Shown: positions 1-64,000 of the stretch, piece by piece
Position numbering within the stretch: the stretch's first letter is position 1
Layout of the letters: each line of letters starts with the position of its first letter
DNA from: an uncultured bacterium
GTDB taxonomy: Bacteria; Omnitrophota; Omnitrophia; Omnitrophales; Aquincolibacteriaceae
Length of the DNA stretch: 64,000 nt
Assembly (NCBI GenBank): GCA_964434115.1
Contig: CAYSSX010000001.1
Coordinates: forward strand, 85,571-149,570
Direction of reading: 5' to 3'
The notes under the pieces: generated by a model
Told to the model about the DNA's origin: nothing
The model's database searches: none
The model's input: only the letters and a program-made list of their open reading frames with translations
Translations under genes and position numbers: made by a program

Positions 1-66
1 AGTCCAACGCTGGATCCAGAAATTTCCCTGGCTCAACCATCAGCGCCGCCGCTACAGGCATTTTGA
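1..66 (+). CDS. 3' end (about 22 codons) of an unidentified gene entering from upstream; stop TGA at 64-66
   Basis: Frame-1 open reading from window edge to TGA 64-66; too short to assign function. Confidence 0.25.
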   Translation, partial: SPTLDPEISLAQPSAPPLQAF

Positions 67-73
67 ACGTTTT

Positions 74-736
74 TTGGCTTTGGCCCTGATTTCGTTTGCC
101 TGCGGGTTTTTTATGGGGGCCGCGGCCACGCTGGAAACGCACCACGACCCGGTCAAGGCTTTGGGACTTAAAGAAACACGGCCCGGGTTTATGGATTGGT
201 TCCGCAGCACGTTTGCGCCCGTGGTCACGGTTCCCGGCCATCAGCTTGACGGCAGCTTTGTGTTTGCGGATTTTGAATCCGTGGGGGATTTCAGTTTATG
301 GAAAACCGAGGCCGCTTACCTTGAGGTGGCGCAGGAAAATTTTTCCCAAGGCAGTCACTCGGTCAAAATTTCCTACCACAACAACACGCGCTTGTCGGCA
401 GTCACCATGGAAAGTTATTTCAACAGCCGCTACGCGCTCTCCGACTGGTCGGGGTACCGGGCACTGGCTTTCTACCTCTACAACCCTCAGGAAACGCGTG
501 AACGGATTATTATTCAGATCAAGGACCGCCGGGGAAAGCGTTACAAGGAAGACCTCGTGATGGACCCGGACCGCGGCACGAATTTCGTGCTGGACCTTGA
601 CCGCATCCGCAAAGAAATCGACATTCACAGGATTGAGCACATCAACCTGTTTGTCTGGGATTCCAAAGAAGAGAAAGAATTCTTCCTCGACCACCTCCGC
701 CTGCTTCCTGTGAATGAAGGGGGGAAGAACGGATGA
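74..736 (+). CDS. Hypothetical secreted/membrane-anchored single-domain protein, paralogous to the N-terminal extracytoplasmic domain of the downstream 1119-aa protein
   Basis: ORF uses TTG at 74 (alternative ATG at 113). Hydrophobic N-terminus ALALISFACGFFMGAAA. Shares motifs DGSFVF(A/S)DFE, SDW(S/T)GY..L.F and EF(F/Y)(L/F)D.(L/I)RL(L/I)P with residues about 110-260 of the next ORF. Stop overlaps next start (ATGA). Confidence 0.6.
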   Translation: MALALISFACGFFMGAAATLETHHDPVKALGLKETRPGFMDWFRSTFAPVVTVPGHQLDGSFVFADFESVGDFSLWKTEAAYLEVAQENFSQGSHSVKISYHNNTRLSAVTMESYFNSRYALSDWSGYRALAFYLYNPQETRERIIIQIKDRRGKRYKEDLVMDPDRGTNFVLDLDRIRKEIDIHRIEHINLFVWDSKEEKEFFLDHLRLLPVNEGGKNG

Positions 737-3700
737 GGTTTTCTTCGCTGAAAAATATCCTGCTTGTGGCGGCCAGCAAGCTGCGGATTCTCGCGGGCTC
801 TCTTTTTCCGCCACCGCCCGCAGAGCCGCCTTCTTCCGGAGGCAAACCCGGCCGGCGGCGCCGCCACAAAATCCCGAACATGCCGGTGCTGCTGCTGATC
901 TGCCTGGCTTCGGGGGTGATCGCGGGGTATGCGACCACCTTGGCTATTCTTAAAACCGCGGATGCGGTGGTTCATGCGGGTGAAAATTCCGTGCACCTGA
1001 TCCGGTTTGTGTTTGGAAAATCCATTCCGCTTGTGGGGAAAATATCAGATGGAAGTTTTGTTTTTTCGGATTTTGAAAAGCCGGGCAGTGAGAAAGCCTG
1101 GATGCCGATCGGAGCCTCGTTTGAAAGCACGGACCGTTTTCCCTCGCAGGGCGCGCGCACCGGGCATGTTTATTTTTCCTCCAAGGCCCGGCAATCCACC
1201 CTGATTCTTGATGATTTGCTGAAGAGCCGCAAAGGCGGCAGTGACTGGACGGGGTATAAGTCGCTATTTTTCACGGTCTTCACACCGGTCAAGGAAGAGG
1301 TCCGGCTTTCCATGCAGATTACCGACCTGTGGGGAAAACAATACCGGGAAATGATGAAATTTTCAGGCGGCCGCGGTGTTTCCATTTCAATCCCTCTGGA
1401 AAAAATCGCGGGGGTTGTGACCCTTTCGAAAATTGACACGCTTGCTTTTTCCATCACGGATGAAAAAGAAGACCGGGAATTTTATTTTGATGACATTCGT
1501 TTGATTCCCAAAGGCAAACGCGAACCTTTCGGTGCCGTTTCGGGCGGTGAAGCTTCGCAGGCTCAAGCCCGGAATGTGCCGCTCGAAAAGCGGAAGGTGA
1601 ATTTCTTTGATTACGATTTCAAGTCCCGCAAGGCGGCCTGGACTTTGGGGCAGGCCGGGCCTCTGAAAGATATTGTGAGGGTTCCTTTTGTGGTCAAAAA
1701 CGAAACTCCGTACCCCTGCCGTTTTTGTTCGGTGGAAGGCGCGCTTCCGTTTCCCGCCGGAGAATTAAAGGACCTTGAAAAAATGAGGCTGCACACACCC
1801 AAGGGCGAGGAAATTGCTTTTCAGCCGCGCGTTTTGTCCCGCTGGCCGGATGGTTCTGTGCGCTGGCTGGCTCTTTCCTTTGAAGAGTCTCTCGGATCCT
1901 GGCAGGGCACGGGTTACTTTTTGGACTACGGTGCCGGGATCCGGCGGATGGCCGCTCCGGAAAGCCGTCTGAAAGTCAGGGAAGACGCCCAGTCGGTGGA
2001 AGTGGATACCGGGGTTTTGCGGTCCGTGCTTGACCGGAATGCCTTTTTTCTTTTTTCCAAAGTTTTTGTGGATGAAAACGGCGACAGTGTTTTTGAAGAC
2101 ACGGAGCAGCGGGTTTCAGACGCCTCGCTCAGTCTTGTTTTCAGAGGCAAGCAATTCCGGACGGATCTGTCCCGGGCCGACTATAAGCTCGAGGTTGAAG
2201 AAAAGGGGCCGCACCGCGTGGTGATCCGCGCCGAAGGCTGGTTCAAATCCGAAGAGGGCAGCCGGTTTTGCAAGGCCATTGTCCGCTACTATTTTTACGA
2301 GGGCAAAAGCGAGGTCAAGATTGCCCACACGCTGATTTATACGGGGTACCCGGAAAACCGCTTTTACGGAGAGTATGAGGGTTTGGACCTTCCGGCCAAC
2401 GAAACCGTGGAATCTTTCGGCATCCAGGTGCCGCTGAAGGGCTGGAAAGAAGACGAGCCTTTGGCTTTGCGTCTTGGCCGTCATGACGCGCCTCCGCTGG
2501 AGCTTGCGGCCAATGAAAAAGTCCGCCTGGTCCAGAAGGGCTGGGAGCAGTCGGTTCTGTATAAAGGCCCGGAAACTTTGGAAAACCAGGGGCTTTTTTC
2601 CGGATGGGCGGAAGTCTCCTCGCCCGTGCGCGGTCTTTCCGTCTCGGTCCGGCGGTTCCGCGAAAATTATCCCAAGGCCTTTGGGTTTGACCCCGCGAAG
2701 CAGGCACTGGAAATTGACCTTTGGCCCGCGGAGCAGGGGCCGCTTGATTTGTCCACAACGGCCAAGGCCTTGGGCCCTGGGGCCGCGGCCCGGGGCAATG
2801 CCTTTGGTCTGGGGAAAACCCACGAAATGCTTTTTTACTTTCACCGCGGCAACGCGCGCGATTCGCTGGAAAAAATGGAAAGCTTTTCGCGCCGCCTTCT
2901 GATCCGCAGCAATCCGTTTTGGGCGGATGCCACGGGCGCGCTGGGCCGTCTTTTTCCTGCCGATAAGCGCTATCAAAAACAGGAACTCATGCTTGAAGAA
3001 TTATTTGATTGGGCGGACCGTCACCCGAAATACTTTCAATGGTACGGCATGATTAATTTCGGAGACACGCTGACCTGGTGGCGCAGCAAGGACGAGGAAA
3101 AAGATTACGGCGAGTTCGGCTGGCATCCGGAGGGCCGCTGGGGCTGGTACAACGCGGAAGGCGTGGGAACGCACACCGGCAGTCTGCTTCAGTTTGTCCG
3201 CAGCGGGAAGTGGAAGTATTTTGAATTCGGGGAAAATCTCGCGCGCCATATTTTTGACATCGATACCATTCACTACAACACAATCGCCGAAGACCCGCGC
3301 CTTAAAAAAGTGCTGAACGATGAGTTCTCCCAGCCCGGATCCATGCACCGCCACAACGGCGACCACTGGGGCGGGCGCAGTGATGAGGCCAGCCATACCA
3401 ATCTGAACGGGATCCTTCTTTATTATTACCTCACGGGGGATGAACGGGCCTGGGACGTGGCCCGTGAGATTGGAGAGTTTTTTCTTAAAGAACGTTTTAC
3501 TTATGCGGGGCACCCTGACATCGCCCCGCACCGCGGCCTCGCCAACGCTCTCTGGGGAGATGTCCTGATGTTTGAGGCCACGGGCGATGAACGGTACAAA
3601 AATGCCGCGGATAAACTCATTGAAATTTTCTTAAAGGGGCAGCAGCCGGACGGAAGTTTTCTGGAAAATTACAATCCCCAGAAAGATTCCTGGTCCGGTG

Positions 3701-4092
3701 AAAAAGAAGAGTTATTCATGTCGTGGTATGACGTGGGCGCCTTTATCAGTTATCATGAACTCACTCAGGATGTGGCGGTCAAGGAAATGCTCCTCAAACT
3801 GGTCAGGTACCTGGCGAAAAGCGAATCTTCAGGCCCCGTGATTCTTCATGGGCTTGCTTACGCTTATCTGATATCCCATGACGCGGAACTGATCAAGCTA
3901 GCGGAGAATTATCTGGCCGTGATTTTGAAAAACCAAATCAACTCCGAAAATCCCGTGCTGGACGGTTTGATTTACGATAAGCCTATTTACCACAGGCCCA
4001 ATATTTACCTCTACACGGTTCCCTATGTCTTCGGGGCTTTGGAGGAAGCTTACATTCAGGAGAGGAAGGCCGCCGCGGCGGCGCAGGTATGA
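733..4092 (+). CDS. Large (1119 aa) membrane-anchored multidomain protein. Pro/Arg-rich N-terminal tail, one TM helix, beta-domain shared with ORF 74-736, long middle region, and a C-terminal about 380-aa W/Y-rich domain with duplicated LTGDER(A/Y) motifs. Putative glycan hydrolase/lyase-like protein of the EPS locus.
   Basis: Long uninterrupted ORF. RBS-like GAAGGGGGGAAG before ATG 733. TM segment PVLLLICLASGVIAGYATTLAIL. Paralogy to upstream ORF. C-terminal motifs WYGMINFGDTLTWW, HRHNGDHWGGRSDEASHTNLNGILLYYYLTGDERAW and MFEATGDERYKNAADKL resemble repeat helices of alpha/alpha-toroid carbohydrate-active enzymes (inference, not verified). Sits immediately 5' of deacetylase/GT2/exosortase genes. 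Confidence 0.7.
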   Translation: MRFSSLKNILLVAASKLRILAGSLFPPPPAEPPSSGGKPGRRRRHKIPNMPVLLLICLASGVIAGYATTLAILKTADAVVHAGENSVHLIRFVFGKSIPLVGKISDGSFVFSDFEKPGSEKAWMPIGASFESTDRFPSQGARTGHVYFSSKARQSTLILDDLLKSRKGGSDWTGYKSLFFTVFTPVKEEVRLSMQITDLWGKQYREMMKFSGGRGVSISIPLEKIAGVVTLSKIDTLAFSITDEKEDREFYFDDIRLIPKGKREPFGAVSGGEASQAQARNVPLEKRKVNFFDYDFKSRKAAWTLGQAGPLKDIVRVPFVVKNETPYPCRFCSVEGALPFPAGELKDLEKMRLHTPKGEEIAFQPRVLSRWPDGSVRWLALSFEESLGSWQGTGYFLDYGAGIRRMAAPESRLKVREDAQSVEVDTGVLRSVLDRNAFFLFSKVFVDENGDSVFEDTEQRVSDASLSLVFRGKQFRTDLSRADYKLEVEEKGPHRVVIRAEGWFKSEEGSRFCKAIVRYYFYEGKSEVKIAHTLIYTGYPENRFYGEYEGLDLPANETVESFGIQVPLKGWKEDEPLALRLGRHDAPPLELAANEKVRLVQKGWEQSVLYKGPETLENQGLFSGWAEVSSPVRGLSVSVRRFRENYPKAFGFDPAKQALEIDLWPAEQGPLDLSTTAKALGPGAAARGNAFGLGKTHEMLFYFHRGNARDSLEKMESFSRRLLIRSNPFWADATGALGRLFPADKRYQKQELMLEELFDWADRHPKYFQWYGMINFGDTLTWWRSKDEEKDYGEFGWHPEGRWGWYNAEGVGTHTGSLLQFVRSGKWKYFEFGENLARHIFDIDTIHYNTIAEDPRLKKVLNDEFSQPGSMHRHNGDHWGGRSDEASHTNLNGILLYYYLTGDERAWDVAREIGEFFLKERFTYAGHPDIAPHRGLANALWGDVLMFEATGDERYKNAADKLIEIFLKGQQPDGSFLENYNPQKDSWSGEKEELFMSWYDVGAFISYHELTQDVAVKEMLLKLVRYLAKSESSGPVILHGLAYAYLISHDAELIKLAENYLAVILKNQINSENPVLDGLIYDKPIYHRPNIYLYTVPYVFGALEEAYIQERKAAAAAQV

Positions 4093-4874
4093 AGAACGCT
4101 GTCCCTGTTCTTAATTATCACGGCATCCAGTCCCGGCCCGGTGAGTACGGCTGGCATACGGGTGAAAAAATTTATGTTTTGCCTTTGGCCTCGTTTCAGG
4201 AACAGCTGCAGGGGATCGCCCGGAAACACGGCGCGCTTGCGAGCGAAGATCTGTCTTCTGCCGCGACAAAAGAGGGCGTGCTTCTGACTTTTGATGACGG
4301 CCATATCAGCCATTACGAACACGCGCGGCCGGCCCTCAAGGCTGCGGGATTTACAGGGATTTTTTTTATTTCCGCGGGGATGATCGGAGAAAAAGATTTT
4401 ATGGACGCGGCCCAGCTGCGCGAAATGGCCAGCGATGGTTTTGAATTGGGATCCCACGGTTATCACCATGTGCCCTTGCCCGGCCTTTCCAGCGCTCAGC
4501 TGAAGGTGGAGATGCAAGACTCCCGGAAAAGACTTGAGGATGTGACCGGCCGCGAAATTCGCAGCTTTTCCATCCCGCGGGGTTTTTATCATCCCCGGAT
4601 CCGGGCCGCGGCCGAAGAAGCCGGCTACCGTTTTTTGTTTACCTCGCATTTTGGCCTTCACACGACCGGTACGGATTTGTTTTATATCCGCAGGATGGCA
4701 GTCACTCAGGACACCACGGCGGGGCAGTTTGAATCCTGGCTTCAAGGCGATTTGGGCGCGATGCGCTGGGTGGAAGAAGCCAAGGAAAAGGCGCGCCAGT
4801 GGATCGGGCCCAAAGGGTATGAGAAAATGGCTCTTTTGAAGGCCCGCCTCCGGGGCGCGGGCAGGGGAATTTAG
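4089..4874 (+). CDS. Polysaccharide deacetylase, NodB-homology domain (PEP-CTERM/exosortase-locus type)
   Basis: Motifs LTFDDGHISHYE and GSHGYHHVPL (NodB Asp-Asp and His-His metal-binding motifs). ATGA overlap with upstream gene. Location in exosortase locus. Confidence 0.85.
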   Translation: MKNAVPVLNYHGIQSRPGEYGWHTGEKIYVLPLASFQEQLQGIARKHGALASEDLSSAATKEGVLLTFDDGHISHYEHARPALKAAGFTGIFFISAGMIGEKDFMDAAQLREMASDGFELGSHGYHHVPLPGLSSAQLKVEMQDSRKRLEDVTGREIRSFSIPRGFYHPRIRAAAEEAGYRFLFTSHFGLHTTGTDLFYIRRMAVTQDTTAGQFESWLQGDLGAMRWVEEAKEKARQWIGPKGYEKMALLKARLRGAGRGI

Positions 4875-4875
4875 A

Positions 4876-6018
4876 ATGATTCTTTTTTGGCTGTCCGTAC
4901 TGCTTGTCCTTTATACCTACGCCGGATACCCGCTTATTCTCATGTGGCTTGCGCGGGTTTCCTCTCGCCCCGTGAAAAAAGGCTCTTATGAACCGCGCGT
5001 GAGCGTGATTGTCTCCGTGTATAACGAAGAGCGGTTTATCGCCGACAAGATTAACAATCTCCTGGCGTTGGATTATCCGGCGGAAAAAATAGAAATCCTG
5101 ATTGGCTCGGACGGCGGCACGGACAGCACGGATGAAATTGTTTCCGGCATCCACGACCCGAGAATCCGGTTTTTTAGATTTGTCGCGAATCTTGGAAAGC
5201 CGCATGTTTTAAACGGGCTGATCGCGGAAGCTCACGGCGCAGTGCTTGTGTTCACCGATGCCCGCCAGCGGTTTGAACCTCAAGCGGTCCGCAAGCTGGT
5301 TGAAAATTTTTCAGACCCTGATGTGGGCTGTGTTTCCGGAGAACTGTATTTTGAGGAAGCCCGCGGCAGCGGCGTGGCGCAAGGGATGGACGCTTATTGG
5401 AAGTATGAAAAATTTCTCCGTAAAAAAGAAGGGGAGATTGCTTCCATGCTGGGGGCCACCGGCGCCATTTACGCGGCCCGGGCCGATCTTGTCCCGACGC
5501 TTCCCCTGAATATCCTTGTGGACGACATGTACATTCCTCTGGCGATTGTTGCGAAAGGGTACCGCGCGGTTTTTGAGAGTGAAGCGCGGGCCTACGACCT
5601 TGCCTCCAGCAAAGGGACACAGGAATTGAAACGAAAGGTCCGCACGCTGTCGGGAAATTTCCAGATTTTTGCGGCCTTTCCAGACTTGTTAAAACCGTGG
5701 AAAAGCCCGGTGGCCTGGCAGCTCTTGTCGCATAAATTTTTGCGTCTTATGGTGCCGTACTTTTTGATGACCGCATTCCTGAGTAATCTTTTTTTATGCG
5801 CCCATCCTTTTTACTGTTTCTTGCTGCTGGTGCAGGCTGCTTTCTACAGTCTTGCGGCATTTGAGGCCTTGCGCGTGCACTTTTTTCCGCAGATGAAACC
5901 TTTCCGGCCCGCGGCGCTTCCCTACATGTTCTGCCTGCTCAATTTTTCTGCCGCGGCCGGGCTTCGTCAGTACCTCAAAGGGCAGCCCAAAGCCGCGTGG
6001 GACAAGGCTTACCCATGA
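4876..6018 (+). CDS. Family 2 glycosyltransferase, membrane-embedded processive type (N-terminal TM helix plus C-terminal TM bundle)
   Basis: VSVIVSVYNEERFI...LIGSDGGTDSTDEI (GT2 DxD region) and DDMYIPL. Hydrophobic N-terminus and C-terminal multi-TM region, as in PgaC/cellulose-synthase-like synthases. Confidence 0.85.
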   Translation: MILFWLSVLLVLYTYAGYPLILMWLARVSSRPVKKGSYEPRVSVIVSVYNEERFIADKINNLLALDYPAEKIEILIGSDGGTDSTDEIVSGIHDPRIRFFRFVANLGKPHVLNGLIAEAHGAVLVFTDARQRFEPQAVRKLVENFSDPDVGCVSGELYFEEARGSGVAQGMDAYWKYEKFLRKKEGEIASMLGATGAIYAARADLVPTLPLNILVDDMYIPLAIVAKGYRAVFESEARAYDLASSKGTQELKRKVRTLSGNFQIFAAFPDLLKPWKSPVAWQLLSHKFLRLMVPYFLMTAFLSNLFLCAHPFYCFLLLVQAAFYSLAAFEALRVHFFPQMKPFRPAALPYMFCLLNFSAAAGLRQYLKGQPKAAWDKAYP

Positions 6019-6123
6019 TAACAATGATCGTTCCTGCTGTTTTCTGTTGTTCTCCGATCGAAGGAGTTTTTCCTCAAACGCGCTGATTTTGCGAATTCAA
6101 ATTTCATCTGCTAACCTTGCGCA

Positions 6124-6999
6124 TTGTTTAATTCTCAAACTATGACCTCAACATCCGAACAAACCCATTTCAGCTGGAAAAAGCTTCTGCTTCCGGGCCT
6201 TGCCTGCGCGGGGCTTTTGGCCTGGGTCTATGCCCCTACCTTTGAGTGGATGGTGGACCGCTGGTCGGTCCGCGATTCATATTACGGACACGGTTTTTTG
6301 ATCCCGCTGGTTTCTCTGTTCTGGATTTGGCAGAAGCGCGCGGAAATCGCTAAGGCCGTACCCGAGTCCAGCGCCTGGGGCTTTCCTGTTTTGGCCGCAG
6401 CCGCGGTGCTTCAGATTTTTGCCGCTGTTTTCAGGGTTTATTTTATTTCTGCTTTTTCTTTTGTGTTCATGCTTTTCGCGGGCGTTCTTTTGCTGGGCGG
6501 TCTGCGCCTTCTCAAACTTGTGTGGTTTCCTGTTTTCTTTCTGACCTTAATGGTCCCGCTTCCGCTTTTAATGATTTCTGAAATCACCCTGAAAATGAAA
6601 TTCCTTGTGACTGAAATGGCGGTGCATTGCCTGAACGCAGTCGGCCTGCATTCCGAGCGGCAGGGCAGTTACATTGTTCTTCCGAACACGTTCCTGCTGG
6701 TCGGAGACCCTTGCAGCGGCCTGCGCTCCTTTCTTTCTTTTCTTTGTCTGGGGTTTGTTTTCGCTTACGGCGGAAGGACCGCGTGGTGGGGAAAACTGGT
6801 GCTTGTTTTTGCCGGGCTGCCGCTTGCCATCCTTTCAAACTTGATGCGGGTTTTCTTTTTGGGGCTTGTCGCGGAAGTCTACGGCCAGGAAGCCGCGGGC
6901 GGCAAAATCCACGACGTTTCCGGAATTGTTGTCTTTATTATCTCGTTCTGCATTTTTATGGTGATCCGTCAAAAGCTGGAGGGGTCGCATGCAGGCTAA
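6124..6999 (+). CDS. xrt: Exosortase (PEP-CTERM protein-sorting transpeptidase)
   Basis: Polytopic membrane protein. Catalytic-Cys motif GDPCSGLRSF and conserved Arg in SNLMRVFFLG, typical of the exosortase/archaeosortase family. Adjacent EpsI gene and PEP-CTERM substrates. Confidence 0.85.
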   Translation: MFNSQTMTSTSEQTHFSWKKLLLPGLACAGLLAWVYAPTFEWMVDRWSVRDSYYGHGFLIPLVSLFWIWQKRAEIAKAVPESSAWGFPVLAAAAVLQIFAAVFRVYFISAFSFVFMLFAGVLLLGGLRLLKLVWFPVFFLTLMVPLPLLMISEITLKMKFLVTEMAVHCLNAVGLHSERQGSYIVLPNTFLLVGDPCSGLRSFLSFLCLGFVFAYGGRTAWWGKLVLVFAGLPLAILSNLMRVFFLGLVAEVYGQEAAGGKIHDVSGIVVFIISFCIFMVIRQKLEGSHAG

Positions 7000-7603
7000 A
7001 ACAGCCAAAGGCCTCATCCCGTTTGTGCTTGTGCTGGGCGCCTTGAGTTTCTTCCGCCTCGCGCTTCCTTCCGCAATGACTATTGCCGGGGAAGTCAGCC
7101 CGTTTTTTAAAACCTTTCCCCTCGAAATCGGCGCATGGAAAGGCGAAGAAATTGTTCCGGATGAACGCGATCTTCAAATTCTGGAAACGCGCAATGTCTT
7201 GTCGCGCAATTACCGCAATGCGGCCGGCGACTCTTTGCATCTTTTTCTGGTCAGTTCCAAAAAAGACCGCCGCGTCGCGCATCCGCCGGAAGTCTGTTAT
7301 GTTTCCTCGAATTTCAACGTGGTCAATGCCCGTGAGACCACGATTCAGGGGCCGGATGCCAAGATCATTCCGGTAAAGGAGTTTACGGCTGTTCCGGAGC
7401 GTCAGCCGGACAATGCCCAGGAAGTTTTGTACCTTTACAAGATCGGAAACCGGTTTACGACTAATTACTATGCCCAGCAGCTTCAGTTCGCTTTGGATAA
7501 TTTGTCGAAGAATGATTCCGAGGTTTTGATGATTCGTCTGGCAGGAAGAAACAAGGCTGTTCTTGAGGAATTCCTCAAAGAATTAATCCCGGTTTTGAAT
7601 TAA
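6989..7603 (+). CDS. epsI: EpsI-family exosortase-associated protein
   Basis: N-terminal TM anchor LIPFVLVLGALSFF. Motif AHPPEVCYVSS matches the conserved H-P-E-x-C signature of EpsI proteins. 11-nt overlap with exosortase stop. Confidence 0.75.
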   Translation: MQAKTAKGLIPFVLVLGALSFFRLALPSAMTIAGEVSPFFKTFPLEIGAWKGEEIVPDERDLQILETRNVLSRNYRNAAGDSLHLFLVSSKKDRRVAHPPEVCYVSSNFNVVNARETTIQGPDAKIIPVKEFTAVPERQPDNAQEVLYLYKIGNRFTTNYYAQQLQFALDNLSKNDSEVLMIRLAGRNKAVLEEFLKELIPVLN

Positions 7604-7902
7604 CCTTCCCGGGCAGCGTCTCAACTCTAACGCTGCAGACTGCAAAAGACAAAGGACACTTCGTTCACGCGAAAGGCTTTGCCTTGAGGCGAACGGGATG
7701 TCCTTAAAAGATGTAAGTTTATGAAAATGCAGAGGTTGTCAAAATCGCCGGTTATTTAAACAAATCTAGACAAATGTTGTTTTTTTTAGACATTCTGAAA
7801 TTGAAACTAAGATAAGTGACTTTGATGACAAAGCTTTTTAATTGTAAGTCATTCAAAATAAACAAGTTACACAATGTTTTAAACAGGTTAGTTTGAAATT
7901 AG

Positions 7903-7920
7903 TTGGCATGGAAAGTGCAT
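7903..7920 (+). promoter_or_regulatory. Sigma-54 (RpoN) -24/-12 promoter candidate upstream of sugar transferase / PEP-CTERM genes
   Basis: TTGGCATGGAAAGTGCAT = TGGCAT(G)-N4-(G)TGCA with exact GG-N10-GC spacing versus consensus TGGCACG-N4-TTGCA. Lies in a 330-nt AT-rich intergenic region, about 55 nt before ATG 7977. Confidence 0.5.
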
Positions 7921-7976
7921 AGAGTCTGAATGCTGAAGTGCACTTATTCAAATATCCCCGTCATAAGGTGAGCAAA

Positions 7977-8732
7977 ATGAAAACGTTATGGAATGAAGAA
8001 GTTAAACAAGGGTTTAACGCTCTGAGGGCTGATATCCAGCGAGATTATATGCTTCGCCGATATCAGATGCTCTCGAAGGGTGAAACCCCTGTTGAAGAAA
8101 AGCTGATGCACCATTTAACGCATGCCTATACGGCGGTGGTGACATCCTGGCGGCGTTTTTTGAAGCGCGTTTTGGATCTTTCGGTGTCTTTGATGGGGTT
8201 GACCTTGGGCGCGCCTCTGTTCCTGTTGATCGCCCTTGTCATTAAGCTCGACTCCCGCGGACCTATTTTTTACAAACAGCTTCGAGTGGGGCTTCGCGGC
8301 CGTACCTTTTACATCTATAAATTCCGCAGCATGCGTCAGGATGCGGAAGTCAAAAGCGGCCCGGTGTGGGCTAAAGAGAACGATCCGCGCATTACTCGTA
8401 TCGGGAATTTTCTCCGCAAAACGCATTTGGACGAGCTTCCTCAATTCATCAATGTCTTAAAAGGGGAGATGAGCCTTGTCGGTCCCCGCCCTGAGCGCCC
8501 GCACTTCGTGAAAGAATTGCGCAAAGTGATTCCGCATTATGACAAGCGCCATTATGCCAAACCTGGGGTTACCGGGCTTGCGCAGATCCGCCAGCGCTAC
8601 GATGAAACAACTGAAGATGTGAAGAAGAAAGTACGTTACGACGTGCTTTATATCAAAAAGATGTGTCCGATTCTCGATATTAAGGTGATCGCCATGACGG
8701 CGTTTACCATGATTCTGAGAACGGGCAGATAA
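7977..8732 (+). CDS. Exopolysaccharide polyprenyl-phosphate sugar transferase (bacterial sugar transferase family, WbaP/EpsB C-terminal-domain type)
   Basis: Motifs GPRPERPHF, PGVTGLAQI and YDVLYIKKMCPILDIKV, plus a TM helix LGAPLFLLIALVI. Start chosen at ATG 7977 (GGTGA RBS 8 nt upstream); the ORF could start at 7938. Confidence 0.85.
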   Translation: MKTLWNEEVKQGFNALRADIQRDYMLRRYQMLSKGETPVEEKLMHHLTHAYTAVVTSWRRFLKRVLDLSVSLMGLTLGAPLFLLIALVIKLDSRGPIFYKQLRVGLRGRTFYIYKFRSMRQDAEVKSGPVWAKENDPRITRIGNFLRKTHLDELPQFINVLKGEMSLVGPRPERPHFVKELRKVIPHYDKRHYAKPGVTGLAQIRQRYDETTEDVKKKVRYDVLYIKKMCPILDIKVIAMTAFTMILRTGR

Positions 8733-8796
8733 GAGAATGATTCCAGCTAGCGGGAATTACTTCTCTAATTTAAAAAAGAAAGGAGCTAGAAACAGC

Positions 8797-9504
8797 ATGA
8801 AAAAAACTCTGAGCTTGTTCGCACTCATCGCCGGATTGGTTATTCTCTCCAGCGCACGTGCGTACGCAGCTGTTCCGGTGATTGACGGAAGCGTCAGTCC
8901 CGCCACTGAATGGGATAATACTGGTTATAACTATTATCTCAACATCAGTGATCCGAACGAAGTTGATGTTCCTGATTCATACGACATCGCGTCAGCGACG
9001 TTGCTTCAGGAAATTGAAGGCTTCGGATTTGGAGATTCTAACGCTGCCAACGACGGGATTTACCTCCTGATCACGACCTATGCGACTCCTTCCTTCGTGG
9101 ATTTCACGTTGGGCGGTCCTAAGGTTACCGTGTATTTGGATGGTGATTTCGACGGCGATGGTATCGTTGATTTCTCACTTCAGCACACAGCTCTTGCTAA
9201 TGGAACCGGCCAGACGGTTACTGTAACGTTCAACGTTTTTGGACCTACAGGCGACCTTGTTGCAAACGGTGGTTCTTTCGCAGTGAACGGTGTGCTTGAG
9301 TATTTCATTCCTCACACGGGTTTCAATACCCCCAGCGTTCCTTTCCCTGGTGCGTTTGTTGGATACATCACCTATGATAATGGTGGTCTTCCTCCAGATG
9401 ATATCGCGACTGGCACCTTGGTTCCTGAGCCGAGCAGCATGCTTCTCTTCGGAGGCGCGTTGTTGGGTCTTTTGGGTGTGAATTTCAAGCGTTTCTCCAA
9501 GTAG
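8797..9504 (+). CDS. PEP-CTERM sorting-domain protein (exosortase substrate)
   Basis: AAAGGAG RBS before ATG 8797. Signal peptide MKKTLSLFALIAGLVILSSARAYA. C-terminus VPEPSSMLLFGGALLGLLGVNFKRFSK (PEP motif, TM helix, basic tail). Internal DGDFDGDGIVD Ca-binding-like motif. Confidence 0.85.
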   Translation: MKKTLSLFALIAGLVILSSARAYAAVPVIDGSVSPATEWDNTGYNYYLNISDPNEVDVPDSYDIASATLLQEIEGFGFGDSNAANDGIYLLITTYATPSFVDFTLGGPKVTVYLDGDFDGDGIVDFSLQHTALANGTGQTVTVTFNVFGPTGDLVANGGSFAVNGVLEYFIPHTGFNTPSVPFPGAFVGYITYDNGGLPPDDIATGTLVPEPSSMLLFGGALLGLLGVNFKRFSK

Positions 9505-9553
9505 TTTTCTTTCAATAGTTGCTATAATCCTCAAACATTATAGTTAGCTATTT

Positions 9554-9594
9554 GGTAAGAGCTCCTTACCCTGGCCCCCGAAAGGGGGCCAGGG
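9554..9594 (+). terminator. Tandem hairpins after the PEP-CTERM gene (putative intrinsic terminator)
   Basis: GGTAAG-AGCTC-CTTACC followed by a perfect 11-bp GC stem CCCTGGCCCCC-GAAA-GGGGGCCAGGG (9569-9594). No clean downstream T-run, so efficiency is uncertain. Confidence 0.45.
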
Positions 9595-9654
9595 ACTACT
9601 TGAATAATAAATGAAACCGTAGTACAAAGAAGGCAGTGAATCTTAAGGAAGGAG

Positions 9655-10485
9655 GTGGCCCGGCACATGGCACGTCACCCCGAAAATAATAAGCCACAGC
9701 AAAGCCTGCACCGCGAAACACTTATCGCGATTGCAAAGCAGCCCATTATTCCCGCGCTCTTCATACTTCTGGCAATTTTCCAAGCAGCAGGCTTGACAGC
9801 CCTTTTTCTTTCGCATTCCGAGCCGTTTTCGAGCATTTTGGGACCGATTATCCGCCGTTTTTGGGGGGAGCGTTTTCTGCATTATCCGGAAAACTTTCTT
9901 TTGCTGCCCAAGCTTTTTGGCCACTCTGAAATGGTGATCCTGACCCTTTTCGGTCTTCTGGTCACAGGCATTACGATTCAGCTTGTAGGCGCCGCCCGGA
10001 CCGGGGACAGCCGTGTCACGGCCGTGACCGCTTTTTCCGGCACCTTGAAAAAGTATCTGGGGCTGGCCGCTCTGTGGATTGCTTTGTTTTTCCTGCTTCG
10101 GACAGTTTCGAGAGCGGTACTGCCGTTTCTTCCCCCGCAGATTCCGGTCCATTACGCGGGTCTTCTGGCGGTTTTTTTATCCACGCAGGTTCTTACTGCG
10201 CTGCTCTTCCCGGCAATTCTTCTTTCTGGAAAAGGGTATTGGAAAGCCCTTGCGGAAGGTTTCTTGCTCTCCGTGAAGAATTTCCCCGTGCTGTTTGCGG
10301 CCTTATTCATTCCGGTGGCTTTAAGCGTGGCGGTCTCGTTCCTTAGGTCTTTGTCGCCGTCGATTTCGCATGATAACCCGGATTTTGTGCTCGTGATTTT
10401 GTACGGCAGTATTTTGGTTTCAACCGTTGTGGATCTCTACATCACCTCCGCGACGGCTATATTCTATTTGAAAGTGAGGAATTAA
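9655..10485 (+). CDS. Hypothetical polytopic integral membrane protein (about 6 TM)
   Basis: Long ORF with repeated hydrophobic helices. No recognisable catalytic motif. Embedded between two PEP-CTERM genes. Confidence 0.55.
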   Translation: MARHMARHPENNKPQQSLHRETLIAIAKQPIIPALFILLAIFQAAGLTALFLSHSEPFSSILGPIIRRFWGERFLHYPENFLLLPKLFGHSEMVILTLFGLLVTGITIQLVGAARTGDSRVTAVTAFSGTLKKYLGLAALWIALFFLLRTVSRAVLPFLPPQIPVHYAGLLAVFLSTQVLTALLFPAILLSGKGYWKALAEGFLLSVKNFPVLFAALFIPVALSVAVSFLRSLSPSISHDNPDFVLVILYGSILVSTVVDLYITSATAIFYLKVRN

Positions 10486-10492
10486 AATTCCC

Positions 10493-11212
10493 ATGAAACA
10501 TTTTAAACGTTATTTGGCGGGCTTCCTTTGCGCGGTTCTTCCGAGCTGGAGCCTTTACGCGGCGGTGCCCGATATGCCGCTGGTTTTCACGCCCTCCGCT
10601 CTTCCGATTGAAGAGCCGGCTGAAAAATTCATTGGCTGGTATGACCTGGTCTATCAGGATCAGGTTGCGCCTCCCACAGTTCCGCAGGCGATTGTGGACG
10701 CCTTATTTCCCGACCAGGAAATTGCGCTTCCTCAGATCTCTGGCGGTGTTTCCGTGCCTCTCGAAAAGCTTTCTGATGCGGACCTGGAAGAAGAACTTCA
10801 GGACGAACTCCTTTTAGATGAGGATGCTGAAGGCGAGCATTCTTCGAAGAAGCGGCTGGTTGTCGGCCTTCTTATTCTCAGTGCAGCGCTCGGGGCGCTT
10901 CTCTTACTTCTTTCGGGTTCTGGCGGCGGCTCCGGTTCTGGAAGCGGCGGCTCGTCAGGAAATGGTGGTGACTCCAACGGTTCCACGCCTCCTCCTGTGG
11001 GCGGCGGCGGTACCGGCGGCGGGAATGGAACAGGCCCGGGTACGGGACCTGGTACCGGCGGTGGCGGCGGCCCTGGTGTTGGCGGCGGTCCCGGCGGTGG
11101 TGGTATTACTCCTTTCTCATTTCCGAACAATGTTCCCAATAACCCGGAACCTTCGACCCTGTTTTTGATTGGCCTTGGATTGTTGTTGCCTTTTTTGCGT
11201 AGAAAAGGATAA
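10493..11212 (+). CDS. PEP-CTERM sorting-domain protein, acidic N-terminal region plus long Gly/Pro-rich low-complexity region
   Basis: Signal peptide MKHFKRYLAGFLCAVLPSWSLYAAVP. C-terminus NPEPSTLFLIGLGLLLPFLRRKG. Internal SGSGGGSGSG...GTGPGTGPGTGGGGGPG tract. Confidence 0.8.
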   Translation: MKHFKRYLAGFLCAVLPSWSLYAAVPDMPLVFTPSALPIEEPAEKFIGWYDLVYQDQVAPPTVPQAIVDALFPDQEIALPQISGGVSVPLEKLSDADLEEELQDELLLDEDAEGEHSSKKRLVVGLLILSAALGALLLLLSGSGGGSGSGSGGSSGNGGDSNGSTPPPVGGGGTGGGNGTGPGTGPGTGGGGGPGVGGGPGGGGITPFSFPNNVPNNPEPSTLFLIGLGLLLPFLRRKG

Positions 11213-11221
11213 TCCGAGTTC

Positions 11222-12634
11222 ATGAGAAAAACGTTTTTCCTTTTTTTGCTCGCGGCCTTTGCTTTTTCAGGCTGCGGTAAAAACTATCTTGCCGAGAAAG
11301 AGTTCTTTAAAGCAGAACAGCTGCTGAAGGGACTCAATCTTTCCCAGAGCCTAGATCCGCTCGACCAGGCTGTTGATGCCTTTCGCTCGGTCGCGGACCG
11401 CTATCCAGGCACACCCAAGGCGCTTGAAAGTCTCCGCCTCATTTCCAATATGCGTCTTAAACAAAAAAAGTATGAGGAGGCGCGAGAGGCCATGACGGAA
11501 GTCATTCAGAGTTTCGCGGCTTCCCAGGATGCTATTGCAGATGCCCGTTACCGTATCGGGGAAATCTACGAGATTGAAGAGAAGTGGGATGCTGCCGAAA
11601 AGTATTTTTGGGAACTTTCCGAGTACAGCCCCCTTCACGCAAAAGGCCTTTACGCTCCGATCAAAATTCTCCTCAATTACCGCAGGACTAAAGATGACAA
11701 AGGCTTTGAACGCGCGTATGTCAAAGCGTTGGACCATTACGAAAGTCTCCTTAAACAGGTAGGCCCCATTGAAGCCTCCGCGCCTGTCCGGAATTATTTG
11801 GGAATGGTTCAGATGATTCACGAAGATGCGGACAAGGCTCTTGCGACCTGGCTTTCCATCCCGCTGGATTTTCCCAAAAGCCCGCATGCCTCCATGGCGA
11901 TTCTGGCCGCCGCCGAATTGAACTGGAAAAATAAGGAATACGAAAAAGCCGAAGCTTTATATCAGCGCTTTTTCACGGAATACCCGGGGCACCCCTTGAC
12001 TGGAAGAACCGCGATGACTCTTGGCCTTGCCTATCACAGCAAAGGGGACTTTACCAAATCCCGTGAATCTTATCAGCGCGCACTGGACAGCGGCGGTTAT
12101 GCAGAAAAATCCCCTGAGAGATCGGAATTGAAACTTCTCATGGCGCGCAGTTATCAGGATGAACTGCTCTGGGATGAGGCCGACGCCCTTTATCAGGAGA
12201 TCGAATTGGCTTACCCCAATTCGTCAGCGGCGCTTCAGGTCCCGTTAATGCGCGCAGACCATTTTAATGAAGTGGGTGAGACGGCTCAGGCGCTGGATAT
12301 TCTTGATAAAGCCATCCGGCATTATGAAGTTTTGGCGGCGAATCAAAAGGATCCGAAAATTGTGAGTTACGCCCAGCGTTTTCGCTCGCAGGCTTTAGCC
12401 CGTAAAGGGGCCTGGAAAGAAATTGTTGATGATATTGACAAACGCATGGCTGAAGAGACAACGCCGGTCCGCAAAGGCCGCTGGCTTTTCTTAAAAGCGC
12501 TTATGACACAGAATCGTTTAAAGGATTCGCCCAAGGCCATTGAGTTATACGAAAGTTTTCTGAATCTTTACCCCGGTCATCCCTTAGAAGCCCGGGCAAA
12601 GACCCAGCTCGAACTCCTCCGCAAGCCCGCTTAA
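11222..12634 (+). CDS. TPR-repeat lipoprotein
   Basis: Lipoprotein signal with lipobox FSGC (MRKTFFLFLLAAFAFSGCG). Multiple TPR-like helical repeats (YPGTP/YPGHP tetratricopeptide motifs). Cf. PEP-CTERM-system TPR lipoproteins. Confidence 0.75.
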   Translation: MRKTFFLFLLAAFAFSGCGKNYLAEKEFFKAEQLLKGLNLSQSLDPLDQAVDAFRSVADRYPGTPKALESLRLISNMRLKQKKYEEAREAMTEVIQSFAASQDAIADARYRIGEIYEIEEKWDAAEKYFWELSEYSPLHAKGLYAPIKILLNYRRTKDDKGFERAYVKALDHYESLLKQVGPIEASAPVRNYLGMVQMIHEDADKALATWLSIPLDFPKSPHASMAILAAAELNWKNKEYEKAEALYQRFFTEYPGHPLTGRTAMTLGLAYHSKGDFTKSRESYQRALDSGGYAEKSPERSELKLLMARSYQDELLWDEADALYQEIELAYPNSSAALQVPLMRADHFNEVGETAQALDILDKAIRHYEVLAANQKDPKIVSYAQRFRSQALARKGAWKEIVDDIDKRMAEETTPVRKGRWLFLKALMTQNRLKDSPKAIELYESFLNLYPGHPLEARAKTQLELLRKPA

Positions 12635-12805
12635 CCCCCCCCGTATTAGCTTCTATAAACAATCCCCTAGTTTACTTTTTTAGACTTTTCTCGGTATACA
12701 AAACTAATCAAAAACAATCTTTTTAAAGCAATTTAAAACAACCTCTATGGGGTCATAACATATTGAAATAAAAGCACTTACGATTATATATTTCGCCCGC
12801 AAGCC

Positions 12806-12833
12806 TTGAATGGGGAAGTTCTTGTGATATAAT
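12806..12833 (+). promoter_or_regulatory. Sigma-70-like promoter candidate for the GAF histidine kinase gene
   Basis: TTGAAT -N16- TGATATAAT (extended -10 TGn-TATAAT) about 85 nt upstream of ATG 12918. Confidence 0.35.
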
Positions 12834-12917
12834 CCACACATCGTTTTCCAAAAGATTCATCATTGTGATTAAAAAAAACAACTTTCTGAATTCAAACCGG
12901 AAAAACCAGGACAGCCA

Positions 12918-14192
12918 ATGACCTCAGCGGTTCAAAGTTCCGAAAAAAGTTCCAGGCGTTTAGAATTTCTTCAGGAAGAACTGCACTCCACATCGCCTCA
13001 TTATTCTAATCCGGATCATTTCCTCGAATTCGTTCTCGATTCAACGCTTTCTGTCGTAAAGGCGCATGCAGGTTCTTTGTTTCTTTGGGATGAATCCAAA
13101 AAGGCTTTGGTCTTGAAGTCTTCCCGCGGTCCTTACGGGAACCGCCTTAACCATGTTCATGTCCGTCTGCGTGAAGGTATTTCGGGATGGGTGGGCGGCA
13201 ACGGCCGTTCTGTTCTTGTGAAAGACATTCAGGCCGATCAGCGCTTCAGCCAGTTTAAGCGCGCCGGGCAGTACAAAACGGACTCCTTTATTTCTCTCCC
13301 TTTAATTGCATCCAATAAACTTGTGGGTGTTATCAATGTGACCGAGCGGGAAAGCCTGAGCGCGTTTACTGAAGAGGATTTTGAACGCGCGCGCGTTTTT
13401 GCCCAGTACATTGCGATCGCTTATGAAAACATGCGTCTTGCAGCGAAGCACAAGATTGAAAATCAACAGCTTGGAGACCGTGTGATGCGCTTGGAGCAAA
13501 CCTTGCGCGATCAAGAAGCTCTGGTGTCGGTCGGCCGGCTTGCTTCCAATCTTGCCCATGAGCTTAATAACCCGCTGGACTCCATACGCCGCTATGTGAA
13601 TTTGGCCCTTGATCAAGTGATGGAAGATTCGGTTGCGAGACAGTACATTCTGAATGCCAAAGAGGGGATCCGCCGCGCGGTTCAAGTCATACGCGGCCTC
13701 CTTCAATATACAAGAGAAACCGGGCGCATTGAACGCCGGGAATCGGAAATTCATCGCGTGCTCAGAGACAGTCTTGAAAGCGCGGTGAAGGATCAAAGTT
13801 TTGGAAGCATTAAAATCGAAACGAATTTTAAAGCCCCTCCCGCGATTGTCTCGGATTGCGGACTGATGTTTGTTTTTAGAAATCTTTTCAAAAATGCCCA
13901 TTACGCCATGAAAGGCGCCGGAACCTTGACGGTGGAAACCCATTATGAAAATGAACGCGTGGTTATTTGCGTTTCGGATACGGGCTCGGGAATTCCAGAA
14001 GCTGTAAAACGCCGTCTTTTTGAACCCTTCTTTTCCACAAAAAAGGATGAGGGTACCGGGATTGGTTTAACGATATGCCGCGAAATTGTTCAGAAATGCG
14101 GAGGAGACATCTCCTTCGAAAGCCAGATGGGTGTGGGCACTCAATTCTTGATTCAAATTCCCTGTAAGAAAAAGGAAATTCCAGCCGCGTGA
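12918..14192 (+). CDS. Cytoplasmic GAF-domain sensor histidine kinase
   Basis: N-terminal GAF-like region. HisKA box LASNLAHELNNPLDSIRRY. HATPase G-boxes VSDTGSGIPE and GTGIGLTICREIV. No TM segments. Confidence 0.85.
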   Translation: MTSAVQSSEKSSRRLEFLQEELHSTSPHYSNPDHFLEFVLDSTLSVVKAHAGSLFLWDESKKALVLKSSRGPYGNRLNHVHVRLREGISGWVGGNGRSVLVKDIQADQRFSQFKRAGQYKTDSFISLPLIASNKLVGVINVTERESLSAFTEEDFERARVFAQYIAIAYENMRLAAKHKIENQQLGDRVMRLEQTLRDQEALVSVGRLASNLAHELNNPLDSIRRYVNLALDQVMEDSVARQYILNAKEGIRRAVQVIRGLLQYTRETGRIERRESEIHRVLRDSLESAVKDQSFGSIKIETNFKAPPAIVSDCGLMFVFRNLFKNAHYAMKGAGTLTVETHYENERVVICVSDTGSGIPEAVKRRLFEPFFSTKKDEGTGIGLTICREIVQKCGGDISFESQMGVGTQFLIQIPCKKKEIPAA

Positions 14193-15553
14193 AAAACTCT
14201 GTCCTTATTATTGAAGACAACGACCTTGTAAGAAACTCCCTGACGGATTTCCTGACTCTGGAAGGGTGCCAGGTGTCGCAGGCCTCTGACGGTCCCGAGG
14301 GGCTTGACCTTATTGTCCAAAAAACGTTTGATCTGGCACTGATTGATTTAAGGCTTCCTTCCGCAAATGGTATTTCCATTCTCGAAAAAGCAAAAGCGAT
14401 CCGTCCGGATATGGACGTTATCATGATGACGAGTTTTGGAACCGTGGAGACCGCTGTTGAAGCCATGAAACTCGGGGCAGTCCATTACCTGACCAAACCG
14501 ATCAACGATGATGAACTGAAAATTATTCTGAAAAGGCTTTCGGACACGCGCCATCTCCGGGAAGAGAACGAGCACCTTCGCCAGGAACTGGATGACAAGC
14601 GTTCCCATTTTCATAATTTGATCGGGCAGGACAGCAAGATGCAGAAAATTTACTCGATCATCAAAGCCATCAGTGATACCGATACAACGGTGCTTCTGCG
14701 GGGCGAGAGCGGAACGGGTAAGGGCATGATCGCCCAAGCGATCCATTACAGTGACCCCTCGCGCAATAAAGGCCCCTATGTGGAAGTGAGCTGCGGAGCC
14801 ATTCCCCGTGAGCTGCTGGAAAGTGAACTGTTCGGTCATGTGAAAGGCTCTTTCACGAGCGCAATCCGCGACCGTATGGGTCGTTTTGAGCTGGCGAATG
14901 GGGGAACAATCCTCTTGGATGAAATCGATTCCCTTCCGCCTTATTTGCAGGTGAAACTGCTCCGCGTTCTTCAGCAGAAAGAATTTGAGCGCGTGGGAGA
15001 CACGAAGACCCTTCATGTTGATGTCCGGATTATTGCTTCGACCAACCGTGACCTGGCTGCCGAGATTGCAAGGGGACAGTTCCGGGAAGATCTTTATTAC
15101 CGCCTCAATGTCATTACCATCGATGTCCCGCCTCTGAGAGAGCGCAAAGAGGATATCCCCGCGCTTGTGAAGCATTTTCTCAGTGCCTTTAATCTTAAAA
15201 CCCGCAGGATGCTTAAGACCGTGAGTTCCCAAGCCATGAAACGCATTCTTGACTATCATTGGCCGGGCAATGTCCGGGAGCTGGAAAATTTTCTGGAACG
15301 GGCGGTTGTTTTGTCGCAGGGGGAAGTCCTGGATGTCGATGTTTTTCCGGAGTATATCGGGAAGAAGAGTGAAGCGTATCAGGTCCCGGAAGTCGAAAAT
15401 ACCTCGTTGAAGGAAGTCCTCAAAGAACCTGAAAAGCAGATTATCAAGAAAGTTCTGGATCAAGTCGGATGGAACCGCAAAAAAGCCGCCGGCTTGTTGA
15501 ACATCAACCGCACCACGCTTTACAACAAAATGAAGGAATACCAGCTGCTTTAG
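14189..15553 (+). CDS. Sigma-54-dependent response regulator (NtrC-family bacterial enhancer-binding protein: REC, AAA+, Fis-HTH)
   Basis: GTG start overlapping kinase stop (GTGA). Receiver LIIEDNDLVRNSL...LIDLRLP. Walker A GESGTGKG. ESELFGHVKGSFTSA (GAFTGA-loop variant). C-terminal HTH AAGLLNINRTTLYNKMKEY. Confidence 0.9.
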   Translation: MKNSVLIIEDNDLVRNSLTDFLTLEGCQVSQASDGPEGLDLIVQKTFDLALIDLRLPSANGISILEKAKAIRPDMDVIMMTSFGTVETAVEAMKLGAVHYLTKPINDDELKIILKRLSDTRHLREENEHLRQELDDKRSHFHNLIGQDSKMQKIYSIIKAISDTDTTVLLRGESGTGKGMIAQAIHYSDPSRNKGPYVEVSCGAIPRELLESELFGHVKGSFTSAIRDRMGRFELANGGTILLDEIDSLPPYLQVKLLRVLQQKEFERVGDTKTLHVDVRIIASTNRDLAAEIARGQFREDLYYRLNVITIDVPPLRERKEDIPALVKHFLSAFNLKTRRMLKTVSSQAMKRILDYHWPGNVRELENFLERAVVLSQGEVLDVDVFPEYIGKKSEAYQVPEVENTSLKEVLKEPEKQIIKKVLDQVGWNRKKAAGLLNINRTTLYNKMKEYQLL

Positions 15554-15704
15554 CCTGGCTGGAGGCCCTTTTCCGCGCCGTAAAAAACCCGTTGGCTTTC
15601 CCGCGAAAATCGCTATAATTAGTTCTTTCTAACTGGCCCCTTAGCCACGTGTTGCGACATTTGCCGCGAGCTTTCATAAAAATATCATCAAAAAGGAATT
15701 GCCC

Positions 15705-16904
15705 ATGTCTAAAGTAAAAACAATTCGGGATCTCTCTTTGAACGACAAACGCGTTCTTATCCGGGTGGATTACAACGTTCCCTTGAACGAAAAGGGTCAG
15801 ATTACGGATGATATCCGCATCGCGAAGTCGGTGGATACGATCCGCTACTGCCTTGAGCGTAATGCCCGCGTGATCCTGATGTCCCATTTGGGCCGCCCCA
15901 AGGGTGCGCCTGAGGCAAAGTATTCCTTAAAACCCGCGGCGGATCATCTTGCGAAACTTTTGGGGAAACCCGTGAAGCTTTTAGGGGATTGCGTAGGCCC
16001 TGAAGTTGAAAAAGCGGTTCAGGCCATGAAGTCCGGCGATGTGGTGATGCTGGAAAACCTCCGCTTTCATGCGGAGGAAACCAAAAATGACGCTGCGTTT
16101 GCCAAAAAACTTGCCTCGCTGGCGGATGTTTATGTGAATGACGCGTTTGGCGCGGCTCACCGTGCGCATGCCTCAACCGCTGGTGTGACGGAATATCTTC
16201 CTTCCGGAGCGGGATTTCTGATGTCCCGTGAACTTGAATATCTTGGAAAAGCTATTACGACCCCGGACCGTCCTTTTGTGACGATTCTCGGCGGCGCCAA
16301 AGTTTCTGATAAAATTAAGCTGATCAGCAATTTGATTGATAAAGCGGATACGATTCTTATCGGCGGCGCGATGGCCTATACCTTTTACAAGGTCATGGGG
16401 ATTGGTATTGGCAATTCCAAGTTTGAGCCGGACGGCGTTCCGGCTGCGGAACTTGCGCTCCGCAAAGCCAAGGAAAAGAATTTCCCGCTCATTTTTCCGG
16501 ATGACCGCGTGATAGCCCCTTCAATTGATGAAGCCTCCAAGGCGAAAGTCATTGATACCGAAATTCCCGACGGCTGGTCAGGTTTTGACATTGGCCCCAA
16601 AACCGTGGAAAGATACAAAGCGATTCTGGCCAATGCGAAAACCATTGTCTGGAATGGCCCCGTGGGACTGTTTGAAGTGAAGCCGTTTGATGAAGGAACC
16701 AAAGCCTTGGCGAAGTTTATCGCCGGACTCAAAGCGACCAAGATCATCGGGGGCGGAGATACGGCCGCAGCTGTCCGCGCGTTCGGCCTGGACACGCAGA
16801 TGTCGCATGTTTCCACAGGCGGCGGAGCATCGCTTGAATTTCTCGAAGGAACCCAACTTCCTGGTGTGACCGCGTTAGCCGAAAAAGCCGGAGCAGCCAA
16901 GTAA
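15705..16904 (+). CDS. pgk: Phosphoglycerate kinase
   Basis: MSKVKTIRDLSLNDKRVLIRVDYNVPL and full-length PGK motifs. AAAAAGGAA RBS. Confidence 0.95.
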   Translation: MSKVKTIRDLSLNDKRVLIRVDYNVPLNEKGQITDDIRIAKSVDTIRYCLERNARVILMSHLGRPKGAPEAKYSLKPAADHLAKLLGKPVKLLGDCVGPEVEKAVQAMKSGDVVMLENLRFHAEETKNDAAFAKKLASLADVYVNDAFGAAHRAHASTAGVTEYLPSGAGFLMSRELEYLGKAITTPDRPFVTILGGAKVSDKIKLISNLIDKADTILIGGAMAYTFYKVMGIGIGNSKFEPDGVPAAELALRKAKEKNFPLIFPDDRVIAPSIDEASKAKVIDTEIPDGWSGFDIGPKTVERYKAILANAKTIVWNGPVGLFEVKPFDEGTKALAKFIAGLKATKIIGGGDTAAAVRAFGLDTQMSHVSTGGGASLEFLEGTQLPGVTALAEKAGAAK

Positions 16905-16936
16905 CCACGGTCAAAAGCCGGAAACCTGAGGTGTTT

Positions 16937-17722
16937 ATGAAGAAGCCGTTTATTGCCGGAAACTGGAAAATGTACAAGACCCCCTCCGAGGCGGTGAGTC
17001 TTGTTCAAACCATTAAAGCCGGTGTTTCCCACAAAACCGATTGTGATATTGTCGTATGTCCTCCTTTCACAGCCCTTGCTTCAGTCACAAAACTTCTTGA
17101 AGATTCCTCTCTCGATCTTGGCGCTCAGAACATGCATTACGAAGCCGAAGGGGCTTTTACCGGAGAGATCTCTCCCTTGATGCTGAAAGACCTCGGATGC
17201 CGTTATGTGATTTTAGGGCACTCCGAACGCCGTCAGTTTTTCAAAGAAGATGATGAACTTATTAATAAAAAAGTCAGGACGGCCGTAAAGTACAGCCTGG
17301 TTCCGATTCTTTGCATCGGTGAAACCCTTGCGGAACGCGAAGCCCGCCAGTTTTTTGAAGTGGTGAAACGTCAGTTTGATGAAGGCCTTAAAGGGTTGAC
17401 CGGTGAAGAAGTGTCCAAGCTTGTGATTGCTTATGAGCCGGTTTGGGCCATTGGCACAGGTCAGACCGCGACTCCGGAGCAGGCGGAACAAATGCATTCT
17501 TACATTCGCCGTCTTTTGAATGAGAAGTACGGAAATGAAACGGCCTCCCGCGTGCCTTTGCTTTACGGCGGCAGTGTGAAGCCCGACAATATTGCTTCTT
17601 TGATGCGCAAACCGAATGTTGACGGTGCTCTTGTGGGCGGCGCGTCCTTGAAAGCCGAAACTTTTTCTCAAATCATTATGAATGCAACGGAAGCTTGTAA
17701 AACAGAGGTTCATCCTTCATGA
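16937..17722 (+). CDS. tpiA: Triosephosphate isomerase
   Basis: MKKPFIAGNWKMY...AYEPVWAIGTG. ORF track starts at GTG 16931; ATG 16937 preferred (GAGGTG RBS). Confidence 0.95.
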   Translation: MKKPFIAGNWKMYKTPSEAVSLVQTIKAGVSHKTDCDIVVCPPFTALASVTKLLEDSSLDLGAQNMHYEAEGAFTGEISPLMLKDLGCRYVILGHSERRQFFKEDDELINKKVRTAVKYSLVPILCIGETLAEREARQFFEVVKRQFDEGLKGLTGEEVSKLVIAYEPVWAIGTGQTATPEQAEQMHSYIRRLLNEKYGNETASRVPLLYGGSVKPDNIASLMRKPNVDGALVGGASLKAETFSQIIMNATEACKTEVHPS

Positions 17723-18234
17723 CCATTTTGATCACCATCCTCCACGTCATTGTTTGCTTTGTTCTCATTGCGGTGATTCTCCTTCAGGCGGGCCGCGGTC
17801 AAGGGCTTACGGGCGCCACTTTTGGAAGCGGCAACGTGCAGTCTCTTTTCGGCACCAAGGCCTCTGTTTTTCTGACCAAGGCAACCTCGGTGTCAGCGAT
17901 TTTCTTTATGGTGACGTGTATCGCGCTTGATCTCATTGAAATCCACAAAAGCAAAAGCCTTCTTGAAACGTCCCGGAGCGCGGCTCCGCTGGATGTGGAT
18001 CAAATTAAGAAAGCGCTTGAGAAAGTTAAAAATGAAAGCCGTGAGAAGGCTGATGCCCTTGCGGTGAAAGCGGAAACCGCGGCCGGTCAGGCTGCGGATG
18101 CGGTTCAGGCCCAATCCGCCGAAGTGAAAGACGCGGCCGGACAAGCCGCCGCCGCGGCTCAAGAAGCCGCGGGTGATGCCAAGCAGCAAGTTGAACAAGC
18201 TGCCGGATCCTTGGCCGAAGCTGCCAAGTCCTGA
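17719..18234 (+). CDS. secG: Preprotein translocase subunit SecG with about 95-aa Ala/Gln/Glu-rich C-terminal extension
   Basis: N-terminal 75 aa match SecG (two TM helices, LLQAGRGQGL...FGT loop). Conserved pgk-tpiA-secG synteny. ATGA overlap with tpiA. Confidence 0.8.
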   Translation: MTILITILHVIVCFVLIAVILLQAGRGQGLTGATFGSGNVQSLFGTKASVFLTKATSVSAIFFMVTCIALDLIEIHKSKSLLETSRSAAPLDVDQIKKALEKVKNESREKADALAVKAETAAGQAADAVQAQSAEVKDAAGQAAAAAQEAAGDAKQQVEQAAGSLAEAAKS

Positions 18235-18275
18235 TCCCACAGCTTTTCCTCGGTTGTTATTAAAAGCCGGAAGGT

Positions 18276-20339
18276 ATGAAAATCCAATCTACCGTTCCGA
18301 TTTCATCCAACCTCCGATATCTCAAGGGAATCGGTCCGAAGCGGGCTGAAACCCTTGAGAAAATTGGAATTCGCGATACGCGCGACCTGCTTTTTTATTT
18401 TCCCCGCCGTTATGAAGACCGCAGTCAATTCAAAAAAATAAGCGAGATAAAACCCGGAGATACCGTCACCCTCAAAGGGCGTATTTTGTCCGCGAATCTT
18501 AAGCGCCTCCGTCGTTTGACGATTCTTGAAGCTGTTCTTGGGGATGACAGTGGAATGATTCCCGCAGTCTGGTTCAACCAACCCTATCTTAAAAACCAAT
18601 TTACGCCGGAACGCGAAGTTGTTTTTTTCGGCAAAGCGGATTTTTATCAGGGGCGTTTTCAGCTGAATGCCCCGGAATATGAAATCCTTGAAGACCGAGA
18701 TGCTTCTATTCACACGGGCCGCATCACACCGATTTATCCTTTAACCGAAGGCCTTTATCAGAAGTCGCTCCGGACAATCCTTAGCGAAGTTGTTTCTCAG
18801 CAGGCCAAAAGCCTGGTGCAGGATTTTCTCCCCGAGAACTTCCGGTCTGCCAAGCGGTTAATGCCTCTCTTGGACGCGGTTCAGGAAATGCATTTTCCTT
18901 CTTCCTTTGAAGCTTTAAATCAAGCCCGGCGCCGCATCGTTTTTGATGAGTTTCTGCTTTTTGAAGTGACCCTGCTGGAAAAAATAAAGATGATGAAATC
19001 CCGCTTTCAAGCGCCGGAGTTTAAAGGCGCTTCGGGCCTTATCGCCAGGTTTGAAAAATCCCTGCCTTTTACTTTTACCGCGAGTCAGCAGCAGGCCTTG
19101 CGGGAAATTGCAGGTGACCTTGAAAAAGACCAGCCCATGAACCGGCTCTTGATGGGGGATGTGGGAAGCGGTAAAACCGTGGTGGCTGCTTTTGCCCTTT
19201 GGGCTGCCGCCGAAGCGGGTTATCAGGGAACGCTTCTTGTCCCCACGGAAACCCTCGCGCTGCAGCATTATGAAAACCTCAAACAGTTCTTCCAGCCTTT
19301 CGGCCTTTCAGTCCGTCTTCTTACGGCGGGGACCGAGGCCCCGGCGAGGGAGCGCCTGCTGGCAGAGTTGAAACAGGGGAAAGTCGCTTGCCTGATAGGA
19401 ACCCACGCCTTGCTGCAGGAGGACGTACTTTTTAAGTCTTTGGGAATCGTGGTCATCGATGAGCAGCACAAGTTTGGAGTTTATCAGCGCTGCCACTTGC
19501 TGAACCGGAGCCCCAGGCCTCATCAGCTGGTCATGACAGCGACCCCGATTCCCAGGACGCTGGCGCTGACGACTTATGGAGACCTTGATTTGTCTGCCAT
19601 GCGCGGTTTGCCCATGGGACGAAAACCGATTAAAACCTACTGGATCACGAGGGCTAAGCAGGCGCAGGTGTATGCGCATATTCTGGAAAAAATAAAGAAG
19701 GGCGAGCAGGCCTATTTCATTTTTCCGTTGGTTGAAGAGACCGAAAAAACGGACCTTCTCGCGGCGGTCACTGAATTTGAGCGCCTGCAGAAAGGGCCTT
19801 TCAGGGGAGTCAAAGCCGGGCTTGTCCACGGCCGGATGCCTTCGGCGGAGCGTGAGGCGGCCATGAAGTCTTTCAAACAAGGCGTCCTCCAGATTCTGGT
19901 GGCGACCTCTGTCATTGAAGTCGGAGTGGATAATCCCAACGCGACCGTGGTGGTTATCGAAAATGCGGAGCGTTTCGGACTTTCTCAGCTGCATCAAATG
20001 CGGGGGCGTATCGGCCGCGGAGAAAAAGATTCAGAGTGTTTTTTGTTCGGGGAACCTGCCACCGAGGAAGGGAAAAAGCGGCTGCGCACTCTGACAAGAA
20101 CCCAGGATGGCTTTGAAATCGCGGAAGCGGATCTTAAATTACGGGGACCGGGCGATTTTTGGGGAAAGAGGCAGAGCGGCGAACCCCTTTTCCGGGTGGC
20201 GAACCCAATCGAGGATGAGGCCCTGCTTATGGAAGCCCGGGAAGCGGCCCGTGAAATTGTCCAAAGCGGGGGATTTACGGACCAAGGCCCCTGGGCGTTA
20301 CTTAAAAATTATCTCGATCAATTTCCTATTCGCTATTAA
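18276..20339 (+). CDS. recG: ATP-dependent DNA helicase RecG
   Basis: Wedge/OB N-terminal region. Helicase motifs GDVGSGKT and DEQHKFG. C-terminal RecG domain. Confidence 0.95.
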   Translation: MKIQSTVPISSNLRYLKGIGPKRAETLEKIGIRDTRDLLFYFPRRYEDRSQFKKISEIKPGDTVTLKGRILSANLKRLRRLTILEAVLGDDSGMIPAVWFNQPYLKNQFTPEREVVFFGKADFYQGRFQLNAPEYEILEDRDASIHTGRITPIYPLTEGLYQKSLRTILSEVVSQQAKSLVQDFLPENFRSAKRLMPLLDAVQEMHFPSSFEALNQARRRIVFDEFLLFEVTLLEKIKMMKSRFQAPEFKGASGLIARFEKSLPFTFTASQQQALREIAGDLEKDQPMNRLLMGDVGSGKTVVAAFALWAAAEAGYQGTLLVPTETLALQHYENLKQFFQPFGLSVRLLTAGTEAPARERLLAELKQGKVACLIGTHALLQEDVLFKSLGIVVIDEQHKFGVYQRCHLLNRSPRPHQLVMTATPIPRTLALTTYGDLDLSAMRGLPMGRKPIKTYWITRAKQAQVYAHILEKIKKGEQAYFIFPLVEETEKTDLLAAVTEFERLQKGPFRGVKAGLVHGRMPSAEREAAMKSFKQGVLQILVATSVIEVGVDNPNATVVVIENAERFGLSQLHQMRGRIGRGEKDSECFLFGEPATEEGKKRLRTLTRTQDGFEIAEADLKLRGPGDFWGKRQSGEPLFRVANPIEDEALLMEAREAAREIVQSGGFTDQGPWALLKNYLDQFPIRY

Positions 20340-20406
20340 TATACGGATTCAGTGCGGGGTGTAGGATCCATGCAGAACGGACAAGTCTTCCAAGTGGAGG
20401 CAGGCC

Positions 20407-21003
20407 ATGAGAATTATATCGGGCGAATTTAAGTCCAGAAAAATACAATTCCCAAAAACCAAGCTGACCCGGCCGATGACGGACCGGACCAAGGAAACCG
20501 TTTTTAATATTGTCGGGAGTCTGGTTACGGGGAAGCATATTCTGGACCTTTACGCGGGAAGCGGTTCTTTGGGGCTCGAAGCTTTGAGCCGCGGCGCCTT
20601 GGATGTCACGTTTGTGGACCGGGGGTCCTGGGCGACCAAAGTTATTCATCAGAATCTCGAATCTTTGGGGTTGACGAATAAGGCCCAAATCCTTGAGGGG
20701 GACGTCATCCGGTCGATCAACCGCCTTGAAAAGCAGAAGCGGTTTTACTCCCTGGTTTTTGTGGATCCTCCGTTCAGTCAAGGACTTGTGAAAAAGACAT
20801 TGCTCCGTCTAGACCAATCTGCTATATTGACGCCCTTCGCGCAGGTCGTGGTGGGGCATTTTAAAGATGAACCTTTGCCAGAATCGCTTCAAACTCTCCG
20901 GCTGGCACGCACCAAGAAGATAGGCCAAGCCTGTCTCTCATTTTATTTTCGTTTGGAGTCACAGGATGGAGAAACGAAGAGCTATATATCCGGGGAGTTT
21001 TGA
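20407..21003 (+). CDS. rsmD: 16S rRNA (guanine966-N2)-methyltransferase RsmD
   Basis: LDLYAGSGSLGLEALSRGA and FVDPPF motifs. rsmD-coaD synteny. Confidence 0.85.
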   Translation: MRIISGEFKSRKIQFPKTKLTRPMTDRTKETVFNIVGSLVTGKHILDLYAGSGSLGLEALSRGALDVTFVDRGSWATKVIHQNLESLGLTNKAQILEGDVIRSINRLEKQKRFYSLVFVDPPFSQGLVKKTLLRLDQSAILTPFAQVVVGHFKDEPLPESLQTLRLARTKKIGQACLSFYFRLESQDGETKSYISGEF

Positions 21004-21451
21004 CCCGATCACGTACGGGCACATTGATTTAGTCCGCCGTGCTCTTTTGATCTTTGACGAAATCATTATCGTAGTCGCTATCAACGCGGGTAAGAATGCG
21101 CTCTTCAGTATTGAGGAGCGCATGGATTTTATTAAGCGCGTGTTCAAAAATACGCCCGGTGTGAAGATCGACAGCCTGGAAGGCTTGACAGTTAAATACG
21201 CCAAGCAGAAAAAGGCCCGGACCATTATCCGGGGGCTTCGGGCAACGTCCGATTTTGACTATGAATTTCAGATGGCTTTAACGAACCGCCGTCTCTCCAA
21301 AGAAGTAGAGACGGTTTTTTTAATGCCTTCGGAAGCTCACTTTTACTTATCCTCCCGGTTGATCAAGGAAATAGCCCTCTTGAAAGGCGATATATCGGAA
21401 TTTGTTCCATCGGATGTCGCGAAGCGCATACGGGAAATTTTCGGCCGCTAG
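20966..21451 (+). CDS. coaD: Phosphopantetheine adenylyltransferase
   Basis: MEKRRAIYPGSFDPITYGHIDLV (T/HxGH nucleotidyltransferase motif). Confidence 0.9.
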   Translation: MEKRRAIYPGSFDPITYGHIDLVRRALLIFDEIIIVVAINAGKNALFSIEERMDFIKRVFKNTPGVKIDSLEGLTVKYAKQKKARTIIRGLRATSDFDYEFQMALTNRRLSKEVETVFLMPSEAHFYLSSRLIKEIALLKGDISEFVPSDVAKRIREIFGR

Positions 21452-21470
21452 CAAGCGGGGAGGATTTGTC

Positions 21471-21941
21471 ATGAAAATAGTGATCTCCGCGTACCAGGAA
21501 GGTATTCCTAAGGATGTCCGGGAAACCTTTGATCCCAAAAAGCTGGAACTGGAACTTGTTGATCTGAAATTTCTGGAAGACCTGAAGCTTGAAGGGGTCA
21601 TCCTCCGGGAAGCGACCACGGTAAGTTTCAGCGGACGTCTGACCAGCAAGGTGAAACGGATCTGCGGCAAGACCTTGAAGGAAGTCACAGAACCTTTGGA
21701 TATTCCGTTCAGCTTCTATTATGAGACGGCGGACAAGGATACGATTGATACCCTGGACGATATCCGCGAGGCGGTTTTGATCGAGCAGCCGATGGTTTAT
21801 TACGCGCCGGGAACAGAAAACGTGGACGTCGGATACGAAGACAAAGAACCGGAATCGGCACCAGATTCAGAGACGAAAATTAAAGACAACGCTCTACGCG
21901 GTCAGCTGAAGAAACTTCGCGACCGCTTCAAGGAGGAGTAA
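21471..21941 (+). CDS. yceD: DUF177/YceD-family protein (large-subunit ribosome accumulation protein)
   Basis: GGGAGG RBS before ATG 21471. Position immediately upstream of rpmF-plsX is characteristic of YceD. Acidic C-terminus. Similarity is modest. Confidence 0.55.
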   Translation: MKIVISAYQEGIPKDVRETFDPKKLELELVDLKFLEDLKLEGVILREATTVSFSGRLTSKVKRICGKTLKEVTEPLDIPFSFYYETADKDTIDTLDDIREAVLIEQPMVYYAPGTENVDVGYEDKEPESAPDSETKIKDNALRGQLKKLRDRFKEE

Positions 21942-21946
21942 AGATC

Positions 21947-22147
21947 ATGGCGAATCCAAAGAGGAGACATTCCAACACCAGAACGCAGACGCGCCGCGCG
22001 CACGATTTCCTGAAGTTGAAATCCGTGTCCAAATGCGCCAACTGCGGAGAACCTATCCTTTCGCACCGCGTCTGCATGGCCTGCGGTTTTTACAAAGGCC
22101 GCCAGGTTCTGACCGTTAAAATCAAAGAAAAGAAGAAAAAGTCCTAG
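21947..22147 (+). CDS. rpmF: 50S ribosomal protein L32
   Basis: MANPKRRHSNTRTQTRRAH... with Cys-x2-Cys...Cys-x2-Cys zinc ribbon. Confidence 0.9.
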   Translation: MANPKRRHSNTRTQTRRAHDFLKLKSVSKCANCGEPILSHRVCMACGFYKGRQVLTVKIKEKKKKS

Positions 22148-22181
22148 TTCGTTTATTGCCTAACGATAAGGAACCACTTTT

Positions 22182-23231
22182 ATGATTCGCATCGCGGTCG
22201 ATGGAATGGGGGGCGATTACGCTCCTGAAACAGTTGTGGAAGGCGCCGTATACGCGGCCAATGACTTTTCCGATCTTGAAATTGTTTTAGTCGGACAAAT
22301 TGATGTGATTAAGCGTGAACTGAATAAGCACCGCGTGCTTGGCGGAAAAATTGTCATTCAGGACGCGAAAGAAATTGTCGGCATGGGGGATTCTCCCGTG
22401 GCCGCGATCCGCAAGAAAAAAGACTCCTCTCTCTCCGTTTGTGTCGATCTCCTGAAAAAACAGGAAGTTCAAGCCGTGGTCACGGCCGGTAATACAGGCG
22501 CCGCTGTTGCCGCGGCAACTTTGAATCTCGGGCTTTTGCCGGGGATCAAACGGCCGGGTATCGCGATCGGCGTTCCCACGCTTCATGGTATTTCAATCGC
22601 GCTTGATGTCGGCGCGAACCTTAATCCTTCCGCGGAGGAGCTTTTTCAGTATGCGCAGATGGCCGACAGCTATGCCCGGTACATCCATCAGAAGAAACGG
22701 CCCGCGATCGGTCTGCTGAATATCGGTGAAGAAGAATCGAAAGGGACGGAAGTGATCAAGGAAGCTTACAAGCTTCTTCGCGACTCCAACCTGAATTTTG
22801 TCGGCAACATTGAAGGGCGGGATTTTTTTACCGGCCGCGTAGACTGCATTATCTGCGACGGTTTTGTCGGCAATGTGGTGCTCAAGATGTGCGAGAGCAT
22901 TCTCGAAACCGTGGGTGCGATGGCGATCCGTGAACTTAAAAAGAGCCCCATCTCTCTTTTGGGCGCCTGGCTGTGCAAGCCGGCCCTGAAGGCCATCCGC
23001 AACGAAACGAATTATGAAGAAGCCGGCGGCGCCCCGCTCCTCGGCGTTAACGGAACGGTGATTATCAGCCACGGTATTTCTTCCGCGCGCGCAATCCGCA
23101 ATGCCATTCACGTGGCGGGGGAGATGGTTTCAAAACAGCTTAATCTCCACATCGTAGAACTCATCAAATCGAACTCTCAAGGGGCCTCGTCCCAGCGCAG
23201 CGAAGAAACCTCGGGCGAAGGTATCCGCTGA
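22182..23231 (+). CDS. plsX: Phosphate acyltransferase PlsX
   Basis: MIRIAVDGMGGDYAPE N-terminus; full-length PlsX. Confidence 0.95.
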   Translation: MIRIAVDGMGGDYAPETVVEGAVYAANDFSDLEIVLVGQIDVIKRELNKHRVLGGKIVIQDAKEIVGMGDSPVAAIRKKKDSSLSVCVDLLKKQEVQAVVTAGNTGAAVAAATLNLGLLPGIKRPGIAIGVPTLHGISIALDVGANLNPSAEELFQYAQMADSYARYIHQKKRPAIGLLNIGEEESKGTEVIKEAYKLLRDSNLNFVGNIEGRDFFTGRVDCIICDGFVGNVVLKMCESILETVGAMAIRELKKSPISLLGAWLCKPALKAIRNETNYEEAGGAPLLGVNGTVIISHGISSARAIRNAIHVAGEMVSKQLNLHIVELIKSNSQGASSQRSEETSGEGIR

Positions 23232-24217
23232 TGAGTACTGTTTACCGGGCATGCATCAGCGGCCTGGGTTTTCACGTCCCCGAAAAAGTTTTGACCAACT
23301 TTGATCTTGAGAAGATGGTTGAGACCACGGATGAGTGGATTCAAACCCGCACCGGGATTAAAACCCGGCACCTTGCCGCGAAAGGCTGCAAAGCCAGTGA
23401 TCTCGGCACCCATGCCGCAAAAGTTGCCCTTCAGAACGCTGGGCTGACTCCTCAGGATTTAGACCTCATCATTGTCGCCACGATCACACCGGATATGTAT
23501 TTCCCTTCAACGGCATGCCGCATTCAGGATAATTTGGGCGCCCGCTGCGGGGCTTTTGATCTTGCGGCCGCGTGTTCCGGTTTTCCTTATGCCCTAACTG
23601 TTGCGGAAGGGTTTATCGCGGCGGGCCGGTACCGCAACATTCTGGTCGTGGGTTCCGAAGTCCTTTCCGGATTTATTGATTGGAAGGACCGCGCCACCTG
23701 CGTGCTTTTTGGCGATGGGGCGGGTGCCGCGATTGTTTCCCGTTCACCCGACGAGCATGGCATTATCGCGTCCCTTCTGGGGTCGGACGGTTCTCAAGGC
23801 GGGATTCTTCAGATTCCGGGCGGCGGCTCGGCTCATCCGCCGTCCACGGAAACCCTGGAACAAGGCCTCCATTTTCTGAAAATGGAAGGCTCGGAAGTTT
23901 TTAAAGTGGCGGTGCGCACCATGGAAGTCGCGGTTCGTGAAGTTCTTGAGCGGGGCGGCTTAACCCTTGAAGAAGTGGATTGGCTGATTCCTCATCAAGC
24001 GAATATCCGAATTCTGCATGCGGTGGCCGAGCGTCTCAAATTCCCGCTCGAAAAAGTGGTGGTGAATGTGGAACGTTATGGAAATATGTCAAGCGCTTCA
24101 ACGGTGGTTGCCTTGGCTGAAGCAGTGCAGGACGGCAGGGTTAAAAAAGGCCAGAATGTCGTACTGGTTGCTTTCGGCGGCGGTTTGACGTGGGCCTCGA
24201 ACCTCATTAAATGGTGA
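23231..24217 (+). CDS. fabH: 3-oxoacyl-ACP synthase III
   Basis: Active-site AACSGF, HQANIRI and GNMSSAS motifs. Confidence 0.95.
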   Translation: MSTVYRACISGLGFHVPEKVLTNFDLEKMVETTDEWIQTRTGIKTRHLAAKGCKASDLGTHAAKVALQNAGLTPQDLDLIIVATITPDMYFPSTACRIQDNLGARCGAFDLAAACSGFPYALTVAEGFIAAGRYRNILVVGSEVLSGFIDWKDRATCVLFGDGAGAAIVSRSPDEHGIIASLLGSDGSQGGILQIPGGGSAHPPSTETLEQGLHFLKMEGSEVFKVAVRTMEVAVREVLERGGLTLEEVDWLIPHQANIRILHAVAERLKFPLEKVVVNVERYGNMSSASTVVALAEAVQDGRVKKGQNVVLVAFGGGLTWASNLIKW

Positions 24218-24221
24218 TGAA

Positions 24222-25166
24222 ATGAAAATCGGTTTTCTCTTTCCGGGGCAGGGTGCGCAGTTCATCGGCATGGGCAAGGATCTTTTCGACGCCCAGCCCA
24301 AAGCCAAGGCCTTGTTTGGACGGGCTTCCGAAATTCTCGGCTACCCTATTGATAAGCTCTGTTTTGAAGGCCCCGAAGAAGAGCTGACGCGCACTCTTTA
24401 TGCGCAGCCTGCGATTTTTGTGATGAGTCTTGCGGCGCTGGAAGTTTTGAAAGCCAAGGAACCGGGGCTTCAGCCCGCTCTTGTTGCGGGACTCAGTCTC
24501 GGAGAGTTTACGGCCTTGACCGCGGCTTCTGCGATTTCTTTTGAAGAAGCCCTCCAGCTCGTGCGTCTGCGCGCGGAAGCGATGGAAGATGCGGCCAAAC
24601 AAAATCCGGGAACCATGGCTTCGATCATGGGGCTTGACCGCGCCGCCTGCGAAGCTGTTGCGAAGGAAGCGGGTTGTGAAGTCGCGAATCTGAATTCGCC
24701 GGATCAAATTGTTCTTTCCGGGACCGTGGAGTCTATCGACCGGGCCTGTGTGCTGGCCGAAGGCCGTCAGGCTAAACGGGCCCTTAAATTAAAGGTGGGG
24801 GGAGCTTTTCATTCTTCTTTGATGCAGCCTGCCCGCGAAAGATTGGAAGCAGCCCTTCGGAACACCGCCATCCAGACGCCGAAGTGCCTTTTTATTCCCA
24901 ATGCCAAAGCGGTGCCTGTTTCCGCGCCGGAAGAAATACGTTCCTTGCTGTCTCAACAGTTAACGAGTCCGGTGCGCTGGACGGAGACCATGGACTGCGC
25001 TAAAACCGCAGGCATTCTTCATTATCTTGAACTAGGGCCCGGAAAAGTTTTGAAGGGCCTTGTAAAAAAATCGATCCCCGAGTTTCAAATTCACGCCTGC
25101 GGCAGCACGGCGGATTTTGACAAACTCGAGGAGTTTCTGCGGTCTAAGGCGCCGCACAGCGCCTAG
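24222..25166 (+). CDS. fabD: Malonyl-CoA:ACP transacylase
   Basis: FPGQGAQ and GLSLGEF (GxSxG nucleophile elbow). Confidence 0.9.
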   Translation: MKIGFLFPGQGAQFIGMGKDLFDAQPKAKALFGRASEILGYPIDKLCFEGPEEELTRTLYAQPAIFVMSLAALEVLKAKEPGLQPALVAGLSLGEFTALTAASAISFEEALQLVRLRAEAMEDAAKQNPGTMASIMGLDRAACEAVAKEAGCEVANLNSPDQIVLSGTVESIDRACVLAEGRQAKRALKLKVGGAFHSSLMQPARERLEAALRNTAIQTPKCLFIPNAKAVPVSAPEEIRSLLSQQLTSPVRWTETMDCAKTAGILHYLELGPGKVLKGLVKKSIPEFQIHACGSTADFDKLEEFLRSKAPHSA

Positions 25167-25199
25167 ACTCAAGGGTTGCAGAAGGGAAAGGATTTTAAA

Positions 25200-25946
25200 A
25201 TGCAGAACCTGAAAGATAAAGTAGCGATAGTGACCGGGGCCAGCCGGGGAATCGGGCAGGCGATAGCTGTTTTGTTTGCCAAAAGCGGCGCCAAGGTCGT
25301 TCTTTCAGCCTCTTCGATTGAAAATTTACGGGAGACCGAGGCCCAGATCAAGGCGCTCGGAAACGCTGAATGTGTTTTGACGCAAGCCAATGTCAGCATT
25401 GGAGATGAAGTCAATGAAGTGGTGAAAATAGCGCTTGACACGTTTGGAAAGGTCGATATACTTGTCAACAATGCAGGGACAACACGTGACAATTTGTTGG
25501 CCTTGATGTCCGAAAAAGACTGGGACGATGTTCTTTCTACGAATCTAAAAAGTGTTTTCCTGTTCACTAAAGCGTGCACACGGCCGATGGTGAAACAGCG
25601 GGGCGGTTCGATCGTGAATGTCGCCTCCGTGGTTGGAATAACCGGAAACGCAGGTCAAACCAATTACGCGGCATCCAAAGCGGGGATTATCGGTTTCACA
25701 AAGTCCGTCGCAAAGGAACTTGCCAAAAGAAATATCCGGGCCAATGTTATAGCGCCTGGTTTTATCAAGACAAGGATGACGGACCAGTTGTCATCCGACC
25801 TTCAAGAAAAAGTTAAAGAGCAGATTGCATTAAAAAGGTTTGGCGAACCGGAAGAAATCGCTGAAGTGGCTGCTTTTTTAGCATCCGATGCCGCAGGTTA
25901 CATAACAGGACAAACACTTGTTGTTGACGGCGGAATGGTCATTTAA
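25200..25946 (+). CDS. fabG: 3-oxoacyl-ACP reductase
   Basis: TGASRGIG Rossmann motif; NNAG; YxxxK (YAASKAG). AAAGGA RBS before ATG 25200. Confidence 0.9.
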   Translation: MQNLKDKVAIVTGASRGIGQAIAVLFAKSGAKVVLSASSIENLRETEAQIKALGNAECVLTQANVSIGDEVNEVVKIALDTFGKVDILVNNAGTTRDNLLALMSEKDWDDVLSTNLKSVFLFTKACTRPMVKQRGGSIVNVASVVGITGNAGQTNYAASKAGIIGFTKSVAKELAKRNIRANVIAPGFIKTRMTDQLSSDLQEKVKEQIALKRFGEPEEIAEVAAFLASDAAGYITGQTLVVDGGMVI

Positions 25947-25979
25947 AAAAATACTCTCATCATTACGGAGGAGGAATCA

Positions 25980-26219
25980 ATGGCGGTTCATGACAAAATC
26001 ACTGAAATCATCGTAGAGCAACTTGGGGTGAAGCCCGAAGAAGTTATCCCTGAAGCTTCCTTCGTTGATGATCTGGGTGCTGATTCCTTGGACACCGTTG
26101 AGCTTGTAATGGCTCTTGAAGAAGAGTTTGGTGTCGAGATCCCGGACGAAGACGCTGAAAAGATCCAGACGGTCGGCGATGCGATCCGTTATATCGAAGA
26201 AAAATCCGGCTCGAAGTAA
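25980..26219 (+). CDS. acpP: Acyl carrier protein
   Basis: [21 protein letters not shown] (phosphopantetheine Ser motif DSL). Confidence 0.95.
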
Positions 26220-26267
26220 CATTCCAGCAGCCAGCTATTCGAAGAAGTCCACCCAAAAAACAATCCC

Positions 26268-27515
26268 GTGATTAAAAGGCGCGTTGTGGTGACGGGTCTG
26301 GGGACGATTAGTCCCTTAGGCTCGTCCACAGACAAAACATGGCAGGCATTCCTTAAGGGACAGAGCGGAACCAAGCGTCTGTCTCAAGTGGAGTGCGCTA
26401 AGTTCAATTCCCAGGTCGCTGCCGAAGTCACGGACTTTGACCCTTCGCTTTACTTCTCACCCAAGGAAATCCGCAAAACCGACCGCTTTGTTCAGTTCAG
26501 TGTTGGGGCGGCCAAGATGGCGCTTCAGGATTCCGGAATGGATCTGTCCAAGGAAGATCCGCATCTGATTGGCGTTTTGGTCGGTTCGGGCATTGGGGGA
26601 CTGAGGGTTATTGAAGAACAGCACAAGGTGCTTCTGGAAAAAGGGGCTGACCGGGTTTCTCCTTTTCTGATTCCCATGCTGATTGTGAATATGGCGCCTG
26701 GCCAGATTTCAATCGCCCTTGGATTGAAAGGTCCGAACAACTGCGTGGCAACGGCCTGTGCGACCGGTTCCAACGCGATTGGAGATGCCTTCAAAATCAT
26801 TCAGCGCGAGGAAGCGGATGTGATGTTTGCGGGAGGAAGTGAATCCTGCATTACGCCGCTGGGCTTCGGCGGTTTTGACGCGATGAAAGCCCTGAGCACC
26901 CACAATGAAGATCCGGCCACTGCTTCAAGACCGTTTGACGCGACCCGTAATGGTTTTGTGATGGGGGAAGGCTGCGGGGTTGTCATTCTTGAAGAGCTGC
27001 AGCATGCTCTCAAACGCGGGGCGAAGATCTATGCTGAAATGATCGGCTATGGAATGACGTCCGATGCAAGTCATATTACGGCCCCGGACCCTACGGGGGA
27101 CGGCGCGGCCCGCTGTATGATCAACGCTATGAAGGATGCGGGACTGAAGCCGGAAGACATCAGTTATATTAACGCGCACGGGACCTCAACACCTTTAAAT
27201 GATAAGGTTGAGACCCTCGCTATCAAAAAGGCTCTGGGCGAAACCCTTGCCCGCAAAGTTAAGATCAGCTCGACCAAGTCTATGACCGGCCACCTTCTCG
27301 GAGCCGCCGGCGGCGTGGAAGCTATTGCCTGCTGTCTGGCCATCCGTGACCAGATTATTCCACCGACGATTAATTATCACACTCCAGATCCGGACTGTGA
27401 TTTGGACTATACCCCGAACCAAGCTTTGCGCTATCCTGTAAAAGTCACCCTTTCGAATTCTCTCGGATTCGGCGGCCATAATGCATGTATTGCATTCCGG
27501 TCGTTTCAAGGGTAG
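26268..27515 (+). CDS. fabF: 3-oxoacyl-ACP synthase II
   Basis: KRRVVVTGLG N-terminus; active-site ATACATG; HGTST; GFGGHN. Confidence 0.95.
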   Translation: MIKRRVVVTGLGTISPLGSSTDKTWQAFLKGQSGTKRLSQVECAKFNSQVAAEVTDFDPSLYFSPKEIRKTDRFVQFSVGAAKMALQDSGMDLSKEDPHLIGVLVGSGIGGLRVIEEQHKVLLEKGADRVSPFLIPMLIVNMAPGQISIALGLKGPNNCVATACATGSNAIGDAFKIIQREEADVMFAGGSESCITPLGFGGFDAMKALSTHNEDPATASRPFDATRNGFVMGEGCGVVILEELQHALKRGAKIYAEMIGYGMTSDASHITAPDPTGDGAARCMINAMKDAGLKPEDISYINAHGTSTPLNDKVETLAIKKALGETLARKVKISSTKSMTGHLLGAAGGVEAIACCLAIRDQIIPPTINYHTPDPDCDLDYTPNQALRYPVKVTLSNSLGFGGHNACIAFRSFQG

Positions 27516-27569
27516 AATGCCGCAGTTTTTTATCCTGCTCTTCTCTATTCTCTCCCTTCTGGAGGATTC

Positions 27570-30500
27570 ATGCGCTTAAAGAAAGTTGAAATCGTCGGGT
27601 TTAAATCGTTCGCGGACCGCACGCTCGTTTACTTTGATAAAGGTGTCACGTGTGTGGTCGGACCGAACGGATGCGGTAAAAGTAATATCTCTGATTCCAT
27701 CCGCTGGGTGCTTGGAGAGCGCAGTGCGAAAATGCTCCGCGGTTCCAAAATGGAAGACGTTATTTTTGCCGGCACGCAGTTCCGCAAGCCCGTGGCTTTT
27801 GCCGAAGTGTCCCTGACGATTGATAACCAGGACCGCGGTCTTCCCATTGATTATAATGAAGTGACTCTGACCCGCCGTCTTCACCGCTCCGGTGAAAGTG
27901 AATACCTTATTAACAAAACCTCCTGCCGCCTCAAGGACGTCCAGGACCTTATTCTGGATACGGGTATCGGGTCCAGTTCCTACTCCATGATTGAGCAGGG
28001 CCGCATTGACCACATTTTGAATGCCGATGCGGATGAGCGCCGTTTTCTTATCGAAGAAGCCGCGGGCATTTCGAAGTACAAAGTCAAAAAAGATGAAGCC
28101 ATCCGTAAGCTTGAGCGCACGGAACAGAATCTTCTCCGTCTGCGTGATATTGTCACGGAAGTTCAGCGCAATATTCAGTACGCGGAGCGTCAGGCGCGCC
28201 GCGCGGAACGTTACCGGGAGCAATTCGAAAAACTGAAGGATCTTGAAATCCGCCGCGCTTTTTTTGAACTCGGGCAGATCAGTTCGATCAGCGGGGAACT
28301 GGAATCGGCAAAATCCCGTTATCAATCCGATATTGAAGGCATTGTGGGAACCATTGCCGAACTCCGCGCCGGCCAGGAAGGTTTGGCGCAGAGCCTTGCT
28401 GAAATCCTGGAACGTTATTCCGCGATTGAGTCCAAGCGTTATGACCTCAAGGGCCGTTACGAGCAGAACGACCAGCAGCTCAGGTTCAACCAGGAAAAGA
28501 AAATCGAGTTTGCGTCAAGAAGCGGACAGATTCAGCAGGAAAAAAGCCAGCTGGATCAGCAGATTCAGCGCAGCCAGACCGAAATTGAATTGAAACGTGA
28601 AGAAGTTGTTTCCATTGATGGCCAGAAACAGGATGTTCAGGTGGCCTTTGAAGCCGCGCGCCAGATGCTGGAGCAGGCGGAAAGCCATCTTGAAGCTTCC
28701 CGCACTCTTTTTAATGAAACCAAATCCGCGGGGTTTGAAGCGGCCAGTGAAGCCGCCAAGGTCCGTAATGATTATCACCGTCTCTGCGCTTTTCTGGAAA
28801 GTAATGTGGAGCAGAAAAAGAAGCAGGATGCGGGGGCCTCACGCTACCAGCAGGAACTTGAGCAATGGGCGGCGAGAAAAGAAGACTGCGAAAAAAGCCT
28901 TCGCGAGCTCGAGGAGCGGGTGGTGCTTCTCTCTGAGCAGAAGACCGTTCAGGAAGAACAGCTTAAAGGTTTAAAAGAGACGCTGGAATCCCTGGGCGAC
29001 AAGATTGAGAACGCCGAGCGACAGCTTCACGAAAAGCAAACCCGCCAGAACCTTCTTCATGAAATTGATGCCGCGGCGGGGCTTAGCCAGGAAGGTCTTC
29101 TGGAACACTTGTCCGGCGATGAACGTTCCCTGATGCGCCAGCTTCGTGACCTTCTTCATATTGAAGCCGGCTATGAATGGGCCGTTGAAGCTGTGCTTGG
29201 AGATTTTGCCAAGGCCCTGGTTACGGAGAACGGCGCGGCCGCCTCCAAATTGCTTCATGAAATGATTGAAAAGAAAAGCGCTCCCGCGGCGCTTTTGGTG
29301 AACCTGACCGCGGGGGACAGCTCTTTTCCGGAGGCCCCTGTTTCCCAGCTCCCCGAAGGCGAGTTGTTCTCAAGCCCGCTCCGCCGTTTTGTGAGTCTGG
29401 AAGAAAGTTACCGTCCGCTGCTGGAAAGTTTCTTTGAAAATGTTTTTGTGATTGAAAATCTTACGGACGAAAATTTTCTTGAGGTTTTGAAGAGCGCCGG
29501 CGCCTACCGCTTAGTGACCCGGGAAGGAACCCTGTTGGGGCCCCGCGGCCGTGTGTTTTTCCGCCAAGGGCAGTTAAGCGCGGAGCAGAATCTTTTTAAA
29601 CGGGGCACGGAAATCGAGACGCTGAGCACGGAAATCCGTGAATTGGAACGTAATGAATCCAGCTGGAAGCAGGAAGCTGAACGCATGCTCCAGGAAGCGC
29701 AGCAGCTGGACGAAGGCGTGAAACTGACGGATGCCGAGATCCTTGAAACCAAACTTCAGCGGGAATCATTTGAATCCCTGCGCAAGGGGCTTCAGGACCG
29801 GCTGGGGACTTTCCAGCGTGAGCTGGACCTTATTTTTAATGAACAGGAAGAAATGAAGACCCGCGAAGAGGAAGCTATTGCTCAGCGGACCCAGCTCGAA
29901 ATTGAGTTGATGCGTACGGAAGAAAAACAGCGTCAGATCCGCAATGAGCAGGAAAACCTGATCCGCGACATGGAACGCATGGAGCGCTCGAAAGCCGAAG
30001 CCCTCCGTGATTTCTCTGATCAAAAGGCCCGCCTTGACGGCCTTCGCCAGCGCGAAAAATTTCTCGAAGAAGCCTGTAAGCTTTTGAGCGAGCAGCAGAA
30101 CCGCGACCGGAGCCGTATCGAAATTCTGGACACGGAAACGGCCCGCATTCAAGACCGCGAGCAGGCGCTGAATGTGGAAGATGAACGCATTCGCCAGGAG
30201 CAGCAGGAATTGAATGTCAGTCTTCAGGAAACGGATTTGAATCTCGCCCTTGTCCGTCAGGAGCGCGACAAGACCCAGCAGGAGATTCAGCAGATTGAAC
30301 AAATGCTGATTGAGAGCCAGGACAAAAAGCATCAGATTGAAGAAGAACTCCACGAAATTGAAAAGAAAGTCATGGATCTCGGGTATCAGGAAAAGAATAT
30401 CCATGAACGCCTGCTGCAATCCTATAAAATCGAACTCTCCGCGTTTCAGCCCGAACTTTTTGCTCTGTCGGAAGCGGACCATCCGGCTGTGGCAGCCCAG

Positions 30501-31223
30501 GTCGATGAACTCCGCCAGAAGATCGAATCCATTGGGACCGTCAACCTGCTTGCGATCGAAGAGTACGATGAGCTGAAACAACGGTATGAATTTTTGCAGA
30601 CTCAGCAGAAGGATTTGGAAGAAGCCCGTGATTCGTTGATGGAAGCCATCCGCAAAATCAACCGCACGACCAAAGGGCTTTTTGAAACTACTTTCCAAGA
30701 AGTCCAGAAGGCGTTTGGCGAATACTACCAGACCCTTTTCCGCGGCGGTGAAGCCAAACTGGTTCTCATTGATGAGTCCAACCCGCTGGAATCCGGCGTG
30801 GACATTGTGGTCCGTCCTCCGGGGAAGAAGCTGCAGCACATGAGCCTTCTTTCCGGCGGTGAAAAAGCGATGACCGCGATGGCGCTGCTTTTCTCGCTGT
30901 TTAAGATCAAGCCGTCGCCCTTCTGCGTGCTGGACGAAGTGGACGCGCCTCTTGACGAAGCGAACGTGGACCGCTTCCTCGCGGTACTCAAGACTTTTCT
31001 TCAGTCGTCCCAGTTTATTATTGTGACGCACAACCGTAAAACGATTGCCATGGGCGATTCTCTTTACGGGGTCACGATGCAGGAGGCGGGAGTTTCGAAG
31101 ATCGTTTCGGTGAAGATCAGCCAGGACGCTCAGAACGAAGCCTTTGAAGACCAGAAGGTTGCGGCCTCGGCGGTTCAGGAAAGTGCTGCGGCACCGGAAG
31201 CTGAAAACCCGGAAAATTCTTGA
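27570..31223 (+). CDS. smc: Chromosome segregation protein SMC
   Basis: Walker A GPNGCGKSN. Long coiled coils with central hinge. C-terminal signature LSGGEKAMTAMALLFSLF and Walker B CVLDEVDAPLD. Confidence 0.95.
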   Translation: MRLKKVEIVGFKSFADRTLVYFDKGVTCVVGPNGCGKSNISDSIRWVLGERSAKMLRGSKMEDVIFAGTQFRKPVAFAEVSLTIDNQDRGLPIDYNEVTLTRRLHRSGESEYLINKTSCRLKDVQDLILDTGIGSSSYSMIEQGRIDHILNADADERRFLIEEAAGISKYKVKKDEAIRKLERTEQNLLRLRDIVTEVQRNIQYAERQARRAERYREQFEKLKDLEIRRAFFELGQISSISGELESAKSRYQSDIEGIVGTIAELRAGQEGLAQSLAEILERYSAIESKRYDLKGRYEQNDQQLRFNQEKKIEFASRSGQIQQEKSQLDQQIQRSQTEIELKREEVVSIDGQKQDVQVAFEAARQMLEQAESHLEASRTLFNETKSAGFEAASEAAKVRNDYHRLCAFLESNVEQKKKQDAGASRYQQELEQWAARKEDCEKSLRELEERVVLLSEQKTVQEEQLKGLKETLESLGDKIENAERQLHEKQTRQNLLHEIDAAAGLSQEGLLEHLSGDERSLMRQLRDLLHIEAGYEWAVEAVLGDFAKALVTENGAAASKLLHEMIEKKSAPAALLVNLTAGDSSFPEAPVSQLPEGELFSSPLRRFVSLEESYRPLLESFFENVFVIENLTDENFLEVLKSAGAYRLVTREGTLLGPRGRVFFRQGQLSAEQNLFKRGTEIETLSTEIRELERNESSWKQEAERMLQEAQQLDEGVKLTDAEILETKLQRESFESLRKGLQDRLGTFQRELDLIFNEQEEMKTREEEAIAQRTQLEIELMRTEEKQRQIRNEQENLIRDMERMERSKAEALRDFSDQKARLDGLRQREKFLEEACKLLSEQQNRDRSRIEILDTETARIQDREQALNVEDERIRQEQQELNVSLQETDLNLALVRQERDKTQQEIQQIEQMLIESQDKKHQIEEELHEIEKKVMDLGYQEKNIHERLLQSYKIELSAFQPELFALSEADHPAVAAQVDELRQKIESIGTVNLLAIEEYDELKQRYEFLQTQQKDLEEARDSLMEAIRKINRTTKGLFETTFQEVQKAFGEYYQTLFRGGEAKLVLIDESNPLESGVDIVVRPPGKKLQHMSLLSGGEKAMTAMALLFSLFKIKPSPFCVLDEVDAPLDEANVDRFLAVLKTFLQSSQFIIVTHNRKTIAMGDSLYGVTMQEAGVSKIVSVKISQDAQNEAFEDQKVAASAVQESAAAPEAENPENS

Positions 31224-31795
31224 ATCTTCCCAACACCCTGACAATTCTCCGGATCCTGATAAGCCCGTTTTTTTTCACGGCGCTTCTTTACTACGCCGCC
31301 GGAAATGAACACTGCAGGATTCTTGCCGCGGTTCTTTTTACCGCCGCAGCGCTGACGGATGCTGCCGATGGTTTGCTGGCCCGCATCCTGGATCAGCGCA
31401 CGCCCCTTGGAAAATTCCTCGATCCGCTTGCGGACAAACTTCTGCTTTTGAGCGGCTTTTTGGGGCTTCTTTTTGTGGACACGCTCCGCTATCATCCGCC
31501 GCTTTGGATTATTGTCACGATTGTGTTCCGGGACCTTGTGATTCTTGGCGGGCTGCTGGTTGTTTTTCTGGCCACAGGAACGGTGAACATCCGGCCTGAT
31601 TTTTTGGGAAAGACGACGACCGCGGTTCAGATGGCAGCCCTGATTGCCATTCTTATGCAGTGGCGTTTATCGGTTTTTCTTTGGTTTGCCGCGGCCTTGC
31701 TGACCGCTGCTTCCTGCGCGGTTTATATGCTGCGCGAACTTAAAAGCCTCAAATATTTTCATCACCCCGTAGCTTCGAAAGGTCAGGAACCATGA
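31220..31795 (+). CDS. pgsA: CDP-alcohol phosphatidyltransferase (phosphatidylglycerophosphate synthase-like)
   Basis: DAADGLLAR...G...D...D motif (DAADGLLARILDQRTPLGKFLDPLADK). TTG start overlapping smc stop (TTGA). Confidence 0.75.
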   Translation: MNLPNTLTILRILISPFFFTALLYYAAGNEHCRILAAVLFTAAALTDAADGLLARILDQRTPLGKFLDPLADKLLLLSGFLGLLFVDTLRYHPPLWIIVTIVFRDLVILGGLLVVFLATGTVNIRPDFLGKTTTAVQMAALIAILMQWRLSVFLWFAAALLTAASCAVYMLRELKSLKYFHHPVASKGQEP

Positions 31796-32400
31796 ATTTT
31801 TTTCAGCTGCTCCTTTTCTCTCTCCTCGCTTATTTTCTTGGCAGTATCCCGTTCGGACTTCTGGTGGCTAGGCAGGTCCAGGGGATTGATATCCGCGAAC
31901 ACGGAAGCAAGAACACGGGCGCCACGAATGTGTTTCGTGTGGTGGGAAAAAAATGGGGATTTCTTGTCCTTTTTCTGGATGCGCTGAAAGGGGCTTTGGC
32001 GGTTTTCATTCCCGTGTTTTTCTTTCCGGAACTTTCCTTTGCGTGGAAGTCGCTTTTTGCCGTGACCGCGATTCTCGGACACAGTTTTTCCGTGTGGATC
32101 CAGTGGAAAGGCGGCAAGGGAGTGGCGACATCCTTGGGGGTTTTTCTGGCGCTCACGCCCCAGGCGACCTTGCTGACGCTCGCCGGCTGGATTTTGGTGT
32201 TCGTTATATCCCGCACAATCTCGATCGCGTCCTTGTCCGCGGCCGTTATTTTCCCGGTCGTGGTGTTGGTTTTTTTTCGGGGCGGGGAGGCGTTTCCCGT
32301 TCTTATGCCGTTGAGTCTTGTTCTCGGGGCCTTTATTTTTTACACGCACCGCGCTAATATCGGGCGGATCCTTAAAGGAGAAGAGAAAAAACTTATTTAA
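31792..32400 (+). CDS. plsY: Glycerol-3-phosphate acyltransferase PlsY
   Basis: GSKNTGATNVFRVVGKKWGFLV... motif; multi-TM. Confidence 0.9.
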   Translation: MNFFQLLLFSLLAYFLGSIPFGLLVARQVQGIDIREHGSKNTGATNVFRVVGKKWGFLVLFLDALKGALAVFIPVFFFPELSFAWKSLFAVTAILGHSFSVWIQWKGGKGVATSLGVFLALTPQATLLTLAGWILVFVISRTISIASLSAAVIFPVVVLVFFRGGEAFPVLMPLSLVLGAFIFYTHRANIGRILKGEEKKLI

Positions 32401-32485
32401 ATTAGTAAAAATTTAATTGACTTAAAGTAAAGTATTTGTTAGTGTCTCTTTGCCGATACCTGTTTCCTTCATCCCAGGAGGAAAC

Positions 32486-32800
32486 ATGAACAAATTTTCT
32501 AGAACCCTTATCCATTCCGTTCCCACCAGCAGTGAAGAAGAACTGCAATTCGCGATTACCCAATATGAAGACCGTTACTATGTCGATGTCCGTCTGTGGT
32601 TCAGGGCTCCTGAATCAAAAGGGCTTCGTCCGAGCCGGAAAGGACTGTCACTTCCCATGCACCGCCTCTCAGGGCTTCGCGAAGGAATCGAAATTGTGTC
32701 CGAGGCCATGGCGAAGAACGGCTTTCCCCAAAAACAATCCAGAGAAAGAAAACCCGGGACTGAAAAAGGCTCGCCGAACGGCCGGGGGCATGCGGATTAA
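32486..32800 (+). CDS. Small PC4/YdbC-like putative ssDNA-binding protein
   Basis: AGGAGG RBS before ATG 32486. YEDRYYVDVRLWF...PSRKGLSLPMHRLSGLREGI resembles the bacterial transcriptional-coactivator-p15 (PC4) fold signature (KGISL). Immediately upstream of recA. Confidence 0.5.
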   Translation: MNKFSRTLIHSVPTSSEEELQFAITQYEDRYYVDVRLWFRAPESKGLRPSRKGLSLPMHRLSGLREGIEIVSEAMAKNGFPQKQSRERKPGTEKGSPNGRGHAD

Positions 32801-32917
32801 GGGCTTTACACCCTTTGCCTAACCCAGTAAAATATGCGGACTTGCATTCATTTGCAGCGTCCGTCTAAATAATTTTCATTCCATTTTCAGTAAAAATTCC
32901 TCTCAGGAGAAGACTCC

Positions 32918-33979
32918 ATGGTGAAGAAACCCGAAAAAGATTCAAAGCAGGAAATTTCTGCGGCTTCGAACAAGGTCACGCAGGAAAAACACAAAGCGCT
33001 TGAACTTGCCCTGCTTCAGATCGAAAAACAGTTTGGTAAAGGCTCGATTATGAAAATGGGCGATGAACGCCGCGAGCCTGTCCAGAGCATTTCCACGGGC
33101 GCGTTAAGCCTGGATATTGCAACCGGTGTGGGCGGTATTCCCCGGGGCCGTGTGGTGGAAATCTACGGTCCGGAATCGAGCGGTAAGACCACTTTGACGC
33201 TGAGCATTATTTCCCGTGTTCAGGCCGAAGGCGGTGTCGCGGCCTTTATTGACGCCGAACATGCCCTGGATCCAACGTATGCGCAGAAAATCGGCGTGAA
33301 GCTGGATGATCTTTTGATTTCTCAGCCGGATTCCGGCGAGCAGGCTTTGCAGATCGCCGAAATGCTGGTCCGCTCCAACGCCGTGGATCTTATCGTGATC
33401 GATTCCGTGGCCGCCCTTGTTCCGAAAGCGGAAATCGAAGGGGATATGGGGGACTCTCACATGGGGCTGCAAGCGCGCCTTATGTCGCAGGCCCTCCGCA
33501 AACTGACCGGAATCATCAGCCGTTCCAAAACCAGCATGATTTTTATCAATCAGATCCGCGACAAGATTGGCGTCATGTTTGGCAACCCGGAAACAACCAC
33601 GGGCGGTAAGGCTTTAAAGTTCTACGCCTCAATGCGTCTCGATATCCGCCGCATTGAGAGCCTTAAAAAGGGCGATGAAATTATCGGCAACCGCGTCAAG
33701 GTCAAGGTTGTCAAAAATAAAGTCGCGGCACCCTTCAAGATCGCGGAATTCGATATTCTTTTTGAAGAAGGCATCTCGCGTTCTTCCAGTATTCTGGATC
33801 TGGGAATCGAACAGCAGGTCCTTGAAAAATCCGGATCGTGGATTCTTTATGGACAGGAAAAGCTTGGGCATGGCCGCGACGCGGCCCGTCTGTTCCTCAA
33901 GGAAAACAAAAAGCTGCTTGAAGAAATTGAAGATAAGGTCCGGACCAAGATGATGGGGGAAGCGGCGGTTGTAGCCTGA
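32918..33979 (+). CDS. recA: Recombinase RecA
   Basis: Walker [10 protein letters not shown]; L1/L2 loop regions; full-length RecA. Confidence 0.97.
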
Positions 33980-34013
33980 TCGCCGGCCTGCTTCGAAAAT
34001 CCAGCTTTTCGAT

Positions 34014-34571
34014 TTGCTCCTGCCGATCATGAATCAAGAAAAAGATCCGCTGAAGGCCGATGCTTTATCCCTGGAAAAAGAGGCCTGGAATTTTGCGCTT
34101 AAAATATTAGGGATCAGCCCCAAAAGCCGGAACGAAATGATTGAGAGGCTGAAAACCAAGGGCTATACCGGGGGCCTCGCGGAAAAGACCGCGGCAAGGC
34201 TTGAAGCCGTGGGCTTTTTGAATGACCGCGCTCTGGCGGCGGGGCTTGTGGCCAGAATGGCCGCCTCACGGAAAGGTTTTGGCAAACGCAAGGCCGCTTT
34301 TGAACTCAAAAGGCGGGGTTTTGACGCGGCCGCTGCCGCCGAAGCCCTGGAGGCATTGACCGGGGAAGTTCAAAAAGAGTCCGCGGAGGTTTTAGCTCAG
34401 GCGCTCTGGGCGAAAACCGGAAAAATGCCGTTCCTCAAGCGGAAAAAGAAATTGTTCGACACTCTCGTCCGCCGCGGGTTTGATTTTGGAATGACCCAGC
34501 AGGTGATTGAGAAAGTGATCCGGGATTCCGGAGACAAAAGCACGGAAGATGACGCGGCTGAATTTTCTTAA
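34014..34571 (+). CDS. recX: RecA regulator RecX
   Basis: Three tandem helical repeats typical of RecX. recA-recX-alaS synteny. Confidence 0.8.
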   Translation: MLLPIMNQEKDPLKADALSLEKEAWNFALKILGISPKSRNEMIERLKTKGYTGGLAEKTAARLEAVGFLNDRALAAGLVARMAASRKGFGKRKAAFELKRRGFDAAAAAEALEALTGEVQKESAEVLAQALWAKTGKMPFLKRKKKLFDTLVRRGFDFGMTQQVIEKVIRDSGDKSTEDDAAEFS

Positions 34572-34582
34572 GGAAAGCAGAT

Positions 34583-37225
34583 ATGAAAACTGACGAAATC
34601 AGGAAAACCTACCTTCGATTTTTTGAGAAGAACGCGCACCGGATCGTGGGCAGCGACTCCCTTGTTCCTCAAAATGACCCCACCCTTTTATTCACGGGCG
34701 CGGGCATGAATCAATTCAAAGAAAATTTTCTGGGGATCAAAAAAGATTTGAAGCGCGCGACCACGAGCCAGAAATGCCTTCGCACCGGGGACCTCGAAGA
34801 GGTGGGCCGCACGGCTTTTCACCATTCCTTTTTTGAAATGCTCGGTAATTTTTCTTTTGGAGATTATTTCAAGCGTGAGGCGATTCATTGGGCCTGGGAA
34901 TTTTTGACCGTGGAGGTAAAAATCCCAAAAGACCGCCTGCGCGTCAGTGTCCACCAGAGTGATGATGAAGCCTTTGCGATTTGGAAAAACGAGATTGGCC
35001 TCCGCGCGGACTGGATCTATAAGCTCGGGGACAAGGATAACTTTTGGCCGTCCAATGCGCCGAAGGATGGACCGAACGGTCCCTGCGGCCCTTGCTCGGA
35101 AATTTATTTTGATCAAGACCCCTCTCAGGGCGACGGGGGAACGGTTCAGGACAAGCGTTTTGCGGAAATCTGGAACCTTGTTTTTACACAGTTTGACCGC
35201 CAGGACGGCGGCAAGCTTGTGCCGCTTGCCCAGAAAAATATTGATACCGGGATGGGGCTTGAACGCCTTTCCTGCGTGCTTCAAGGCAAGACCACCAATT
35301 ACGAGATTGATATTTTCCAGCCGATCAATGCGGCCATTGAGCGTGCTTTGGGCCTTGCTGAGCGCAGTGTTCAGGGACCGGAGAGAAGCCATCTTTACGC
35401 GGTCAGTGATCATGTGCGGGCCATTGTTTTTTCCATGGCCGACGGCGTGATTCCTTCCAATGAGGGGCGCGGGTATGTGATCCGTAAATTGATCCGGCGT
35501 GCGCTTTGGCGCGCGCACCACATTCTTGCTTCAGCCGGGGGCGGTACGAGGCAGGAACTTAAAGGCGCTTTTTTGTATAAGATTGTTCCTGTGGTGGTAT
35601 CGGTCATGGCCCCGGCTTACCCGGAGCTTAAGGACGCGGAAAAAAGCATCACCGCGACCTTGAAAGGCGAAGAGGACCGTTTTCTTGACACGCTTGAAAC
35701 CGGCCTCCGGATTCTTGAAAGCCGGATCGCCGACCTGGATAAAAAGAAGTCCAAGGTTATTCCGGGGCAAATTGTGTTCGAGCTTTATGACACGTATGGT
35801 TTCCCGGACGAGTTGACGCGCATGATTGCGGAATCCCGCGGGCTTGAAATTGATAACGCGGGCTTTGATACGCAGATGGAAGAACAGCGCCGCCGCGCCA
35901 AACAGGCCACGCAGATTTCCGGGAGCATATTTACGGCGACCGAGCTTGAGAAAAAACTGGGTTCGCTTGCCCCGACGCGTTTCCTTGGGTATTCGGCCCT
36001 TGAAAGCGAAGCCGGTGTCCTGCTCGCGGATTTAGAAGGCGGTAAAGGGGTGGTGCTTCTCGATCAGACGCCTTTTTATGGTGAAAGCGGAGGGCAGGCC
36101 GGGGATCTTGGAACGCTTGAAAACGCTTCCTTCAAGGCCGTTGTCTTGGACACCCAGAAAAAAGATTCCTTTGTCCTTCATCTTGTGGAAGTTCAGAAAG
36201 GAAGCCTGAAGCCGGGCGATAAAGTCACCGCCCGCGTGGATGCCGAGCGCCGCGCCAGCACCATGCGGAATCATACGGCCACGCACCTTCTTCATGCCGC
36301 GCTTCGTTCTGTTCTGGGTCCTCAAGTGCGCCAGCTTGGTTCTTTGGTGGCCGCAGACCGTCTTCGTTTTGACTTCTCTCATTCTCAAGCGCTGAGCGCG
36401 GAGGAATTAAAAAAGATCGAGGACCAGGTTAATAGCGAAATTCTTTCGGACAAGGCTGTGTCCAAGGAAGAGAAGCCGGTGGAAGAGGCCAAGAAGGACG
36501 GCGCGCTCGCCTTTTTTGGTGAAAAGTATGGAGCGCTGGTCCGCGTGGTGACGATCCCTGGATTCAGCAAAGAATTTTGCGGGGGAACCCATTGCGACCG
36601 CACAGGGCAGATCGGAAGTTTTGTGATCACAAGTGATTCATCGATCGCAAGCGGAACGCGCCGGATTGAGGCGCTTACAGGTTCGGGTGCGCTGAATTAC
36701 CTGCGTGAACTGCGCGCCCAGATTGGTGAGCTTTCCGTGTCGTTGAAAACAACGCCTGAAAAGCTGGCTGAGAAAGTTTCCAAGCTTCAGGACACGATCA
36801 AAAAGATGGAGAAGGAAAAGAAGCAGAGCTCCGTGATTTCTGCGGATCCCAAGGCGATTTTGAATCAAGCCCTTACGGCGGGGGCTTTCAAGGTCGCGCG
36901 CCACAAGCTTCCGGAAGGCGCGGGCGTGGATGAACTTCGGGGGCTTTCCGATTCGCTGCGTTCCATGAGTTCAAAGACGATTTATTTTCTTGGAACGGAA
37001 AGCGAAGAGAAGGTGCATTTTGTAATCGGTTTAAGCCCTGACCTAGTGCAAGGTCCTCTGGACGCCCGTGAAGCCATGAAGACACTCGCGCCTCTTGTGG
37101 GCGGAAGCGGCGGCGGCCGCAAGGAATTGGTACAGGGCGGCGCCCGCAACCAGGGGCAGTTTAAAGACCAGTGGGACAAGATTGTGGAAAATCTGACCTC
37201 CTATGTGAATGAAAGGAACGGCTGA
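34583..37225 (+). CDS. alaS: Alanine--tRNA ligase
   Basis: Class II catalytic core, editing domain HxxxH...CGGTH, and C-terminal DHHA1-like region. Confidence 0.95.
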   Translation: MKTDEIRKTYLRFFEKNAHRIVGSDSLVPQNDPTLLFTGAGMNQFKENFLGIKKDLKRATTSQKCLRTGDLEEVGRTAFHHSFFEMLGNFSFGDYFKREAIHWAWEFLTVEVKIPKDRLRVSVHQSDDEAFAIWKNEIGLRADWIYKLGDKDNFWPSNAPKDGPNGPCGPCSEIYFDQDPSQGDGGTVQDKRFAEIWNLVFTQFDRQDGGKLVPLAQKNIDTGMGLERLSCVLQGKTTNYEIDIFQPINAAIERALGLAERSVQGPERSHLYAVSDHVRAIVFSMADGVIPSNEGRGYVIRKLIRRALWRAHHILASAGGGTRQELKGAFLYKIVPVVVSVMAPAYPELKDAEKSITATLKGEEDRFLDTLETGLRILESRIADLDKKKSKVIPGQIVFELYDTYGFPDELTRMIAESRGLEIDNAGFDTQMEEQRRRAKQATQISGSIFTATELEKKLGSLAPTRFLGYSALESEAGVLLADLEGGKGVVLLDQTPFYGESGGQAGDLGTLENASFKAVVLDTQKKDSFVLHLVEVQKGSLKPGDKVTARVDAERRASTMRNHTATHLLHAALRSVLGPQVRQLGSLVAADRLRFDFSHSQALSAEELKKIEDQVNSEILSDKAVSKEEKPVEEAKKDGALAFFGEKYGALVRVVTIPGFSKEFCGGTHCDRTGQIGSFVITSDSSIASGTRRIEALTGSGALNYLRELRAQIGELSVSLKTTPEKLAEKVSKLQDTIKKMEKEKKQSSVISADPKAILNQALTAGAFKVARHKLPEGAGVDELRGLSDSLRSMSSKTIYFLGTESEEKVHFVIGLSPDLVQGPLDAREAMKTLAPLVGGSGGGRKELVQGGARNQGQFKDQWDKIVENLTSYVNERNG

Positions 37226-38507
37226 TATGCAGGTTCTAACCTGGGATAAGATCACTCAGAAGAAAATTTGCCGGGATTTTAACGATGCGTTTGATCCCAA
37301 AATCTTTAAAAAGGTAAACCGCATTCTTGCCGAGGTCCGTTCACGCGGAGACTTGGCGATCCGCCGTTTTACGCGGGAGTTTGACGGCCTTGACCTGCCG
37401 CTGAAGAGGATTCAGGTTTCGCAGAGCGATATTAACCGGGCCTTTGAAAAGATCCAGGTGAAATTTGTCCCCATCCTGAAACAGATTACCGATAACGTTA
37501 CGGAGTACTACGAAAAGGAATTAAAACAGTCTTTTGAAATCAAGGGCAAAGACGGGGTGTATCTCGCAAAGCGCTATCAGCCTTTGGACCGCGTGGGGGT
37601 TTATATTCCCGGAGGCACCGCGCCGCTGGTTTCAACGGTCTATATGACGGTGATTCCCGCGAAAGTCGCGGGCGTCAAAGAAATCGTGATCGCGACGCCG
37701 CCGAACCGCGACACGGGAGAGATTGACCCCAACATTCTGGCTGTGGCAAATCTTCTGGGCGTGAAGGAAATCTACCGCGTGGGCGGGGCGCAGGCGATTG
37801 GGGCCTTGGCTTTTGGAACGCGGACCATCCGCAAGGTCAATAAAATCGTCGGTCCCGGCAATCAGTATGTGACCGAAGCCAAGCGCCAGGTTTACGGGTT
37901 TGTGGATATTGATATGGTCGCCGGTCCCAGTGAAGTCGCGATTATCGCGGACAGTACCGCGGACCCGGACTTTGTGACCTGCGATCTTCTTGCCCAGGCG
38001 GAGCATGCGGGCGGTATTCCTTACCTGATTACACCGTCAAAAAAACTGATTGAAATTATCCGTAAGCGGGTCGATACAGGTTTCATTATCCAGGTGAAAT
38101 CGATTGCGGAAGCCTGTGAAGTGGCGAATGCCATTGCGGCTGAGCACCTTGAAATCCTCACCGAAGACCCGGAAAAAGTCGCCAAGATGATTGACCACGC
38201 GGGCGCTATTTTCCTGGGGCCTTATTCACCGGCCGTCGTGGGGGATTACATTGCCGGTCCCAGCCATGTGCTGCCAACGGGCGGAACCGCGCGTTATTAT
38301 TCGCCGCTCAGCGCGTCGTCTTTTGTGAAGAGCACCCAGATTATTTCCTACACCAAGGAAGCGCTTTTGAAATCCCGTGAACATGTGAAGCAATTGACGG
38401 ACATGGAAGGACTCGTGCTGCACCGGATTTCCATGGAAGCCCGTTTTGTTGAAAAGACGCCAAATGAAGAAACCGAAACAGAAAAAGAAGGGGCTGCCGC
38501 GGAGTAG
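37209..38507 (+). CDS. hisD: Histidinol dehydrogenase
   Basis: Full-length HisD with GGAQAIGALAFGT region, AGPSE, HxxxH. Start may be ATG 37227. Confidence 0.95.
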   Translation: MKGTADMQVLTWDKITQKKICRDFNDAFDPKIFKKVNRILAEVRSRGDLAIRRFTREFDGLDLPLKRIQVSQSDINRAFEKIQVKFVPILKQITDNVTEYYEKELKQSFEIKGKDGVYLAKRYQPLDRVGVYIPGGTAPLVSTVYMTVIPAKVAGVKEIVIATPPNRDTGEIDPNILAVANLLGVKEIYRVGGAQAIGALAFGTRTIRKVNKIVGPGNQYVTEAKRQVYGFVDIDMVAGPSEVAIIADSTADPDFVTCDLLAQAEHAGGIPYLITPSKKLIEIIRKRVDTGFIIQVKSIAEACEVANAIAAEHLEILTEDPEKVAKMIDHAGAIFLGPYSPAVVGDYIAGPSHVLPTGGTARYYSPLSASSFVKSTQIISYTKEALLKSREHVKQLTDMEGLVLHRISMEARFVEKTPNEETETEKEGAAAE

Positions 38508-38533
38508 TATCCGGCACCATGAGGGGGCGAAGG

Positions 38534-39136
38534 ATGAAAGCTTCAGTGAGAAAAGCTGATTTTAAGAGAACGACCCGCGAGACCGACATTGCCATGAAAC
38601 TAAATGTGGATGGCAGCGGAGTCTGCTCGCTCGATACGGGCATTCCTTTTCTGAATCACATGCTTGAGCTTTTTACCAAGCACGGCCTGTTCGACCTCAC
38701 GGTCAAAGCCAAGGGCGACCTGGATGTCGACATTCACCACACGAATGAAGATGTGGGGATTACGCTTGGGCAGGTTCTCACGAAAGCGCTGGCCGGAAAA
38801 ACCGGGATCCGGCGGTATGGTTTTTTTCATGTTCCGATGGATGAAGCCTTGATCCGGGTCACGCTGGATATTTCCGGGCGCCCGTCGCTTCATGTTTCCA
38901 AAGCGCGTGAAGTGTCTTTCTCGCGTCTTGAAAATTATTCGTTTCATGACGCTATGGAATTTATGAAGGCCTTCTGCCAGCATGCCGGAATCAATATGCA
39001 CATTGAAGTGGCGGCAGGCCGCGACTCCCACCACATTATCGAAGGCGTTTTTAAGGCCGTTGCGCGTGCGCTTGATGCGGCCACCCAGATCGACCCGCGC
39101 GTCAAGGGTGTTCCTTCCACGAAAGGCAGCCTTTAA
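38534..39136 (+). CDS. hisB: Imidazoleglycerol-phosphate dehydratase (monofunctional)
   Basis: RTTRETDI and HHxxE/ HH motifs; about 200 aa, IGPD domain only. Confidence 0.9.
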   Translation: MKASVRKADFKRTTRETDIAMKLNVDGSGVCSLDTGIPFLNHMLELFTKHGLFDLTVKAKGDLDVDIHHTNEDVGITLGQVLTKALAGKTGIRRYGFFHVPMDEALIRVTLDISGRPSLHVSKAREVSFSRLENYSFHDAMEFMKAFCQHAGINMHIEVAAGRDSHHIIEGVFKAVARALDAATQIDPRVKGVPSTKGSL

Positions 39137-39138
39137 GC

Positions 39139-39750
39139 ATGATCGTGGTCCTAGACTACGGCATGGGAAACCTTCGAAGCGTTTCGAAGGCACTGGAGCA
39201 TTTGGGGGCGGACGTTAAAGTCACTTCCAATCCTGCGGACCTTGCCCGCGCTGAAAAGGCGATTCTTCCGGGGGTGGGCGCTTTTGGCGACGCTTCCAAG
39301 GAACTGGACCGGGCCGGTCTTCGCGAGCCGCTCGTCGACTACATTCGTTCCGGCGGTTTGTTTCTCGGCATCTGTCTGGGCCTGCAGCTTCTTTTTTCAG
39401 AAAGCGAAGAAACCCCCGGTGCTAAAGGCCTGGGGATTTTTCCGGGTACTGTCCGGCTGTTTCGTTCTCCGGGGCTTAAGGTCCCGCACATGGGCTGGAA
39501 TCAGATTCTCATCCGGAAACAGCACCCGCTTCTCAAGGGGATCGCGGACAAAAGTTATTTTTATTTCGTGCATTCTTATTATGCCCCGGCCGGAGCCGGC
39601 GGCGCCAGTGCCGCGGATTGTGATTACGGCGGAGAAATGTTCAGCGCGGCCCTGGGAACGGAAACTCTTTTTGCGGCTCAATTTCATCCGGAGAAAAGCC
39701 AGGAAGCGGGCCTCCGGATTCTTAAGAATTTTGTGGAATGGAAAAAATGA
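39139..39750 (+). CDS. hisH: Imidazole glycerol phosphate synthase, glutaminase subunit
   Basis: Class-I GATase: GICLGLQ (catalytic Cys); HMGWN; C-terminal HPE. Confidence 0.9.
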   Translation: MIVVLDYGMGNLRSVSKALEHLGADVKVTSNPADLARAEKAILPGVGAFGDASKELDRAGLREPLVDYIRSGGLFLGICLGLQLLFSESEETPGAKGLGIFPGTVRLFRSPGLKVPHMGWNQILIRKQHPLLKGIADKSYFYFVHSYYAPAGAGGASAADCDYGGEMFSAALGTETLFAAQFHPEKSQEAGLRILKNFVEWKK

Positions 39751-40481
39751 TCCTCTATCCAGCGATTGATCTTTATCAGGGAAAAGTGGTCCGGCTCTCA
39801 CGGGGAGATTTTCAGGCGGAAACGGTTTATTCCGACAATCCTCCGGCGCAGGCCCTTGAATGGCAGAACCAGGGCGCTGAGTGGATTCATGTGGTGGATC
39901 TTGAAGGCGCGAAAACCGGGGAACTCCGGAACCTTTCCTGGGTTCTTAAAATCCGCCAGAGTGTGAACTGCAAGCTCCAGGTTGGAGGCGGGCTTCGCCG
40001 GGCCGAAGACGTGGAGCGCCTTCTTAAAGAAGGGGTCAACCGGGTGGTGATCGGGACCAAGGCTTTGGATCAGAAGTTTTTTCTCGGGCTCTTGGAAAAG
40101 TTCGGGGACCGGATCGCGGTCAGCCTGGACACCAAGGAAGGGCGCGTTCAAACCGAAGGCTGGCTCAAAGAGAGCGGGGAATCGCTTGAGGCCATGTTAA
40201 AACGATTCAATGAAATGACGCTTTCGACCGTTATCTATACAGACATTGCCCGCGATGGCATGCTTCAAGGCCCCAACCTCCAAGGTTTAAGCCAGGTTCT
40301 AGAGTGGAGCAAGGCGAGTGTTATTTTGTCCGGGGGGATTTCCAGTCTCGCGGATCTGGAACAGTGCCGGACGCTCAAGCATAAAAATTTTAACGGTGTG
40401 ATCATGGGCAAGGCCCTTTATGAAAAACGTTTTGAGCTTAAAGAGGCGGTTCGTCTTGCCTCACAAAAGGCCGTGGCTTAA
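39738..40481 (+). CDS. hisA: ProFAR isomerase HisA
   Basis: (M)ILYPAIDLYQGKVVRL N-terminus; TIM-barrel phosphate-binding motifs. Start at 39738 or 39747 (ATGA overlap with hisH). Confidence 0.9.
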   Translation: MEKMILYPAIDLYQGKVVRLSRGDFQAETVYSDNPPAQALEWQNQGAEWIHVVDLEGAKTGELRNLSWVLKIRQSVNCKLQVGGGLRRAEDVERLLKEGVNRVVIGTKALDQKFFLGLLEKFGDRIAVSLDTKEGRVQTEGWLKESGESLEAMLKRFNEMTLSTVIYTDIARDGMLQGPNLQGLSQVLEWSKASVILSGGISSLADLEQCRTLKHKNFNGVIMGKALYEKRFELKEAVRLASQKAVA

Positions 40482-40903
40482 TGGAAATGTTTAATTCTTA
40501 CCTGAATGTTATTTTGCAGGAAAGGTTCTGGTCCTGGTCGATTATCGGAATCATTTACCTTATCTTCGCTTTTACCGTGCGCGGCTGGTTTTTGAATCCG
40601 CTCTTCCGGGACGTGAAGCACCTCAAGCCGCGCTATTACCACGAGATCAAGCAGATCTACCTGAAGTATTCCTTCTGGGGCTGGTTTCTTTTTTTTCTCC
40701 CAGTCGTTTTCTTTACTTATGTCTGGAATCAGACAGCCAAAGAACCGTTGACTCTGCGGCATCACCTTGCGATTGCTTTGGGTTTTTTCAGCTTTCTTGC
40801 ATCCATCATGATTCATATGCGTGCCTTTGCGAACGCGTGTGTGGAGCTCCTCCGGGAGATGGTGGATGAAAAGGATGCCCAGGCTGTTGTGAAGCACGTT
40901 TAA
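40481..40903 (+). CDS. Hypothetical small membrane protein (3 predicted TM) inserted between hisA and hisF
   Basis: 140-aa ORF tightly packed (TAATG overlap with hisA, 17 nt before hisF). Hydrophobic helices. Lower-GC codon usage than flanking his genes by eye. Confidence 0.5.
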
Positions 40904-40920
40904 CCCCACAGACTTTCCGC

Positions 40921-41685
40921 ATGCTCGCCAAACGCATTATTCCATGCCTCGATGTTAAGGACGGCCGTGTTGTCAAAGGTGTCAACTTCGTCAATCTGCT
41001 TGATGCGGGTGATCCCGTGGCGTGCGCCAAGGCCTACGATGAATCCGGTGCTGATGAATTAGTTTTCCTGGACATCACAGCCTCCCATGAAAAACGCGGA
41101 ACAACCCTCGAAATGGTGGAAAAAGTCGCTGAAACCGTAATGATTCCCTTTACGGTGGGAGGCGGCATACGCGAGGTGCAGGACATCCGGGATTTGCTCA
41201 AAGCGGGATGCGATAAGGTTTCGATTAATACCAGCGCGATACAAAACCCCGATTTTATCCGTCAGGCCAGCAGCCGTTTTGGAAGCCAGTGCATTGTTCT
41301 CGCGGTCGATGCTAAACGGGACACGGATGGGACATGGCGCGTCTACACCCATGGCGGCCGGAACCCTACAGGCTTGGATGCTGTGGCCTGGGCCAAGGAA
41401 GGCGAACGTTTGGGCGCTGGGGAGATTCTTCTAACCAGTATGGACCGGGACGGCACGAAACTCGGCTACGATGTGGAGCTTTTGCGTATTATTTCCGAAA
41501 GCCTCAAGATTCCGCTGATCGCCTCTGGAGGAGTTGGAACGCTGGAACATTTTTATCAGGGTTTTCATGAAGGTAAAGCGGACGCGTGCCTTGCCGCATC
41601 GGTATTTCATTTTGGGGAATTCCGTATTTCTCAGGTCAAAAACTACCTGGCAGAGCGTGGAATTCCTGTCCGTGTAACTTCTTGA
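40921..41685 (+). CDS. hisF: Imidazole glycerol phosphate synthase, cyclase subunit
   Basis: [21 protein letters not shown]-terminus; full-length HisF. Confidence 0.95.
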
Positions 41686-41777
41686 CACAGATTGAACTTG
41701 TGGCATACTGAAGAATTAAGAAGCTGTAAAGGCTTTCAGCCATCATTATAAGACATTTAAATCAAAGGAGTTAGGTT

Positions 41778-42155
41778 ATGACGGAATTCAAGTACGACTC
41801 AAAAGGACTGATGCCGGTCATTATTCAGGACGTGGACAGCGGCGAAGTTCTGATGCTTGCTTATATGGACAAAGTGGCAGTTGAAAGAACCCTCAAAGAA
41901 AAAAAGACGGTTTTCTTCTCCCGTTCCCGCAACAAATATTGGGTCAAAGGCGAAAGTTCAGGCCACATTCAGGAAGTCAAACAAGCTCTTACGGACTGCG
42001 ACACGGACACAATTCTTGTGAAAGTGAAGCAGCACGGAGGCGCCTGCCACCTTGGGTACAGAACCTGCTTTGTCCACGAGCTGGATGAAAATGCTCAGGT
42101 CACCCGCATTACGCAGGAAAAGGTTTTTGACCCGGACAGTGTTTATAAATCATGA
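41778..42155 (+). CDS. hisI: Phosphoribosyl-AMP cyclohydrolase (HisI only, no HisE domain)
   Basis: LMLAYMD... and C-x..C region (GGACHLGYRTCF). Confidence 0.9.
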   Translation: MTEFKYDSKGLMPVIIQDVDSGEVLMLAYMDKVAVERTLKEKKTVFFSRSRNKYWVKGESSGHIQEVKQALTDCDTDTILVKVKQHGGACHLGYRTCFVHELDENAQVTRITQEKVFDPDSVYKS

Positions 42156-43642
42156 TTTCTCCGGATCTGAAAACCTTCAAACAGATGTCCCGGAAGGGAA
42201 ATCTGATCGCTGTCACGGAAACAGTCCCCGCCGACCTTGAAACGCCTGTCTCGAGTTTTTTAAAAATCGCGGGCCGTGAAAAGAACGCTTTCTTGCTTGA
42301 ATCCGCGGAGCAGGAAGAGCGGGTGGGGCGTTACTCGATTCTGGGGATCCACCCGGAGACTCTTTTGGGCGCGGGCGCGGATGGAAAACTTTTTGAGGAA
42401 GTTGACGGGAAACGCAAAGCCTTGAATTTCAAAGGCGCGCTCTGTGACGCGGTGGAAGCGAGAATGAAACAGATGAAACTCGCGAACCCGCAGGACTTGA
42501 AAGGTTTCAGCGGCGGATTTGTCGGGTATCTGAGTTATGAAAATGTCGCGGATTTTGACGATGTCCGTTTAAAACCCTTAGCCTCGATCGGTGTCCCTCA
42601 GGGGATTTTCGTTTTTTGCCGCGACCTGGTGATCTTTGACCATTTCCGCAAACAGCTTCACTTTGTGTCCCTGGTTCCGGTTTCTAAAAGTCAATCCGCC
42701 GAAAAAGCTTACCGCCGGGGTGTGGCCAGTATTCAGAGCCTGACCGCGCGTCTCAGCCGCCCGCTTAACAGCTCTTCCCGTTCTTTGTCCGCGAAAGCAC
42801 CCAAACCTCATTTTCACATGAAGCCTGAAGCCTTCGAGGCCAAGGTCAAGCGTGTGAAGGAATATATCCGGGCCGGGGACTGTATTCAGGTGGTTTTGTC
42901 TCAGCGCTTTTCTTTGCCTTTCAAGGGCCAAGACTTTCAGATTTACCGCGCTTTGCGTTCGATCAACCCTTCACCCTACATGTTTTATTTCCGCTGCGGC
43001 GATTTGCGTTTGATCGGGTCTTCTCCGGAACTGCTGGTCAAGAAAACCGGCTTGCTCGCCGAAGTGCGCCCTATTGCCGGAACACGCCCGCGCGGCGCCT
43101 CAATCCGTGAAGACTTAAAGCATGAAGAGAATTTGAAAAAATCCCGGAAGGAATTGGCCGAGCACCTGATGCTTGTGGACTTGGGCCGCAACGATCTGGG
43201 CCGGGTCTGCCGCTACGACTCGATCCGCGTTGAAAACTTTGCCCGTGTCGAACGTTATTCCCACGTCATGCATCTGGTCAGTGATGTTTCCGGAAAGCTC
43301 AAGCCGGGGATGACCTCCTTTGATCTTTTGAAGGCGACTTTTCCGGCGGGAACGGTTTCCGGGGCACCGAAAATCAGGGCCATGGAAATTATCAATGAAT
43401 TGGAAGCCGAGACGCGCGGGCCTTATGCCGGCTGCCTGGGGTACTTCGGCTTGAACGGGGATATGGACATGTGTATTACGATCCGGACCATGGTTCTTCA
43501 CGGCGGACGTCTTTACCTTCAGGCCGGCGCCGGGATCGTGAAAGATTCCAATCCCAAAAGTGAATATCAGGAAACGGTCAATAAAGCGAAGGCGTTGTTT
43601 AAGGCCATTGAAGAACAGGGGCGGTTCAAATGCTTCTCGTGA
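42152..43642 (+). CDS. trpE: Anthranilate synthase component I
   Basis: Chorismate-binding domain motifs ([20 protein letters not shown]). Confidence 0.95.
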
Positions 43643-44214
43643 TCGATAATTACGATTCCTTTACCTACAACCTGGTGCAGTATTTCGGGGAATTGAAAAC
43701 CAAGCCTCAGGTGTGGAGGAATGACAAAATTACGATTGCCGCCATCCGCAAAATGAAACCGGACCAGATTGTGATCTCCCCGGGACCCTGCACGCCGAAA
43801 GAGGCCGGCATTTCCAACGAAGTGATCCGGACCTTTGCCGGAGTGATTCCGATTCTGGGCGTTTGCCTGGGGCATCAATGTATTGGAGACACTTTTGGCG
43901 GCCGGATTATCCGGGCCAAGCAAATCATGCACGGAAAGACTTCGGAAATTTTTCATAAGGACCAGGGCGTGTTTGAAGGCCTGCCGAAACCTTTTCCCGC
44001 AACCCGGTATCATTCGCTGGTGATTGAGAAGAAATCTTTTCCGGCCAAGGAGCTTGAAATCACGGCCTGGACCAAGGACGGGGAAATCATGGGGGTCAGG
44101 CACCGCCGGTATCCGGTCTGGGGCGTGCAGTTTCACCCGGAATCGATTTTGACCACCTCCGGAAAAGACATTCTAAGAAATTTTCTCAAACTTTCACGCG
44201 CTTCAAAAAAGTGA
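43630..44214 (+). CDS. trpG: Anthranilate synthase component II (glutamine amidotransferase)
   Basis: GVCLGHQ catalytic Cys; GVQFHPES. Confidence 0.9.
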
Positions 44215-45242
44215 AGGCTGTGATGCAGCCCGTATTGACCGCGCTTTTAGCAGGCAAAAAACTGAGCTTTGCTGAGGCGAAAAAAGTTTTTACCGCTCTT
44301 TTTCAGGAAAAAATTCCCGTTTCTCAGGCTAAAGCCTTTTTGCTTCTGCTTGCTGAAAGAGGGGAAAGTTCAGACGAACTTCGCGGCTGCGTGGAGGCCC
44401 TCCGGGCGCTGGAGCCGCCGCGCCGTTCCCCTTACGGGGACCTGCTGGACACCTGCGGGACAGGCGGTGACGGGTCGAATTCCGTGAATGTCTCAACGCT
44501 CGCGGCCTTTGTGATTGCCGGCGCGGGCGGGCATGTCGCGAAGCACGGGAACCGGGCCATTACCTCCAAGTCAGGAAGCTCTGATTTGCTCGATGCTCTG
44601 GGCGTCAAAATAGAAGCCCCGATCGCCCGGATGCAGGCGGCGATTAAAAAAGCAGGCATTGGTTATTTTCACGCGCCTCTTTATCACCCGGTTTTTGCGA
44701 GGGTGCAGCCTTTGAGAAAATCGCTCAAAGTCAGGACGGTTTTTAATTTGCTCGGACCGCTTGTGAACCCGCTGAACGTGGCGTATCAGCTCACGGGCGT
44801 ATCCCGCGCCGAACACCTGAAGCTTTACGCGGAAGTGTTCAAACATCGTCCGGGGGTCAAGCGGGCGCTCATTTGCCGCAGTGAAGAAGGCTGGGACGAA
44901 ATTTCGGTTTTAAAACCCACCCGGTTTCTGCTTGTGGAAAAAGGCCGCGTGAAGGCCGGAGTGATTGATCCCAGAGAGCTGGGGCTCCAAGGCGGGCGCT
45001 TGGAAGATTTAAAAGGCGGCACGCCGGAAAGAAGTGCGGTGCTTGCCGAGAAGATTTTAAACGGCACTCAAAAAGGCCCGCTCCGCAATTTGATTGTGAT
45101 CAATGCGGCCGCGGGAATTTGGACAGCCGGACTCGCGAAGAATCTCCGTGAAGGGGTTCTTGCCGCGGAGTCCTCGATTAACAGCGGAAACGCACGGAAA
45201 GCGCTGCGAGATTTGGTGCGCATTTCCAAGGGCGGGGTTTGA
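44211..45242 (+). CDS. trpD: Anthranilate phosphoribosyltransferase
   Basis: [17 protein letters not shown] motif (GTGGD). Confidence 0.95.
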
Positions 45243-45245
45243 TTC

Positions 45246-46058
45246 ATGATTTTGAATGAAATTGTGCAGCAAAAACGCAAAGATCTTGAAGAGCTCAAGA
45301 GACGGTTTCCGCCCCACCGCCTGAAAAAGGCCGTGGAACATTTGAAGCCTTCGCAAAGGCGGCCGTTTCTCAAGGCCATCAGCAGTCCCAAGAAACTCAA
45401 CATTATCTGCGAATTGAAAAAGGCCTCACCTTCCGAAGGCGTGATCCGCGAGGATTTTCAGCCTTTGCGCATTGCGTCCATTTACGAACACGCCGGAGCG
45501 GCTGCGCTTTCAATCCTTACGGAGCCGCATTTTTTCAAAGGCCGTCCCAGCTATCTGAAAACCGTCCGGCAGGTGACCACCATTCCGCTTCTGAGAAAGG
45601 ATTTTATTTTTGAAACTTATCAGCTTTATGAAACAGCCCTGCTTGAGGCGGACGCTTTTTTACTGATCGCCTGTCTTTTGACTGAAGAAGAGCTCAAGAC
45701 CTTGATTGATCTTGGCCGGGAGCTTGGTATGGATGCCCTGGTGGAAATCCACGCGGATGAGGATTTGAAGAAGGCTTTGGATGCGGGCGCCCAAATCATC
45801 GGGATCAATAACCGGAATTTAAAGACTCTCGAAGTGGATGTGAACCGTTCCAAACAGCTGCTGCCGCACATTCCCAAGGGGATTATTAAAGTGGTCGAAA
45901 GCGGCTTGAGCAGTCACGAACAGCTATTATCTTATAAGGGGTACGGGGCGGACGCTTTTCTGATTGGGACTGCCTTTATGAAGTCCCCGGATATTCTTGC
46001 CTCGGTCGAGAGTTTTCTCGGGACCGACCGGAAATGGCGCAAAACGGAGGAAGTCTGA
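45246..46058 (+). CDS. trpC: Indole-3-glycerol phosphate synthase
   Basis: IICELKKASPS...; LRKDFIF; GINNRNL. Confidence 0.9.
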   Translation: MILNEIVQQKRKDLEELKRRFPPHRLKKAVEHLKPSQRRPFLKAISSPKKLNIICELKKASPSEGVIREDFQPLRIASIYEHAGAAALSILTEPHFFKGRPSYLKTVRQVTTIPLLRKDFIFETYQLYETALLEADAFLLIACLLTEEELKTLIDLGRELGMDALVEIHADEDLKKALDAGAQIIGINNRNLKTLEVDVNRSKQLLPHIPKGIIKVVESGLSSHEQLLSYKGYGADAFLIGTAFMKSPDILASVESFLGTDRKWRKTEEV

Positions 46059-46714
46059 TGCCGCTCGTTAAGATCTGCGGAAATACAAATCTTGAGGATG
46101 TCCGCCTGGCCATCAAGCTTGGAGCGGACTTCATTGGCTTTATTTTTACGGAAAGCAAGCGCCGCATTTCAGTCGCGGAAGCAAACGCGATTATTCAGCA
46201 GTTTCCTGAATATCAAAATTTTGTCGGTGTTTTTCTGAATCAGCCCAAGAAGGAAGTGGAAGACGCGGCCCGGGAACTGGGCCTCAAATGGGTTCAGTTT
46301 CACGGCGATGAAACCGCGCTTTACTGTGAGTCTTTTATGGATCACGGGTTTTCTGTGATCAAAACCTTCCGTATTAAAGACGCCATGAGTCTCAAGCGGA
46401 TTGATGAATACAATGTGCAGGCCTTTCTTTTCGACACTTATTCAAGCGACAAAAAGGGCGGTACCGGGGTTCCCTTTGACTGGAGCCTGATTTCGGAACG
46501 TTCTTTTGTTCACGATAAACTTTTTCTGGCGGGCGGCCTCAACAATGAAAATCTTGAAGACGCGATCCGCCAGGTGAATCCGTTTGCGGTGGATGTCGCA
46601 AGCGGGGTTGAACTCAGCCCGGGCAAAAAAGACCCGGTGCTGCTTGAGCGGTTCATTCGATTGGCGCACGAGGGCCGAAAACGCAATGTCCCGGAAAGTA
46701 CCCTTCCTTCATAA
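46058..46714 (+). CDS. trpF: Phosphoribosylanthranilate isomerase
   Basis: MPLVKICGNT N-terminus (GGAGG RBS before ATG 46058); LAGGL; TIM barrel. Confidence 0.85.
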   Translation: MPLVKICGNTNLEDVRLAIKLGADFIGFIFTESKRRISVAEANAIIQQFPEYQNFVGVFLNQPKKEVEDAARELGLKWVQFHGDETALYCESFMDHGFSVIKTFRIKDAMSLKRIDEYNVQAFLFDTYSSDKKGGTGVPFDWSLISERSFVHDKLFLAGGLNNENLEDAIRQVNPFAVDVASGVELSPGKKDPVLLERFIRLAHEGRKRNVPESTLPS

Positions 46715-47900
46715 GTTTCTTTCCCGGCTGGACCGTGTGGACCGGGAGTCTCTCCAAAGCACTGTGCGGAGCCTTGCTCTGGAGCACGCGCAGTATCATG
46801 AAATCCTTCAGTCCCTGCCCATCGGGATTGCCCTGACCGCGAGGAATGGAAAAATTCTTTTTATCAATACCCAGGCTTTGGACTGTCTTGGCGCGGACCT
46901 CCGTGCTGCGGACAGCCCGTCGAAACTTTCATCACTTGCGCAAGACGCCGCGCTTCGGGCCTTTCTTGAAAAGCTGGAAAAGGTGGACCCCAAAGTGCTG
47001 AGTGAAGATCTCTCTGTGGTGCTTCCAAAGGAAATGGTGCTGCGAGTCAGCGTGACGCCTTTTGACAAAAGCGAGGCCGGGGAGCGGATGATCCTTTTCA
47101 CGGAAGGCGGGCAAAGCAAGAATCAGGCGGATGACTCGCTTCTGCAGCGGCGCGAATCACTTCTTAAGCTGGCCGCGGGGGTGGCGCATGAAATCGGTAA
47201 TCCGCTCAATTCGATCCATATTCATCTCGGTCTGCTGAAGCGCGACGCGGAAGAACTGCCAGCGCCCAAACAAAAGAATTTTCTCAAAACGCTTTCAGTG
47301 CTTCAGGCTGAAACCTCGCGCCTGGACCGCATTATCCGGGCCTTTCTCAAAGCCACGCGGAAGCCGCCGCTCCGTTTCAAGGAAAGCGACCTCAATGAAG
47401 TGATTCAGGGGTCTGTGGATTTTTTTCAACCGGAACTTGAGAAACACAAAATTCAGATCCGCTTCCGCCCGGACCGCATGCTGCCGTGCTTTCTCATGGA
47501 CAAGGAAAGGCTTCGTGAGGTTTTTGTGAACCTGATTAAGAATGCGATGGAAGCCATGCCGGAAGGCGGGTTGATCCGGATTTCCGTGACGCACCGGGCC
47601 AAGGCCGCGCTGATCCGCGTGAGGGATGAAGGAAACGGGATTCCGGAAGATTCCTTGCCGCATATTTTTGACGCCTATTACACCACCAAGCCGGAAGGTT
47701 CGGGGCTTGGATTGGTTTCGGTCTATAACGCTGTGGCCGAGCACGGGGGACGGATTGAAGTTGAAACGCGCCAAGGGAAAGGGACGACCTTTACCCTTCT
47801 TTTGCCCGTGCGGCAGCCGCGGCTGCAGCTGCCGGGCTACGGCAGTGCCTCAGGTTCGGCCCGCGAAAAAAAGAATGAACGAAATTCAGAAGGAGCCTAA
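46686..47900 (+). CDS. Sensor histidine kinase (PAS-like N-terminal region, HisKA, HATPase)
   Basis: H-box AAGVAHEIGNPLNSI; N-box NLIKNAMEAM; G-boxes RDEGNGIPE and GSGLGLVSV. Start uncertain (ORF opens at 46584, overlapping trpF). Confidence 0.8.
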   Translation: MSRKVPFLHKFLSRLDRVDRESLQSTVRSLALEHAQYHEILQSLPIGIALTARNGKILFINTQALDCLGADLRAADSPSKLSSLAQDAALRAFLEKLEKVDPKVLSEDLSVVLPKEMVLRVSVTPFDKSEAGERMILFTEGGQSKNQADDSLLQRRESLLKLAAGVAHEIGNPLNSIHIHLGLLKRDAEELPAPKQKNFLKTLSVLQAETSRLDRIIRAFLKATRKPPLRFKESDLNEVIQGSVDFFQPELEKHKIQIRFRPDRMLPCFLMDKERLREVFVNLIKNAMEAMPEGGLIRISVTHRAKAALIRVRDEGNGIPEDSLPHIFDAYYTTKPEGSGLGLVSVYNAVAEHGGRIEVETRQGKGTTFTLLLPVRQPRLQLPGYGSASGSAREKKNERNSEGA

Positions 47901-47903
47901 ATC

Positions 47904-49295
47904 ATGTCTGTCTATGCGACGCTGCTGATCGTGGATGATGAAAAAAATACCCGGGAAGGTTTGCAGCGTTTTTTGGAGGGCCTGGGGTTTGATGCCGTGA
48001 CGGCCGCGGATGGTGAGGAAGGGTGGGCGCTTTTTCAAAAAGAACGCCCCGACCTTGTGCTTTGCGACATCCGCATGCCGAAACTTGACGGCATCGGTCT
48101 TCTTGAAAAGATTAAAGCCCAGCATGCTTCTGCGGCCGTGATCCTTTTGACGGCTTATGGAACCGTCGAAGACGCGGTCAAAGCCATGAAAAAGGGCGCG
48201 TATTATTACCTGACCAAGCCGGTGAATCTGGAAGAGCTGGAGTTTCTTATAAACAAGGCTTTGGCCAGCCGCACGCTTGAAGAAGAAAACCGGGAGTTAA
48301 AGGAAGCGCTTTTTAAAGAGAAGTTTGAACAGGGGCAGATTCTTGCCGAGTCGCCGAAGATGCGTGAAATCCTGAAAACAGTGGAACAGGTCGCGGCTTC
48401 AAACGCCACGGTGCTGATCGAAGGGGAGAGCGGCAGCGGCAAGGAACTTATTGCCCACCGCATTCACGAACTCAGCCCCCGGCGGAACAAGCCTTTTGTG
48501 GCGGTCCACTGTGCCTCGCTTACGGAATCGCTTCTGTCCAGCGAGCTTTTTGGTCATGAGAAAGGTTCTTTTACGGGAGCATCGGAACGCAAAGTGGGAC
48601 GCTTTGAGCGCGCCCATCAGGGAACTTTATTTCTGGACGAGGTCGGGGAAATTTCGCAGGAAACGCAGGTGAAACTTCTGCGCGTGCTTCAGGAGCGGGA
48701 GTTTGAGCGTGTGGGCGGAACCAAAACGATTCAGGTGGATGTGCGCCTGATCTGTGCCACGAACAAAAATCTTTTGGAGGAAGTCCGGGCCGGCCGTTTT
48801 CGTGAGGATCTGTATTACCGTTTGAATGTGATTTATATGAAAGTCCCGTCACTCCGGGAACGGAGGGGAGATGTTCCGCTGCTTGTGAAATCGTTTGTGG
48901 AACATTATGGCCGCTTGAATAATAAAAAGATCCGTGAGATAGAACCCGCCGCGATGGACGCGCTGCAAAACTATGACTGGCCTGGGAATGTGCGCGAATT
49001 GAAAAACATTATTGAACGGATGATTGTCCTGAGTCAGGGGGATGTTTTGACTTTGGCCCATGTGCCGGAAGACCTTCGTCAGAATAAGCCCGCTTACCCG
49101 CTGTTGAACACGCTTCCGGGAGGGACTGCCGGTTCTTCCGCGCCCATGGCCTCGGCCCAGCTTGAGGATATGGAAAAAGAGTTTATCCGTGCCAAGCTTC
49201 AGGAGGCCAACGGTAACAAATCCCTGGCCGCCAAAAAACTGGGGATCTCGCGCCGGACCCTTTACCGGAAAATTGAATCTTACAAACTGGAATAA
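47904..49295 (+). CDS. Sigma-54-dependent response regulator (NtrC family)
   Basis: REC LLIVDDEKNTREGL...VLCDIRMP. Walker A GESGSGKE. SELFGHEKGSFTGA. C-terminal Fis-type HTH AAKKLGISRRTLYRKI. Confidence 0.9.
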   Translation: MSVYATLLIVDDEKNTREGLQRFLEGLGFDAVTAADGEEGWALFQKERPDLVLCDIRMPKLDGIGLLEKIKAQHASAAVILLTAYGTVEDAVKAMKKGAYYYLTKPVNLEELEFLINKALASRTLEEENRELKEALFKEKFEQGQILAESPKMREILKTVEQVAASNATVLIEGESGSGKELIAHRIHELSPRRNKPFVAVHCASLTESLLSSELFGHEKGSFTGASERKVGRFERAHQGTLFLDEVGEISQETQVKLLRVLQEREFERVGGTKTIQVDVRLICATNKNLLEEVRAGRFREDLYYRLNVIYMKVPSLRERRGDVPLLVKSFVEHYGRLNNKKIREIEPAAMDALQNYDWPGNVRELKNIIERMIVLSQGDVLTLAHVPEDLRQNKPAYPLLNTLPGGTAGSSAPMASAQLEDMEKEFIRAKLQEANGNKSLAAKKLGISRRTLYRKIESYKLE

Positions 49296-49500
49296 AAACT
49301 GCCAAAGCGGCACACTTTCTGCTGTGCCAAAACGCATCAGCTCTTCTTTAAGGCCTTCCACGAGCACCTCCCTAAATATTCTCTAAGTTATTTTATAGCT
49401 TTAAGTTGCAGGATACTTAGAGAAGCGCCCCTCGGTGGCACGGTAATTGATAAAGAGACGGTGCAGTAAAATATCAGGTCTTATCAAAAAGGAGATTTAT

Positions 49501-51432
49501 ATGGCTAAGATTCTTGGAATTGATTTAGGAACAACGAACTCTTGTATGGCGATTATGGAAGGCGGAGAGCCCAAAGTGATTGCCAACAAGGAAGGCAACC
49601 GCACCACGCCGTCGATTGTGGCATTCACCAAAACGGGCGACCGTTTGGTGGGGCAGGCCGCAAAACGCCAGGGTGTGACCAATCCGGAAAACACGATTTT
49701 CAGCGCCAAGCGTTTCATTGGGCGCCGCGCTTCTGAAACCGAAGCCGAAACCAAGCATGTCCCTTTTAAAGTGAAAGCCGGAAAACATCAGGAAGCAATC
49801 ATCCACGTTCCGATTCAGAGCCGTGATTACACACCGCCTGAGATTTCCGCGATGGTGCTTCAGAAGCTGAAGGCCGACGCGGAAGCGTTTCTCGGCGAAA
49901 CCGTGACCCAGGCGGTCATTACGGTTCCCGCGTACTTCAATGACTCCCAGCGCCAGGCCACGAAAGATGCAGGCCAGATCGCGGGTCTTGAAGTGCTCCG
50001 TATTATCAATGAACCTACGGCCGCGGCGCTTGCCTACGGCCTGGATAAAAAGAAAGATGAAACCATCGCGGTCTATGACCTTGGCGGCGGAACTTTCGAC
50101 GTTTCGATTCTTGAAATTGGAGACGGTGTTTTTGAAGTGAAGGCCACCAACGGCGACACGCACCTTGGCGGTGATGATTTTGACCAGAAGGTGATGGAAT
50201 GGATCATCGATGAATTCAAACGCTCCGAAGGGATTGATCTTTCCAAGGACCGCACCGCGGTTCAGCGTTTGAAGGAAGCCGCGGAAAAAGCGAAATGCGA
50301 GCTTTCTACTTCGCAGACCACGGAAATCAATTTGCCGTTTATCACGGCCGATGCCTCAGGTCCGAAGCACCTGCTGCTCAATCTGAACCGCGCCAAGCTT
50401 GAACAGCTTGTGGCGGAACTTATTGCCCGTACCATCAAGCCTTGTGAAGCGGCGATGCGTGACGCGGGGATCAGCGCGGACAAGATTGATGAAGTGATCC
50501 TTGTCGGCGGTCAGACCCGTATGCCTGCGGTGGTTGAGCAGGTGCGCAAGCTTTTCAACAAAGAACCCCATCAAGGAGTGAACCCGGACGAAGTGGTGGC
50601 CATTGGCGCCGCGATTCAGGGCGGTGTGCTTCAGGGGGATGTGAAGGATATTCTGCTCCTGGATGTGACGCCTCTGTCCCTTGGGATTGAAACCCTGGGC
50701 GGCGTCATGACCAAGCTGATTGAACGCAACACCACGATTCCGGCCCGCAAGTCGGAAATCTTTTCAACCGCCGCGGACAACCAGACGGCCGTGACCGTGC
50801 GTGTTCTTCAAGGGGAGCGTGAAATTGCTTCCGGGAACCGGCTGCTCGCGAACTTCAATCTGGAAGGCATTCCGCCGGCGCCTCGCGGTATTCCTCAGGT
50901 GGAAGTGACGTTTGATATTGATGCGAACGGCATTGTTCATGTTTCGGCCAAAGATCTTGGCACGGGCAAGGAACAGAAAGTGCGCATTGAATCCTCTTCC
51001 GGCTTGTCCAAGGAAGAAGTTGAGAAGCTGGTCAAGGAAGGCGAACTCCACGCGGCGGAAGACAAGAAGAAACACGAACTTGTCACCGCGCAGAATCAGC
51101 TCGACAACTTGATCTATGCCACGGAAAAAAGCCTGAAGGAACACAGCGACAAGATCAACGACGAAGAAAAGAAGCGCGTTGAAGAGGCTTTGAAAGAAGC
51201 CAAGGAACAGGCTAAGAGCGAAGTGCTGGAGAAAATCCAGGAAGTCACCAACAAGCTGACGACCGCTTCTCACACGATTGCTCAGAAAATGTATGAAGAG
51301 GCTGCGAAGAAGGCCCAGGCCCAAAAGGGCGGGGACGCTTCCCAGGCTCCGGGAGCCCAGTCTGGCGGCAAGGATTCGGATGTTGTGGACGCCGATTACG
51401 AAGTCGTGGACGAGGATTCCAAGAAGAAATAA
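49501..51432 (+). CDS. dnaK: Molecular chaperone DnaK (Hsp70)
   Basis: [15 protein letters not shown]; DLGGGTFD; full-length Hsp70. AAAGGAG RBS. Confidence 0.97.
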
Positions 51433-51440
51433 GCCGTCTT

Positions 51441-51476
51441 GCCCGGGCAGGGGAGAACCCCCTGTCCGGGCTTTTA
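51441..51476 (+). terminator. Rho-independent terminator after dnaK
   Basis: 13-bp GC-rich stem GCCCGGGCAGGGG / CCCCTGTCCGGGC (one G-U) with 4-nt loop, followed by TTTT. Confidence 0.7.
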
Positions 51477-51523
51477 AAAAGAGTCATTGACCTTCCTGTA
51501 ACTCCCTTTAAAATAATGCCTTT

Positions 51524-52414
51524 ATGAAAATGCGTGAAGGCCTTATTCCTCTCTTCGTGATTCTGTCTGCCGCTTTTCTGCCGAATGCTTGGGCGGAACC
51601 GCAGCTGACTGCCCGTGTTTCCTCCACTCAGCCTGTTCTCGATGAAAGCCTTCTTGTGACCCTGGATATTGAATGGGCTCAGGCCGAAGGCTCTTATGCC
51701 TTTACGCTTCCCATGCTTCCCTTAAAAAATCTTATCCTCAAAAGACAGGGTGAATCGCAGGAGACCTTTCAAAAGGGCGATGCTCTTGCGGCGCGCAAGA
51801 CTTTTGTGTTTGAAGTGCAGCCTGAGAAAAAGGGGAATGCCCGTATTGAATCTTTTGCTTTGACCTACGTCGAAAGTACTTCGGGCTCAAGCGGGGAGTT
51901 GAAGGTGCCCGCATTCGATATTCAGGTTCGGGCCAAGGGGCTTCCCGTGATCGTCAAGACTCTGGCCGCGGGGGCTCTTGCCGTGGTTGCGGCACTCTCG
52001 GTGATCCTGATGGTTCTCCGCGGAAAAAGAAAACGCCTGAACTCCGCGCGGGGCCCGGTGGAGTTGTCTCTGGAGGACCGTGCGGCCGGCGCTTTGCGGC
52101 AGCTCCCTGCGGTTTCCTCCGAGTCCGAAGCCTTGTCAAAGGGCGGTGTGGTTTTCCGTTCCTATTTGCTTGAGAAGTTTGCTCTTGCCCAGTCCTCGGC
52201 CGGAGATGCGGAAATCGTCCGCACGCTCGAAGATAAATCATTTGATGTTTCAGAGGTTCGCGCGGCGCGGCGGCTTTTGGAAAAATTCCGGGAAGCCCGT
52301 TATTCGGGCGTCCCCCTCGCGTCATCCGAAGTGCAGAGTATCCTGGAAGAATCGGCTTCCTGGATCGAACGGCGAAGAATTCTTGGGGCATCCGCCCAGT
52401 CAGTTAAAAAATAA
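51524..52414 (+). CDS. BatD-like N-terminal beta-domain fused to a TM helix and DUF4381-like cytoplasmic region (copy 1)
   Basis: Signal peptide MKMREGLIPLFVILSAAFLPNAWA; V..V....L.V.L.IEW pattern; TM LAAGALAVVAALSVILMVL; helical C-terminus. Sigma-70-like TTGACC-N16-TAAAAT immediately upstream. Confidence 0.55.
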   Translation: MKMREGLIPLFVILSAAFLPNAWAEPQLTARVSSTQPVLDESLLVTLDIEWAQAEGSYAFTLPMLPLKNLILKRQGESQETFQKGDALAARKTFVFEVQPEKKGNARIESFALTYVESTSGSSGELKVPAFDIQVRAKGLPVIVKTLAAGALAVVAALSVILMVLRGKRKRLNSARGPVELSLEDRAAGALRQLPAVSSESEALSKGGVVFRSYLLEKFALAQSSAGDAEIVRTLEDKSFDVSEVRAARRLLEKFREARYSGVPLASSEVQSILEESASWIERRRILGASAQSVKK

Positions 52415-52440
52415 CTTGTTGGCTTCCAAAGGAGGAAGAG

Positions 52441-53433
52441 ATGGAAAATGTTTCAATCAAGGAGATTAACGCCAAAGTCAAAGACGCGAGTTCGGTGATT
52501 CAGGATTTACTGCGCGAAATCGGAAAGGTGATCGTCGGCCAGCAGTACCTGGTGGAACGCCAGATGATCGCGATTCTGGGAGATGGCCATATCCTGATCG
52601 AAGGTCTTCCGGGTCTCGCGAAAACGATGTCCGTCAGAACGCTGGCCTCGGCCGTGAAATGCCACTTTCAGCGTATTCAGTTCACTCCGGACCTTCTTCC
52701 CGCTGACGTGGTAGGGACCTTGGTCTACAGCCCCAAAGACGGCACGTTTACGGTTAAGCACGGACCGATCTTTGCCAATATCGTGCTGGCCGACGAAATC
52801 AACCGCGCGCCTTCGAAAGTGCAGAGCGCGCTTCTTGAAGCCATGCAGGAAAAGCAGGTTACGATCGGCGAGAAAACCTACCCGCTTCCGAAGCCTTTTC
52901 TGGTGCTTGCCACGCAGAACCCGATTGAACAGGAAGGAACCTATCCGCTCCCGGAAGCCCAGGTCGACCGTTTCATGCTCAAGCTTGTGGTGACGTACCC
53001 GACGAAAAAAGAAGAAAAGGAAATTCTGGAGCGTATGTCTACGGGCCGCGAGATTGACGTGAACCCGGTCATCGACCCTCAGAAAATTCTGGAACTTCGC
53101 CAGATCGTGAACCAAATCTATATTGATGAAAAGGTGAAGGATTACATTCTGGACCTTGTCTTTGCCACACGCGCGCCGCAGGAATACAAACTTGAAAAAT
53201 TGAAACCGCTTATTTCTTTCGGGGCTTCACCCCGCGCAAGCATCATGCTGACGCGCGCGGCCAAGGCGCATGCCTTTATCCGCGGGCGCGGGTATGTGAC
53301 GCCGGATGACGTGAAGCAGATCGGAATGGACGTGCTTCGCCACCGGGTTTTGATTACCTACGAAGCGGAAGCCGAAGAAATGACCTCGGAACACATCGTG
53401 AAAGCGATTTTTGACCAGGTTGAGGTTCCATGA
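52441..53433 (+). CDS. MoxR-family AAA+ ATPase
   Basis: Walker A IEGLPGLAKT; Walker B VLADEINRA; sensor motifs; about 330 aa. Confidence 0.9.
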   Translation: MENVSIKEINAKVKDASSVIQDLLREIGKVIVGQQYLVERQMIAILGDGHILIEGLPGLAKTMSVRTLASAVKCHFQRIQFTPDLLPADVVGTLVYSPKDGTFTVKHGPIFANIVLADEINRAPSKVQSALLEAMQEKQVTIGEKTYPLPKPFLVLATQNPIEQEGTYPLPEAQVDRFMLKLVVTYPTKKEEKEILERMSTGREIDVNPVIDPQKILELRQIVNQIYIDEKVKDYILDLVFATRAPQEYKLEKLKPLISFGASPRASIMLTRAAKAHAFIRGRGYVTPDDVKQIGMDVLRHRVLITYEAEAEEMTSEHIVKAIFDQVEVP

Positions 53434-54305
53434 TCCCAAAAGAGGTCATGAAAAAGGTCCGGCATATTGAAATCCGGACCACCCGTCTCGTCAACGACCT
53501 CTTTGGAGGCGAATACGAGTCTGTCTTTAAAGGGCAGGGGATCGAATTCGCGGATGTCCGCGAGTACGTGCCGGGCGACGATATCCGTTCCATTGACTGG
53601 AATGTGACGGCGCGCAGCCAGACGACGTTTATCAAGAAGTATATGGAAGAGCGCGAGCTCACCGTGTTCTTTGTGGTGGATATGTCCGGCTCGCAGTATT
53701 TTGGAACCGGCCAGCGCCTGAAGTCCGAAGTGGCGGCTGAGATCACGGCCTTGCTGGCCTTTTCGGCCGTGAAGAACCACGATAAGACCGGTCTTGTCAT
53801 TGCCACGGACCGGGTGGAGAAATTCGTGCCGGTGAAGAAAGGCAAGATGCATGTGCTGCGCGTGGTGCGCGAAATTCTTTATTACAAACCCGAAGGCCGC
53901 AAGACCAAGTTGAGCGCCGCGCTTGAATACCTGCATAATTTTCTGACCCGCACGGCGGTTGTTTTCATTATTTCAGATTTTATGGATGACAGCTTTGAAA
54001 AACCTCTCAGGATTTTGAGCCAGCGCCACGACGTGGTGGCGATTCATCTTAAAGACCGCCGTGAAGAGGTTTTGCCGGACATCGGGCTTATGGAAGTCCA
54101 GGACCCTGAAACCGGGGAAAAGTTCCTGGTCAACACGGCGGACAAAAAACTTCGGCAGGAATTTGAAGCGGCCGCAGCGGAGCGCAACGAAAAATTAAGC
54201 AAGCTTTTAAAGCAGCTCCGGATTGACCGCATTGTGATTCCGGTGGAAGGTTCTTACGTTGAGCCGCTGATTAAATTTTTCAAGATCCGGGAGCGCCGCC
54301 TGTGA
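53430..54305 (+). CDS. DUF58 domain protein (VWA-like partner of MoxR)
   Basis: VREYVPGDDIRSIDWNVTAR and VDMSGS motifs. Confidence 0.8.
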   Translation: MIPKEVMKKVRHIEIRTTRLVNDLFGGEYESVFKGQGIEFADVREYVPGDDIRSIDWNVTARSQTTFIKKYMEERELTVFFVVDMSGSQYFGTGQRLKSEVAAEITALLAFSAVKNHDKTGLVIATDRVEKFVPVKKGKMHVLRVVREILYYKPEGRKTKLSAALEYLHNFLTRTAVVFIISDFMDDSFEKPLRILSQRHDVVAIHLKDRREEVLPDIGLMEVQDPETGEKFLVNTADKKLRQEFEAAAAERNEKLSKLLKQLRIDRIVIPVEGSYVEPLIKFFKIRERRL

Positions 54306-55261
54306 GACGTTTGCTCTTCTTCTTTCTCACGGCCGGGGTTTTGTTTCTTCCGCGCTTGGACGCGGCAGACAATCAAAATACGCCGATTTCAGTCAAGGCT
54401 GAAGTCGACCGCGCCGCGATTACGATCGGGGATCCGGTCAAGTATTCGGTGATCATCCAGTCCGCCCCGAACGTTCAAATCCTTTCCCCGATTCCGTATC
54501 CGCCCAAAGACATTTTTCAGATCAAGAAAATTGAAGAGATCAAGAACGAGGATGCCGGCCAGACGATCACCGGAAAAAAGTTCACGCTCACGGCCTACCA
54601 GCTCGGCGAGTTCATTCTCGAGCCCGTGGAAGTGGAGTACCGTATTAAAGGCGCTCCGGGCGCGGCGGCCGGGGGGGATGAGATCAAGAAGATCCAGACC
54701 AGCCGCATTTTTATCACGGTCAAGAGTGTTTCCGGCGGGAAACCCCAGACGGACATCCGCGGCCTCAAAGCCATTCTTTCCATTCCTCTGAATGTTTTAG
54801 GCATCGGACTCGCGGTTGCCGCGGGGATTTTATTGATTTTGATTCCGATGATTTACCGTATTTGGAAAAAGCGTTCAGCCTTGCCGCCGGCGCCCAAGGT
54901 CATTCTTACCGCGGAAGAAGAAGCCATAGGGCAGCTGAACCAGCTTTTCGATTCCGAGCTTCTCCGTGAAGGGCGGACCAAGGAGTATTTTTTCCGGCTC
55001 TCGGAAATCCTGCGCTTCTATCTTGAAAAGCGTTATAAAATCGCAGCCGTCGAGTCGACCACTTTCGAGATTGTCCGCATGTTCAGGTCTGTCGATGTCT
55101 CTAACGAATTGAGGAACAAAATCCGTGAAGTGCTGGAGGCTTCAGACCTGGCGAAGTTCGCGAAGTACAGGCCCGAACCCGCGGAGATTCTGAATTTAAA
55201 CAAGCAATCCAAGGAGATCGTGGAAGCTTCGCGGCCCCGGGAGGCTTCCGGTGGAGTTTAG
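54302..55261 (+). CDS. BatD-like N-terminal beta-domain fused to a TM helix and DUF4381-like region (copy 2)
   Basis: Signal peptide MRRLLFFFLTAGVLFLP; VKAEVDRAAITIGDPVKYSVII; TM LGIGLAVAAGILLILIPMIY; C-terminal ...TTFEIVRMF... helical domain. Confidence 0.55.
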   Translation: MRRLLFFFLTAGVLFLPRLDAADNQNTPISVKAEVDRAAITIGDPVKYSVIIQSAPNVQILSPIPYPPKDIFQIKKIEEIKNEDAGQTITGKKFTLTAYQLGEFILEPVEVEYRIKGAPGAAAGGDEIKKIQTSRIFITVKSVSGGKPQTDIRGLKAILSIPLNVLGIGLAVAAGILLILIPMIYRIWKKRSALPPAPKVILTAEEEAIGQLNQLFDSELLREGRTKEYFFRLSEILRFYLEKRYKIAAVESTTFEIVRMFRSVDVSNELRNKIREVLEASDLAKFAKYRPEPAEILNLNKQSKEIVEASRPREASGGV

Positions 55262-56231
55262 GCATCCAGGGGTTTTCCTTCTCATTTTTCTGCTTCCGCT
55301 GATTTTCTATATCGCGTCAAAAAAGTCACGCGTTTACCTGCCTTTCTCGACCACGGCGCTTTTCAGAAAGCCGCAAATTTCCCTGAGAATTTTTCTCTAC
55401 CGCGCTATGCCTTACCTCCGGGCGCTGGTTCTGCTGCTTTTTGTGGTGGCTTTGGCGCGCCCTCAAAAAGTCGCGGCCGAGCGCGAGTACAGCACCAACG
55501 GCGTGGATATCGTGATCTCCCTCGACTTGTCAGGATCCATGCTGGCGGAAGATTTTAAACCGGAAAACCGCATGGCCATCGCCAAGCAGGAAGCCATTAA
55601 ATTTATCCGGGGACGTGAAAATGACAGGATCGGCCTTGTGGTCTTTGCGCGCAAGGCGTTTACGCAATGCCCGCTCACCCTGGATTACGATGTTTTGACG
55701 GACCTCACGGACCAGCTTCACGTGGGAATGATCCCGGACGGCACAGCGATCGGCATGGGACTGGCCACGGCCGTGAACCGGCTTCGTGACAGCCAGGCCA
55801 AAAGCAAAGTCATTATTCTGATCACGGACGGATCCAACAACGCGGGCAATATTGACCCCATCACAGCCGCCGAACTGGCTAAGACGTTTGGAATCCGCGT
55901 GCATTCCATTGTCGTGGGGAAGGGCGGTCTTGTGCCTTTTCCGGTGAATGACCCGTTGTTTGGAAAGCGCTACGTACAGGCCAATATCGAAATTGACGAG
56001 GACGTGATGAAGCGGATCGCGGATATTACGGGAGGCTTGTTCTTCCGCGCCCGTGATCCTGAGTCCCTCCACCAGATTTACCAGAAAATCAATGAATTGG
56101 AAAAGACGGAAGTGAAGGTCAAGGAATACCGCAGTTTCGAAGAGTACTTTCACTTGTTCCTGATTCCCGCGCTCCTGCTTTTGTTTCTCGATTGGTTTCT
56201 GGCGCGAACCCTTCTCATGAAGGTGCCCTGA
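55251..56231 (+). CDS. batA: VWA-domain membrane protein (BatA-like)
   Basis: Two N-terminal TM helices. VWA MIDAS DIVISLDLSGSM...TDG. C-terminal TM. Confidence 0.8.
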   Translation: MEFRHPGVFLLIFLLPLIFYIASKKSRVYLPFSTTALFRKPQISLRIFLYRAMPYLRALVLLLFVVALARPQKVAAEREYSTNGVDIVISLDLSGSMLAEDFKPENRMAIAKQEAIKFIRGRENDRIGLVVFARKAFTQCPLTLDYDVLTDLTDQLHVGMIPDGTAIGMGLATAVNRLRDSQAKSKVIILITDGSNNAGNIDPITAAELAKTFGIRVHSIVVGKGGLVPFPVNDPLFGKRYVQANIEIDEDVMKRIADITGGLFFRARDPESLHQIYQKINELEKTEVKVKEYRSFEEYFHLFLIPALLLLFLDWFLARTLLMKVP

Positions 56232-58408
56232 TGCAGTTTTTTCATCCCGAATACTTTCTTTTGCTCTGGGTGCTTCCGGCGGTTTGGGGACTCCACGTCC
56301 TTTCCGTGCGGCTGTGGCAAGGCCGCATGAAACGTTTTGGCGACCGGGTCACGCTTGAAACCAAATTGCTTCCTCAGTACCGGAAAAACCACTGGGGTGT
56401 GCGCGCGGTTTTGATCACCCTGGTGTTTCTTTTTTCCATTCTGGCGCTGGCCCGGCCGCAGTGGGGTGAAGAGAAAAAGAAGGTCCAGCGTAAAGGCGTT
56501 GACCTTGTATTTCTTCTCGATACTTCACTCAGTATGCTTGCCGAAGATGTGAAGCCGAACCGTTTTGAAAAAGCCCAGATGGAGATCAAGAGTTTTGTGC
56601 GCAGTCTTAAAGGGGACAGGATCGGGCTCGTGGCCTTTTCGGGATCCAGTTTTCTGCAGGCGCCATTGACGCTTGATTACGCTGCCTTTTTTCTTTTTCT
56701 GGACGGTATCCGGGTAGGCTATATTCCGGACCCCGGAACCTCCCTGAGTAAGGCCATTGGGCTTTCCATACGGTCTTTTCCCAAAGACGATATGAAGCAT
56801 AAGGCCCTTATCCTCTTTACCGATGGGGAAGACCTGCAGGGGGGGATGGATGAGGCCATTAAGGCGGCCAAGGAAGCGGGGGTTCGTATCTACACCATTG
56901 GCGTGGGTACGGAAGAAGGGGACCCGATCCCCCTCAAGGACGATACCGGCCGGAAGAGCGGCTTTAAGAAGGACCGTGCCGGGCAGGTGGTCGTGACCAA
57001 GCTGGACAAAGCACTGCTTCAAAAAATCGCGGCGGAAACAGGCGCTGTGTATCTTCCCAGCACCCCGGGTGAGGACGAAGTGGAATATATCCTCAAACAC
57101 CTTCAAAGTTTGGGTCAGCGGCAGTTTAAAGAAAAGCTGATTTCCGAAAAAGAAGATCATTACCAGATTTTCGTTTTTCTCGCTTTTTTCTTTTTGCTGC
57201 TGGAAATGATGGTGCGCGTGACCCGGAAAAACGGGAGCGTTTCAGGCCCCAGCGTTCTTCCGGTGCTGCTTTTATTTTTTCTGTTTACCGGCTTTCTCGA
57301 CACCACGCGTTCGCTCAATGAAAAAGGCAATGCCGAATTTGAACAAAAAAAATACCAGACCGCGCTTGAGAATTACCGCAAGGCGCAGGTGAAAAATCCG
57401 GATGACCCGGTGGTGATGTACAACCTTGGGGCGGGTCTTTACCAGACCCAGCAGTATCAGGAAGCGAAAAAGAATTTTGAAGGCGCTATCGCCAAGACCA
57501 AGGACCCGGAACTTAAGGCCAAAGCGCTCTACAATTACGGCAATACGCTTTACCGTTTAGGGGATTTTGAGAAGGCTATTGATTCCTATAAAAAGGCTCT
57601 TGAGCTCAAGCCCGACGACCAGGACGCCAAATACAATCTTGAGTTTTTGCAGAAGTCCAAGAACCGGATGGAAAAGGAAAACCAGGACAAACAAAAGCAA
57701 AGTGATAAACAGGACCAAAAGCAAAATCAGGACAAACAGCAGAATCAGCAGAACCAGCAGCAGAAGCCCGATCAGAAAAAGGACCAGCAGCAGAACCAGG
57801 GCGATCAGCAGCCCCAGGACCAGCAGGGGGAAGGCCAGCAGGGCAAGCAGGGGGACCAGAAGCAGGACCAGAATCAGGATCAAGATCAGAAGAAAGAACC
57901 CCAGGACCAGCAGGGCGAACAAAACCAGGATCAGAAAGACCCTCAAGATCAGCAGGGCCAGCAAGGTGAAAAGGACGACCAGAAGCAGGATCAGAAGCGC
58001 GATGAGGGCGATCAGCAGGATCAGCAGCCGAAACCCAAAGAGGACGGCCAGCCCGAAGAAGCCAAGCCTGAGGACGAGCAAGGTAATGAACCCCCGGAGC
58101 AGCCTGATCAAAAGGAAGGCGATCAGCCCCAGGACCAGCCGGAACCGAATCAAGAAGGTCAGCCCGAGCAGGCCAGCCCTGATGAGCAGCAAGGCGATCA
58201 GCCTGGAGAGCAAGGCGAACAGACGGAGCAAAGTGCGGGACAGGAAGAAAACCCTCAATCCCAGCAAAAAGCGCCGCTTCAAGGGCAAATGACTAAAGAG
58301 AACGCGCTTCGTATGCTTGACGCGATGAAAGACGGCGAAAAGGACCTACAGGACCTCCGCCGGCCGCCGTCCGAACATAAAGAAGTGCCGCCGGAAAAAG
58401 ACTGGTAA
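56231..58408 (+). CDS. batB: VWA plus TPR protein (BatB-like) with about 210-aa Q/D/K/E-rich low-complexity C-terminal tail
   Basis: TGATG overlap with batA. VWA MIDAS DLVFLLDTSLSM...TDGED. TPR repeats (YNLGAGLYQTQQYQEAKKNF, YNYGNTLYRLGDFEKAIDSYKKALEL). Then QDQKQ-rich tail. Confidence 0.8.
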   Translation: MQFFHPEYFLLLWVLPAVWGLHVLSVRLWQGRMKRFGDRVTLETKLLPQYRKNHWGVRAVLITLVFLFSILALARPQWGEEKKKVQRKGVDLVFLLDTSLSMLAEDVKPNRFEKAQMEIKSFVRSLKGDRIGLVAFSGSSFLQAPLTLDYAAFFLFLDGIRVGYIPDPGTSLSKAIGLSIRSFPKDDMKHKALILFTDGEDLQGGMDEAIKAAKEAGVRIYTIGVGTEEGDPIPLKDDTGRKSGFKKDRAGQVVVTKLDKALLQKIAAETGAVYLPSTPGEDEVEYILKHLQSLGQRQFKEKLISEKEDHYQIFVFLAFFFLLLEMMVRVTRKNGSVSGPSVLPVLLLFFLFTGFLDTTRSLNEKGNAEFEQKKYQTALENYRKAQVKNPDDPVVMYNLGAGLYQTQQYQEAKKNFEGAIAKTKDPELKAKALYNYGNTLYRLGDFEKAIDSYKKALELKPDDQDAKYNLEFLQKSKNRMEKENQDKQKQSDKQDQKQNQDKQQNQQNQQQKPDQKKDQQQNQGDQQPQDQQGEGQQGKQGDQKQDQNQDQDQKKEPQDQQGEQNQDQKDPQDQQGQQGEKDDQKQDQKRDEGDQQDQQPKPKEDGQPEEAKPEDEQGNEPPEQPDQKEGDQPQDQPEPNQEGQPEQASPDEQQGDQPGEQGEQTEQSAGQEENPQSQQKAPLQGQMTKENALRMLDAMKDGEKDLQDLRRPPSEHKEVPPEKDW
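57655..58290 (+). repeat. Coding low-complexity repeat tract (CAG/GAC/AAG-rich; encodes QDQKQ-type tail of BatB-like protein)
   Basis: Reiterated caggac/cagcag/aagcag units; produces spurious ORFs in other frames and on the minus strand. Confidence 0.6.
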
Positions 58409-58423
58409 ACCTCGGGAGGAATT

Positions 58424-58870
58424 ATGAGTTTGGATCAAAAAATTCAGGATGACATTGTTCAAGCCATGAAAGCCAAGGACGCGGACACGCTTTCCGTGTT
58501 AAGAATGCTGAAAACCATGCTGACTAATACCAAAATCCAGAAAAAGCGTGAAACCCTGGAAGATTCTGAAACGCTCGAAGTTCTTCAAAAACAGGCCAAG
58601 CAGCGTAAAGAAAGCATCGAGAGCTTTGAAAAAGCCGGCCGCGCGGATCTTGCGGAAAAAGAAAAACGGGAATACGAGATTTTGAAGAAGTATCTGCCTG
58701 AACAGCTGGATGATGCCGCTATCAAGGCTTTGGCTGAAAAAGCGATTCAATCCACAGGCGCCAAAGGAAAAGCAGACCTTGGCAAGGTCATGAAAGAATT
58801 AATGCCAGCCGTCAAAGGTAAGGCTGACGGTAAGCGCGTTAATGAAATCCTCGCGGGATTACTGCCTTAA
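58424..58870 (+). CDS. yqeY: GatB/YqeY-domain protein
   Basis: MSLDQKIQDDIVQAMKAKDADTLSVLRMLKTML; about 148 aa. Confidence 0.85.
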   Translation: MSLDQKIQDDIVQAMKAKDADTLSVLRMLKTMLTNTKIQKKRETLEDSETLEVLQKQAKQRKESIESFEKAGRADLAEKEKREYEILKKYLPEQLDDAAIKALAEKAIQSTGAKGKADLGKVMKELMPAVKGKADGKRVNEILAGLLP

Positions 58871-59341
58871 AAAACCCTAAAAACCAGATTTGAAGTCACG
58901 CCTTAATAACCCGCCTCTTATTTTACATAACATACATTATAGGACGTTATCCTTTGGGGAGAATCGCGCCTTTTTGGCTTTTGCCTGGCGTGGACAGTTC
59001 GCCTGTTGAGGGCGTTTTAGGCTGATTCAGCCATCCTCCTTTGAGGTGTTTTTTCTTCCTGCGGCAGGAGTCTTGCGGTTTGTTAGGCCTTCGGTAGCGG
59101 GCTCTCTCTATTTTTTGCCGCTGCCTGTGCAGCGTATCTATCGAGGAGGCTGTAAAACTCGAGGCCTTGCTTGGAGTGCTGGGATCTCTGAAGAAGATTT
59201 TCCCGGCGCCGGGAAAATGTGGAAATAGAGGTGTCCCTGCACAAGGCTTAAACAATAATCCTTCCCCGCTCTTTAGGCTATGTGTTTAGGGTAAAAGAAT
59301 CTGGGGGGCTGATGGGAGGTGTGTGTAAAACCCCTGAAGGG

Positions 59342-60439
59342 CTAAACCGTGCGTCTGAGGCCAGGAGTTTTTTGAAGAAGTGTGATGATGCCAAAGGAAA
59401 GAAGGTAAATGACGAGGGTGCAGATGGGAATCATAAACACCGGGTGCTGAGTGTCGGGTTTTAAGACAAAACCTCCCCACCGCCCTGAATTTAAAGCTTC
59501 GAGAATCATTGGATGAACAAGGTAAATGCCAAAACTGGCCTTGGACAGGCTGAGGACTAGGTTCTTAAAGGCAGGATTCAGGTTTCCTCCTTGCGTGTGT
59601 TTTGAATGTTTGATGAGGACAAAAAACGACGCCGTGAAAAGCACAACGTTTGGAGCAAAGTTATCGTAAAACAGTTTTTGATAGGTGTGGAGTTTGGTGC
59701 TCAATAAAAAAGTTCCCACGAGACAAAGAAGAAAACTTCCGAGCCAAAGGGCGAAGGCTGCGGGAACCCAGGAAGGCTTTGAATGTTTATGAAGAAAATA
59801 ACCCAAAAGAAAGTAGCCCACAAAACCTTCCGCGGGCGGAATCGGCAGTGAAAGGCTGATCTGGGACCCGCCGAGCAGCGGGACAGCCTTTTCTATAAAG
59901 GGCAAAGCTGAGGAAACGGTGAACCAAAGGCCTAAGAACCAAAGCAAGTCTCTCCGTGAGGCGTGGATGGTGACGAGCCGAAGGATCGGCGTAAAAAGAT
60001 AAAGCCCCGCGATCATATAAAGAAACCAGAGGTGAAAGTGGACTTTGTCCCCCGCGGCCAGACTTAAGGCTAGGGGTAAAGTGAGTTCAGGCTGGAACAG
60101 GAGTTTTTTCCAAACGAGATAAAAGAAGAGCCAGGCGGCAAACGGAATCGCGATCCGCTGAAAACGTTTGGTGAAAAAGCTTTTGTAATCCTCCTGTTTT
60201 CCTAAAAGAAGCGCCCCGCTGAGCATGACGAAAACCGGGACACAGCCCCGGACAAGCGAATCGTAAATATTCGCGGCCCACCACCAGCTGTTAGGAAATC
60301 TTCCCCACTCCGTAATGACATCCGCCGAGGTGTGAATGATGATGACGCCGAACATAACCAGTGCGCGGCAGAGATCAATCCAGAAAAGGTTTTCGTGCGG
60401 GCTGGCTGGAAGTGCTGCGGGCGAGGGGGTGATTTTCAT
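59342..60439 (-). CDS. Acyltransferase family 3 (OafA-like) integral membrane acyltransferase
   Basis: About 10 TM helices. N-terminal ENLFWIDLCRALVMFGVIIIHTS (acyltransferase_3 signature with conserved His). Confidence 0.8.
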   Translation of the reverse strand: MKITPSPAALPASPHENLFWIDLCRALVMFGVIIIHTSADVITEWGRFPNSWWWAANIYDSLVRGCVPVFVMLSGALLLGKQEDYKSFFTKRFQRIAIPFAAWLFFYLVWKKLLFQPELTLPLALSLAAGDKVHFHLWFLYMIAGLYLFTPILRLVTIHASRRDLLWFLGLWFTVSSALPFIEKAVPLLGGSQISLSLPIPPAEGFVGYFLLGYFLHKHSKPSWVPAAFALWLGSFLLCLVGTFLLSTKLHTYQKLFYDNFAPNVVLFTASFFVLIKHSKHTQGGNLNPAFKNLVLSLSKASFGIYLVHPMILEALNSGRWGGFVLKPDTQHPVFMIPICTLVIYLLSFGIITLLQKTPGLRRTV

Positions 60440-60480
60440 GTCTTTTTATATCGGCGTCCGGCAGGCGAAAGCGCAGAGGG

Positions 60481-60521
60481 AAAAAGAGGGCAGGAAACCT
60501 TTCGGCCCCCTGCCCTCTTTT
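60481..60521 (-). terminator. Rho-independent terminator after dps (minus strand)
   Basis: Plus-strand AAGAGGGCAGG-N14-CCTGCCCTCTT flanked by A5. On the minus strand the 10/11-bp stem is followed by TTTTT. Confidence 0.55.
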
Positions 60522-60542
60522 CATGAACGTGAAGTTTTTTTC

Positions 60543-61031
60543 TTACTTTTCCATCAGACTGCGCAGCATCCAGGCTGTTTTTTCATGGATCTGCATGCGC
60601 TGGGTGAGAAGATCAAGAGTAACCTGATCCTGGGCCTTTTCAGCGATAGGGAAAATCTTACGGGCCGTGCGGATGACGGCTTCATGACCTTCGACAAGGG
60701 TCCGCACCATCTCTTCGGCCTTGATGCCGCCCTTTTTTTCCTTAATCGAGGTAAGATCTGCGAATTCAGCATACGTTCCCGGCGCAAGTTCTCCCAGGGC
60801 CCGGATTCTTTCAGCGATCAAATCAATCGCCATCCAAAGTTCATTGTAGTGGGTTTCAAACATCAAATGCAGCGTCTGAAACATGGGGCCTGTGACGTTC
60901 CAGTGAAAATTATGTGTTTGAAGGTAAAGCGTGTAGGTGTCTGCCATAAGCTTTGAAACGCCTTTAGCGATTTCCTTGCGCGCACTTTCTTTAATACCAA
61001 TTTCAATAGGAATGCCGGACTTGGAACCCAT
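60543..61031 (-). CDS. dps: Dps (DNA-binding ferritin-like protein)
   Basis: [17 protein letters not shown]...[10 protein letters not shown] ferroxidase-site motifs; about 160 aa. Confidence 0.9.
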
Positions 61032-61100
61032 AAAAGCCTCCTGTTTACCTGATGTTCAATGATGATGGCCTGACTTGGGGGTGACTTTTATTATAACAGA

Positions 61101-61137
61101 AATAAAAAAGGCAGGGAACGTTATGTTCCCTGCCTTT
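61101..61137 (-). terminator. Rho-independent terminator after gap (minus strand)
   Basis: 12-bp stem AAGGCAGGGAAC / GTTCCCTGCCTT. On the minus strand followed by TTTTTTATTT. Confidence 0.65.
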
Positions 61138-61162
61138 GTAAAACAAGAAGCTTTGAAGCGTC

Positions 61163-62242
<1,080 letters not shown>

Positions 62243-62324
62243 TCAATCCGGGTTTATGAGGGGTAAACAAATGATTCCGGAAGAAATCCAGTAACTTTTC
62301 GGATCCAGGACCCGAAGGTGAAAA

Positions 62325-63449
62325 TTATAGAGACTTTGCCGGGGGTGTCAAGACTTCGTTATACACCCCTGCGATCTCGGATCCCATGCGCTCAATGGTG
62401 AAATGCTCCTCAACCGCGCGCCGGGCATGGGCGCCTATTTTACTCCGTAAGGCGGGGTCTGCCAGCAGGTTGCGAAGCGCCTCCGCGAGAAGGTCCACCC
62501 TCTTGGGTTCCACAAGAAAACCGGTTTCGCCATTTTGAATAAGCGAGTTTAAGGCCCAGATGTTGCTGACAATGACCGGCTTGCTGCAGGTCATAGCTTC
62601 CACAATGCTGAGGCCGAAGCCTTCCCTCCAGGTGGCGGGGAACGCAAAAATGTCCATCGCTGCCAAAGGTTTGGAAACATCCGAAACATTGCCGGTAAAA
62701 ACAACCCGTGACTCAATGCCTAATTCCGCGCTGAGAGACTTTAAAGAAGCCATTTCGCGGCCGTCCCCGACAATCAGAATTCGGAGGTCCGGAAACTCCC
62801 CAAGAAGTTCTGCCGCGGCGCGGATCAAATACTCATGCCCTTTGTCCTCGACCAGACGGGCCACAATGCCGACCACCCGGTCTTTGGGAGAAAACCCGAA
62901 ATCCTTTTTAACCGATTCCGGAGAATGCCGGCGGTATTGTTCGTCCAGAAGATGAATGTCCACGGCATTGTGAATCACCCGGACACGGGAAGGTGTAATA
63001 TGAAAATCTTCGGTAAGGTGCTTCCCCACCGGTTCGCTGATGGCAATGGCCCGGTTTCCCCAGGCCGGAAGCAGGCGTCTGCCAAGGCGGGCTTTGTAAA
63101 AGCCGTGGCAGGTCGTGACCACCGGGATCCCGGTTATTTGATGCGCCCAAAAGGCGAGCACTTGAGTCACTCGTGTATGGGCATGAAGAACATCGATTTT
63201 TTCGCGCCGGATGATGCGGATCAGCCGTACCAGGGCGGGAAAAAGTTTGGGGTGAATTTCGCTCTTGGTTTTGATGTCCTGGGTGAAAAGTTCCACATTT
63301 TTTTCCAGAAAAAGCGGGGCATATTCCCCGCCGCTGGAGAAAACTTTAGATTCATAACCTTTCTGGCGGAGGGTTTCCACCAGCCTGAGGATATAAATGG
63401 TAATGCCTCCGGAATTAAGATGCGTGGTGACATGCAAAACTTTTTTCAT
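62325..63449 (-). CDS. Family 1 (GT4-type) glycosyltransferase
   Basis: MKKVLHVTTHLNSGGITIY N-terminus (GGAGAG RBS). C-terminal EGFGLSIVEAMTCSKPVIVSN (E-x7-E region). Confidence 0.85.
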   Translation of the reverse strand: MKKVLHVTTHLNSGGITIYILRLVETLRQKGYESKVFSSGGEYAPLFLEKNVELFTQDIKTKSEIHPKLFPALVRLIRIIRREKIDVLHAHTRVTQVLAFWAHQITGIPVVTTCHGFYKARLGRRLLPAWGNRAIAISEPVGKHLTEDFHITPSRVRVIHNAVDIHLLDEQYRRHSPESVKKDFGFSPKDRVVGIVARLVEDKGHEYLIRAAAELLGEFPDLRILIVGDGREMASLKSLSAELGIESRVVFTGNVSDVSKPLAAMDIFAFPATWREGFGLSIVEAMTCSKPVIVSNIWALNSLIQNGETGFLVEPKRVDLLAEALRNLLADPALRSKIGAHARRAVEEHFTIERMGSEIAGVYNEVLTPPAKSL

Positions 63450-64000
63450 CCGGCACTCTCCGTAAGCATCATTCCCGGCTTCAGACGGCGGCCATTTGCA
63501 AAATCCGAACCCTTCATGGGGCTTTTGCCCGCGGGCTGGAGGCGGAAAATCCGGACCGCTCCCCTCGCGGCAGCAACCGTGATACTGCCGTCCGCATGGA
63601 GGGCCGTAAGGGTTCCGGGGGCCGCGGCCTGTGCTGACTTTTCCACTTGAGTTTCCAGCAGAGCGGTCCTGATTCCGAACCACGTGAGGTAAGTGCCGGG
63701 CCAGGGCTGAAGCGCGCGGACTTTGCGGTCGATTTCCTCGGCGGGCTGGGTGCTGAATGAAAGCTGCCCGTCTTCTTTCGTGAGTTTCCGGGCGTAAGTG
63801 GCCTGGCTTTCCTGCTGAGGCGTGCGCGTCAGGGGTTCGCCGGGAATGCGTTTCAGAAGATTCAGCAGAATATCGTGTGAACGCTTCGCGAGTTTTTCTC
63901 TTAAGGAAGGGTGAGTCTCCCCCTCCGTGATGGGAAAACGCTCCTGATAAAAAATGTCGCCCGCGTCCAGCCTGCGCGCAACTTCAATAATGGAGACGCC
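63446..64000 (-). CDS. fmt: Methionyl-tRNA formyltransferase, C-terminal part (gene continues beyond window end)
   Basis: Own translation of the minus strand: ...LDAGDIFYQERFPI...QATYARKLTKEDGQLSF...RALQPWPGTYLTW...LQPAGKSPMKGSDFANGRRLKPG matches the Fmt C-terminal domain. TGA overlaps the GT4 start (ATGA). Confidence 0.8.
   Translation of the reverse strand, partial: GVSIIEVARRLDAGDIFYQERFPITEGETHPSLREKLAKRSHDILLNLLKRIPGEPLTRTPQQESQATYARKLTKEDGQLSFSTQPAEEIDRKVRALQPWPGTYLTWFGIRTALLETQVEKSAQAAAPGTLTALHADGSITVAAARGAVRIFRLQPAGKSPMKGSDFANGRRLKPGMMLTESAG

Follow-up and report, generated by a model that had tools for sequence, protein, structure and literature searches.

The larger of two tandem paralogous genes near one end of the window, the 64,000-nucleotide stretch of Omnitrophota DNA analyzed here, codes for a protein (ORF2) in which a PcRGLX-like (PL26-type) body with all three of its domains spans residues ~314–1118. 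ORF2 would be a fixed component of a Wzy-type/PEP-CTERM-exosortase exopolysaccharide locus in one Omnitrophota clade, and we think it probable that it cleaves the polymer of its own locus at the inner membrane, facing the periplasm, with the product of the smaller gene (ORF1) as a non-catalytic binding partner. The source organism is known from metagenomes only. What the analysis establishes is the homology and domain architecture, the fold, the predicted membrane anchors, the synteny and the purifying selection; the features are collected in Table 1.

Table 1. Features of the ORF1/ORF2 region, in window coordinates.
Feature	Coordinates	Strand	Basis or remark
ORF1, small paralog	1..736	+	5' end cut by window edge
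ORF1 TM helix, P0039 residues ~25-50	62..139	+	hydropathy peak 2.14; model helix 25-50; aligns with ORF2 TM helix
ORF1 CBM-like beta-sandwich, P0039 residues ~90-240	257..709	+	Pfam match and Foldseek
ATGA overlap, ORF1/ORF2	733..736	+	ORF2 ATG 733-735, ORF1 stop TGA 734-736
ORF2, 1119 aa	733..4092	+	membrane-anchored CBM-like domain fused to three-domain PcRGLX-like (PL26-type) body
ORF2 cytoplasmic tail, residues 1-49	733..879	+	amphipathic helix 5-24, then disordered Pro-rich stretch
ORF2 single TM helix, residues ~50-75	880..957	+	hydropathy 2.11; model helix 50-75
ORF2 CBM-like beta-sandwich, residues ~105-260	1045..1512	+	BLASTP to ORF1 E=1e-31; pLDDT >90
PcRGLX-like first domain (RIFT barrel), residues ~314-400	1672..1932	+	PF19501, 35.7 bits, cut-off 22.1
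PcRGLX-like central beta-sandwich, residues ~414-726	1972..2910	+	PF21345, 49.8 bits, cut-off 23.5; model strands 414-704
PcRGLX-like C-terminal alpha/alpha toroid, residues ~728-1118	2914..4089	+	
ATGA overlap, ORF2 stop/CE4 deacetylase start	4089..4092	+	sequence
CE4 polysaccharide deacetylase	4089..4874	+	PF01522, E 9.6e-26; conserved downstream partner
Membrane GT2 glycosyltransferase	4876..6018	+	PF00535, PF13641, PF13632; conserved downstream partner
Exosortase (EpsH family) and separate EpsI gene	6124..7603	+	PF09721 E 8.6e-61; PF11984 E 6.4e-25

The PcRGLX-like body of ORF2

The Pfam domains PcRGLX_1st, PcRGLX_2nd and PcRGLX_3rd all match ORF2 above their gathering cut-offs, and the ORF2 family profile covers chain residues 19–846 of PcRGLX (PDB 5xq3) at E=1e-114. 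PcRGLX is not found by phmmer from the window ORF2 protein alone (E≤1), and the structure-based identity of the two is just 16–18%. The first-pass annotation had likened the C-terminal domain to alpha/alpha-toroid glycan hydrolases, lyases and epimerases and placed it in no named family; the toroid stands, but Pfam does name the family, as PcRGLX-like (PL26-type), and ~480 residues regarded as unassigned are covered by the same body. Membership of a non-carbohydrate family would have counted against a glycan-processing enzyme; the profile matches name a carbohydrate-active one instead. The PL26 fold is little studied.

Sixty-eight clade-invariant residues are identical in PcRGLX, and within the toroid they include a dense polar cluster (D778, N807, E809, R823, H839, D844, H847, R873, H874, H878, W879, E904 and R905). 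The first domain carries W371-P372-D373-x-S375, which is family-invariant and identical in PcRGLX, and the toroid, which has no cysteine, carries the motifs WYGMINFGD, GRWGWYNAEG, ARHIFDIDTIH and HRHNGDHW together with two TGDER hairpin motifs. The Trp clusters and duplicated LTGDER motif reported earlier are present (two TGDER copies, at residues 901 and 950, and within residues 731–1119 a total of 13 Trp and 25 Tyr), and both are conserved PcRGLX motifs.

Membrane anchors and paralogy of ORF1 and ORF2

The ORF2 tail (8 Pro, 6 Arg and 4 Lys in 50 residues) is Pro/Arg-rich (...KPGRRRRHKIPN) before the TM helix and ends GRRRRHKIPN. In the ORF2 model (pLDDT 85.8, pTM 0.78 for the whole protein) residues 5–24 are helical and pLDDT is <50 for residues 26–51; Kyte-Doolittle values >1.6 place the TM helix at residues ~50–72. 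Hydropathy and composition thus agree with the previous call of one TM helix behind a Pro/Arg-rich cytoplasmic tail, and a single helix after the RRRRHK stretch supports a membrane-anchored product, with a predicted orientation to the surface or periplasm.

ORF1 and ORF2 align by BLASTP at 30% identity over 210 residues with just 3 gap positions (E=1e-31), a similarity far above chance. All of the shared motifs quoted previously are found (DGSFVF(A/S)DFE, SDW(S/T)GY and EF(F/Y)(L/F)D.(L/I)RL(L/I)P), and with ORFs 74–736 and 733–4092 both on the + strand in different frames this is, as proposed, a genuine duplication and not a frameshift. The homology had been thought to start at ORF2 residue ~110; the alignment begins at residue 53, within the TM helix, which extends the duplication to the TM anchor and linker.

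The TTG at position 74 was rejected as the ORF1 start, a window-edge artefact, as the frame continues upstream without a stop to window base 2. A database protein, P0039, is 100% identical to ORF1 and has 248 aa with the N-terminus MKLL+VQRWIQKF..., the first four codons (MKLL) lying upstream of base 2. From N to C terminus the protein (AF2 model pLDDT 83) has a basic amphipathic tail, a TM helix, a linker and a CBM-like beta-sandwich; the basic stretch HQRRRYRHFERF is directly N-terminal to the helix, and by the positive-inside rule an N-in, C-out orientation is predicted. P0039 shares the basic tail and the TM helix of ORF2, so ORF1 is not soluble, nor the free copy of the binding domain that it was first taken for.

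The domain common to ORF1 and ORF2 is a CBM11/agarase-CBM-like beta-sandwich. ORF1 matches Pfam Agarase_CBM (PF17992; 27.5 bits, cut-off 26.3), Foldseek matches its domain to CBM11 (6r3m, 6r31 and 1v0a; E 3e-9 to 9e-9, TM(target) 0.64–0.68) and to the GH50 agarase N-terminal domain 4bq2, and the same region in a whole-ORF2 fold search matches CBM11 and the CBM-like domains of GH50 agarases, in keeping with the CBM-type fold suggested before. The ATGA couplings described on both sides of ORF2 are present (Table 1), with a purine-rich GAAGGGGGGAAG immediately upstream of the first, and the ORF1/ORF2 junction is equally tight in loci L001 (9999/10001), L002 and L007 (7356–7359).

The large protein stands with an exosortase in at least 11 loci. 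Fourteen distinct loci among those fetched encode its N-terminal CBM-like region, and 3 of them have the small paralog as a separate gene. ORF1-type genes are missing from most of these loci, and are therefore dispensable for the basic function. This absence, and a word-index search that gave just four protein clusters, would suit a decaying, non-functional duplicate fragment. Against this, four lineages keep an intact ORF1 frame of 245–249 aa, with its start, TM helix and stop all conserved; exhaustive searching gives more stand-alone forms at 34–41% identity; and comparison with the L007 ortholog gives dN 0.081 with dS saturated, which at the sequence level indicates strong purifying selection. 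ORF1 is also better conserved than its homologous domain in ORF2 (87–89% versus 82% identity to L007). Decay, which the first-pass annotation had itself raised, is ruled out by these conservation data, and we give it next to no credence.

Stand-alone ORF1-like forms of 237–253 aa occur in several 50% clusters, and one again has Wzy_C before it. In P0043 and P0051 two tandem copies of the domain are fused N-terminal to a PL26-like body, a fusion that argues, in Rosetta-stone fashion, for one enzyme working with two copies. The same domain is fused to domains of GH123, a beta-N-acetylgalactosaminidase family, in P0043, P0048, P0049 and P0051.

Locus organization and synteny

The large protein is conserved in Omnitrophota MAGs at 35–81% identity, and the order is always Wzy_C – (small paralog) – large protein – CE4 – GT2, with the exosortase and EpsI coming next in Omnitrophota. 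The order from the large protein to EpsI is found in L001, L002, L003, L005, L007, L009, L011, L012, L017, L018 and L021, and is retained down to 35% identity. Wzy_C is immediately upstream in L005, L009, L011, L012 and L022, and L028 keeps the large protein – CE4 – GT2 trio with no exosortase at that position. The earlier reading had the pair heading the locus; in fact Wzy_C, GT4, GT2 and CE4 genes precede it in L001, L002 and L007, and the ORF1 and ORF2 genes are mid-operon, not first.

The exosortase scores 173 bits against the XrtA model, below the cut-off of 208. The CE4 deacetylase, which always adjoins the large protein, has no N-terminal hydrophobic segment (neither signal peptide nor TM segment), and its HfsH-like (45 bits) and PgaB-like (50 bits) matches are each under cut-off. 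By analogy with HfsH it may work in the cytoplasm on lipid-linked units, and the lack of a signal peptide or TM segment weakens the case for a PgaB/PelA-style periplasmic coupling of deacetylase and hydrolase.

Distant homologs outside the clade have catabolic-looking surroundings instead, L023 adjoining heparinase II/III-like and GFO/IDH/MocA (sugar oxidoreductase) genes. ORF2 might accordingly be a nutritional or offensive glycanase acting at the cell surface on a foreign polysaccharide (such as host or prey matrix, or environmental pectin-like rhamnogalacturonan), its position in an EPS locus being incidental; the only matching solved structure bears the annotation of a catabolic exo-rhamnogalacturonan lyase (PMC13501991), and the GH123 fusions in P0043 and P0051 resemble multi-enzyme degraders. 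We consider this unlikely, as gene order is strict within a biosynthetic operon over at least 11 loci and to 35% identity, with overlaps on both sides, ORF2 is tethered to the inner membrane and not secreted, and no transporter or sugar-catabolic genes are found adjacent to it.

Lyase or hydrolase

The structure 5xqo, which its PDB title describes as a complex with tetrameric substrate, differs from 5xq3 by one Tyr to Phe change. The mutated Tyr is in a loop of 43 residues in PcRGLX, whereas the loop in the Omnitrophota clade has 27 residues and no conserved Tyr (ORF2 672–698, DLSTT..ARGNAFGLGKTHE, within the central beta-sandwich). Because this Tyr is missing throughout the clade, PL26-type beta-elimination by ORF2 is not assured. 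A lyase would require the product of a uronic-acid synthesis gene, and no locus showed one within 10 kb.

The absent Tyr would also suit an enzyme that alters the polymer without breaking it down, such as an epimerase/isomerase or transglycosylase on the six-hairpin fold with the nascent chain as substrate. AGE-family enzymes use His-based proton transfer, for which the conserved H839, H847, H874 and H878 would be suited, and the fold search also matched cellobiose and N-acylglucosamine 2-epimerase structures. These epimerases, however, use free sugars and not membrane-proximal polymers, the homology spans the whole three-domain body and not just the toroid, and the His/Arg/Asp/Glu cluster is also present in PcRGLX, itself a lyase; modification is thus a rather improbable reading.

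Alternatively, ORF2 could be a catalytically dead scaffold, its PL26-like body and the two CBM-like modules doing no more than binding and guiding the polymer, whether to measure chain length as a ruler, for instance, or to link Wzy with the export machinery. The missing Tyr would fit here too, as would two further observations: no Wzz/PCP-type gene was recognized within the 10-kb flanks of the examined loci, and selection maintains ORF1, a purely non-catalytic N-terminal module. We hold it to be very unlikely: ~15 polar pocket-type residues are clade-invariant and the same in the active enzyme PcRGLX, dN/dS of the PL26-like body is 0.03, and the fusion of relatives to a second catalytic domain, GH123, points to enzymology.

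Proposed function

We infer the topology, substrate and catalytic activity of ORF2, and the partner role of ORF1, as follows. ORF2 would be co-transcribed and translationally coupled with the Wzy_C-like membrane protein upstream and with CE4 and GT2 downstream. Anchored in the inner membrane with its CBM-like sandwich and PL26-type body extracytoplasmic, it would cut the polymer of the locus in the periplasm, serving in trimming, chain-length control, release or the clearing of stalled chains. N-acetylhexosamine is a probable constituent of this polymer, and partial deacetylation is probable too, as hinted by the GH123 fusions of the CBM-like domain and the ever-adjacent CE4. ORF1 would be an old paralog of the anchor-plus-CBM module, non-catalytic and membrane-tethered, lying between Wzy_C and the enzyme, and is most likely a second glycan-binding module beside it.

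PslG, AlgL, BcsZ and PelA cut or trim polymer in their own systems, and ORF2 would be analogous to PslG, an inner-membrane-associated glycanase encoded within an EPS biosynthesis cluster. Psl biosynthesis requires inner-membrane association of PslG (PMC6813494), and EPS synthesis clusters often carry glycosyl hydrolase genes (PMC9075953). Such precedents qualify the earlier statement that the arrangement is not described, which holds in that we found no paper describing a PL26-like enzyme within an exosortase locus. Keeping a polymer-trimming enzyme in a polymer-synthesis operon is a known habit; what would be new here is an enzyme of the PL26 fold with a membrane-tethered sugar-binding relative.

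Gene pair and its junctions

The small gene, ORF1 (annotated as ORF 74-736), and the large gene, ORF2 (ORF 733-4092), are both transcribed from the + strand but in different frames. The paralogy proposed for them in the first-pass annotation is borne out by BLASTP (E=1e-31; the 210 aligned residues are 30% identical and 49% positive, with only 3 gap positions), and the motifs it quoted are all found in the sequence. The shared region had been placed at about ORF2 residues 110-260; the homology stands but the extent does not, as the alignment begins at residue 53 of ORF2 and residue 3 of ORF1, and the transmembrane (TM) helix and linker therefore also belong to the duplication.

ORF1 had been taken for a free, soluble copy of the domain, but its frame has no stop as far back as base 2, and P0039, an identical database protein of 248 aa, has the N-terminus MKLL-VQRWIQKFPWLNHQRRRYRHFERF followed by a TM helix. 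The ORF1 orthologs are 245-249 aa long, and ORF1 is a membrane-anchored protein. The TTG at 74 was considered as a start codon and is ruled out by the same open frame and the full-length P0039. ORF2 has the single TM segment and Pro/Arg-rich tail first described for it, with a hydrophobic helix at about residues 50-72 following a tail whose 50 residues include 8 Pro, 6 Arg and 4 Lys; the positive charges of this single-pass anchor are on its N-terminal side. The ATGA overlaps regarded as evidence of translational coupling are present at 733-736 and at 4089-4092.

The pair was thought to stand at the head of its locus, but is located mid-operon as judged from L001, L002 and L007, three loci of relatives in which GT4, GT2, CE4 and two Wzy_C genes lie upstream of the same pair and the nearest Wzy_C gene overlaps the start of the small gene; the context upstream of the window pair is read from these relatives' loci. 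A promoter and terminator scan of window positions 1-13000 gave counts near those of shuffled sequence, and says nothing on operon boundaries.

ORF2 architecture and its PL26-like body

The AlphaFold2 model of ORF2 is confident (pLDDT 85.8, pTM 0.78), and its domains are listed in the table together with the features downstream. Three Pfam models of the PcRGLX type match in N-to-C order: PF19501 on residues 338-385 (35.7 bits; gathering cut-off 22.1), PF21345 on residues 414-544 (49.8 bits; cut-off 23.5) and PF21346 on residues 731-913 (29.0 bits; cut-off 23.8), in agreement with precomputed Pfam matches of the orthologs. A GH127 catalytic model on residues 945-1028 is just above its gathering cut-off, and all four matches exceed their cut-offs, though weakly. 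A phmmer search of the PDB with ORF2 as a single sequence returned nothing at E<=1, and a profile of ORF2 and 37 homologs (38 sequences) matches PcRGLX (5xq3, chain residues 19-846) with E=1e-114. PcRGLX, annotated in the PDB as a PL26 exo-rhamnogalacturonan lyase from Penicillium chrysogenum (entries 5XQ3, 5XQG, 5XQJ and 5XQO), is the only solved structure matching this part of ORF2 (residues ~314-1118), and the modelled similarity to its crystal structure spans all three domains. The approximately 480 residues initially left unassigned and the W/Y-rich C-terminal domain that could not be placed are by Pfam, profile and model a single unit, a complete PL26-type body.

Table. Domains of ORF2 (residue numbers) and features of the window downstream of the pair (window positions).
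Feature	Position	Basis or remark
ORF2 cytoplasmic helix	residues 5-24	AlphaFold2 model
ORF2 disordered stretch	residues 26-51	AlphaFold2 model
ORF2 TM helix	residues 50-75	AlphaFold2 model
ORF2 beta-sandwich (CBM-like)	residues 109-259	AlphaFold2 model
ORF2 linker, low confidence	residues 260-310	AlphaFold2 model
ORF2 two beta domains	residues 314-704	AlphaFold2 model
ORF2 alpha/alpha toroid	residues 745-1118	AlphaFold2 model
Exosortase and EpsI	6124-7603	exosortase scores best with the XrtA model (173 bits against a cut-off of 208) and nearly as well with XrtW; subtype unclassified
PEP-CTERM proteins, two	8737-9504 and 10493-11212	
Multi-pass membrane protein, 276 aa	9655-10485	no Pfam or NCBIfam match
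TPR protein, GAF histidine kinase, sigma-54 response regulator	11222-15553	PrsT/PrsK/PrsR-like, below equivalog cut-offs
Mostly housekeeping genes	15699-64000	mostly + strand; pgk, tpiA, secG, recG, plsX, fabF, smc, recA, alaS, hisD, trpE, dnaK, VWA-TPR protein
GT4 glycosyltransferase	62325-63683	- strand

In the last 389 residues of ORF2, Trp occurs 13 times, Tyr 25 times and His 15 times while Cys is absent, and the Trp clusters are conserved motifs of the PcRGLX type, with WYGMINFGD, GRWGWYNAEG, HRHNGDHW and YYLTGDER in ORF2 resembling WYGFLDYGD, GGYAWDNSEL, TRHGVQHW and FYLSGGDER in PcRGLX. The duplication of the TGDER motif is confirmed (residues 901 and 950), the two being copies of a hairpin signature that also lies behind weak GH127 and GH76 matches. 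In the family-HMM alignment, 68 positions that are invariant in at least 11 of 12 members of the close clade are identical in PcRGLX, among them a polar cluster in the toroid pocket (D778, N807, E809, R823, H839, D844, H847, R873, H874, H878, W879, E904 and R905).

ORF2 and PcRGLX thus share a domain order of RIFT barrel, beta-sandwich and (alpha/alpha)6 toroid, and the motifs WYGxxxxGD, WxNxE, FxRxG, RHxxxxDxxH, RHxxxHW and G(D)ER, but are only 16-18% identical, with no pairwise phmmer match. Whereas PcRGLX is a secreted fungal pectinase, ORF2 is bacterial, TM-anchored, has an extra N-terminal CBM-like domain and is encoded in an EPS biosynthesis operon; its substrate is almost certainly not plant RG-I.

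Predicted chemistry

ORF2 departs from PcRGLX in a loop bounded by the conserved anchors D672-L673 and T696-x-E698 (ORF2 numbering). The loop is 43 residues long in PcRGLX, where it carries a Tyr (ITYEDW), and in Armatimonas protein P0032 (VTYEDY), but 27 residues in ORF2 and its homologs P0002-P0015 (26 in the partial P0015), with the pattern DLSTTxxAxGPxxxARGNAFGLAKTHE; it is thus 16 residues shorter in ORF2, the Tyr is absent, and no conserved Tyr is found in the shortened loop of any of these proteins. KTHE stands at the same place as RTSE of PcRGLX. In PDB entry 5XQO, whose title names a complex with tetrameric substrate, the Tyr of 5XQ3 is replaced by Phe within ...LEIT(Y/F)EDWEPG..., a sequence difference from which the Tyr is presumed to be needed for catalysis, or beta-elimination, by PcRGLX. 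Full-text literature searches gave no description of the catalytic residues of PcRGLX or PL26, and no uronic-acid biosynthesis gene was seen across the examined flanks of the loci. Conservation extends to the fold and to most of the pocket, and the cleavage predicted from sequence could be that of a lyase or a hydrolase. We consider it distinctly unlikely that ORF2 is instead an enzyme that modifies the polymer, and very unlikely that it is a non-catalytic scaffold.

The GH127 likeness can be set aside as a guide to mechanism. HypBA1, of GH127/GH146 (PDB 3WKW), is matched by the profile with E 2e-8, but the likeness is confined to hairpin repeats with a TGDxRY motif. GH127 chemistry is defined by a Cys nucleophile and Cys-Zn site; the Cys residues of ORF2 are only at positions 57, 329, 332 and 513, and as none is within 731-1119 such a site cannot exist in its toroid, which rules out a GH127 mechanism.

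The shared CBM-like domain and the small paralog

ORF1 matches the Pfam model Agarase_CBM (PF17992) marginally, with 27.5 bits against a cut-off of 26.3, and the copy in ORF2 is recognised only through ORF1 (BLASTP) and through its fold. In the ORF1 model (pLDDT 83), helices at the N-terminus are followed by a TM helix (residues 25-50) and a beta-sandwich (90-240), for which Foldseek finds CBM11 (E 3e-9 to 1e-8, TM(target) 0.64-0.68) and the N-terminal CBM-like domain of GH50 agarase, with weaker matches to the N-domains of xanthanase and chondroitinase ABC, CBM22 and CBM30. ORF1 shares the beta-sandwich fold with CBM11 of Clostridium thermocellum Lic26A-Cel5E and with the N-domain of GH50 exo-beta-agarase (PF17992) at identities of 12-16%, and in GH50, as in ORF2, the CBM-like domain is N-terminal to the catalytic body. 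In contrast to these, the domain in the window has its own TM helix, also occurs as a stand-alone gene and belongs to a small sequence family: when 1.84 billion representatives were scanned exhaustively with HMMER, only 197 proteins had it at E<=1e-3.

Both genes are under purifying selection. Relative to the closest locus, L007, ORF2 has a dN/dS of 0.044, and ORF1 has a dN of 0.081 with synonymous sites saturated, which answers the earlier concern that it might be a degraded fragment: ORF1 is not decaying, and that the short gene is a dead remnant of the duplication is extremely improbable.

Stand-alone forms of 237-253 aa with the same order of tail, TM helix and domain fall in several clusters (P0044-P0047 and P0050), and the stand-alone gene in locus L027 also follows a Wzy_C gene, whose product is 43% identical to that of L007. 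In P0043 and P0051 (~1795 aa) a TM segment is followed by two CBM domains, a PcRGLX-like body and GH123, and in P0048 and P0049 two or three CBM copies precede GH123. Two CBM modules ahead of one enzyme in a single polypeptide are a fused counterpart of the arrangement split between two genes in the window, which supports a joint function for the pair. That the domain keeps company with GH123 and PL26-like catalytic domains is a circumstantial sign of carbohydrate binding.

In a neighbor-joining (NJ) tree of the CBM domains, which carries no support values and has weak deep branches, the small paralogs form a clade of their own instead of standing as sisters to the ORF2-type domains found in their own genomes, from which we conclude that the duplication is old; a recent tandem duplication, which would pair them, is unsupported. 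The two copies were also compared with outgroups, using window 1045-1512 and 257-709 against L003, L017-L021 and P0043-P0051. By BLAST E-value, in several of the loci and in the fused proteins, the CBM domains of distant relatives are nearer the ORF1 copy than the ORF2 copy (e.g. 3e-33 against 1e-11 for L018), whereas over trimmed columns the mean identities are equal (31.2% and 31.7%); the ORF2 copy may have diverged faster after duplication.

Conservation of the locus in relatives

A word-index search found 38 ORF2 homologs; wherever a source is named, those at 37% identity or more belong to Candidatus Omnitrophota MAGs, and it is from nearest relatives that the phylum is assigned. Among 185,579 species genomes scanned, 17 loci with an ORF2 homolog were recovered, thirteen in Omnitrophota/Omnitrophica MAGs, two in genomes labelled 'uncultured bacterium', and one each in Bacteroidota and Solibacteraceae. 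The closest, L007, encodes a homolog 81% identical to ORF2. The order big protein, CE4, GT2, exosortase and EpsI is found in eleven loci (L001, L002, L003, L005, L007, L009, L011, L012, L017, L018 and L021), often followed by a priming transferase, a PEP-CTERM protein and a TPR protein. A Wzy_C gene lies immediately upstream of the big protein in L005, L009, L011, L012 and L022, and is separated from it by one gene in loci that have the small paralog. Of the fetched loci, L001, L002 and L007 alone share the separate small paralog gene with the window, and these are 3 of the 14 distinct fetched loci encoding the N-terminal CBM-like region of the big protein.

Locus L028, which encodes the fused P0043 (10001-15379), is a similar GT4/Wzy_C locus, in which P0043 is followed by orthologous CE4 (36% identity) and GT2 (37%) genes, and the next gene is not an exosortase. 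The enzyme thus goes with the glycan-assembly genes, and the exosortase is its neighbor in Omnitrophota. A Solibacteraceae locus, L023, has a distant homolog (26% identity) adjoining GFO/IDH/MocA and heparinase II/III-like genes, a context that looks catabolic. That ORF2 itself is a catabolic or offensive glycanase is unlikely: its gene is a fixed member of an EPS assembly operon, with start/stop overlaps with its neighbors and synteny across at least 11 loci plus L028.

The window CE4 protein has only a weak likeness to HfsH and PgaB, and no N-terminal hydrophobic segment is seen in its sequence, so it may work in the cytoplasm. Between the PL26-like gene and CE4, some Omnitrophota loci have an inserted gene for a metallophosphoesterase, a SAM methyltransferase or both (L002 13288-14193, L003 13409-15396 and L005 13248-14165), which suggests lineage-specific decoration of the polymer. 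In L003/L004 (Omnitrophica RIFCSPLOWO2_12_FULL_44_17) the EPS locus is interrupted at 4376-6437 and 18557-20647 by two toxin-antitoxin-like pairs of an NTP_transf_2/Polbeta gene and a small partner, and also by GIY-YIG and 23S-rRNA-IVP family genes.

The remainder of the window

The EPS gene set of the window comprises exosortase, EpsI, a priming sugar transferase, PEP-CTERM proteins, a TPR protein, a GAF histidine kinase, a sigma-54 regulator and the CE4 deacetylase. Haft and colleagues reportedly described PEP-CTERM/exosortase (EpsH) EPS loci, including XrtA systems with PrsK, PrsR, PrsT, CE4 and a Wzy_C-like ligase, and the genes just listed are what the window has in common with them. However, the exosortase, PrsK-like, PrsR-like and CE4 proteins are all below the XrtA-system equivalog cut-offs (395 bits against 503 for the PrsR-like regulator), and the TPR protein scores highest with the YbgF/CpoB model. 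EpsI has a gene of its own, which overlaps the stop of the exosortase gene. No NCBIfam model matches ORF2 at E<=0.1 and ORF1 has only two matches, far below cut-off, so neither is a described component of XrtA-type systems.

The second PEP-CTERM protein has a long Gly/Pro-rich low-complexity stretch, GSGGGSGSGSGG...GPGTGPGTGGGGGPG, before its sorting signal. Genes similar in length to that of the multi-pass membrane protein, and likewise lacking a Pfam match, are called at the corresponding place in L001 (18903-19727) and L002 (19933-20778). The cumulative GC skew climbs steadily from one end of the window to the other.

Proposed role

The inferred N-in/C-out topology would place the CBM-like domain and the enzyme in the periplasm beside the Wzy_C protein, where the enzyme may act on the product of its own locus, cleaving nascent or mis-assembled chains. 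A polymer containing N-acetylhexosamine (HexNAc) is suggested by the CE4 gene next to it and by the repeated CBM-GH123 fusions, and in the simplest view ORF1 would be an additional anchored binding module beside the enzyme. We regard this reading as a whole, a periplasmic, anchored enzyme that cuts the polymer of its own locus with ORF1 as binding partner, as probable.

The nearest parallel is PslG of Pseudomonas aeruginosa, with looser ones in AlgL, BcsZ, PelA and the C-terminal domain of PgaB. PslG is likewise encoded in a polysaccharide biosynthesis cluster, and has an N-terminal membrane anchor, a periplasmic catalytic part (predicted for ORF2) and a beta domain of carbohydrate-binding type. 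It is a GH39 enzyme with a (beta/alpha)8 barrel, unrelated in fold and family to the PL26-like toroid of ORF2, which is known here from sequence and model, and psl has no counterpart to the stand-alone CBM paralog. Association of PslG with the inner membrane is required for Psl synthesis (PMC6813494), and hydrolase genes are recurrent in EPS clusters (PMC9075953).

A bolder proposal, to which we give only a small chance, is that the PL26-like fold was recruited in Omnitrophota as an integral, membrane-tethered part of the Wzy machine, in physical contact with Wzy_C and aided by a separate anchored CBM paralog, and takes the place of a classical Wzz/PCP co-polymerase in setting the length or ends of a HexNAc-rich, partly deacetylated EPS by chemistry other than that of PcRGLX (hydrolysis or a Tyr-less lyase reaction). 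If true, this would widen the range of reactions catalysed by the PL26 fold.

Pfam already includes both domain families, and operons for EPS that encode a glycanase or trimming enzyme are well known, so the self-trimming operon is familiar and the concept is unchanged. Literature searches on exosortase with Omnitrophota or polysaccharide lyase found nothing relevant. As far as the literature was searched, what appears new is a branch of the PL26 fold, in exosortase/Wzy loci, that is bacterial, anchored in the membrane and fused to a CBM and that has lost the loop Tyr, and an anchor-plus-CBM module that occurs both as a separate gene and as a tandem fusion. As relatives carry this module in both forms, its role as a partner is directly testable. 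The Omnitrophota clade is a bacterial PL26-like branch linked to polysaccharide biosynthesis rather than catabolism. We know of no structure for the EPS of this uncultured phylum, and the conserved core of Wzy_C, glycanase, CE4 and GT2 offers a way into it.

Follow-up and report, generated by a model that had tools for sequence, protein, structure and literature searches.

A sigma-54-linked exosortase/PEP-CTERM locus of Candidatus Omnitrophota outside the curated exosortase subtypes

Results

Gene content of the locus

We analysed a 64-kb stretch of Omnitrophota DNA (the window), in which all features described below lie on the forward strand. Two genes missing from the first-pass annotation occupy the first 4 kb, so that positions 74-4092 encode neither the NodB deacetylase nor the GT2 glycosyltransferase with which its gene list began. 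The first of them, represented by its 3' 244 codons (1..736), encodes a membrane-anchored CBM-like protein (PF17992 Agarase_CBM, 27.5 bits) with a single TM helix (aa 24-42). Its reading frame runs off the window start, placing the start codon approximately 10-30 nt upstream; frame 2 has no stop between nt 2 and the end of the gene, and its product aligns with the orthologues (245-248 aa) of the related loci L005 and L013. The gene end previously placed at nt 66 is an artefact, an alternate-frame ORF, as the open frame 2 matches the 5' end of the CBM orthologues in both protein and DNA. The second gene (733..4092) encodes a type-II anchored PcRGLX-like protein of 1119 aa (PF19501, PF21345, PF21346, PF07944), comprising a TM helix (aa 52-70), a CBM-like domain and a three-domain PcRGLX-like module of RIFT barrel, beta-sandwich and alpha/alpha toroid. 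The CBM-like protein is a paralogue of its N-terminal region (residues 41-259; 30% identity across 222 aa). Sequence search of the PDB gave no match to the 1119-aa protein, a candidate polysaccharide lyase or hydrolase with orthologues at the equivalent place in L005, L008/L012, L010, L013 and L015.

The annotated NodB deacetylase was recovered at 4089..4874 as a CE4 enzyme (PF01522, 90.6 bits) with TFDDG and HxxH motifs in its translation. It has no signal peptide or TM helix and is therefore probably cytoplasmic, and it scored 27.4 bits on the XrtA-system model TIGR03006 (cutoff 276). The adjacent gene (4876..6018) encodes a membrane-embedded GT2 glycosyltransferase (PF00535, 72.6 bits; PF13641; PF13632) of minimal cellulose-synthase-like architecture, with one N-terminal and about three C-terminal hydrophobic helices (TM helices at aa 8-26 and 291-329). 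This enzyme had been called a processive GT2. The family assignment holds, but processivity is not supported: KRKVRT occupies the place of QxxRW, the PgaC model gave 63.8 bits against a cutoff of 422, and the best PDB match was the minimal membrane GT2 PcManGT (6YV7, 76 bits, residues 12-303). The GT2 and PcManGT (PDB 6YV7-6YV9) have a similar helix arrangement and neither has the QxxRW Trp, although PcManGT is an archaeal, GDP-mannose-binding enzyme (PMC12595478) and the GT2 is from Omnitrophota.

The GT2, deacetylase, candidate hydrolase and TPR lipoprotein (see below) could also be read as a synthase-dependent, PNAG-like (Pga/Ica-type) homopolymer system, with the exosortase module no more than a neighbour. 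The Pga, Pel and Bcs synthase systems typically carry a glycan-cleaving enzyme and a TPR lipoprotein as accessories; the top NCBIfam matches were PgaC/IcaA for the GT2 and PgaB (49.9 bits) for the deacetylase, and the GT2 has helices on both sides of its catalytic domain. However, these scores are far below cutoffs (422 and 322), the PgaC match spans residues 2-156 only, the nearest solved protein is not a synthase, QxxRW is lacking and the deacetylase has no export signal. In addition, an initiating transferase and the Wzy_C and many GT4 genes of relatives suggest a lipid-linked heteropolymer, and we consider a homopolymer system highly improbable.

The exosortase (6142..6999, 285 aa; ORF open from TTG 6124) is 100% identical to P0001 and matched both PF09721 (206 bits) and TIGR02602 (153.4 bits, cutoff 105.55). 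It carries the GDPCSGLRSF motif, and Cys191, Arg236 and His257 were invariant when 18 homologues were aligned, confirming the Cys motif and conserved Arg noted earlier. EpsI (6989..7603) has an N-terminal anchor (TM aa 8-26) followed by a periplasmic domain, and scored 71.7 bits on TIGR02914 (cutoff 42.8) and 88.5 on PF11984; cutoffs of the V-type and B-type models were not reached. Its annotated HPPEVC motif, here KDRRVAHPPEVCY, was invariant among five orthologues. The first-pass annotation correctly described xrt and epsI as separate, overlapping genes (they share 11 nt), but this is no departure from known systems: in the founding locus of Methylobacillus sp. 12S, epsI directly follows epsH, and it is the fused form that is the variant (PMC1569441).

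The predicted sugar transferase is a small polyprenyl-phosphate glycosyl-1-phosphate transferase (PGT, Bac_transf; 7977..8732; TIGR03025 314.8 bits, cutoff 295.55; PF02397 229.6) and is the initiating enzyme. We moved its start from GTG 7938 to ATG 7977 because a promoter at 7904-7918 and the RBS AAGGTGA (7965-7971) suit the 243-251-aa orthologues. Two PEP-CTERM proteins had been proposed as substrates; both pass PF07589 (cutoff 20.7), and the 64 kb contain no other PEP-CTERM-like ORF. PEP-CTERM protein 1 (8797..9504; PF07589 24.7 bits; TIGR02595 19.8, cutoff 16) consists of a signal peptide, a ~185-aa domain that is probably all-beta, and a VPEPSS-TM-KRFSK tail conserved across five orthologues. 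PEP-CTERM protein 2 (10493..11212; PF07589 22.0 bits) has a signal-peptide-like N-terminus, an acidic domain, a hydrophobic helix (aa 122-140), a Gly-rich linker and NPEPST-TM-RRKG, an architecture common to L005, L013 and L012. The additional internal helix of this protein is at odds with a simple substrate model.

Between the two lies the polytopic membrane protein already annotated (9667..10485, 272 aa). It matched no Pfam or NCBIfam model and has a CysZ/CTL-like fold, with 7-9% identity to CysZ (PDB 3TX3) and CTL1/PNS1; it may have a role in transport of small solutes or lipid-linked species. The TPR lipoprotein (11222..12634, 470 aa) was likewise confirmed by its TPR matches (YbgF-type, 102.8 bits) and FSGC lipobox. 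It scored 32.9 bits on the PrsT model (cutoff 312), keeps its position in all relatives and is an analogue of PrsT.

A conserved sigma-54 promoter and candidate enhancer

Downstream are a soluble GAF-HisKA-HATPase histidine kinase (12918..14192) and a sigma-54-dependent response regulator of REC-AAA+-Fis HTH (HTH_8) type, a bEBP (14189..15553; AtoC 469 bits, cutoff 714; PrsR 394.7, cutoff 502.6). The kinase has no hydrophobic segment or TM helix and reached only 96.3 bits on the PrsK model (cutoff 300), aligning to profile positions 319-679 only; GAF, HisKA and HATPase_c are recorded in its orthologues. This agrees with the earlier reading of a soluble kinase and bEBP rather than a membrane PrsK. 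The sigma-54 contact loop of the bEBP is GSFTSA in the window, GAFTSA in close relatives and GAFTGA in L014, and the bEBP retains the F-T core of the GAFTGA loop. The locus had been given as 74-12634; the listed genes are real, but the functional unit reaches 15553.

A sigma-54 -24/-12 promoter element, TGGCATGGAAAGTGC, lies at 7904..7918 ahead of the transferase/PEP-CTERM operon, and is the sole exact match to TGGCAY-N6-TGC across the 64 kb. Every related locus covering that region has it at the equivalent place ahead of the Bac_transf gene, as do L014 and, with a single mismatch, L015; it is conserved in relatives as distant as 41% exosortase identity. Scanning for the sigma-54 consensus with two mismatches allowed showed no enrichment (19 found, 31 expected), so the promoter call derives solely from this conservation. 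The rpoN gene was not found in the 64-kb window.

Approximately 112 nt upstream of the -24/-12 site is a TGT-N12-ACA dyad, TGTTGTTTTTTTTAGACA (7775..7792), a candidate enhancer (UAS) for the bEBP. In L005, L010, L012, L013 and the window such a dyad precedes the -24/-12 site by 105-121 nt, and in L015 by ~112 nt, against a background of seven TGT-N12-ACA matches per 64 kb; in L014 the only match is ~165 nt upstream. The dyad columns are invariant in alignment A2. We infer that the bEBP acts at this promoter. In Proteobacteria, PrsK, PrsR and PrsT are found together with sigma-54 promoters that precede PEP-CTERM genes (PMC1569441), and one PEP-CTERM gene has been shown experimentally to be RpoN-dependent (PMC9850573).

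The exosortase belongs to no curated subtype

We classified the exosortase with the NCBIfam subtype HMMs. XrtA was the top-scoring model (173.1 bits, E 7.5e-51, cutoff 208), followed by XrtW (170.3, cutoff 425) and XrtD (159.6, cutoff 400). None of 11 exosortases, the window protein and 10 relatives, reached any subtype cutoff (XrtA 147-187), and the exosortase therefore falls into no curated subtype.

The locus could nevertheless be an ordinary XrtA-type locus with a divergent XrtA, its canonical partners (a chain-length determinant, a tyrosine kinase, a Wza-like exporter and PrsK) being encoded farther upstream or elsewhere in the genome. The leading XrtA score, the adjoining EpsI, the 264 bits that the PGT scores against TIGR03013, an XrtA-system model, and a TPR lipoprotein, kinase and bEBP order that parallels PrsT/PrsK/PrsR (with the bEBP score on PrsR) are consistent with this, and the locus does reach beyond the window start. 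However, XrtW and XrtD score similarly to XrtA, all 11 clade members fall below the XrtA cutoff, and none of the partner models TIGR03013, TIGR03006, PrsK, PrsR and PrsT reached cutoff at the locus. The kinase lacks a membrane domain, no NCBIfam model is matched by the L005 Wzy_C protein, and no Wza/Wzc-type Pfam domain was recorded within 16 kb upstream in L004, L012, L013 or L015. We regard an XrtA-type locus as unlikely. Neither a standard subtype nor, in the upstream sequence of relatives, a full set of canonical partners was found, and so the core claim of the first-pass annotation, that the locus does not map cleanly onto a described subtype, stands.

The locus is conserved in Omnitrophota and extends upstream

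The core gene order (deacetylase, GT2, Xrt, EpsI, PGT, PEP-CTERM, membrane protein, TPR, GAF kinase, bEBP) is kept in L005 (exosortase identity 80%), in L013, found via its PcRGLX protein (67% identical), and at 60%, 59% and 52% exosortase identity. At 41%, the PcRGLX protein gives way to a GH123 hydrolase. In the window, L005 and L008/L009 the locus is followed by pgk and is thus a stable chromosomal feature. All named homologues are from the uncultured phylum Omnitrophota, and the locus is vertically conserved in a lineage of Candidatus Omnitrophota.

The locus had been described as complete-looking, possibly continuing upstream. HMM matches support its identity as an exosortase/PEP-CTERM polysaccharide locus, but the window cuts it, and continuation was borne out by the syntenic relatives: in six Omnitrophota loci the upstream region contains Wzy-like genes, a second deacetylase and numerous GT4s, with the Wzy_C polymerase/ligase-like, further GT4 and deacetylase genes directly adjoining. 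Export and polymerisation genes had been reported absent. This is correct for the window, where we found no flippase (Wzx/MOP), Wza-type exporter or Wzc-type co-polymerase, and the recorded Pfam domains of L004, L012, L013 and L015 likewise include none within ~16 kb ahead of xrt; Wzy-like genes do lie upstream in relatives.

Pfam Wzy_C (O-antigen ligase) takes in both ligases and polymerases. If these proteins are ligases, the glycan could be attached to the PEP-CTERM proteins or a lipid anchor, forming a glycoprotein or envelope layer rather than free exopolysaccharide. Consistent with this are the lack of chain-length and export genes near the locus, the two dedicated substrates only, one with a long Gly/Ser-rich linker, and predicted co-transcription of the PGT and PEP-CTERM genes from the sigma-54 promoter. 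However, the characterised floc formers pair PEP-CTERM proteins with a separate EPS (PMC9850573), and the large candidate lyase/hydrolase suits a polymer. We consider such attachment improbable.

Discussion

Nucleotides 1-15553 of the window are probably the downstream part of a cell-surface glycan and protein-sorting locus that spans ~25 kb or more, working as follows. The PGT would begin a lipid-linked repeat unit, which GT4 enzymes encoded upstream of the window and the membrane GT2 would lengthen and CE4 deacetylases modify. Wzy_C-family proteins, seen in relatives only, may then polymerise or ligate it, and the anchored PcRGLX-like lyase/hydrolase and stand-alone CBM paralogue may trim or bind the product outside the cytoplasm. 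The two dedicated PEP-CTERM proteins would be exported by Sec, retained by their C-terminal helix, cut at the PEP motif by the exosortase (Cys/Arg/His) with EpsI, and released or transferred into the polysaccharide layer. The sigma-54 promoter would transcribe the operon from the PGT gene through the TPR lipoprotein gene, with the adjacent bEBP, phosphorylated by the neighbouring GAF kinase, predicted to activate from the TGT-N12-ACA enhancer.

Among the closest known parallels is the XrtA/PrsK-PrsR-PrsT system (Haft et al. 2006, PMC1569441), which shares the exosortase Cys/Arg/His, EpsI partner, polysaccharide-gene setting, adjacent PEP-CTERM substrates, tandem TPR lipoprotein, histidine kinase and sigma-54 bEBP, and a -24/-12 promoter with upstream activator site at PEP-CTERM genes. 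The Omnitrophota locus differs in its exosortases, below the XrtA cutoff in 11 of 11 clade members; in a GAF kinase without the PrsK membrane domain; in a TPR protein of 470 aa, rather than ~900 aa, that fails the PrsT model; in a sigma-54 promoter heading a multigene operon that starts at the PGT, whereas single-gene PEP-CTERM operons are found there; in showing no chain-length or export genes; and in its PcRGLX-like, CBM-like and CysZ-fold proteins. The Methylobacillus sp. 12S eps locus (PMC1569441) is similar in arrangement, with separate adjacent exosortase and EpsI genes in an EPS cluster, but belongs to another phylum and has other partner genes. In the floc systems of Aquincola and Zoogloea, with the RpoN-dependent PEP-CTERM gene pepA, prsT and prsK/prsR, a PEP-CTERM protein holds EPS to the cell (PMC9850573). 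These share a sigma-54-dependent PEP-CTERM gene beside a TPR gene, a dependence that conserved sequence suggests here; unlike the Omnitrophota locus, they are proteobacterial XrtA systems with membrane PrsK.

CysZ and the CTL1/PNS1 transporters resemble the 272-aa membrane protein in fold, at the low identity given above. The Caulobacter holdfast (Hfs) system is a Wzy-dependent adhesin pathway and, to our knowledge, has no exosortase. It shares an initiating PGT (HfsE model, 181 bits) and a cytoplasmic-type CE4 deacetylase (HfsH model, 45 bits), both far below the Hfs cutoffs, as well as a GT2 and, in the relatives, two Wzy-like genes; HfsDAB-type export genes were not seen at the Omnitrophota locus.

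The locus thus fits no curated subtype yet operates like known exosortase/PEP-CTERM systems. What is new is the sigma-54 -24/-12 site with its TGT-N12-ACA element and the CysZ-like fold of the membrane protein. Since it works in the known style, lacks a subtype and carries a conserved sigma-54 switch of its own, the locus is a modest, lineage-specific variation on the exosortase/PEP-CTERM theme and does not represent a novel type of system.

Gene content and extent of the locus

The locus genes lie at positions 1-15553 of the window, are all on the + strand and are tightly packed. The first two encode a CBM-like protein (1-736; PF17992) and a 1119-aa anchored candidate lyase/hydrolase (733-4092), hereafter the PcRGLX-like protein, with three PcRGLX-like domains and a weak match to the GH127-type toroid. 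Each has one N-terminal TM helix, and a CBM-like region of ~220 aa is paralogous between the two, at 30% identity. HMM scans identified the genes that follow as encoding a CE4/NodB deacetylase (4089-4874), a GT2 glycosyltransferase (4876-6018), an exosortase (xrt, 6142-6999), EpsI (6989-7603), a small Bac_transf phosphoglycosyl transferase (PGT, 7977-8732), PEP-CTERM protein 1 (8797-9504), a polytopic membrane protein of no family (9667-10485), PEP-CTERM protein 2 (10493-11212), a TPR lipoprotein (11222-12634), a GAF-HisKA-HATPase kinase (12918-14192) and a REC-AAA+-HTH_8 sigma-54-dependent activator (bEBP, 14189-15553). The window beyond 15.7 kb carries housekeeping genes (pgk, tpiA, recG, rsmD, plsX, fab genes, smc, recA, alaS, his/trp genes and dnaK), which places the end of the locus at 15553. 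G+C content is 0.47-0.49 in 6001-10000 and 12001-14000, below that of the adjoining parts of the locus and of the rest of the window (0.52-0.54).

Starts were revised for the exosortase (6142), PEP-CTERM protein 1 (8797) and the membrane protein (9667) on the basis of orthologues and identical database proteins. The PGT start appears better placed at ATG 7977, with the RBS AAGGTGA, than at GTG 7938, because the latter is too near the sigma-54 promoter described below.

The first-pass annotation, made from sequence alone, had described these genes largely correctly, but missed the 5' end and left the CBM-like and PcRGLX-like proteins of the first 4 kb undescribed. The gene that it saw ending at nt 66 is an alternate-frame artefact. 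Reading frame 2 stays open from nt 2 on, and the protein it encodes (VQRWIQKFPWLNHQRRRYRHFERF...) matches residues 5 onward of CBM orthologues of 245-248 aa. DNA alignment likewise puts the window start within the CBM gene, so that the window opens inside the locus. In frame 1, the tail SPTLDPEIS looks like the C-terminus of Wzy_C in the relatives; given the position of the window start in the DNA alignment, we judged this to be chance.

Related loci and missing upstream genes

All named homologues belong to Candidatus Omnitrophota/Omnitrophica, and a search of genome contigs returned one locus, at 50% identity. We compared the window with six related contigs. Two loci, L005 (80% exosortase identity) and L013 (found through a PcRGLX protein 67% identical to ours), are gene-for-gene collinear with the window. 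In both, a 469-470-aa Wzy_C protein is encoded upstream and ends where the CBM gene starts, and beyond it lie genes for a GT4, a deacetylase, a GT1/GT4, a GT2 and a second Wzy_C protein. The locus had been called complete-looking; these further Wzy_C, glycosyltransferase and deacetylase genes indicate instead that the window holds only its downstream half.

The core is retained in L008/L012 (60%), L010 (59%) and L015 (52%). The more distant L014 (41%) retains Xrt, EpsI, PGT, three PEP-CTERM genes, the membrane protein, the TPR protein and the bEBP/GAF sensor, with a GH123 hydrolase in the place of the PcRGLX protein. Toxin-antitoxin/defence-type genes (a nucleotidyltransferase/HEPN pair, and AbiEii with its partner) surround xrt-epsI in L014, at 8870-13058. 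A further locus, L004, has an additional sulfotransferase and a triple-GT4 fusion. The adjacency of pgk to the locus in the window, in L005 and in L008/L009 argues for a conserved, vertically inherited chromosomal locus.

On the six related contigs, followed as far as ~16 kb upstream of xrt, no Wzx/MOP flippase, Wza-type exporter or Wzc/chain-length protein was recorded. Similarly, no chain-length determinant, tyrosine kinase or Wza-like export protein was found in the window, or in the Pfam records of L004, L012, L013 and L015, which reach up to 16 kb ahead of xrt. A Pfam-less protein of 476-483 aa encoded upstream in the relatives was considered as a flippase and rejected, as it consists of a single anchor TM helix and a soluble domain.

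The exosortase and EpsI fall outside the curated subtypes

The exosortase is a member of the generic family by both TIGR02602 (153.4 against a cutoff of 105.55) and PF09721 (206 against 25.7, covering profile positions 2-250 of 254). Cys191 (in PCSGLRS), Arg236 and His257 are invariant among 18 sequences, and an invariant Cys, Arg and His are the exosortase residues singled out by Haft et al. (PMC1569441). Downstream of xrt, at a distance of 1.2-3.5 kb, come two PEP-CTERM genes, as expected if substrates co-occur with the enzyme. EpsI, whose gene overlaps xrt by 11 nt, passed its generic models (TIGR02914, 71.7 against 42.8; PF11984, 88.5 against 26.1). The motifs originally cited for these proteins, GDPCSGLRSF and HPPEVC, were found, as were the two PEP tails.

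None of the subtype models reached its cutoff. The exosortase scored 173.1 bits with the XrtA model TIGR03109 (cutoff 208), 170.3 with XrtW (425), 159.6 with XrtD (400), 143 with XrtV (313), 115.2 with XrtB (275) and 74.1 with XrtC (300). Ten exosortase relatives (38-79% identity) gave XrtA scores of 146.6-187.0, at times equalled or exceeded by XrtW or XrtD, and these too reached no subtype cutoff. For EpsI, only the generic model was passed, with 58.7 against 228 for the V-type and 45.3 against 220 for the B-type. The partner models of the XrtA system were missed as well: the PGT scored 264.2 bits with TIGR03013 (at least 393.35 needed), the deacetylase 27.4 with TIGR03006 (at least 276.2), the kinase 96.3 with PrsK (at least 300), the bEBP 394.7 with PrsR (at least 502.6) and the TPR lipoprotein 32.9 with PrsT (at least 312.2). 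Since the subtype and XrtA partner models all failed, the central claim of the first-pass annotation, that the locus does not map cleanly onto a described exosortase subtype, holds. The separation of xrt and epsI, which it had offered as a peculiarity, is in fact the original arrangement in Methylobacillus (PMC1569441).

Glycan genes

The GT2 had been taken for a processive enzyme. It is membrane-embedded, but the sequence gives no support for processivity: KRKVRT stands at the position of QxxRW, which is absent, and its best solved homologue is PcManGT (6YV7, 76 bits). The PgaC model scored 63.8 against 422.3 and covered only the N-terminal 156 residues, and the deacetylase scored 49.9 against 321.9 with PgaB; PNAG synthesis is thus not indicated by these models. 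The deacetylase has the CE4 motifs and lacks an export signal. An initiating PGT, together with the many GT4 and two Wzy_C genes of the relatives, makes a lipid-linked heteropolymer route the most likely one. Weak matches to the HfsE and HfsH models make the Caulobacter adhesin (holdfast) pathway a reasonable analogy, at the level of resemblance only.

In L004 the sulfotransferase gene (1222-2070) sits amid the upstream GT4 genes. The 272-aa membrane protein at 9667-10485 has no sequence-family match to CysZ, and its fold is CysZ-like (sulfate-permease-like). Speculatively, this fold and the L004 sulfotransferase hint at a sulfated glycan.

PEP-CTERM proteins

The C-terminal tails of the two PEP-CTERM proteins, VPEPSSMLLFGGALLGLLGVNFKRFSK and NPEPSTLFLIGLGLLLPFLRRKG, each comprise the PEP motif, hydrophobic helix and basic cluster of the sorting domain. 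Protein 1 scored 19.8 against 16 with TIGR02595 and 24.7 against 20.7 with PF07589; protein 2 scored 22.0 against 20.7 with PF07589 and had no NCBIfam match. A regular-expression scan of all ORFs in the 64 kb found no further PEP-CTERM-like tails. In protein 1 a domain of ~185 aa, probably all-beta, is conserved; the single-sequence structure model of this protein (pLDDT 39.8) was too poor for use.

The architecture of protein 2 is conserved across four loci (window 10493-11212; L005 14363-15088; L013 19727-20446; L012 20785-21501), and runs from a signal-peptide-like N-terminus through an acidic domain, an internal helix and a linker to the PEP-CTERM tail. The internal helix (aa 122-140) is strongly hydrophobic with KKR just before it, and the linker ahead of the tail is ~75 aa long and Gly/Ser/Pro-rich. 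Such a topology is difficult to square with the substrate being a simple periplasmic passenger.

A conserved putative sigma-54 control region

The putative sigma-54 control region between epsI and the PGT gene, conserved among the relatives, is the main new result of this analysis. A sigma-54 consensus scan allowing two mismatches performed below chance (19 sites found, 31 expected) and was therefore replaced by an exact core pattern combined with conservation. The core TGGCAY-N6-TGC has one exact match in 64 kb, and this falls in the 373-nt epsI-PGT gap (TTGGCATGGAAAGTGCATA), where the -24/-12 element occupies 7904-7918 (TGGCATGGAAAGTGC). The element is placed identically upstream of PGT in every covering related locus, including L010 despite its displaced PGT block; L014 has it too, and L015 has it with a single mismatch, at -12. 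A T-rich dyad, TGT-N12-ACA (7775-7792 in the window), lies 105-121 nt upstream of the element in five loci and ~112 nt upstream in L015, against a background of 7 matches per 64 kb. In L014 the sole match is ~165 nt upstream, beyond this range. The site thus combines -24 GG/-12 GC spacing, an intergenic position, conservation and a candidate upstream activator site. A sigma-54-like match at 9411-9426 was treated as coincidence, as it lies inside PEP-CTERM coding sequence and encodes GTLVPEP.

The displacement in L010 is due to a 7-kb minus-strand block (11462-18239) between epsI and the PGT operon, encoding a GT2, a MacB-type ABC transporter, a TP_0789-like protein, ThiF and a nitroreductase-like protein. 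Directly 3' of the epsI stop in the window is a hairpin, GCAGCGT-N10-ACGCTGC (7613-7636), which lacks a T-run, is shared with the closest relative (L005) and is possibly where the upstream transcription unit ends.

The sigma-54 contact loop of the bEBP reads GSFTSA, and GAFTSA or GAFTGA in the relatives, with the F-T core kept. We infer that this bEBP acts on the conserved sigma-54 promoter. Its partner kinase has no hydrophobic segment and aligns to the cytoplasmic part of the PrsK profile only (positions 319-679). None of the window genes scanned was rpoN; the presence of two bEBP genes in the window implies that sigma-54 is in use in this organism. Sigma-70 and terminator scans were at chance, except that the gap before the kinase gene (12634-12918) contains two promoter-like sites scoring 10/12, which point weakly to separate transcription of the kinase-bEBP pair.

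Other features of the window

The second bEBP gene (47904-49295) follows a second histidine kinase gene (46584-47900). A -24/-12-like site at 49436-49451 (TGGCACGGTAATTGAT), with GA instead of GC at -12, lies ~50 nt upstream of the dnaK ATG (49502) and may be a sigma-54-dependent dnaK promoter. A Bat/MoxR-type operon at 51524-58408 encodes a BatD-like protein, a MoxR AAA_3 ATPase, a DUF58 protein, a second BatD-like protein, a VWA/BatA protein and a VWA-TPR protein. On the minus strand at 59342-63683 are an Acyl_transf_3 acyltransferase gene (59342-60439), an ORF (61163-62236) and a GT4 gene (62325-63683); these genes, at the 3' end of the window, possibly form the margin of a second glycan locus.

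Discussion

Exosortase systems are widespread and are in practice organised by curated subtype models; to our knowledge, their biochemistry is almost nil. The clade described here falls between those models; its partner set is compact and conserved, and its phylum has no cultured model organism. Cells of this Omnitrophota lineage are very small and reportedly host-associated. We see an about even chance that the clade is a distinct, Omnitrophota-specific exosortase subtype whose fixed partners jointly build an adhesive glycan-protein layer, possibly for attachment. These partners would be EpsI encoded on its own, a small PGT, a pair of cognate PEP-CTERM proteins (one of them having a Gly-rich tether and a second membrane helix), a membrane protein of CysZ fold, a short TPR lipoprotein, and a soluble GAF kinase with a bEBP that acts on the TGT-N12-ACA/sigma-54 promoter. 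The locus itself is most aptly seen as a lineage-specific variant, within Omnitrophota, of a known type of system, not a new mechanism. In practical terms, it supports a new subtype HMM and offers a testable promoter-enhancer pair; the conserved control region is a useful experimental handle, of moderate specialist interest.

Our search for literature on Omnitrophota/Omnitrophica with exosortase or PEP-CTERM found nothing relevant. Haft et al. in 2006 left the regulation of PEP-CTERM genes outside Proteobacteria open (PMC1569441). The proteobacterial XrtA systems have PrsT, PrsK and PrsR, with sigma-54 promoters ahead of PEP-CTERM genes (PMC1569441), and one such sigma-54-driven gene has been verified by experiment (PMC9850573). 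The locus described here indicates that PrsK/PrsR/PrsT-style logic for driving PEP-CTERM genes is also present outside Proteobacteria, with a cytoplasmic sensor. The locus resembles an XrtA/PrsKRT-type exosortase polysaccharide system in how it works, but its proteins score below the cutoffs of XrtA and the other subtypes. It shares with the proteobacterial systems a TPR lipoprotein, a kinase and a sigma-54 activator, and differs from them in its soluble sensor and in a promoter heading an operon that opens with the initiating transferase.

Follow-up and report, generated by a model that had tools for sequence, protein, structure and literature searches.

The sequence TTGGCATGGAAAGTGCAT, at 7903-7920 on the forward strand of a 64,000-nt (64-kb) stretch of DNA that we analyzed as a whole and call the window, very probably represents a genuine sigma-54 promoter that has an enhancer site of its own upstream and serves a sugar-transferase/PEP-CTERM surface-protein operon in an uncultured member of the Omnitrophota. 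The full explanation that we consider likely from the sequence is that this functional RpoN promoter starts transcription at about 7930 and is activated, through looping, by an adjacent enhancer-binding protein (EBP) from a palindromic enhancer.

Sigma-54 holoenzyme on the -24/-12 element would form a closed, inactive complex. A soluble GAF kinase (12918-14192) would phosphorylate an NtrC-type EBP (14189-15553), both being expressed from their own sigma-70 extended -10 promoter (12806-12833), and the EBP would then oligomerize on a TGT-N12-ACA palindrome (7775-7792, centered about -146 from the predicted start), contact the promoter by looping over the AT-rich spacer, and open it through ATP hydrolysis. 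The promoter would drive the priming sugar transferase and the first PEP-CTERM protein, and some read-through past a hairpin at 9569-9594 would probably reach the genes for a membrane protein, a second PEP-CTERM protein, and a TPR protein. Motif conservation, synteny, co-occurrence, and domain content are the observed parts of this model; start site, EBP-promoter pairing, enhancer identity, looping, and operon extent are deduced from them.

The probable promoter element and its conservation

In TTGGCATGGAAAGTGCAT the GG (7905-6) and the GC (7917-8) are spaced by exactly 10 nt, and 9 of the 11 specified positions of TGGCAC-N5-TTGCW agree. A sequence-only reading of the window had placed GG at -24 and GC at -12 with this spacing, and its coordinates hold. 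The ATG of the sugar-transferase gene (7977) is 72 nt 3' of the promoter GG. It is important to remember that the bare motif is not significant, since the single TGGCA-N7-TGCW of the window compares with 0.84 expected, and at least one match turns up in 61 of 100 shuffles; the chance of its landing in one 373-nt gap on the correct strand is about 0.0025. The promoter reading is convincing because of position and conservation, not because of the motif alone.

Our relatives for comparison are 14 distinct syntenic loci from metagenomes and MAGs (Omnitrophota), all of them metagenomic contigs; a narrower alignment query of metagenomes yielded 9 loci. TGGCA(C/T)-N6-TGC is found about 40-100 nt before the orthologous gene in all 14, and the flanks of these loci have diverged beyond alignment, with the -24/-12 element unchanged. 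In the 13 non-redundant loci TGGCA and TGC are invariant (2.0 bits), and the flanking columns carry 0-0.7 bits. The window's copy differs from its relatives in having T at -21, where they have C, and GTGC instead of TTGC. In three loci (L094, L095, and L107) other genes are inserted upstream and the promoter is still with the sugar transferase. Phylogenetic footprinting (14/14 loci) thus supports the earlier proposal that a sigma-54 promoter drives the sugar-transferase/PEP-CTERM genes.

The comparison of a PWM score with background, which had been suggested as a check, came out in favor of the site: a PWM trained on 12 other loci, leaving the window out, scores it at 25.4 bits, with a runner-up of 10.7 among 127,958 positions. 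The site at 7903-7920 is the sole strong -24/-12 site in 64 kb; the runner-up, at 42051, was rejected as a promoter and lies inside the hisI coding sequence. Each locus of 10-21 kb has one top-scoring site, of 20-32 bits and always upstream of the sugar transferase; the site in L107 scored below 10 bits and was located by pattern.

A scan of genome contigs with the sugar-transferase alignment returned, among the matches listed, only distant homologs from other phyla, which we reused as background. Among the unrelated loci L001-L080, consensus-grade sites also precede sugar-transferase genes in Planctomycetota, Brocadiia, and Vibrio.

Could TGGCAC...TGC be something other than a promoter, either the operator of a dimeric regulator or a conserved chance match, with transcription coming from an unrecognized sigma-70-type promoter in the AT-rich gap? 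We consider this extremely improbable. Some copies of the element are indeed partly palindromic, for example GCACG-GAT-CGTGC in L081, minus-strand PWM hits reach 10-15 bits, and weak -10 elements can hide in AT-rich DNA. However, the conservation is asymmetric, the left TGG having no CCA partner on the right, and it matches the sigma-54 contact bases exactly, as would suit a sigma-54 site better than the operator of a dimer. Conservation in 14/14 loci, where the background frequency is 0.028 matches per kb per strand, excludes a chance match, and a consensus scan of the gap at 7604-7976 finds no sigma-70 promoter. One related lineage (L091/L092) is without the exosortase, PEP-CTERM, TPR, kinase, and EBP genes and also without the -24/-12 element and the palindrome; a textbook TTGCAA-N17-TATAAT is present instead, and this swap in an EBP-less lineage likewise counts against an operator. 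The -24/-12 element co-occurs strictly with the EBP module, and L091/L092 provide a natural control in which both are lost.

The gap and its upstream activator candidates

The gap (7604-7976) lies between EpsI (6989-7603) and the polyprenyl glycosylphosphotransferase (7977-8732). It measures 373 nt rather than the roughly 330 first given, and its GC content drops to 27-32%, with about 50% in the flanking genes. It had been described as the only large gap in the locus, yet 12635-12917 (283 nt, AT-rich) and 9505-9654 (150 nt) are also non-coding. The description as a long AT-rich leader has to be revised as well, the predicted leader being about 47 nt and most of the AT-rich DNA lying upstream of the promoter, as candidate enhancer and spacer. 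The small ORFs in the gap are just short ones with TTG or GTG starts, and none is credible.

Directly 3' of the EpsI stop codon, two RNA hairpins on the forward strand (7613-7636 and 7652-7705) probably indicate where the upstream exosortase operon has its 3' end or terminator. The part 7613-7705 folds at -36.7 kcal/mol (z = -2.85), and L083 and L096 have strong hairpins at the equivalent position, their sequence not conserved. At the other end of the gap, a transcript start at about 7930 is predicted from the -12 position and the spacing rule. The short leader that would follow (7930-7976, forward strand) has no significant fold (z = +0.47) and contains the Shine-Dalgarno sequence AAGGTGAG (7965-7972, forward strand), a block conserved in L081, L083, and L087. 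An Rfam scan of 7000-13200 returned sub-threshold microRNA/snoRNA noise only.

Upstream activator sites had been expected in the AT-rich stretch. A conserved palindrome is present there, TGTTGTTTTTTTTAGACA (TGT-N12-ACA, 7775-7792, unstranded); the repeats that had been put forward, gtttgaaattagtt and ctgaaattgaaact, are conserved in no relative. The palindrome emerged from an EM motif search with a palindrome constraint (LL 74.8 vs 28-31 in shuffles), which replaced plain k-mer enrichment, swamped by AT-rich low complexity. With a PWM built from 7 distant loci only, 7775-7792 scores 21.4 bits, the highest value among 63,983 positions in the window (13.9 for the second), and 0 of 2000 gap shuffles reach it. 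It is the best enhancer candidate, and the only strong copy in the window. A second copy, TGTCAAAATCGCCGGTT (7737-7753, forward strand), about 31 nt upstream of the main palindrome, is degenerate and weak in the window, having decayed; it aligns with TGTTGAGATTTTGAACA (L096), TGTTGAGATTTTGAGCA (L081), and TGTCCAGATTTTCAACG (L083). The AT-rich spacer between candidate enhancer and promoter (7793-7902, unstranded; GC 24-35% at -150 to -25 in 12/12 loci) presumably permits looping or bending, and no IHF consensus is conserved between the two elements in 12 loci.

The palindrome may do more than enhancer duty, or bind a different protein, because its position in distant loci is anywhere from -85 to -235 and it is also found at the start of the multi-TM gene, with no -24/-12 element nearby. 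Another candidate for the sequence bound by the EBP is an array of TGTCC repeats. In 7 distant loci (L089, L093, L094, L095, L101, L103, and L107) the regulatory region has such a conserved array at its distal end, with 2-4 copies that recur every 10 nt exactly, and the arrays move together with the promoter. The window has a single GGGATGTCCTTA copy (7695-7706, forward strand; motif GGnaTGTCCTGG, LL 60.7 vs 32-37 in shuffles), which may be a relic of such a distal direct-repeat array. We regard it as rather unlikely that, at a real sigma-54 promoter, the EBP docks on these 10-bp-phased repeats or on a half-site TGTC(C/T) and leaves the palindrome to another protein (nucleoid-bending, or a separate repressor or activator), although the behavior of the arrays and the palindromes found at places lacking a -24/-12 element would fit. 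No array is present in the window or its four closest relatives, which have one TGTCC copy only and yet keep the palindrome at a fixed -155. Moreover, the palindrome half-site TGTC/TGTT overlaps the array unit, and so a single protein may bind both elements. Inverted repeats are the classical target of NtrC-family Fis-type HTH dimers, which also counts against docking on TGTCC.

The regulators and the genes downstream

Two EBP genes had been reported, at 14189-15553 and 47904-49295, and both positions are right. The first (forward strand) encodes an NtrC-type protein with a receiver, a sigma-54 AAA+ domain (Sigma54_activat, 225.9 bits), and a Fis-type HTH (HTH_8). In the window its sigma-54 contact loop is GSFTSA, and in orthologs GAFTSA, where the canonical loop is GAFTGA; the critical F and T are retained. 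Of the changes from GAFTGA, PMC3162934 gives A2S as a validated functional variant and G5S only as a putative one. The recognition helix of the HTH is nearly invariant among orthologs, which matches a conserved DNA target such as the palindrome. Next to it, 12918-14192 (forward strand) encodes a soluble GAF-HisKA-HATPase sensor kinase, whose translation has no hydrophobic N-terminal segment. Kinase and EBP (12918-15553) accompany the promoter in every locus long enough to check, and the whole cassette, sugar transferase through EBP, shows synteny in 12/12 lineages that are sufficiently long; L106 has the EBP without an adjacent kinase.

No rpoN is found within the 64-kb window. In the orthologous locus L105, an rpoN with AID, CBD, and DBD domains is encoded 2 kb from the EBP gene. 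A candidate assignment in the window was rejected: 40921-45242 is not lptB-rpoN-hpf, its genes being hisF, trpE, trpG, and trpD, with trpE at 42152-43642 in place of the supposed rpoN.

The pairing of an EBP with a promoter cannot be read from sequence alone, and the second EBP has a near-canonical loop, GSFTGA. Nevertheless, we find it very unlikely that the sigma-54 promoter, though real, answers to a different EBP (47904-49295 or one elsewhere) and that the adjacent kinase and EBP control something else. Housekeeping genes surround the second EBP, 40 kb away, whereas the adjacent one is syntenic with the promoter as described and is lost together with it in L091/L092, and its own promoter region also holds palindrome-like sites. 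Strict co-occurrence and joint loss make this first EBP, one of the two candidates of the sequence-only reading, the likely activator.

Kinase and EBP have a sigma-70-type extended -10 promoter at 12806-12833 (forward strand; TTGAAT-N16-TATAAT, TG before the -10), and 8 loci share the arrangement TTGAnn...TGTGnTATAAT. The promoter regions of this gene pair repeatedly contain palindrome-like sites. In the window, a weak one, TGATTAAAAAAAACAACT (12866-12883, unstranded, 8.7 bits), lies between the sigma-70 promoter and the kinase start codon, where it might serve autoregulation; L081, L083, and L096 conserve it, and L087 has a 19.2-bit site at the equivalent place.

The operon, whose extent we infer, would begin with the priming sugar transferase, the polyprenyl glycosylphosphotransferase named above (forward strand), which scores 315 bits on TIGR03025 (cut-off 295.6) and 229.7 on PF02397. 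The next gene (8737-9504, forward strand) encodes a secreted PEP-CTERM protein with a signal peptide and a C-terminal VPEPSS...KRFSK, its true start being likely the internal MKKTLSL at 8797. Two hairpins lie 3' of it (9514-9594, forward strand), one AT-rich (about 9514-9553) and one GC-rich (9569-9594), which together fold at -30.4 kcal/mol (z = -3.65). They are conserved in 6 loci, with compensatory changes in 7 pairs, and at the equivalent place in the distant L093 and L095 a U-run comes after a hairpin; an intra-operon terminator, attenuator, or RNA stabilizer is probable. Further genes on the same strand encode a multi-TM protein (9655-10485), a second PEP-CTERM protein (10493-11212), and a TPR protein (11222-12634).

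Exosortase (EpsH), EpsI, and PEP-CTERM substrates are encoded together, which identifies an exosortase/PEP-CTERM sorting system. TIGR02602 gives 153.4 bits (cut-off 105.6) and TIGR02914 gives 71.7 (cut-off 42.8), and the substrates score 24.7 (8737-9504) and 22.0 bits on PF07589 (cut-off 20.7); none of the exosortase subtype models reaches its cut-off (XrtA 173 vs 208).

Comparison with known systems

Sigma-54 control of PEP-CTERM genes is already published (PMC1569441, PMC9850573), and this locus is a new, non-PrsKRT member outside Proteobacteria. The contrast once drawn with the PrsR paradigm, that a -24/-12 element was identifiable only here, was mistaken, because the PrsK/PrsR/PrsT 'PEP-CTERM box' regulon of Proteobacteria already has an explicit -24/-12 'motif 2', part of a motif pair reported only in Proteobacteria (Haft et al. 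2006, PMC1569441). For Aquincola pepA, RpoN1 dependence has experimental support, with a mapped TSS and TGGCAC...CTGCTT (2023, PMC9850573). As this kind of control is known from Proteobacteria, the find is solid but fairly ordinary, and our understanding of sigma-54 or exosortase systems is unchanged by it.

The locus resembles PrsKRT in its -24/-12 element about 70 nt before the start codon within a long non-coding region, in its upstream activator motif (a candidate here), and in having a histidine kinase, an NtrC-type Fis-HTH EBP, and a TPR protein beside exosortase, EpsI, EPS, and PEP-CTERM genes. It differs in its host lineage, Omnitrophota, and in its proteins. The EBP scores 394.7 bits on the PrsR model TIGR02915 (cut-off 502.6) and higher, 469 bits, on the AtoC model. 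The kinase scores 96.3 bits on the PrsK model TIGR02916 (cut-off 300), only the C-terminal half of which aligns, and unlike the transmembrane PrsK it is a soluble GAF protein with no membrane segment at its N-terminus; the TPR protein scores 32.9 bits on the PrsT model TIGR02917 (cut-off 312.2). The candidate enhancer is TGT-N12-ACA, about 110 nt upstream of the -24/-12 element, whereas the proteobacterial motif is a 17-mer that ends in TTTACA and lies about 63 nt upstream; judged by this TTTACA hallmark, proteobacterial motif 1 is missing, TTTACA and TGTAAA being absent from 12/12 upstream regions. Each locus here has one promoter and an operon that begins with a priming sugar transferase, in contrast to the many single-gene PEP-CTERM operons of Proteobacteria, each with its own promoter.

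A bolder reading, plausible but held only tentatively, is that Omnitrophota carry a self-contained sigma-54 cassette that evolved independently of PrsKRT (GAF kinase, GAFTSA-loop EBP, TGT-N12-ACA, phased TGTCC arrays, and -24/-12 element), physically welded to the sugar transferase/PEP-CTERM/membrane-protein/TPR unit, with gain, relocation, and loss affecting the whole at once. In that case, the control of exosortase substrates by sigma-54 would be a rule that spans phyla by convergence and not a proteobacterial peculiarity. The sigma-54/PEP-CTERM link is widened beyond Proteobacteria, its supposed limit in 2006, with non-orthologous regulators and a different enhancer motif. For the Omnitrophota, which have almost no cultured members and no genetics, we propose a concrete circuit of sensor kinase, EBP, enhancer, and sigma-54 promoter for surface polysaccharide and PEP-CTERM production, and the two PWMs, for promoter and enhancer, offer a way to delimit the regulon in Omnitrophota MAGs.

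In the textbook NtrC/glnAp2 and NifA/nifH systems, the dyad sites to which a two-component EBP binds lie some 100-150 bp upstream of the -24/-12 element; the NifA UAS is TGT-N10-ACA, and the NtrC sites are at -140 and -108. The locus described here likewise pairs a two-component EBP with a candidate dyad at such a distance. Its TGT...ACA half-sites resemble those of the NifA UAS, with a spacing of 12 (11 in some copies) instead of 10, and close relatives have two sites about 31 bp apart, like the NtrC pair. Unlike those systems, it has no IHF consensus between enhancer and promoter, and its target genes are EPS and PEP-CTERM genes. Vibrio SypG-syp is a further system in which sigma-54 controls EPS genes. 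Sigma-54 control of exopolysaccharide and cell-envelope genes is also described in general (Francke et al. 2011, PMC3162934). With both of these the locus shares sigma-54 and a local EBP over an EPS biosynthesis operon, whereas its regulators are non-orthologous and its enhancer motif is different.

The -24/-12 element and the cassette it precedes

The non-coding gap between EpsI (6989-7603) and the priming sugar transferase (7977-8732) spans 373 nt (7604-7976), somewhat more than the ~330 nt given in the sequence-only reading, and its GC content falls to 27-32% versus ~50% in the flanking genes. The near-consensus element with exact spacing that had been proposed here is indeed found on the + strand: TTGGCATGGAAAGTGCAT (7903-7920) carries GG at 7905-6 and GC at 7917-8, the canonical 10 nt apart, with two mismatches to TGGCAC-N5-TTGCW. 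Counted on its own the bare motif is uninformative (TGGCA-N7-TGCW has 1 match in the window against 0.84 expected, and the relaxed, two-mismatch consensus is under-represented, with 19 matches observed vs. 31 expected), so the case for this site rests on position and conservation. Scored with a position weight matrix (PWM) from 12 other loci, the site reaches 25.4 bits among 127,958 window positions, well clear of the within-window background, where the runner-up (10.7 bits) lies within the hisI coding sequence. Neither a sigma-70 promoter (consensus scan) nor a credible ORF was found in the gap, and Rfam gave no match at the locus.

Homologues of the sugar transferase and of the NtrC-type enhancer-binding protein (EBP, 14189-15553) occur nearly all in Candidatus Omnitrophota MAGs, and syntenic loci were gathered via contigs encoding these homologues together with one metagenome scan. 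TGGCA(C/T)-N6-TGC is present 42-97 nt upstream of the orthologous sugar-transferase gene in 14 distinct sequences (the window, L081, L083, L087, L089, L093/L106, L094, L095, L096, L100, L101, L103/L105, L104, and L107), whose sugar transferases share 54-88% identity with that of the window. Across 13 non-redundant loci, the GG-anchored columns -26 to -22 (TGGCA) and -14 to -12 (TGC) each hold 2.0 bits and the flanking columns 0-0.7 bits; the upstream gaps of the more distant loci are otherwise unalignable. One strong PWM site (20-32 bits) is found per locus, invariably in this place, except for L107, where the site scores <10 bits and was confirmed via pattern match. Unrelated sugar-transferase loci (865 kb in total) give a background rate for the core pattern of 0.028 per kb per strand. 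Conservation in the 14 sequences and synteny support the main point of the sequence-only reading, a sigma-54 promoter ahead of the sugar-transferase/PEP-CTERM genes, and we regard 7903-7920 as very probably a functional one. The “long AT-rich leader” should be redrawn, because the AT-rich DNA lies mostly upstream of the promoter and the predicted leader is only ~47 nt.

The gene map agrees with the coordinates and context first proposed, both EBP genes included (the second, EBP2, at 47904-49295). Upstream of the gap lie genes for a PcRGLX-like protein (733-4092), a polysaccharide deacetylase (4089-4874), a GT2 glycosyltransferase (4876-6018), an exosortase (6124-6999), and EpsI. The sugar transferase is followed by a PEP-CTERM protein (8737-9504), a multi-TM protein (9655-10485), a second PEP-CTERM protein (10493-11212), a TPR protein (11222-12634), a GAF histidine kinase (12918-14192), and the EBP, after which come pgk, tpi, secG, and recG. 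The gap at 7604-7976 is not the sole large one at the locus, as had been thought; a second, AT-rich gap of 283 nt (12635-12917) precedes the kinase. By tblastn, the cassette of sugar transferase, PEP-CTERM protein, membrane protein, (second PEP-CTERM protein), TPR protein, GAF kinase, and EBP is found in every locus long enough, with L106 keeping the EBP without an adjacent kinase. Between EpsI and the sugar transferase, six opposite-strand genes are inserted in L094 and L095 and a DUF8239 gene in L107. Because the regulatory region stays directly upstream of the sugar transferase in all three, the predicted promoter is assigned to the sugar-transferase-to-EBP cassette, not to the exosortase operon.

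L091/L092 provide a natural control. Their sugar transferase (74% identical) is flanked by the GT2 gene and pgk, and the exosortase, EpsI, PEP-CTERM, TPR, kinase, and EBP genes are lost. They contain no -24/-12 match >9 bits and no match to the palindrome described below; in their gap, a textbook TTGCAA-N17-TATAAT stands in place of the -24/-12 element. As a separate observation, the N-terminal 60 residues of the sugar transferase (window 7977-8160) form a conserved cytoplasmic extension, RDYMLRRYQ...G..P.EE...SWR..KR.LD, common to all sugar transferases of sigma-54 cassettes and degenerate in the L091/L092 protein.

A candidate enhancer and its proposed activator

The repeats first suggested as upstream activator sites (7797-7810 and 7891-7904) are not conserved; the conserved motif is instead a palindrome. 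An EM search with a palindrome constraint (-375 to -56, 12 loci) returned TGTTgAtAATTtTcAACA, that is TGT-N12-ACA, with a log-likelihood of 74.8 vs. 28-31 in shuffled sets. The window copy, TGTTGTTTTTTTTAGACA (7775-7792), begins at -155 and has its centre near -146. With a PWM from seven distant, non-alignable loci only, it is the top-scoring of 63,983 window positions (21.4 bits; the next scores 13.9), a score reached by 0 of 2000 gap shuffles. L096, L081, and L083 carry an additional site (11-nt spacing) about three helical turns (~31 nt) further upstream; its counterpart in the window (7737-7753) has decayed. The interval between candidate enhancer and promoter is 24-35% GC in all loci, and no conserved IHF consensus was found in it. 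From these comparisons we lean towards 7775-7792 as a candidate binding site of the adjacent EBP.

Strong palindrome copies also occur at the start of the multi-TM gene in L093 (9842), L094 (9806), L095 (9813), L101 (9546), and L103 (9549), just after the post-PEP-CTERM terminator; none has a -24/-12 element close by. The window's group lacks them, and a simple enhancer model leaves them unexplained. Two to four (G)GnaTGTCCnGG units, directly repeated with a period of exactly 10 nt, occupy the distal end of the regulatory region in L089 (7642-7660), L093 (7603-7630), L094 (7656-7676), L095, L100, L101, L103 (7736-7760), and L107 (~3417-3432), with a single copy in the window (7695-7706). These arrays could be bound by the EBP via half-sites, or by a second regulator.

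The EBP is built from receiver, Sigma54_activat, AAA-lid, and HTH_8 domains. Where it contacts sigma-54, the loop is GSFTSA in the window protein and GAFTSA in every orthologue, with the critical F and T retained; among contact-loop variants, A2S is experimentally validated and G5S putatively functional (Francke et al., PMC3162934). The HTH recognition helix (NRKKAA-LL-INRTTLYNKMK) is almost invariant among orthologues only 65-84% identical overall, which fits a conserved DNA target. No rpoN lies in the 64-kb window; the gene at 42152, considered as a candidate, is trpE. An rpoN with all three sigma-54 domains is encoded in the orthologous locus L105 (13537-15060, - strand), ~2 kb downstream of the EBP gene, from which it is separated by a PocR-GAF gene and a further PEP-CTERM gene; two GGDEF proteins are encoded nearby.

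The kinase/EBP pair has a conserved extended -10 sigma-70 promoter (window 12806-12833). Because palindrome-like sites recur around it (19.2 bits in L087, a weak one at 12866-12883 in the window, and others in L094, L095, L101, and L103), autoregulation is suggested. Two further observations concern sigma-54-like strings elsewhere. In L094, the EBP gene contains at its 3' end a secondary sigma-54-like site, TTTTGGTACGAAAAATGCAG (15495, + strand, 16 bits), which precedes a PocR-GAF gene by ~255 nt. Directly after EBP2, the gap upstream of dnaK (49296-49502; ATG at 49503) contains, on the + strand, CGGCACACTTTCTGCT (49308-49323), with correct GG-N10-GC spacing, and TGGCACGGTAATTGAT (49436-49451), with GA in place of GC at -12; these might represent sigma-54 input into dnaK, or be meaningless.

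Hairpins and the proposed mechanism

Two hairpins follow the EpsI stop codon (7613-7636 and 7652-7705; -36.7 kcal/mol, z = -2.85) and probably end the upstream operon. A second pair, 3' of the first PEP-CTERM gene (~9514-9553 and 9569-9594, within 9505-9654), is conserved in six loci (the window, L081, L083, L087, L089, and L096) and has no Rfam match. Its AT-rich hairpin is sequence-conserved even between otherwise unalignable loci, its GC-rich stem shows compensatory changes, and distant loci have a hairpin then a U-run at the same position. This element probably acts within the operon as a terminator, attenuator, or mRNA stabiliser; given its conservation and the hairpin-U-run at that position, the sigma-54 transcript probably undergoes attenuation or stabilisation beyond the sugar transferase and first PEP-CTERM gene.

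We propose that the kinase/EBP pair would be transcribed from its own sigma-70 promoter, and that a ligand sensed by the GAF domain would trigger phosphorylation of the EBP. The EBP would then assemble on the palindrome, loop across the AT-rich spacer, and remodel the sigma-54 closed complex at 7903-7920, so that transcription would begin near 7930. Under this model, the committed step of polysaccharide synthesis and an exosortase substrate would be co-expressed in a switch-like manner. Judged from sequence, this full model, with the adjacent EBP as activator, is likely.

Comparison with known systems

The regulatory logic is exactly that described for proteobacterial PEP-CTERM genes. Haft et al. 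(2006, PMC1569441) place motif 1 (17 nt, ending TTTACA) ~63 nt ahead of motif 2, a -24/-12 element located ~71 nt upstream of PEP-CTERM genes; they name PrsK, PrsR, and PrsT as regulators and state that the motifs are shared among Proteobacteria only. RpoN dependence and a mapped start site are reported for Aquincola pepA (PMC9850573). The sequence-only reading had set this locus apart from the PrsR paradigm by its identifiable -24/-12 element, a contrast that is unfounded because the proteobacterial system already includes motif 2.

The regulators themselves differ. The EBP scores 394.7 bits against PrsR (TIGR02915; cut-off 502.6), the kinase, a soluble protein, 96.3 bits against PrsK (TIGR02916; cut-off 300), and the TPR protein 32.9 bits against PrsT (TIGR02917; cut-off 312.2), all below cut-off; the motif 1 hallmark TTTACA is found in 0 of 12 upstream regions. 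Because every one of these comparisons fails, the Omnitrophota system resembles the Prs system in how it works but falls outside the PrsKRT family.

EPS genes are a recognised target of sigma-54 control (PMC3162934). In our background set, consensus-grade TGGCAC-N5-TTGC also precedes distant sugar-transferase homologues of Planctomycetota and Brocadiia (L001 5670, L062 3298, and L002 5972) and lies ~2.4 kb upstream of those of Vibrio (L017 3558, L039 3601, and L047 3622), the latter sites possibly within syp-like clusters. Our literature search on Omnitrophota with PEP-CTERM or with sigma-54 found nothing relevant. What the locus adds is a known type of control, whose regulators and enhancer are variants, in a phylum for which it was previously undescribed.
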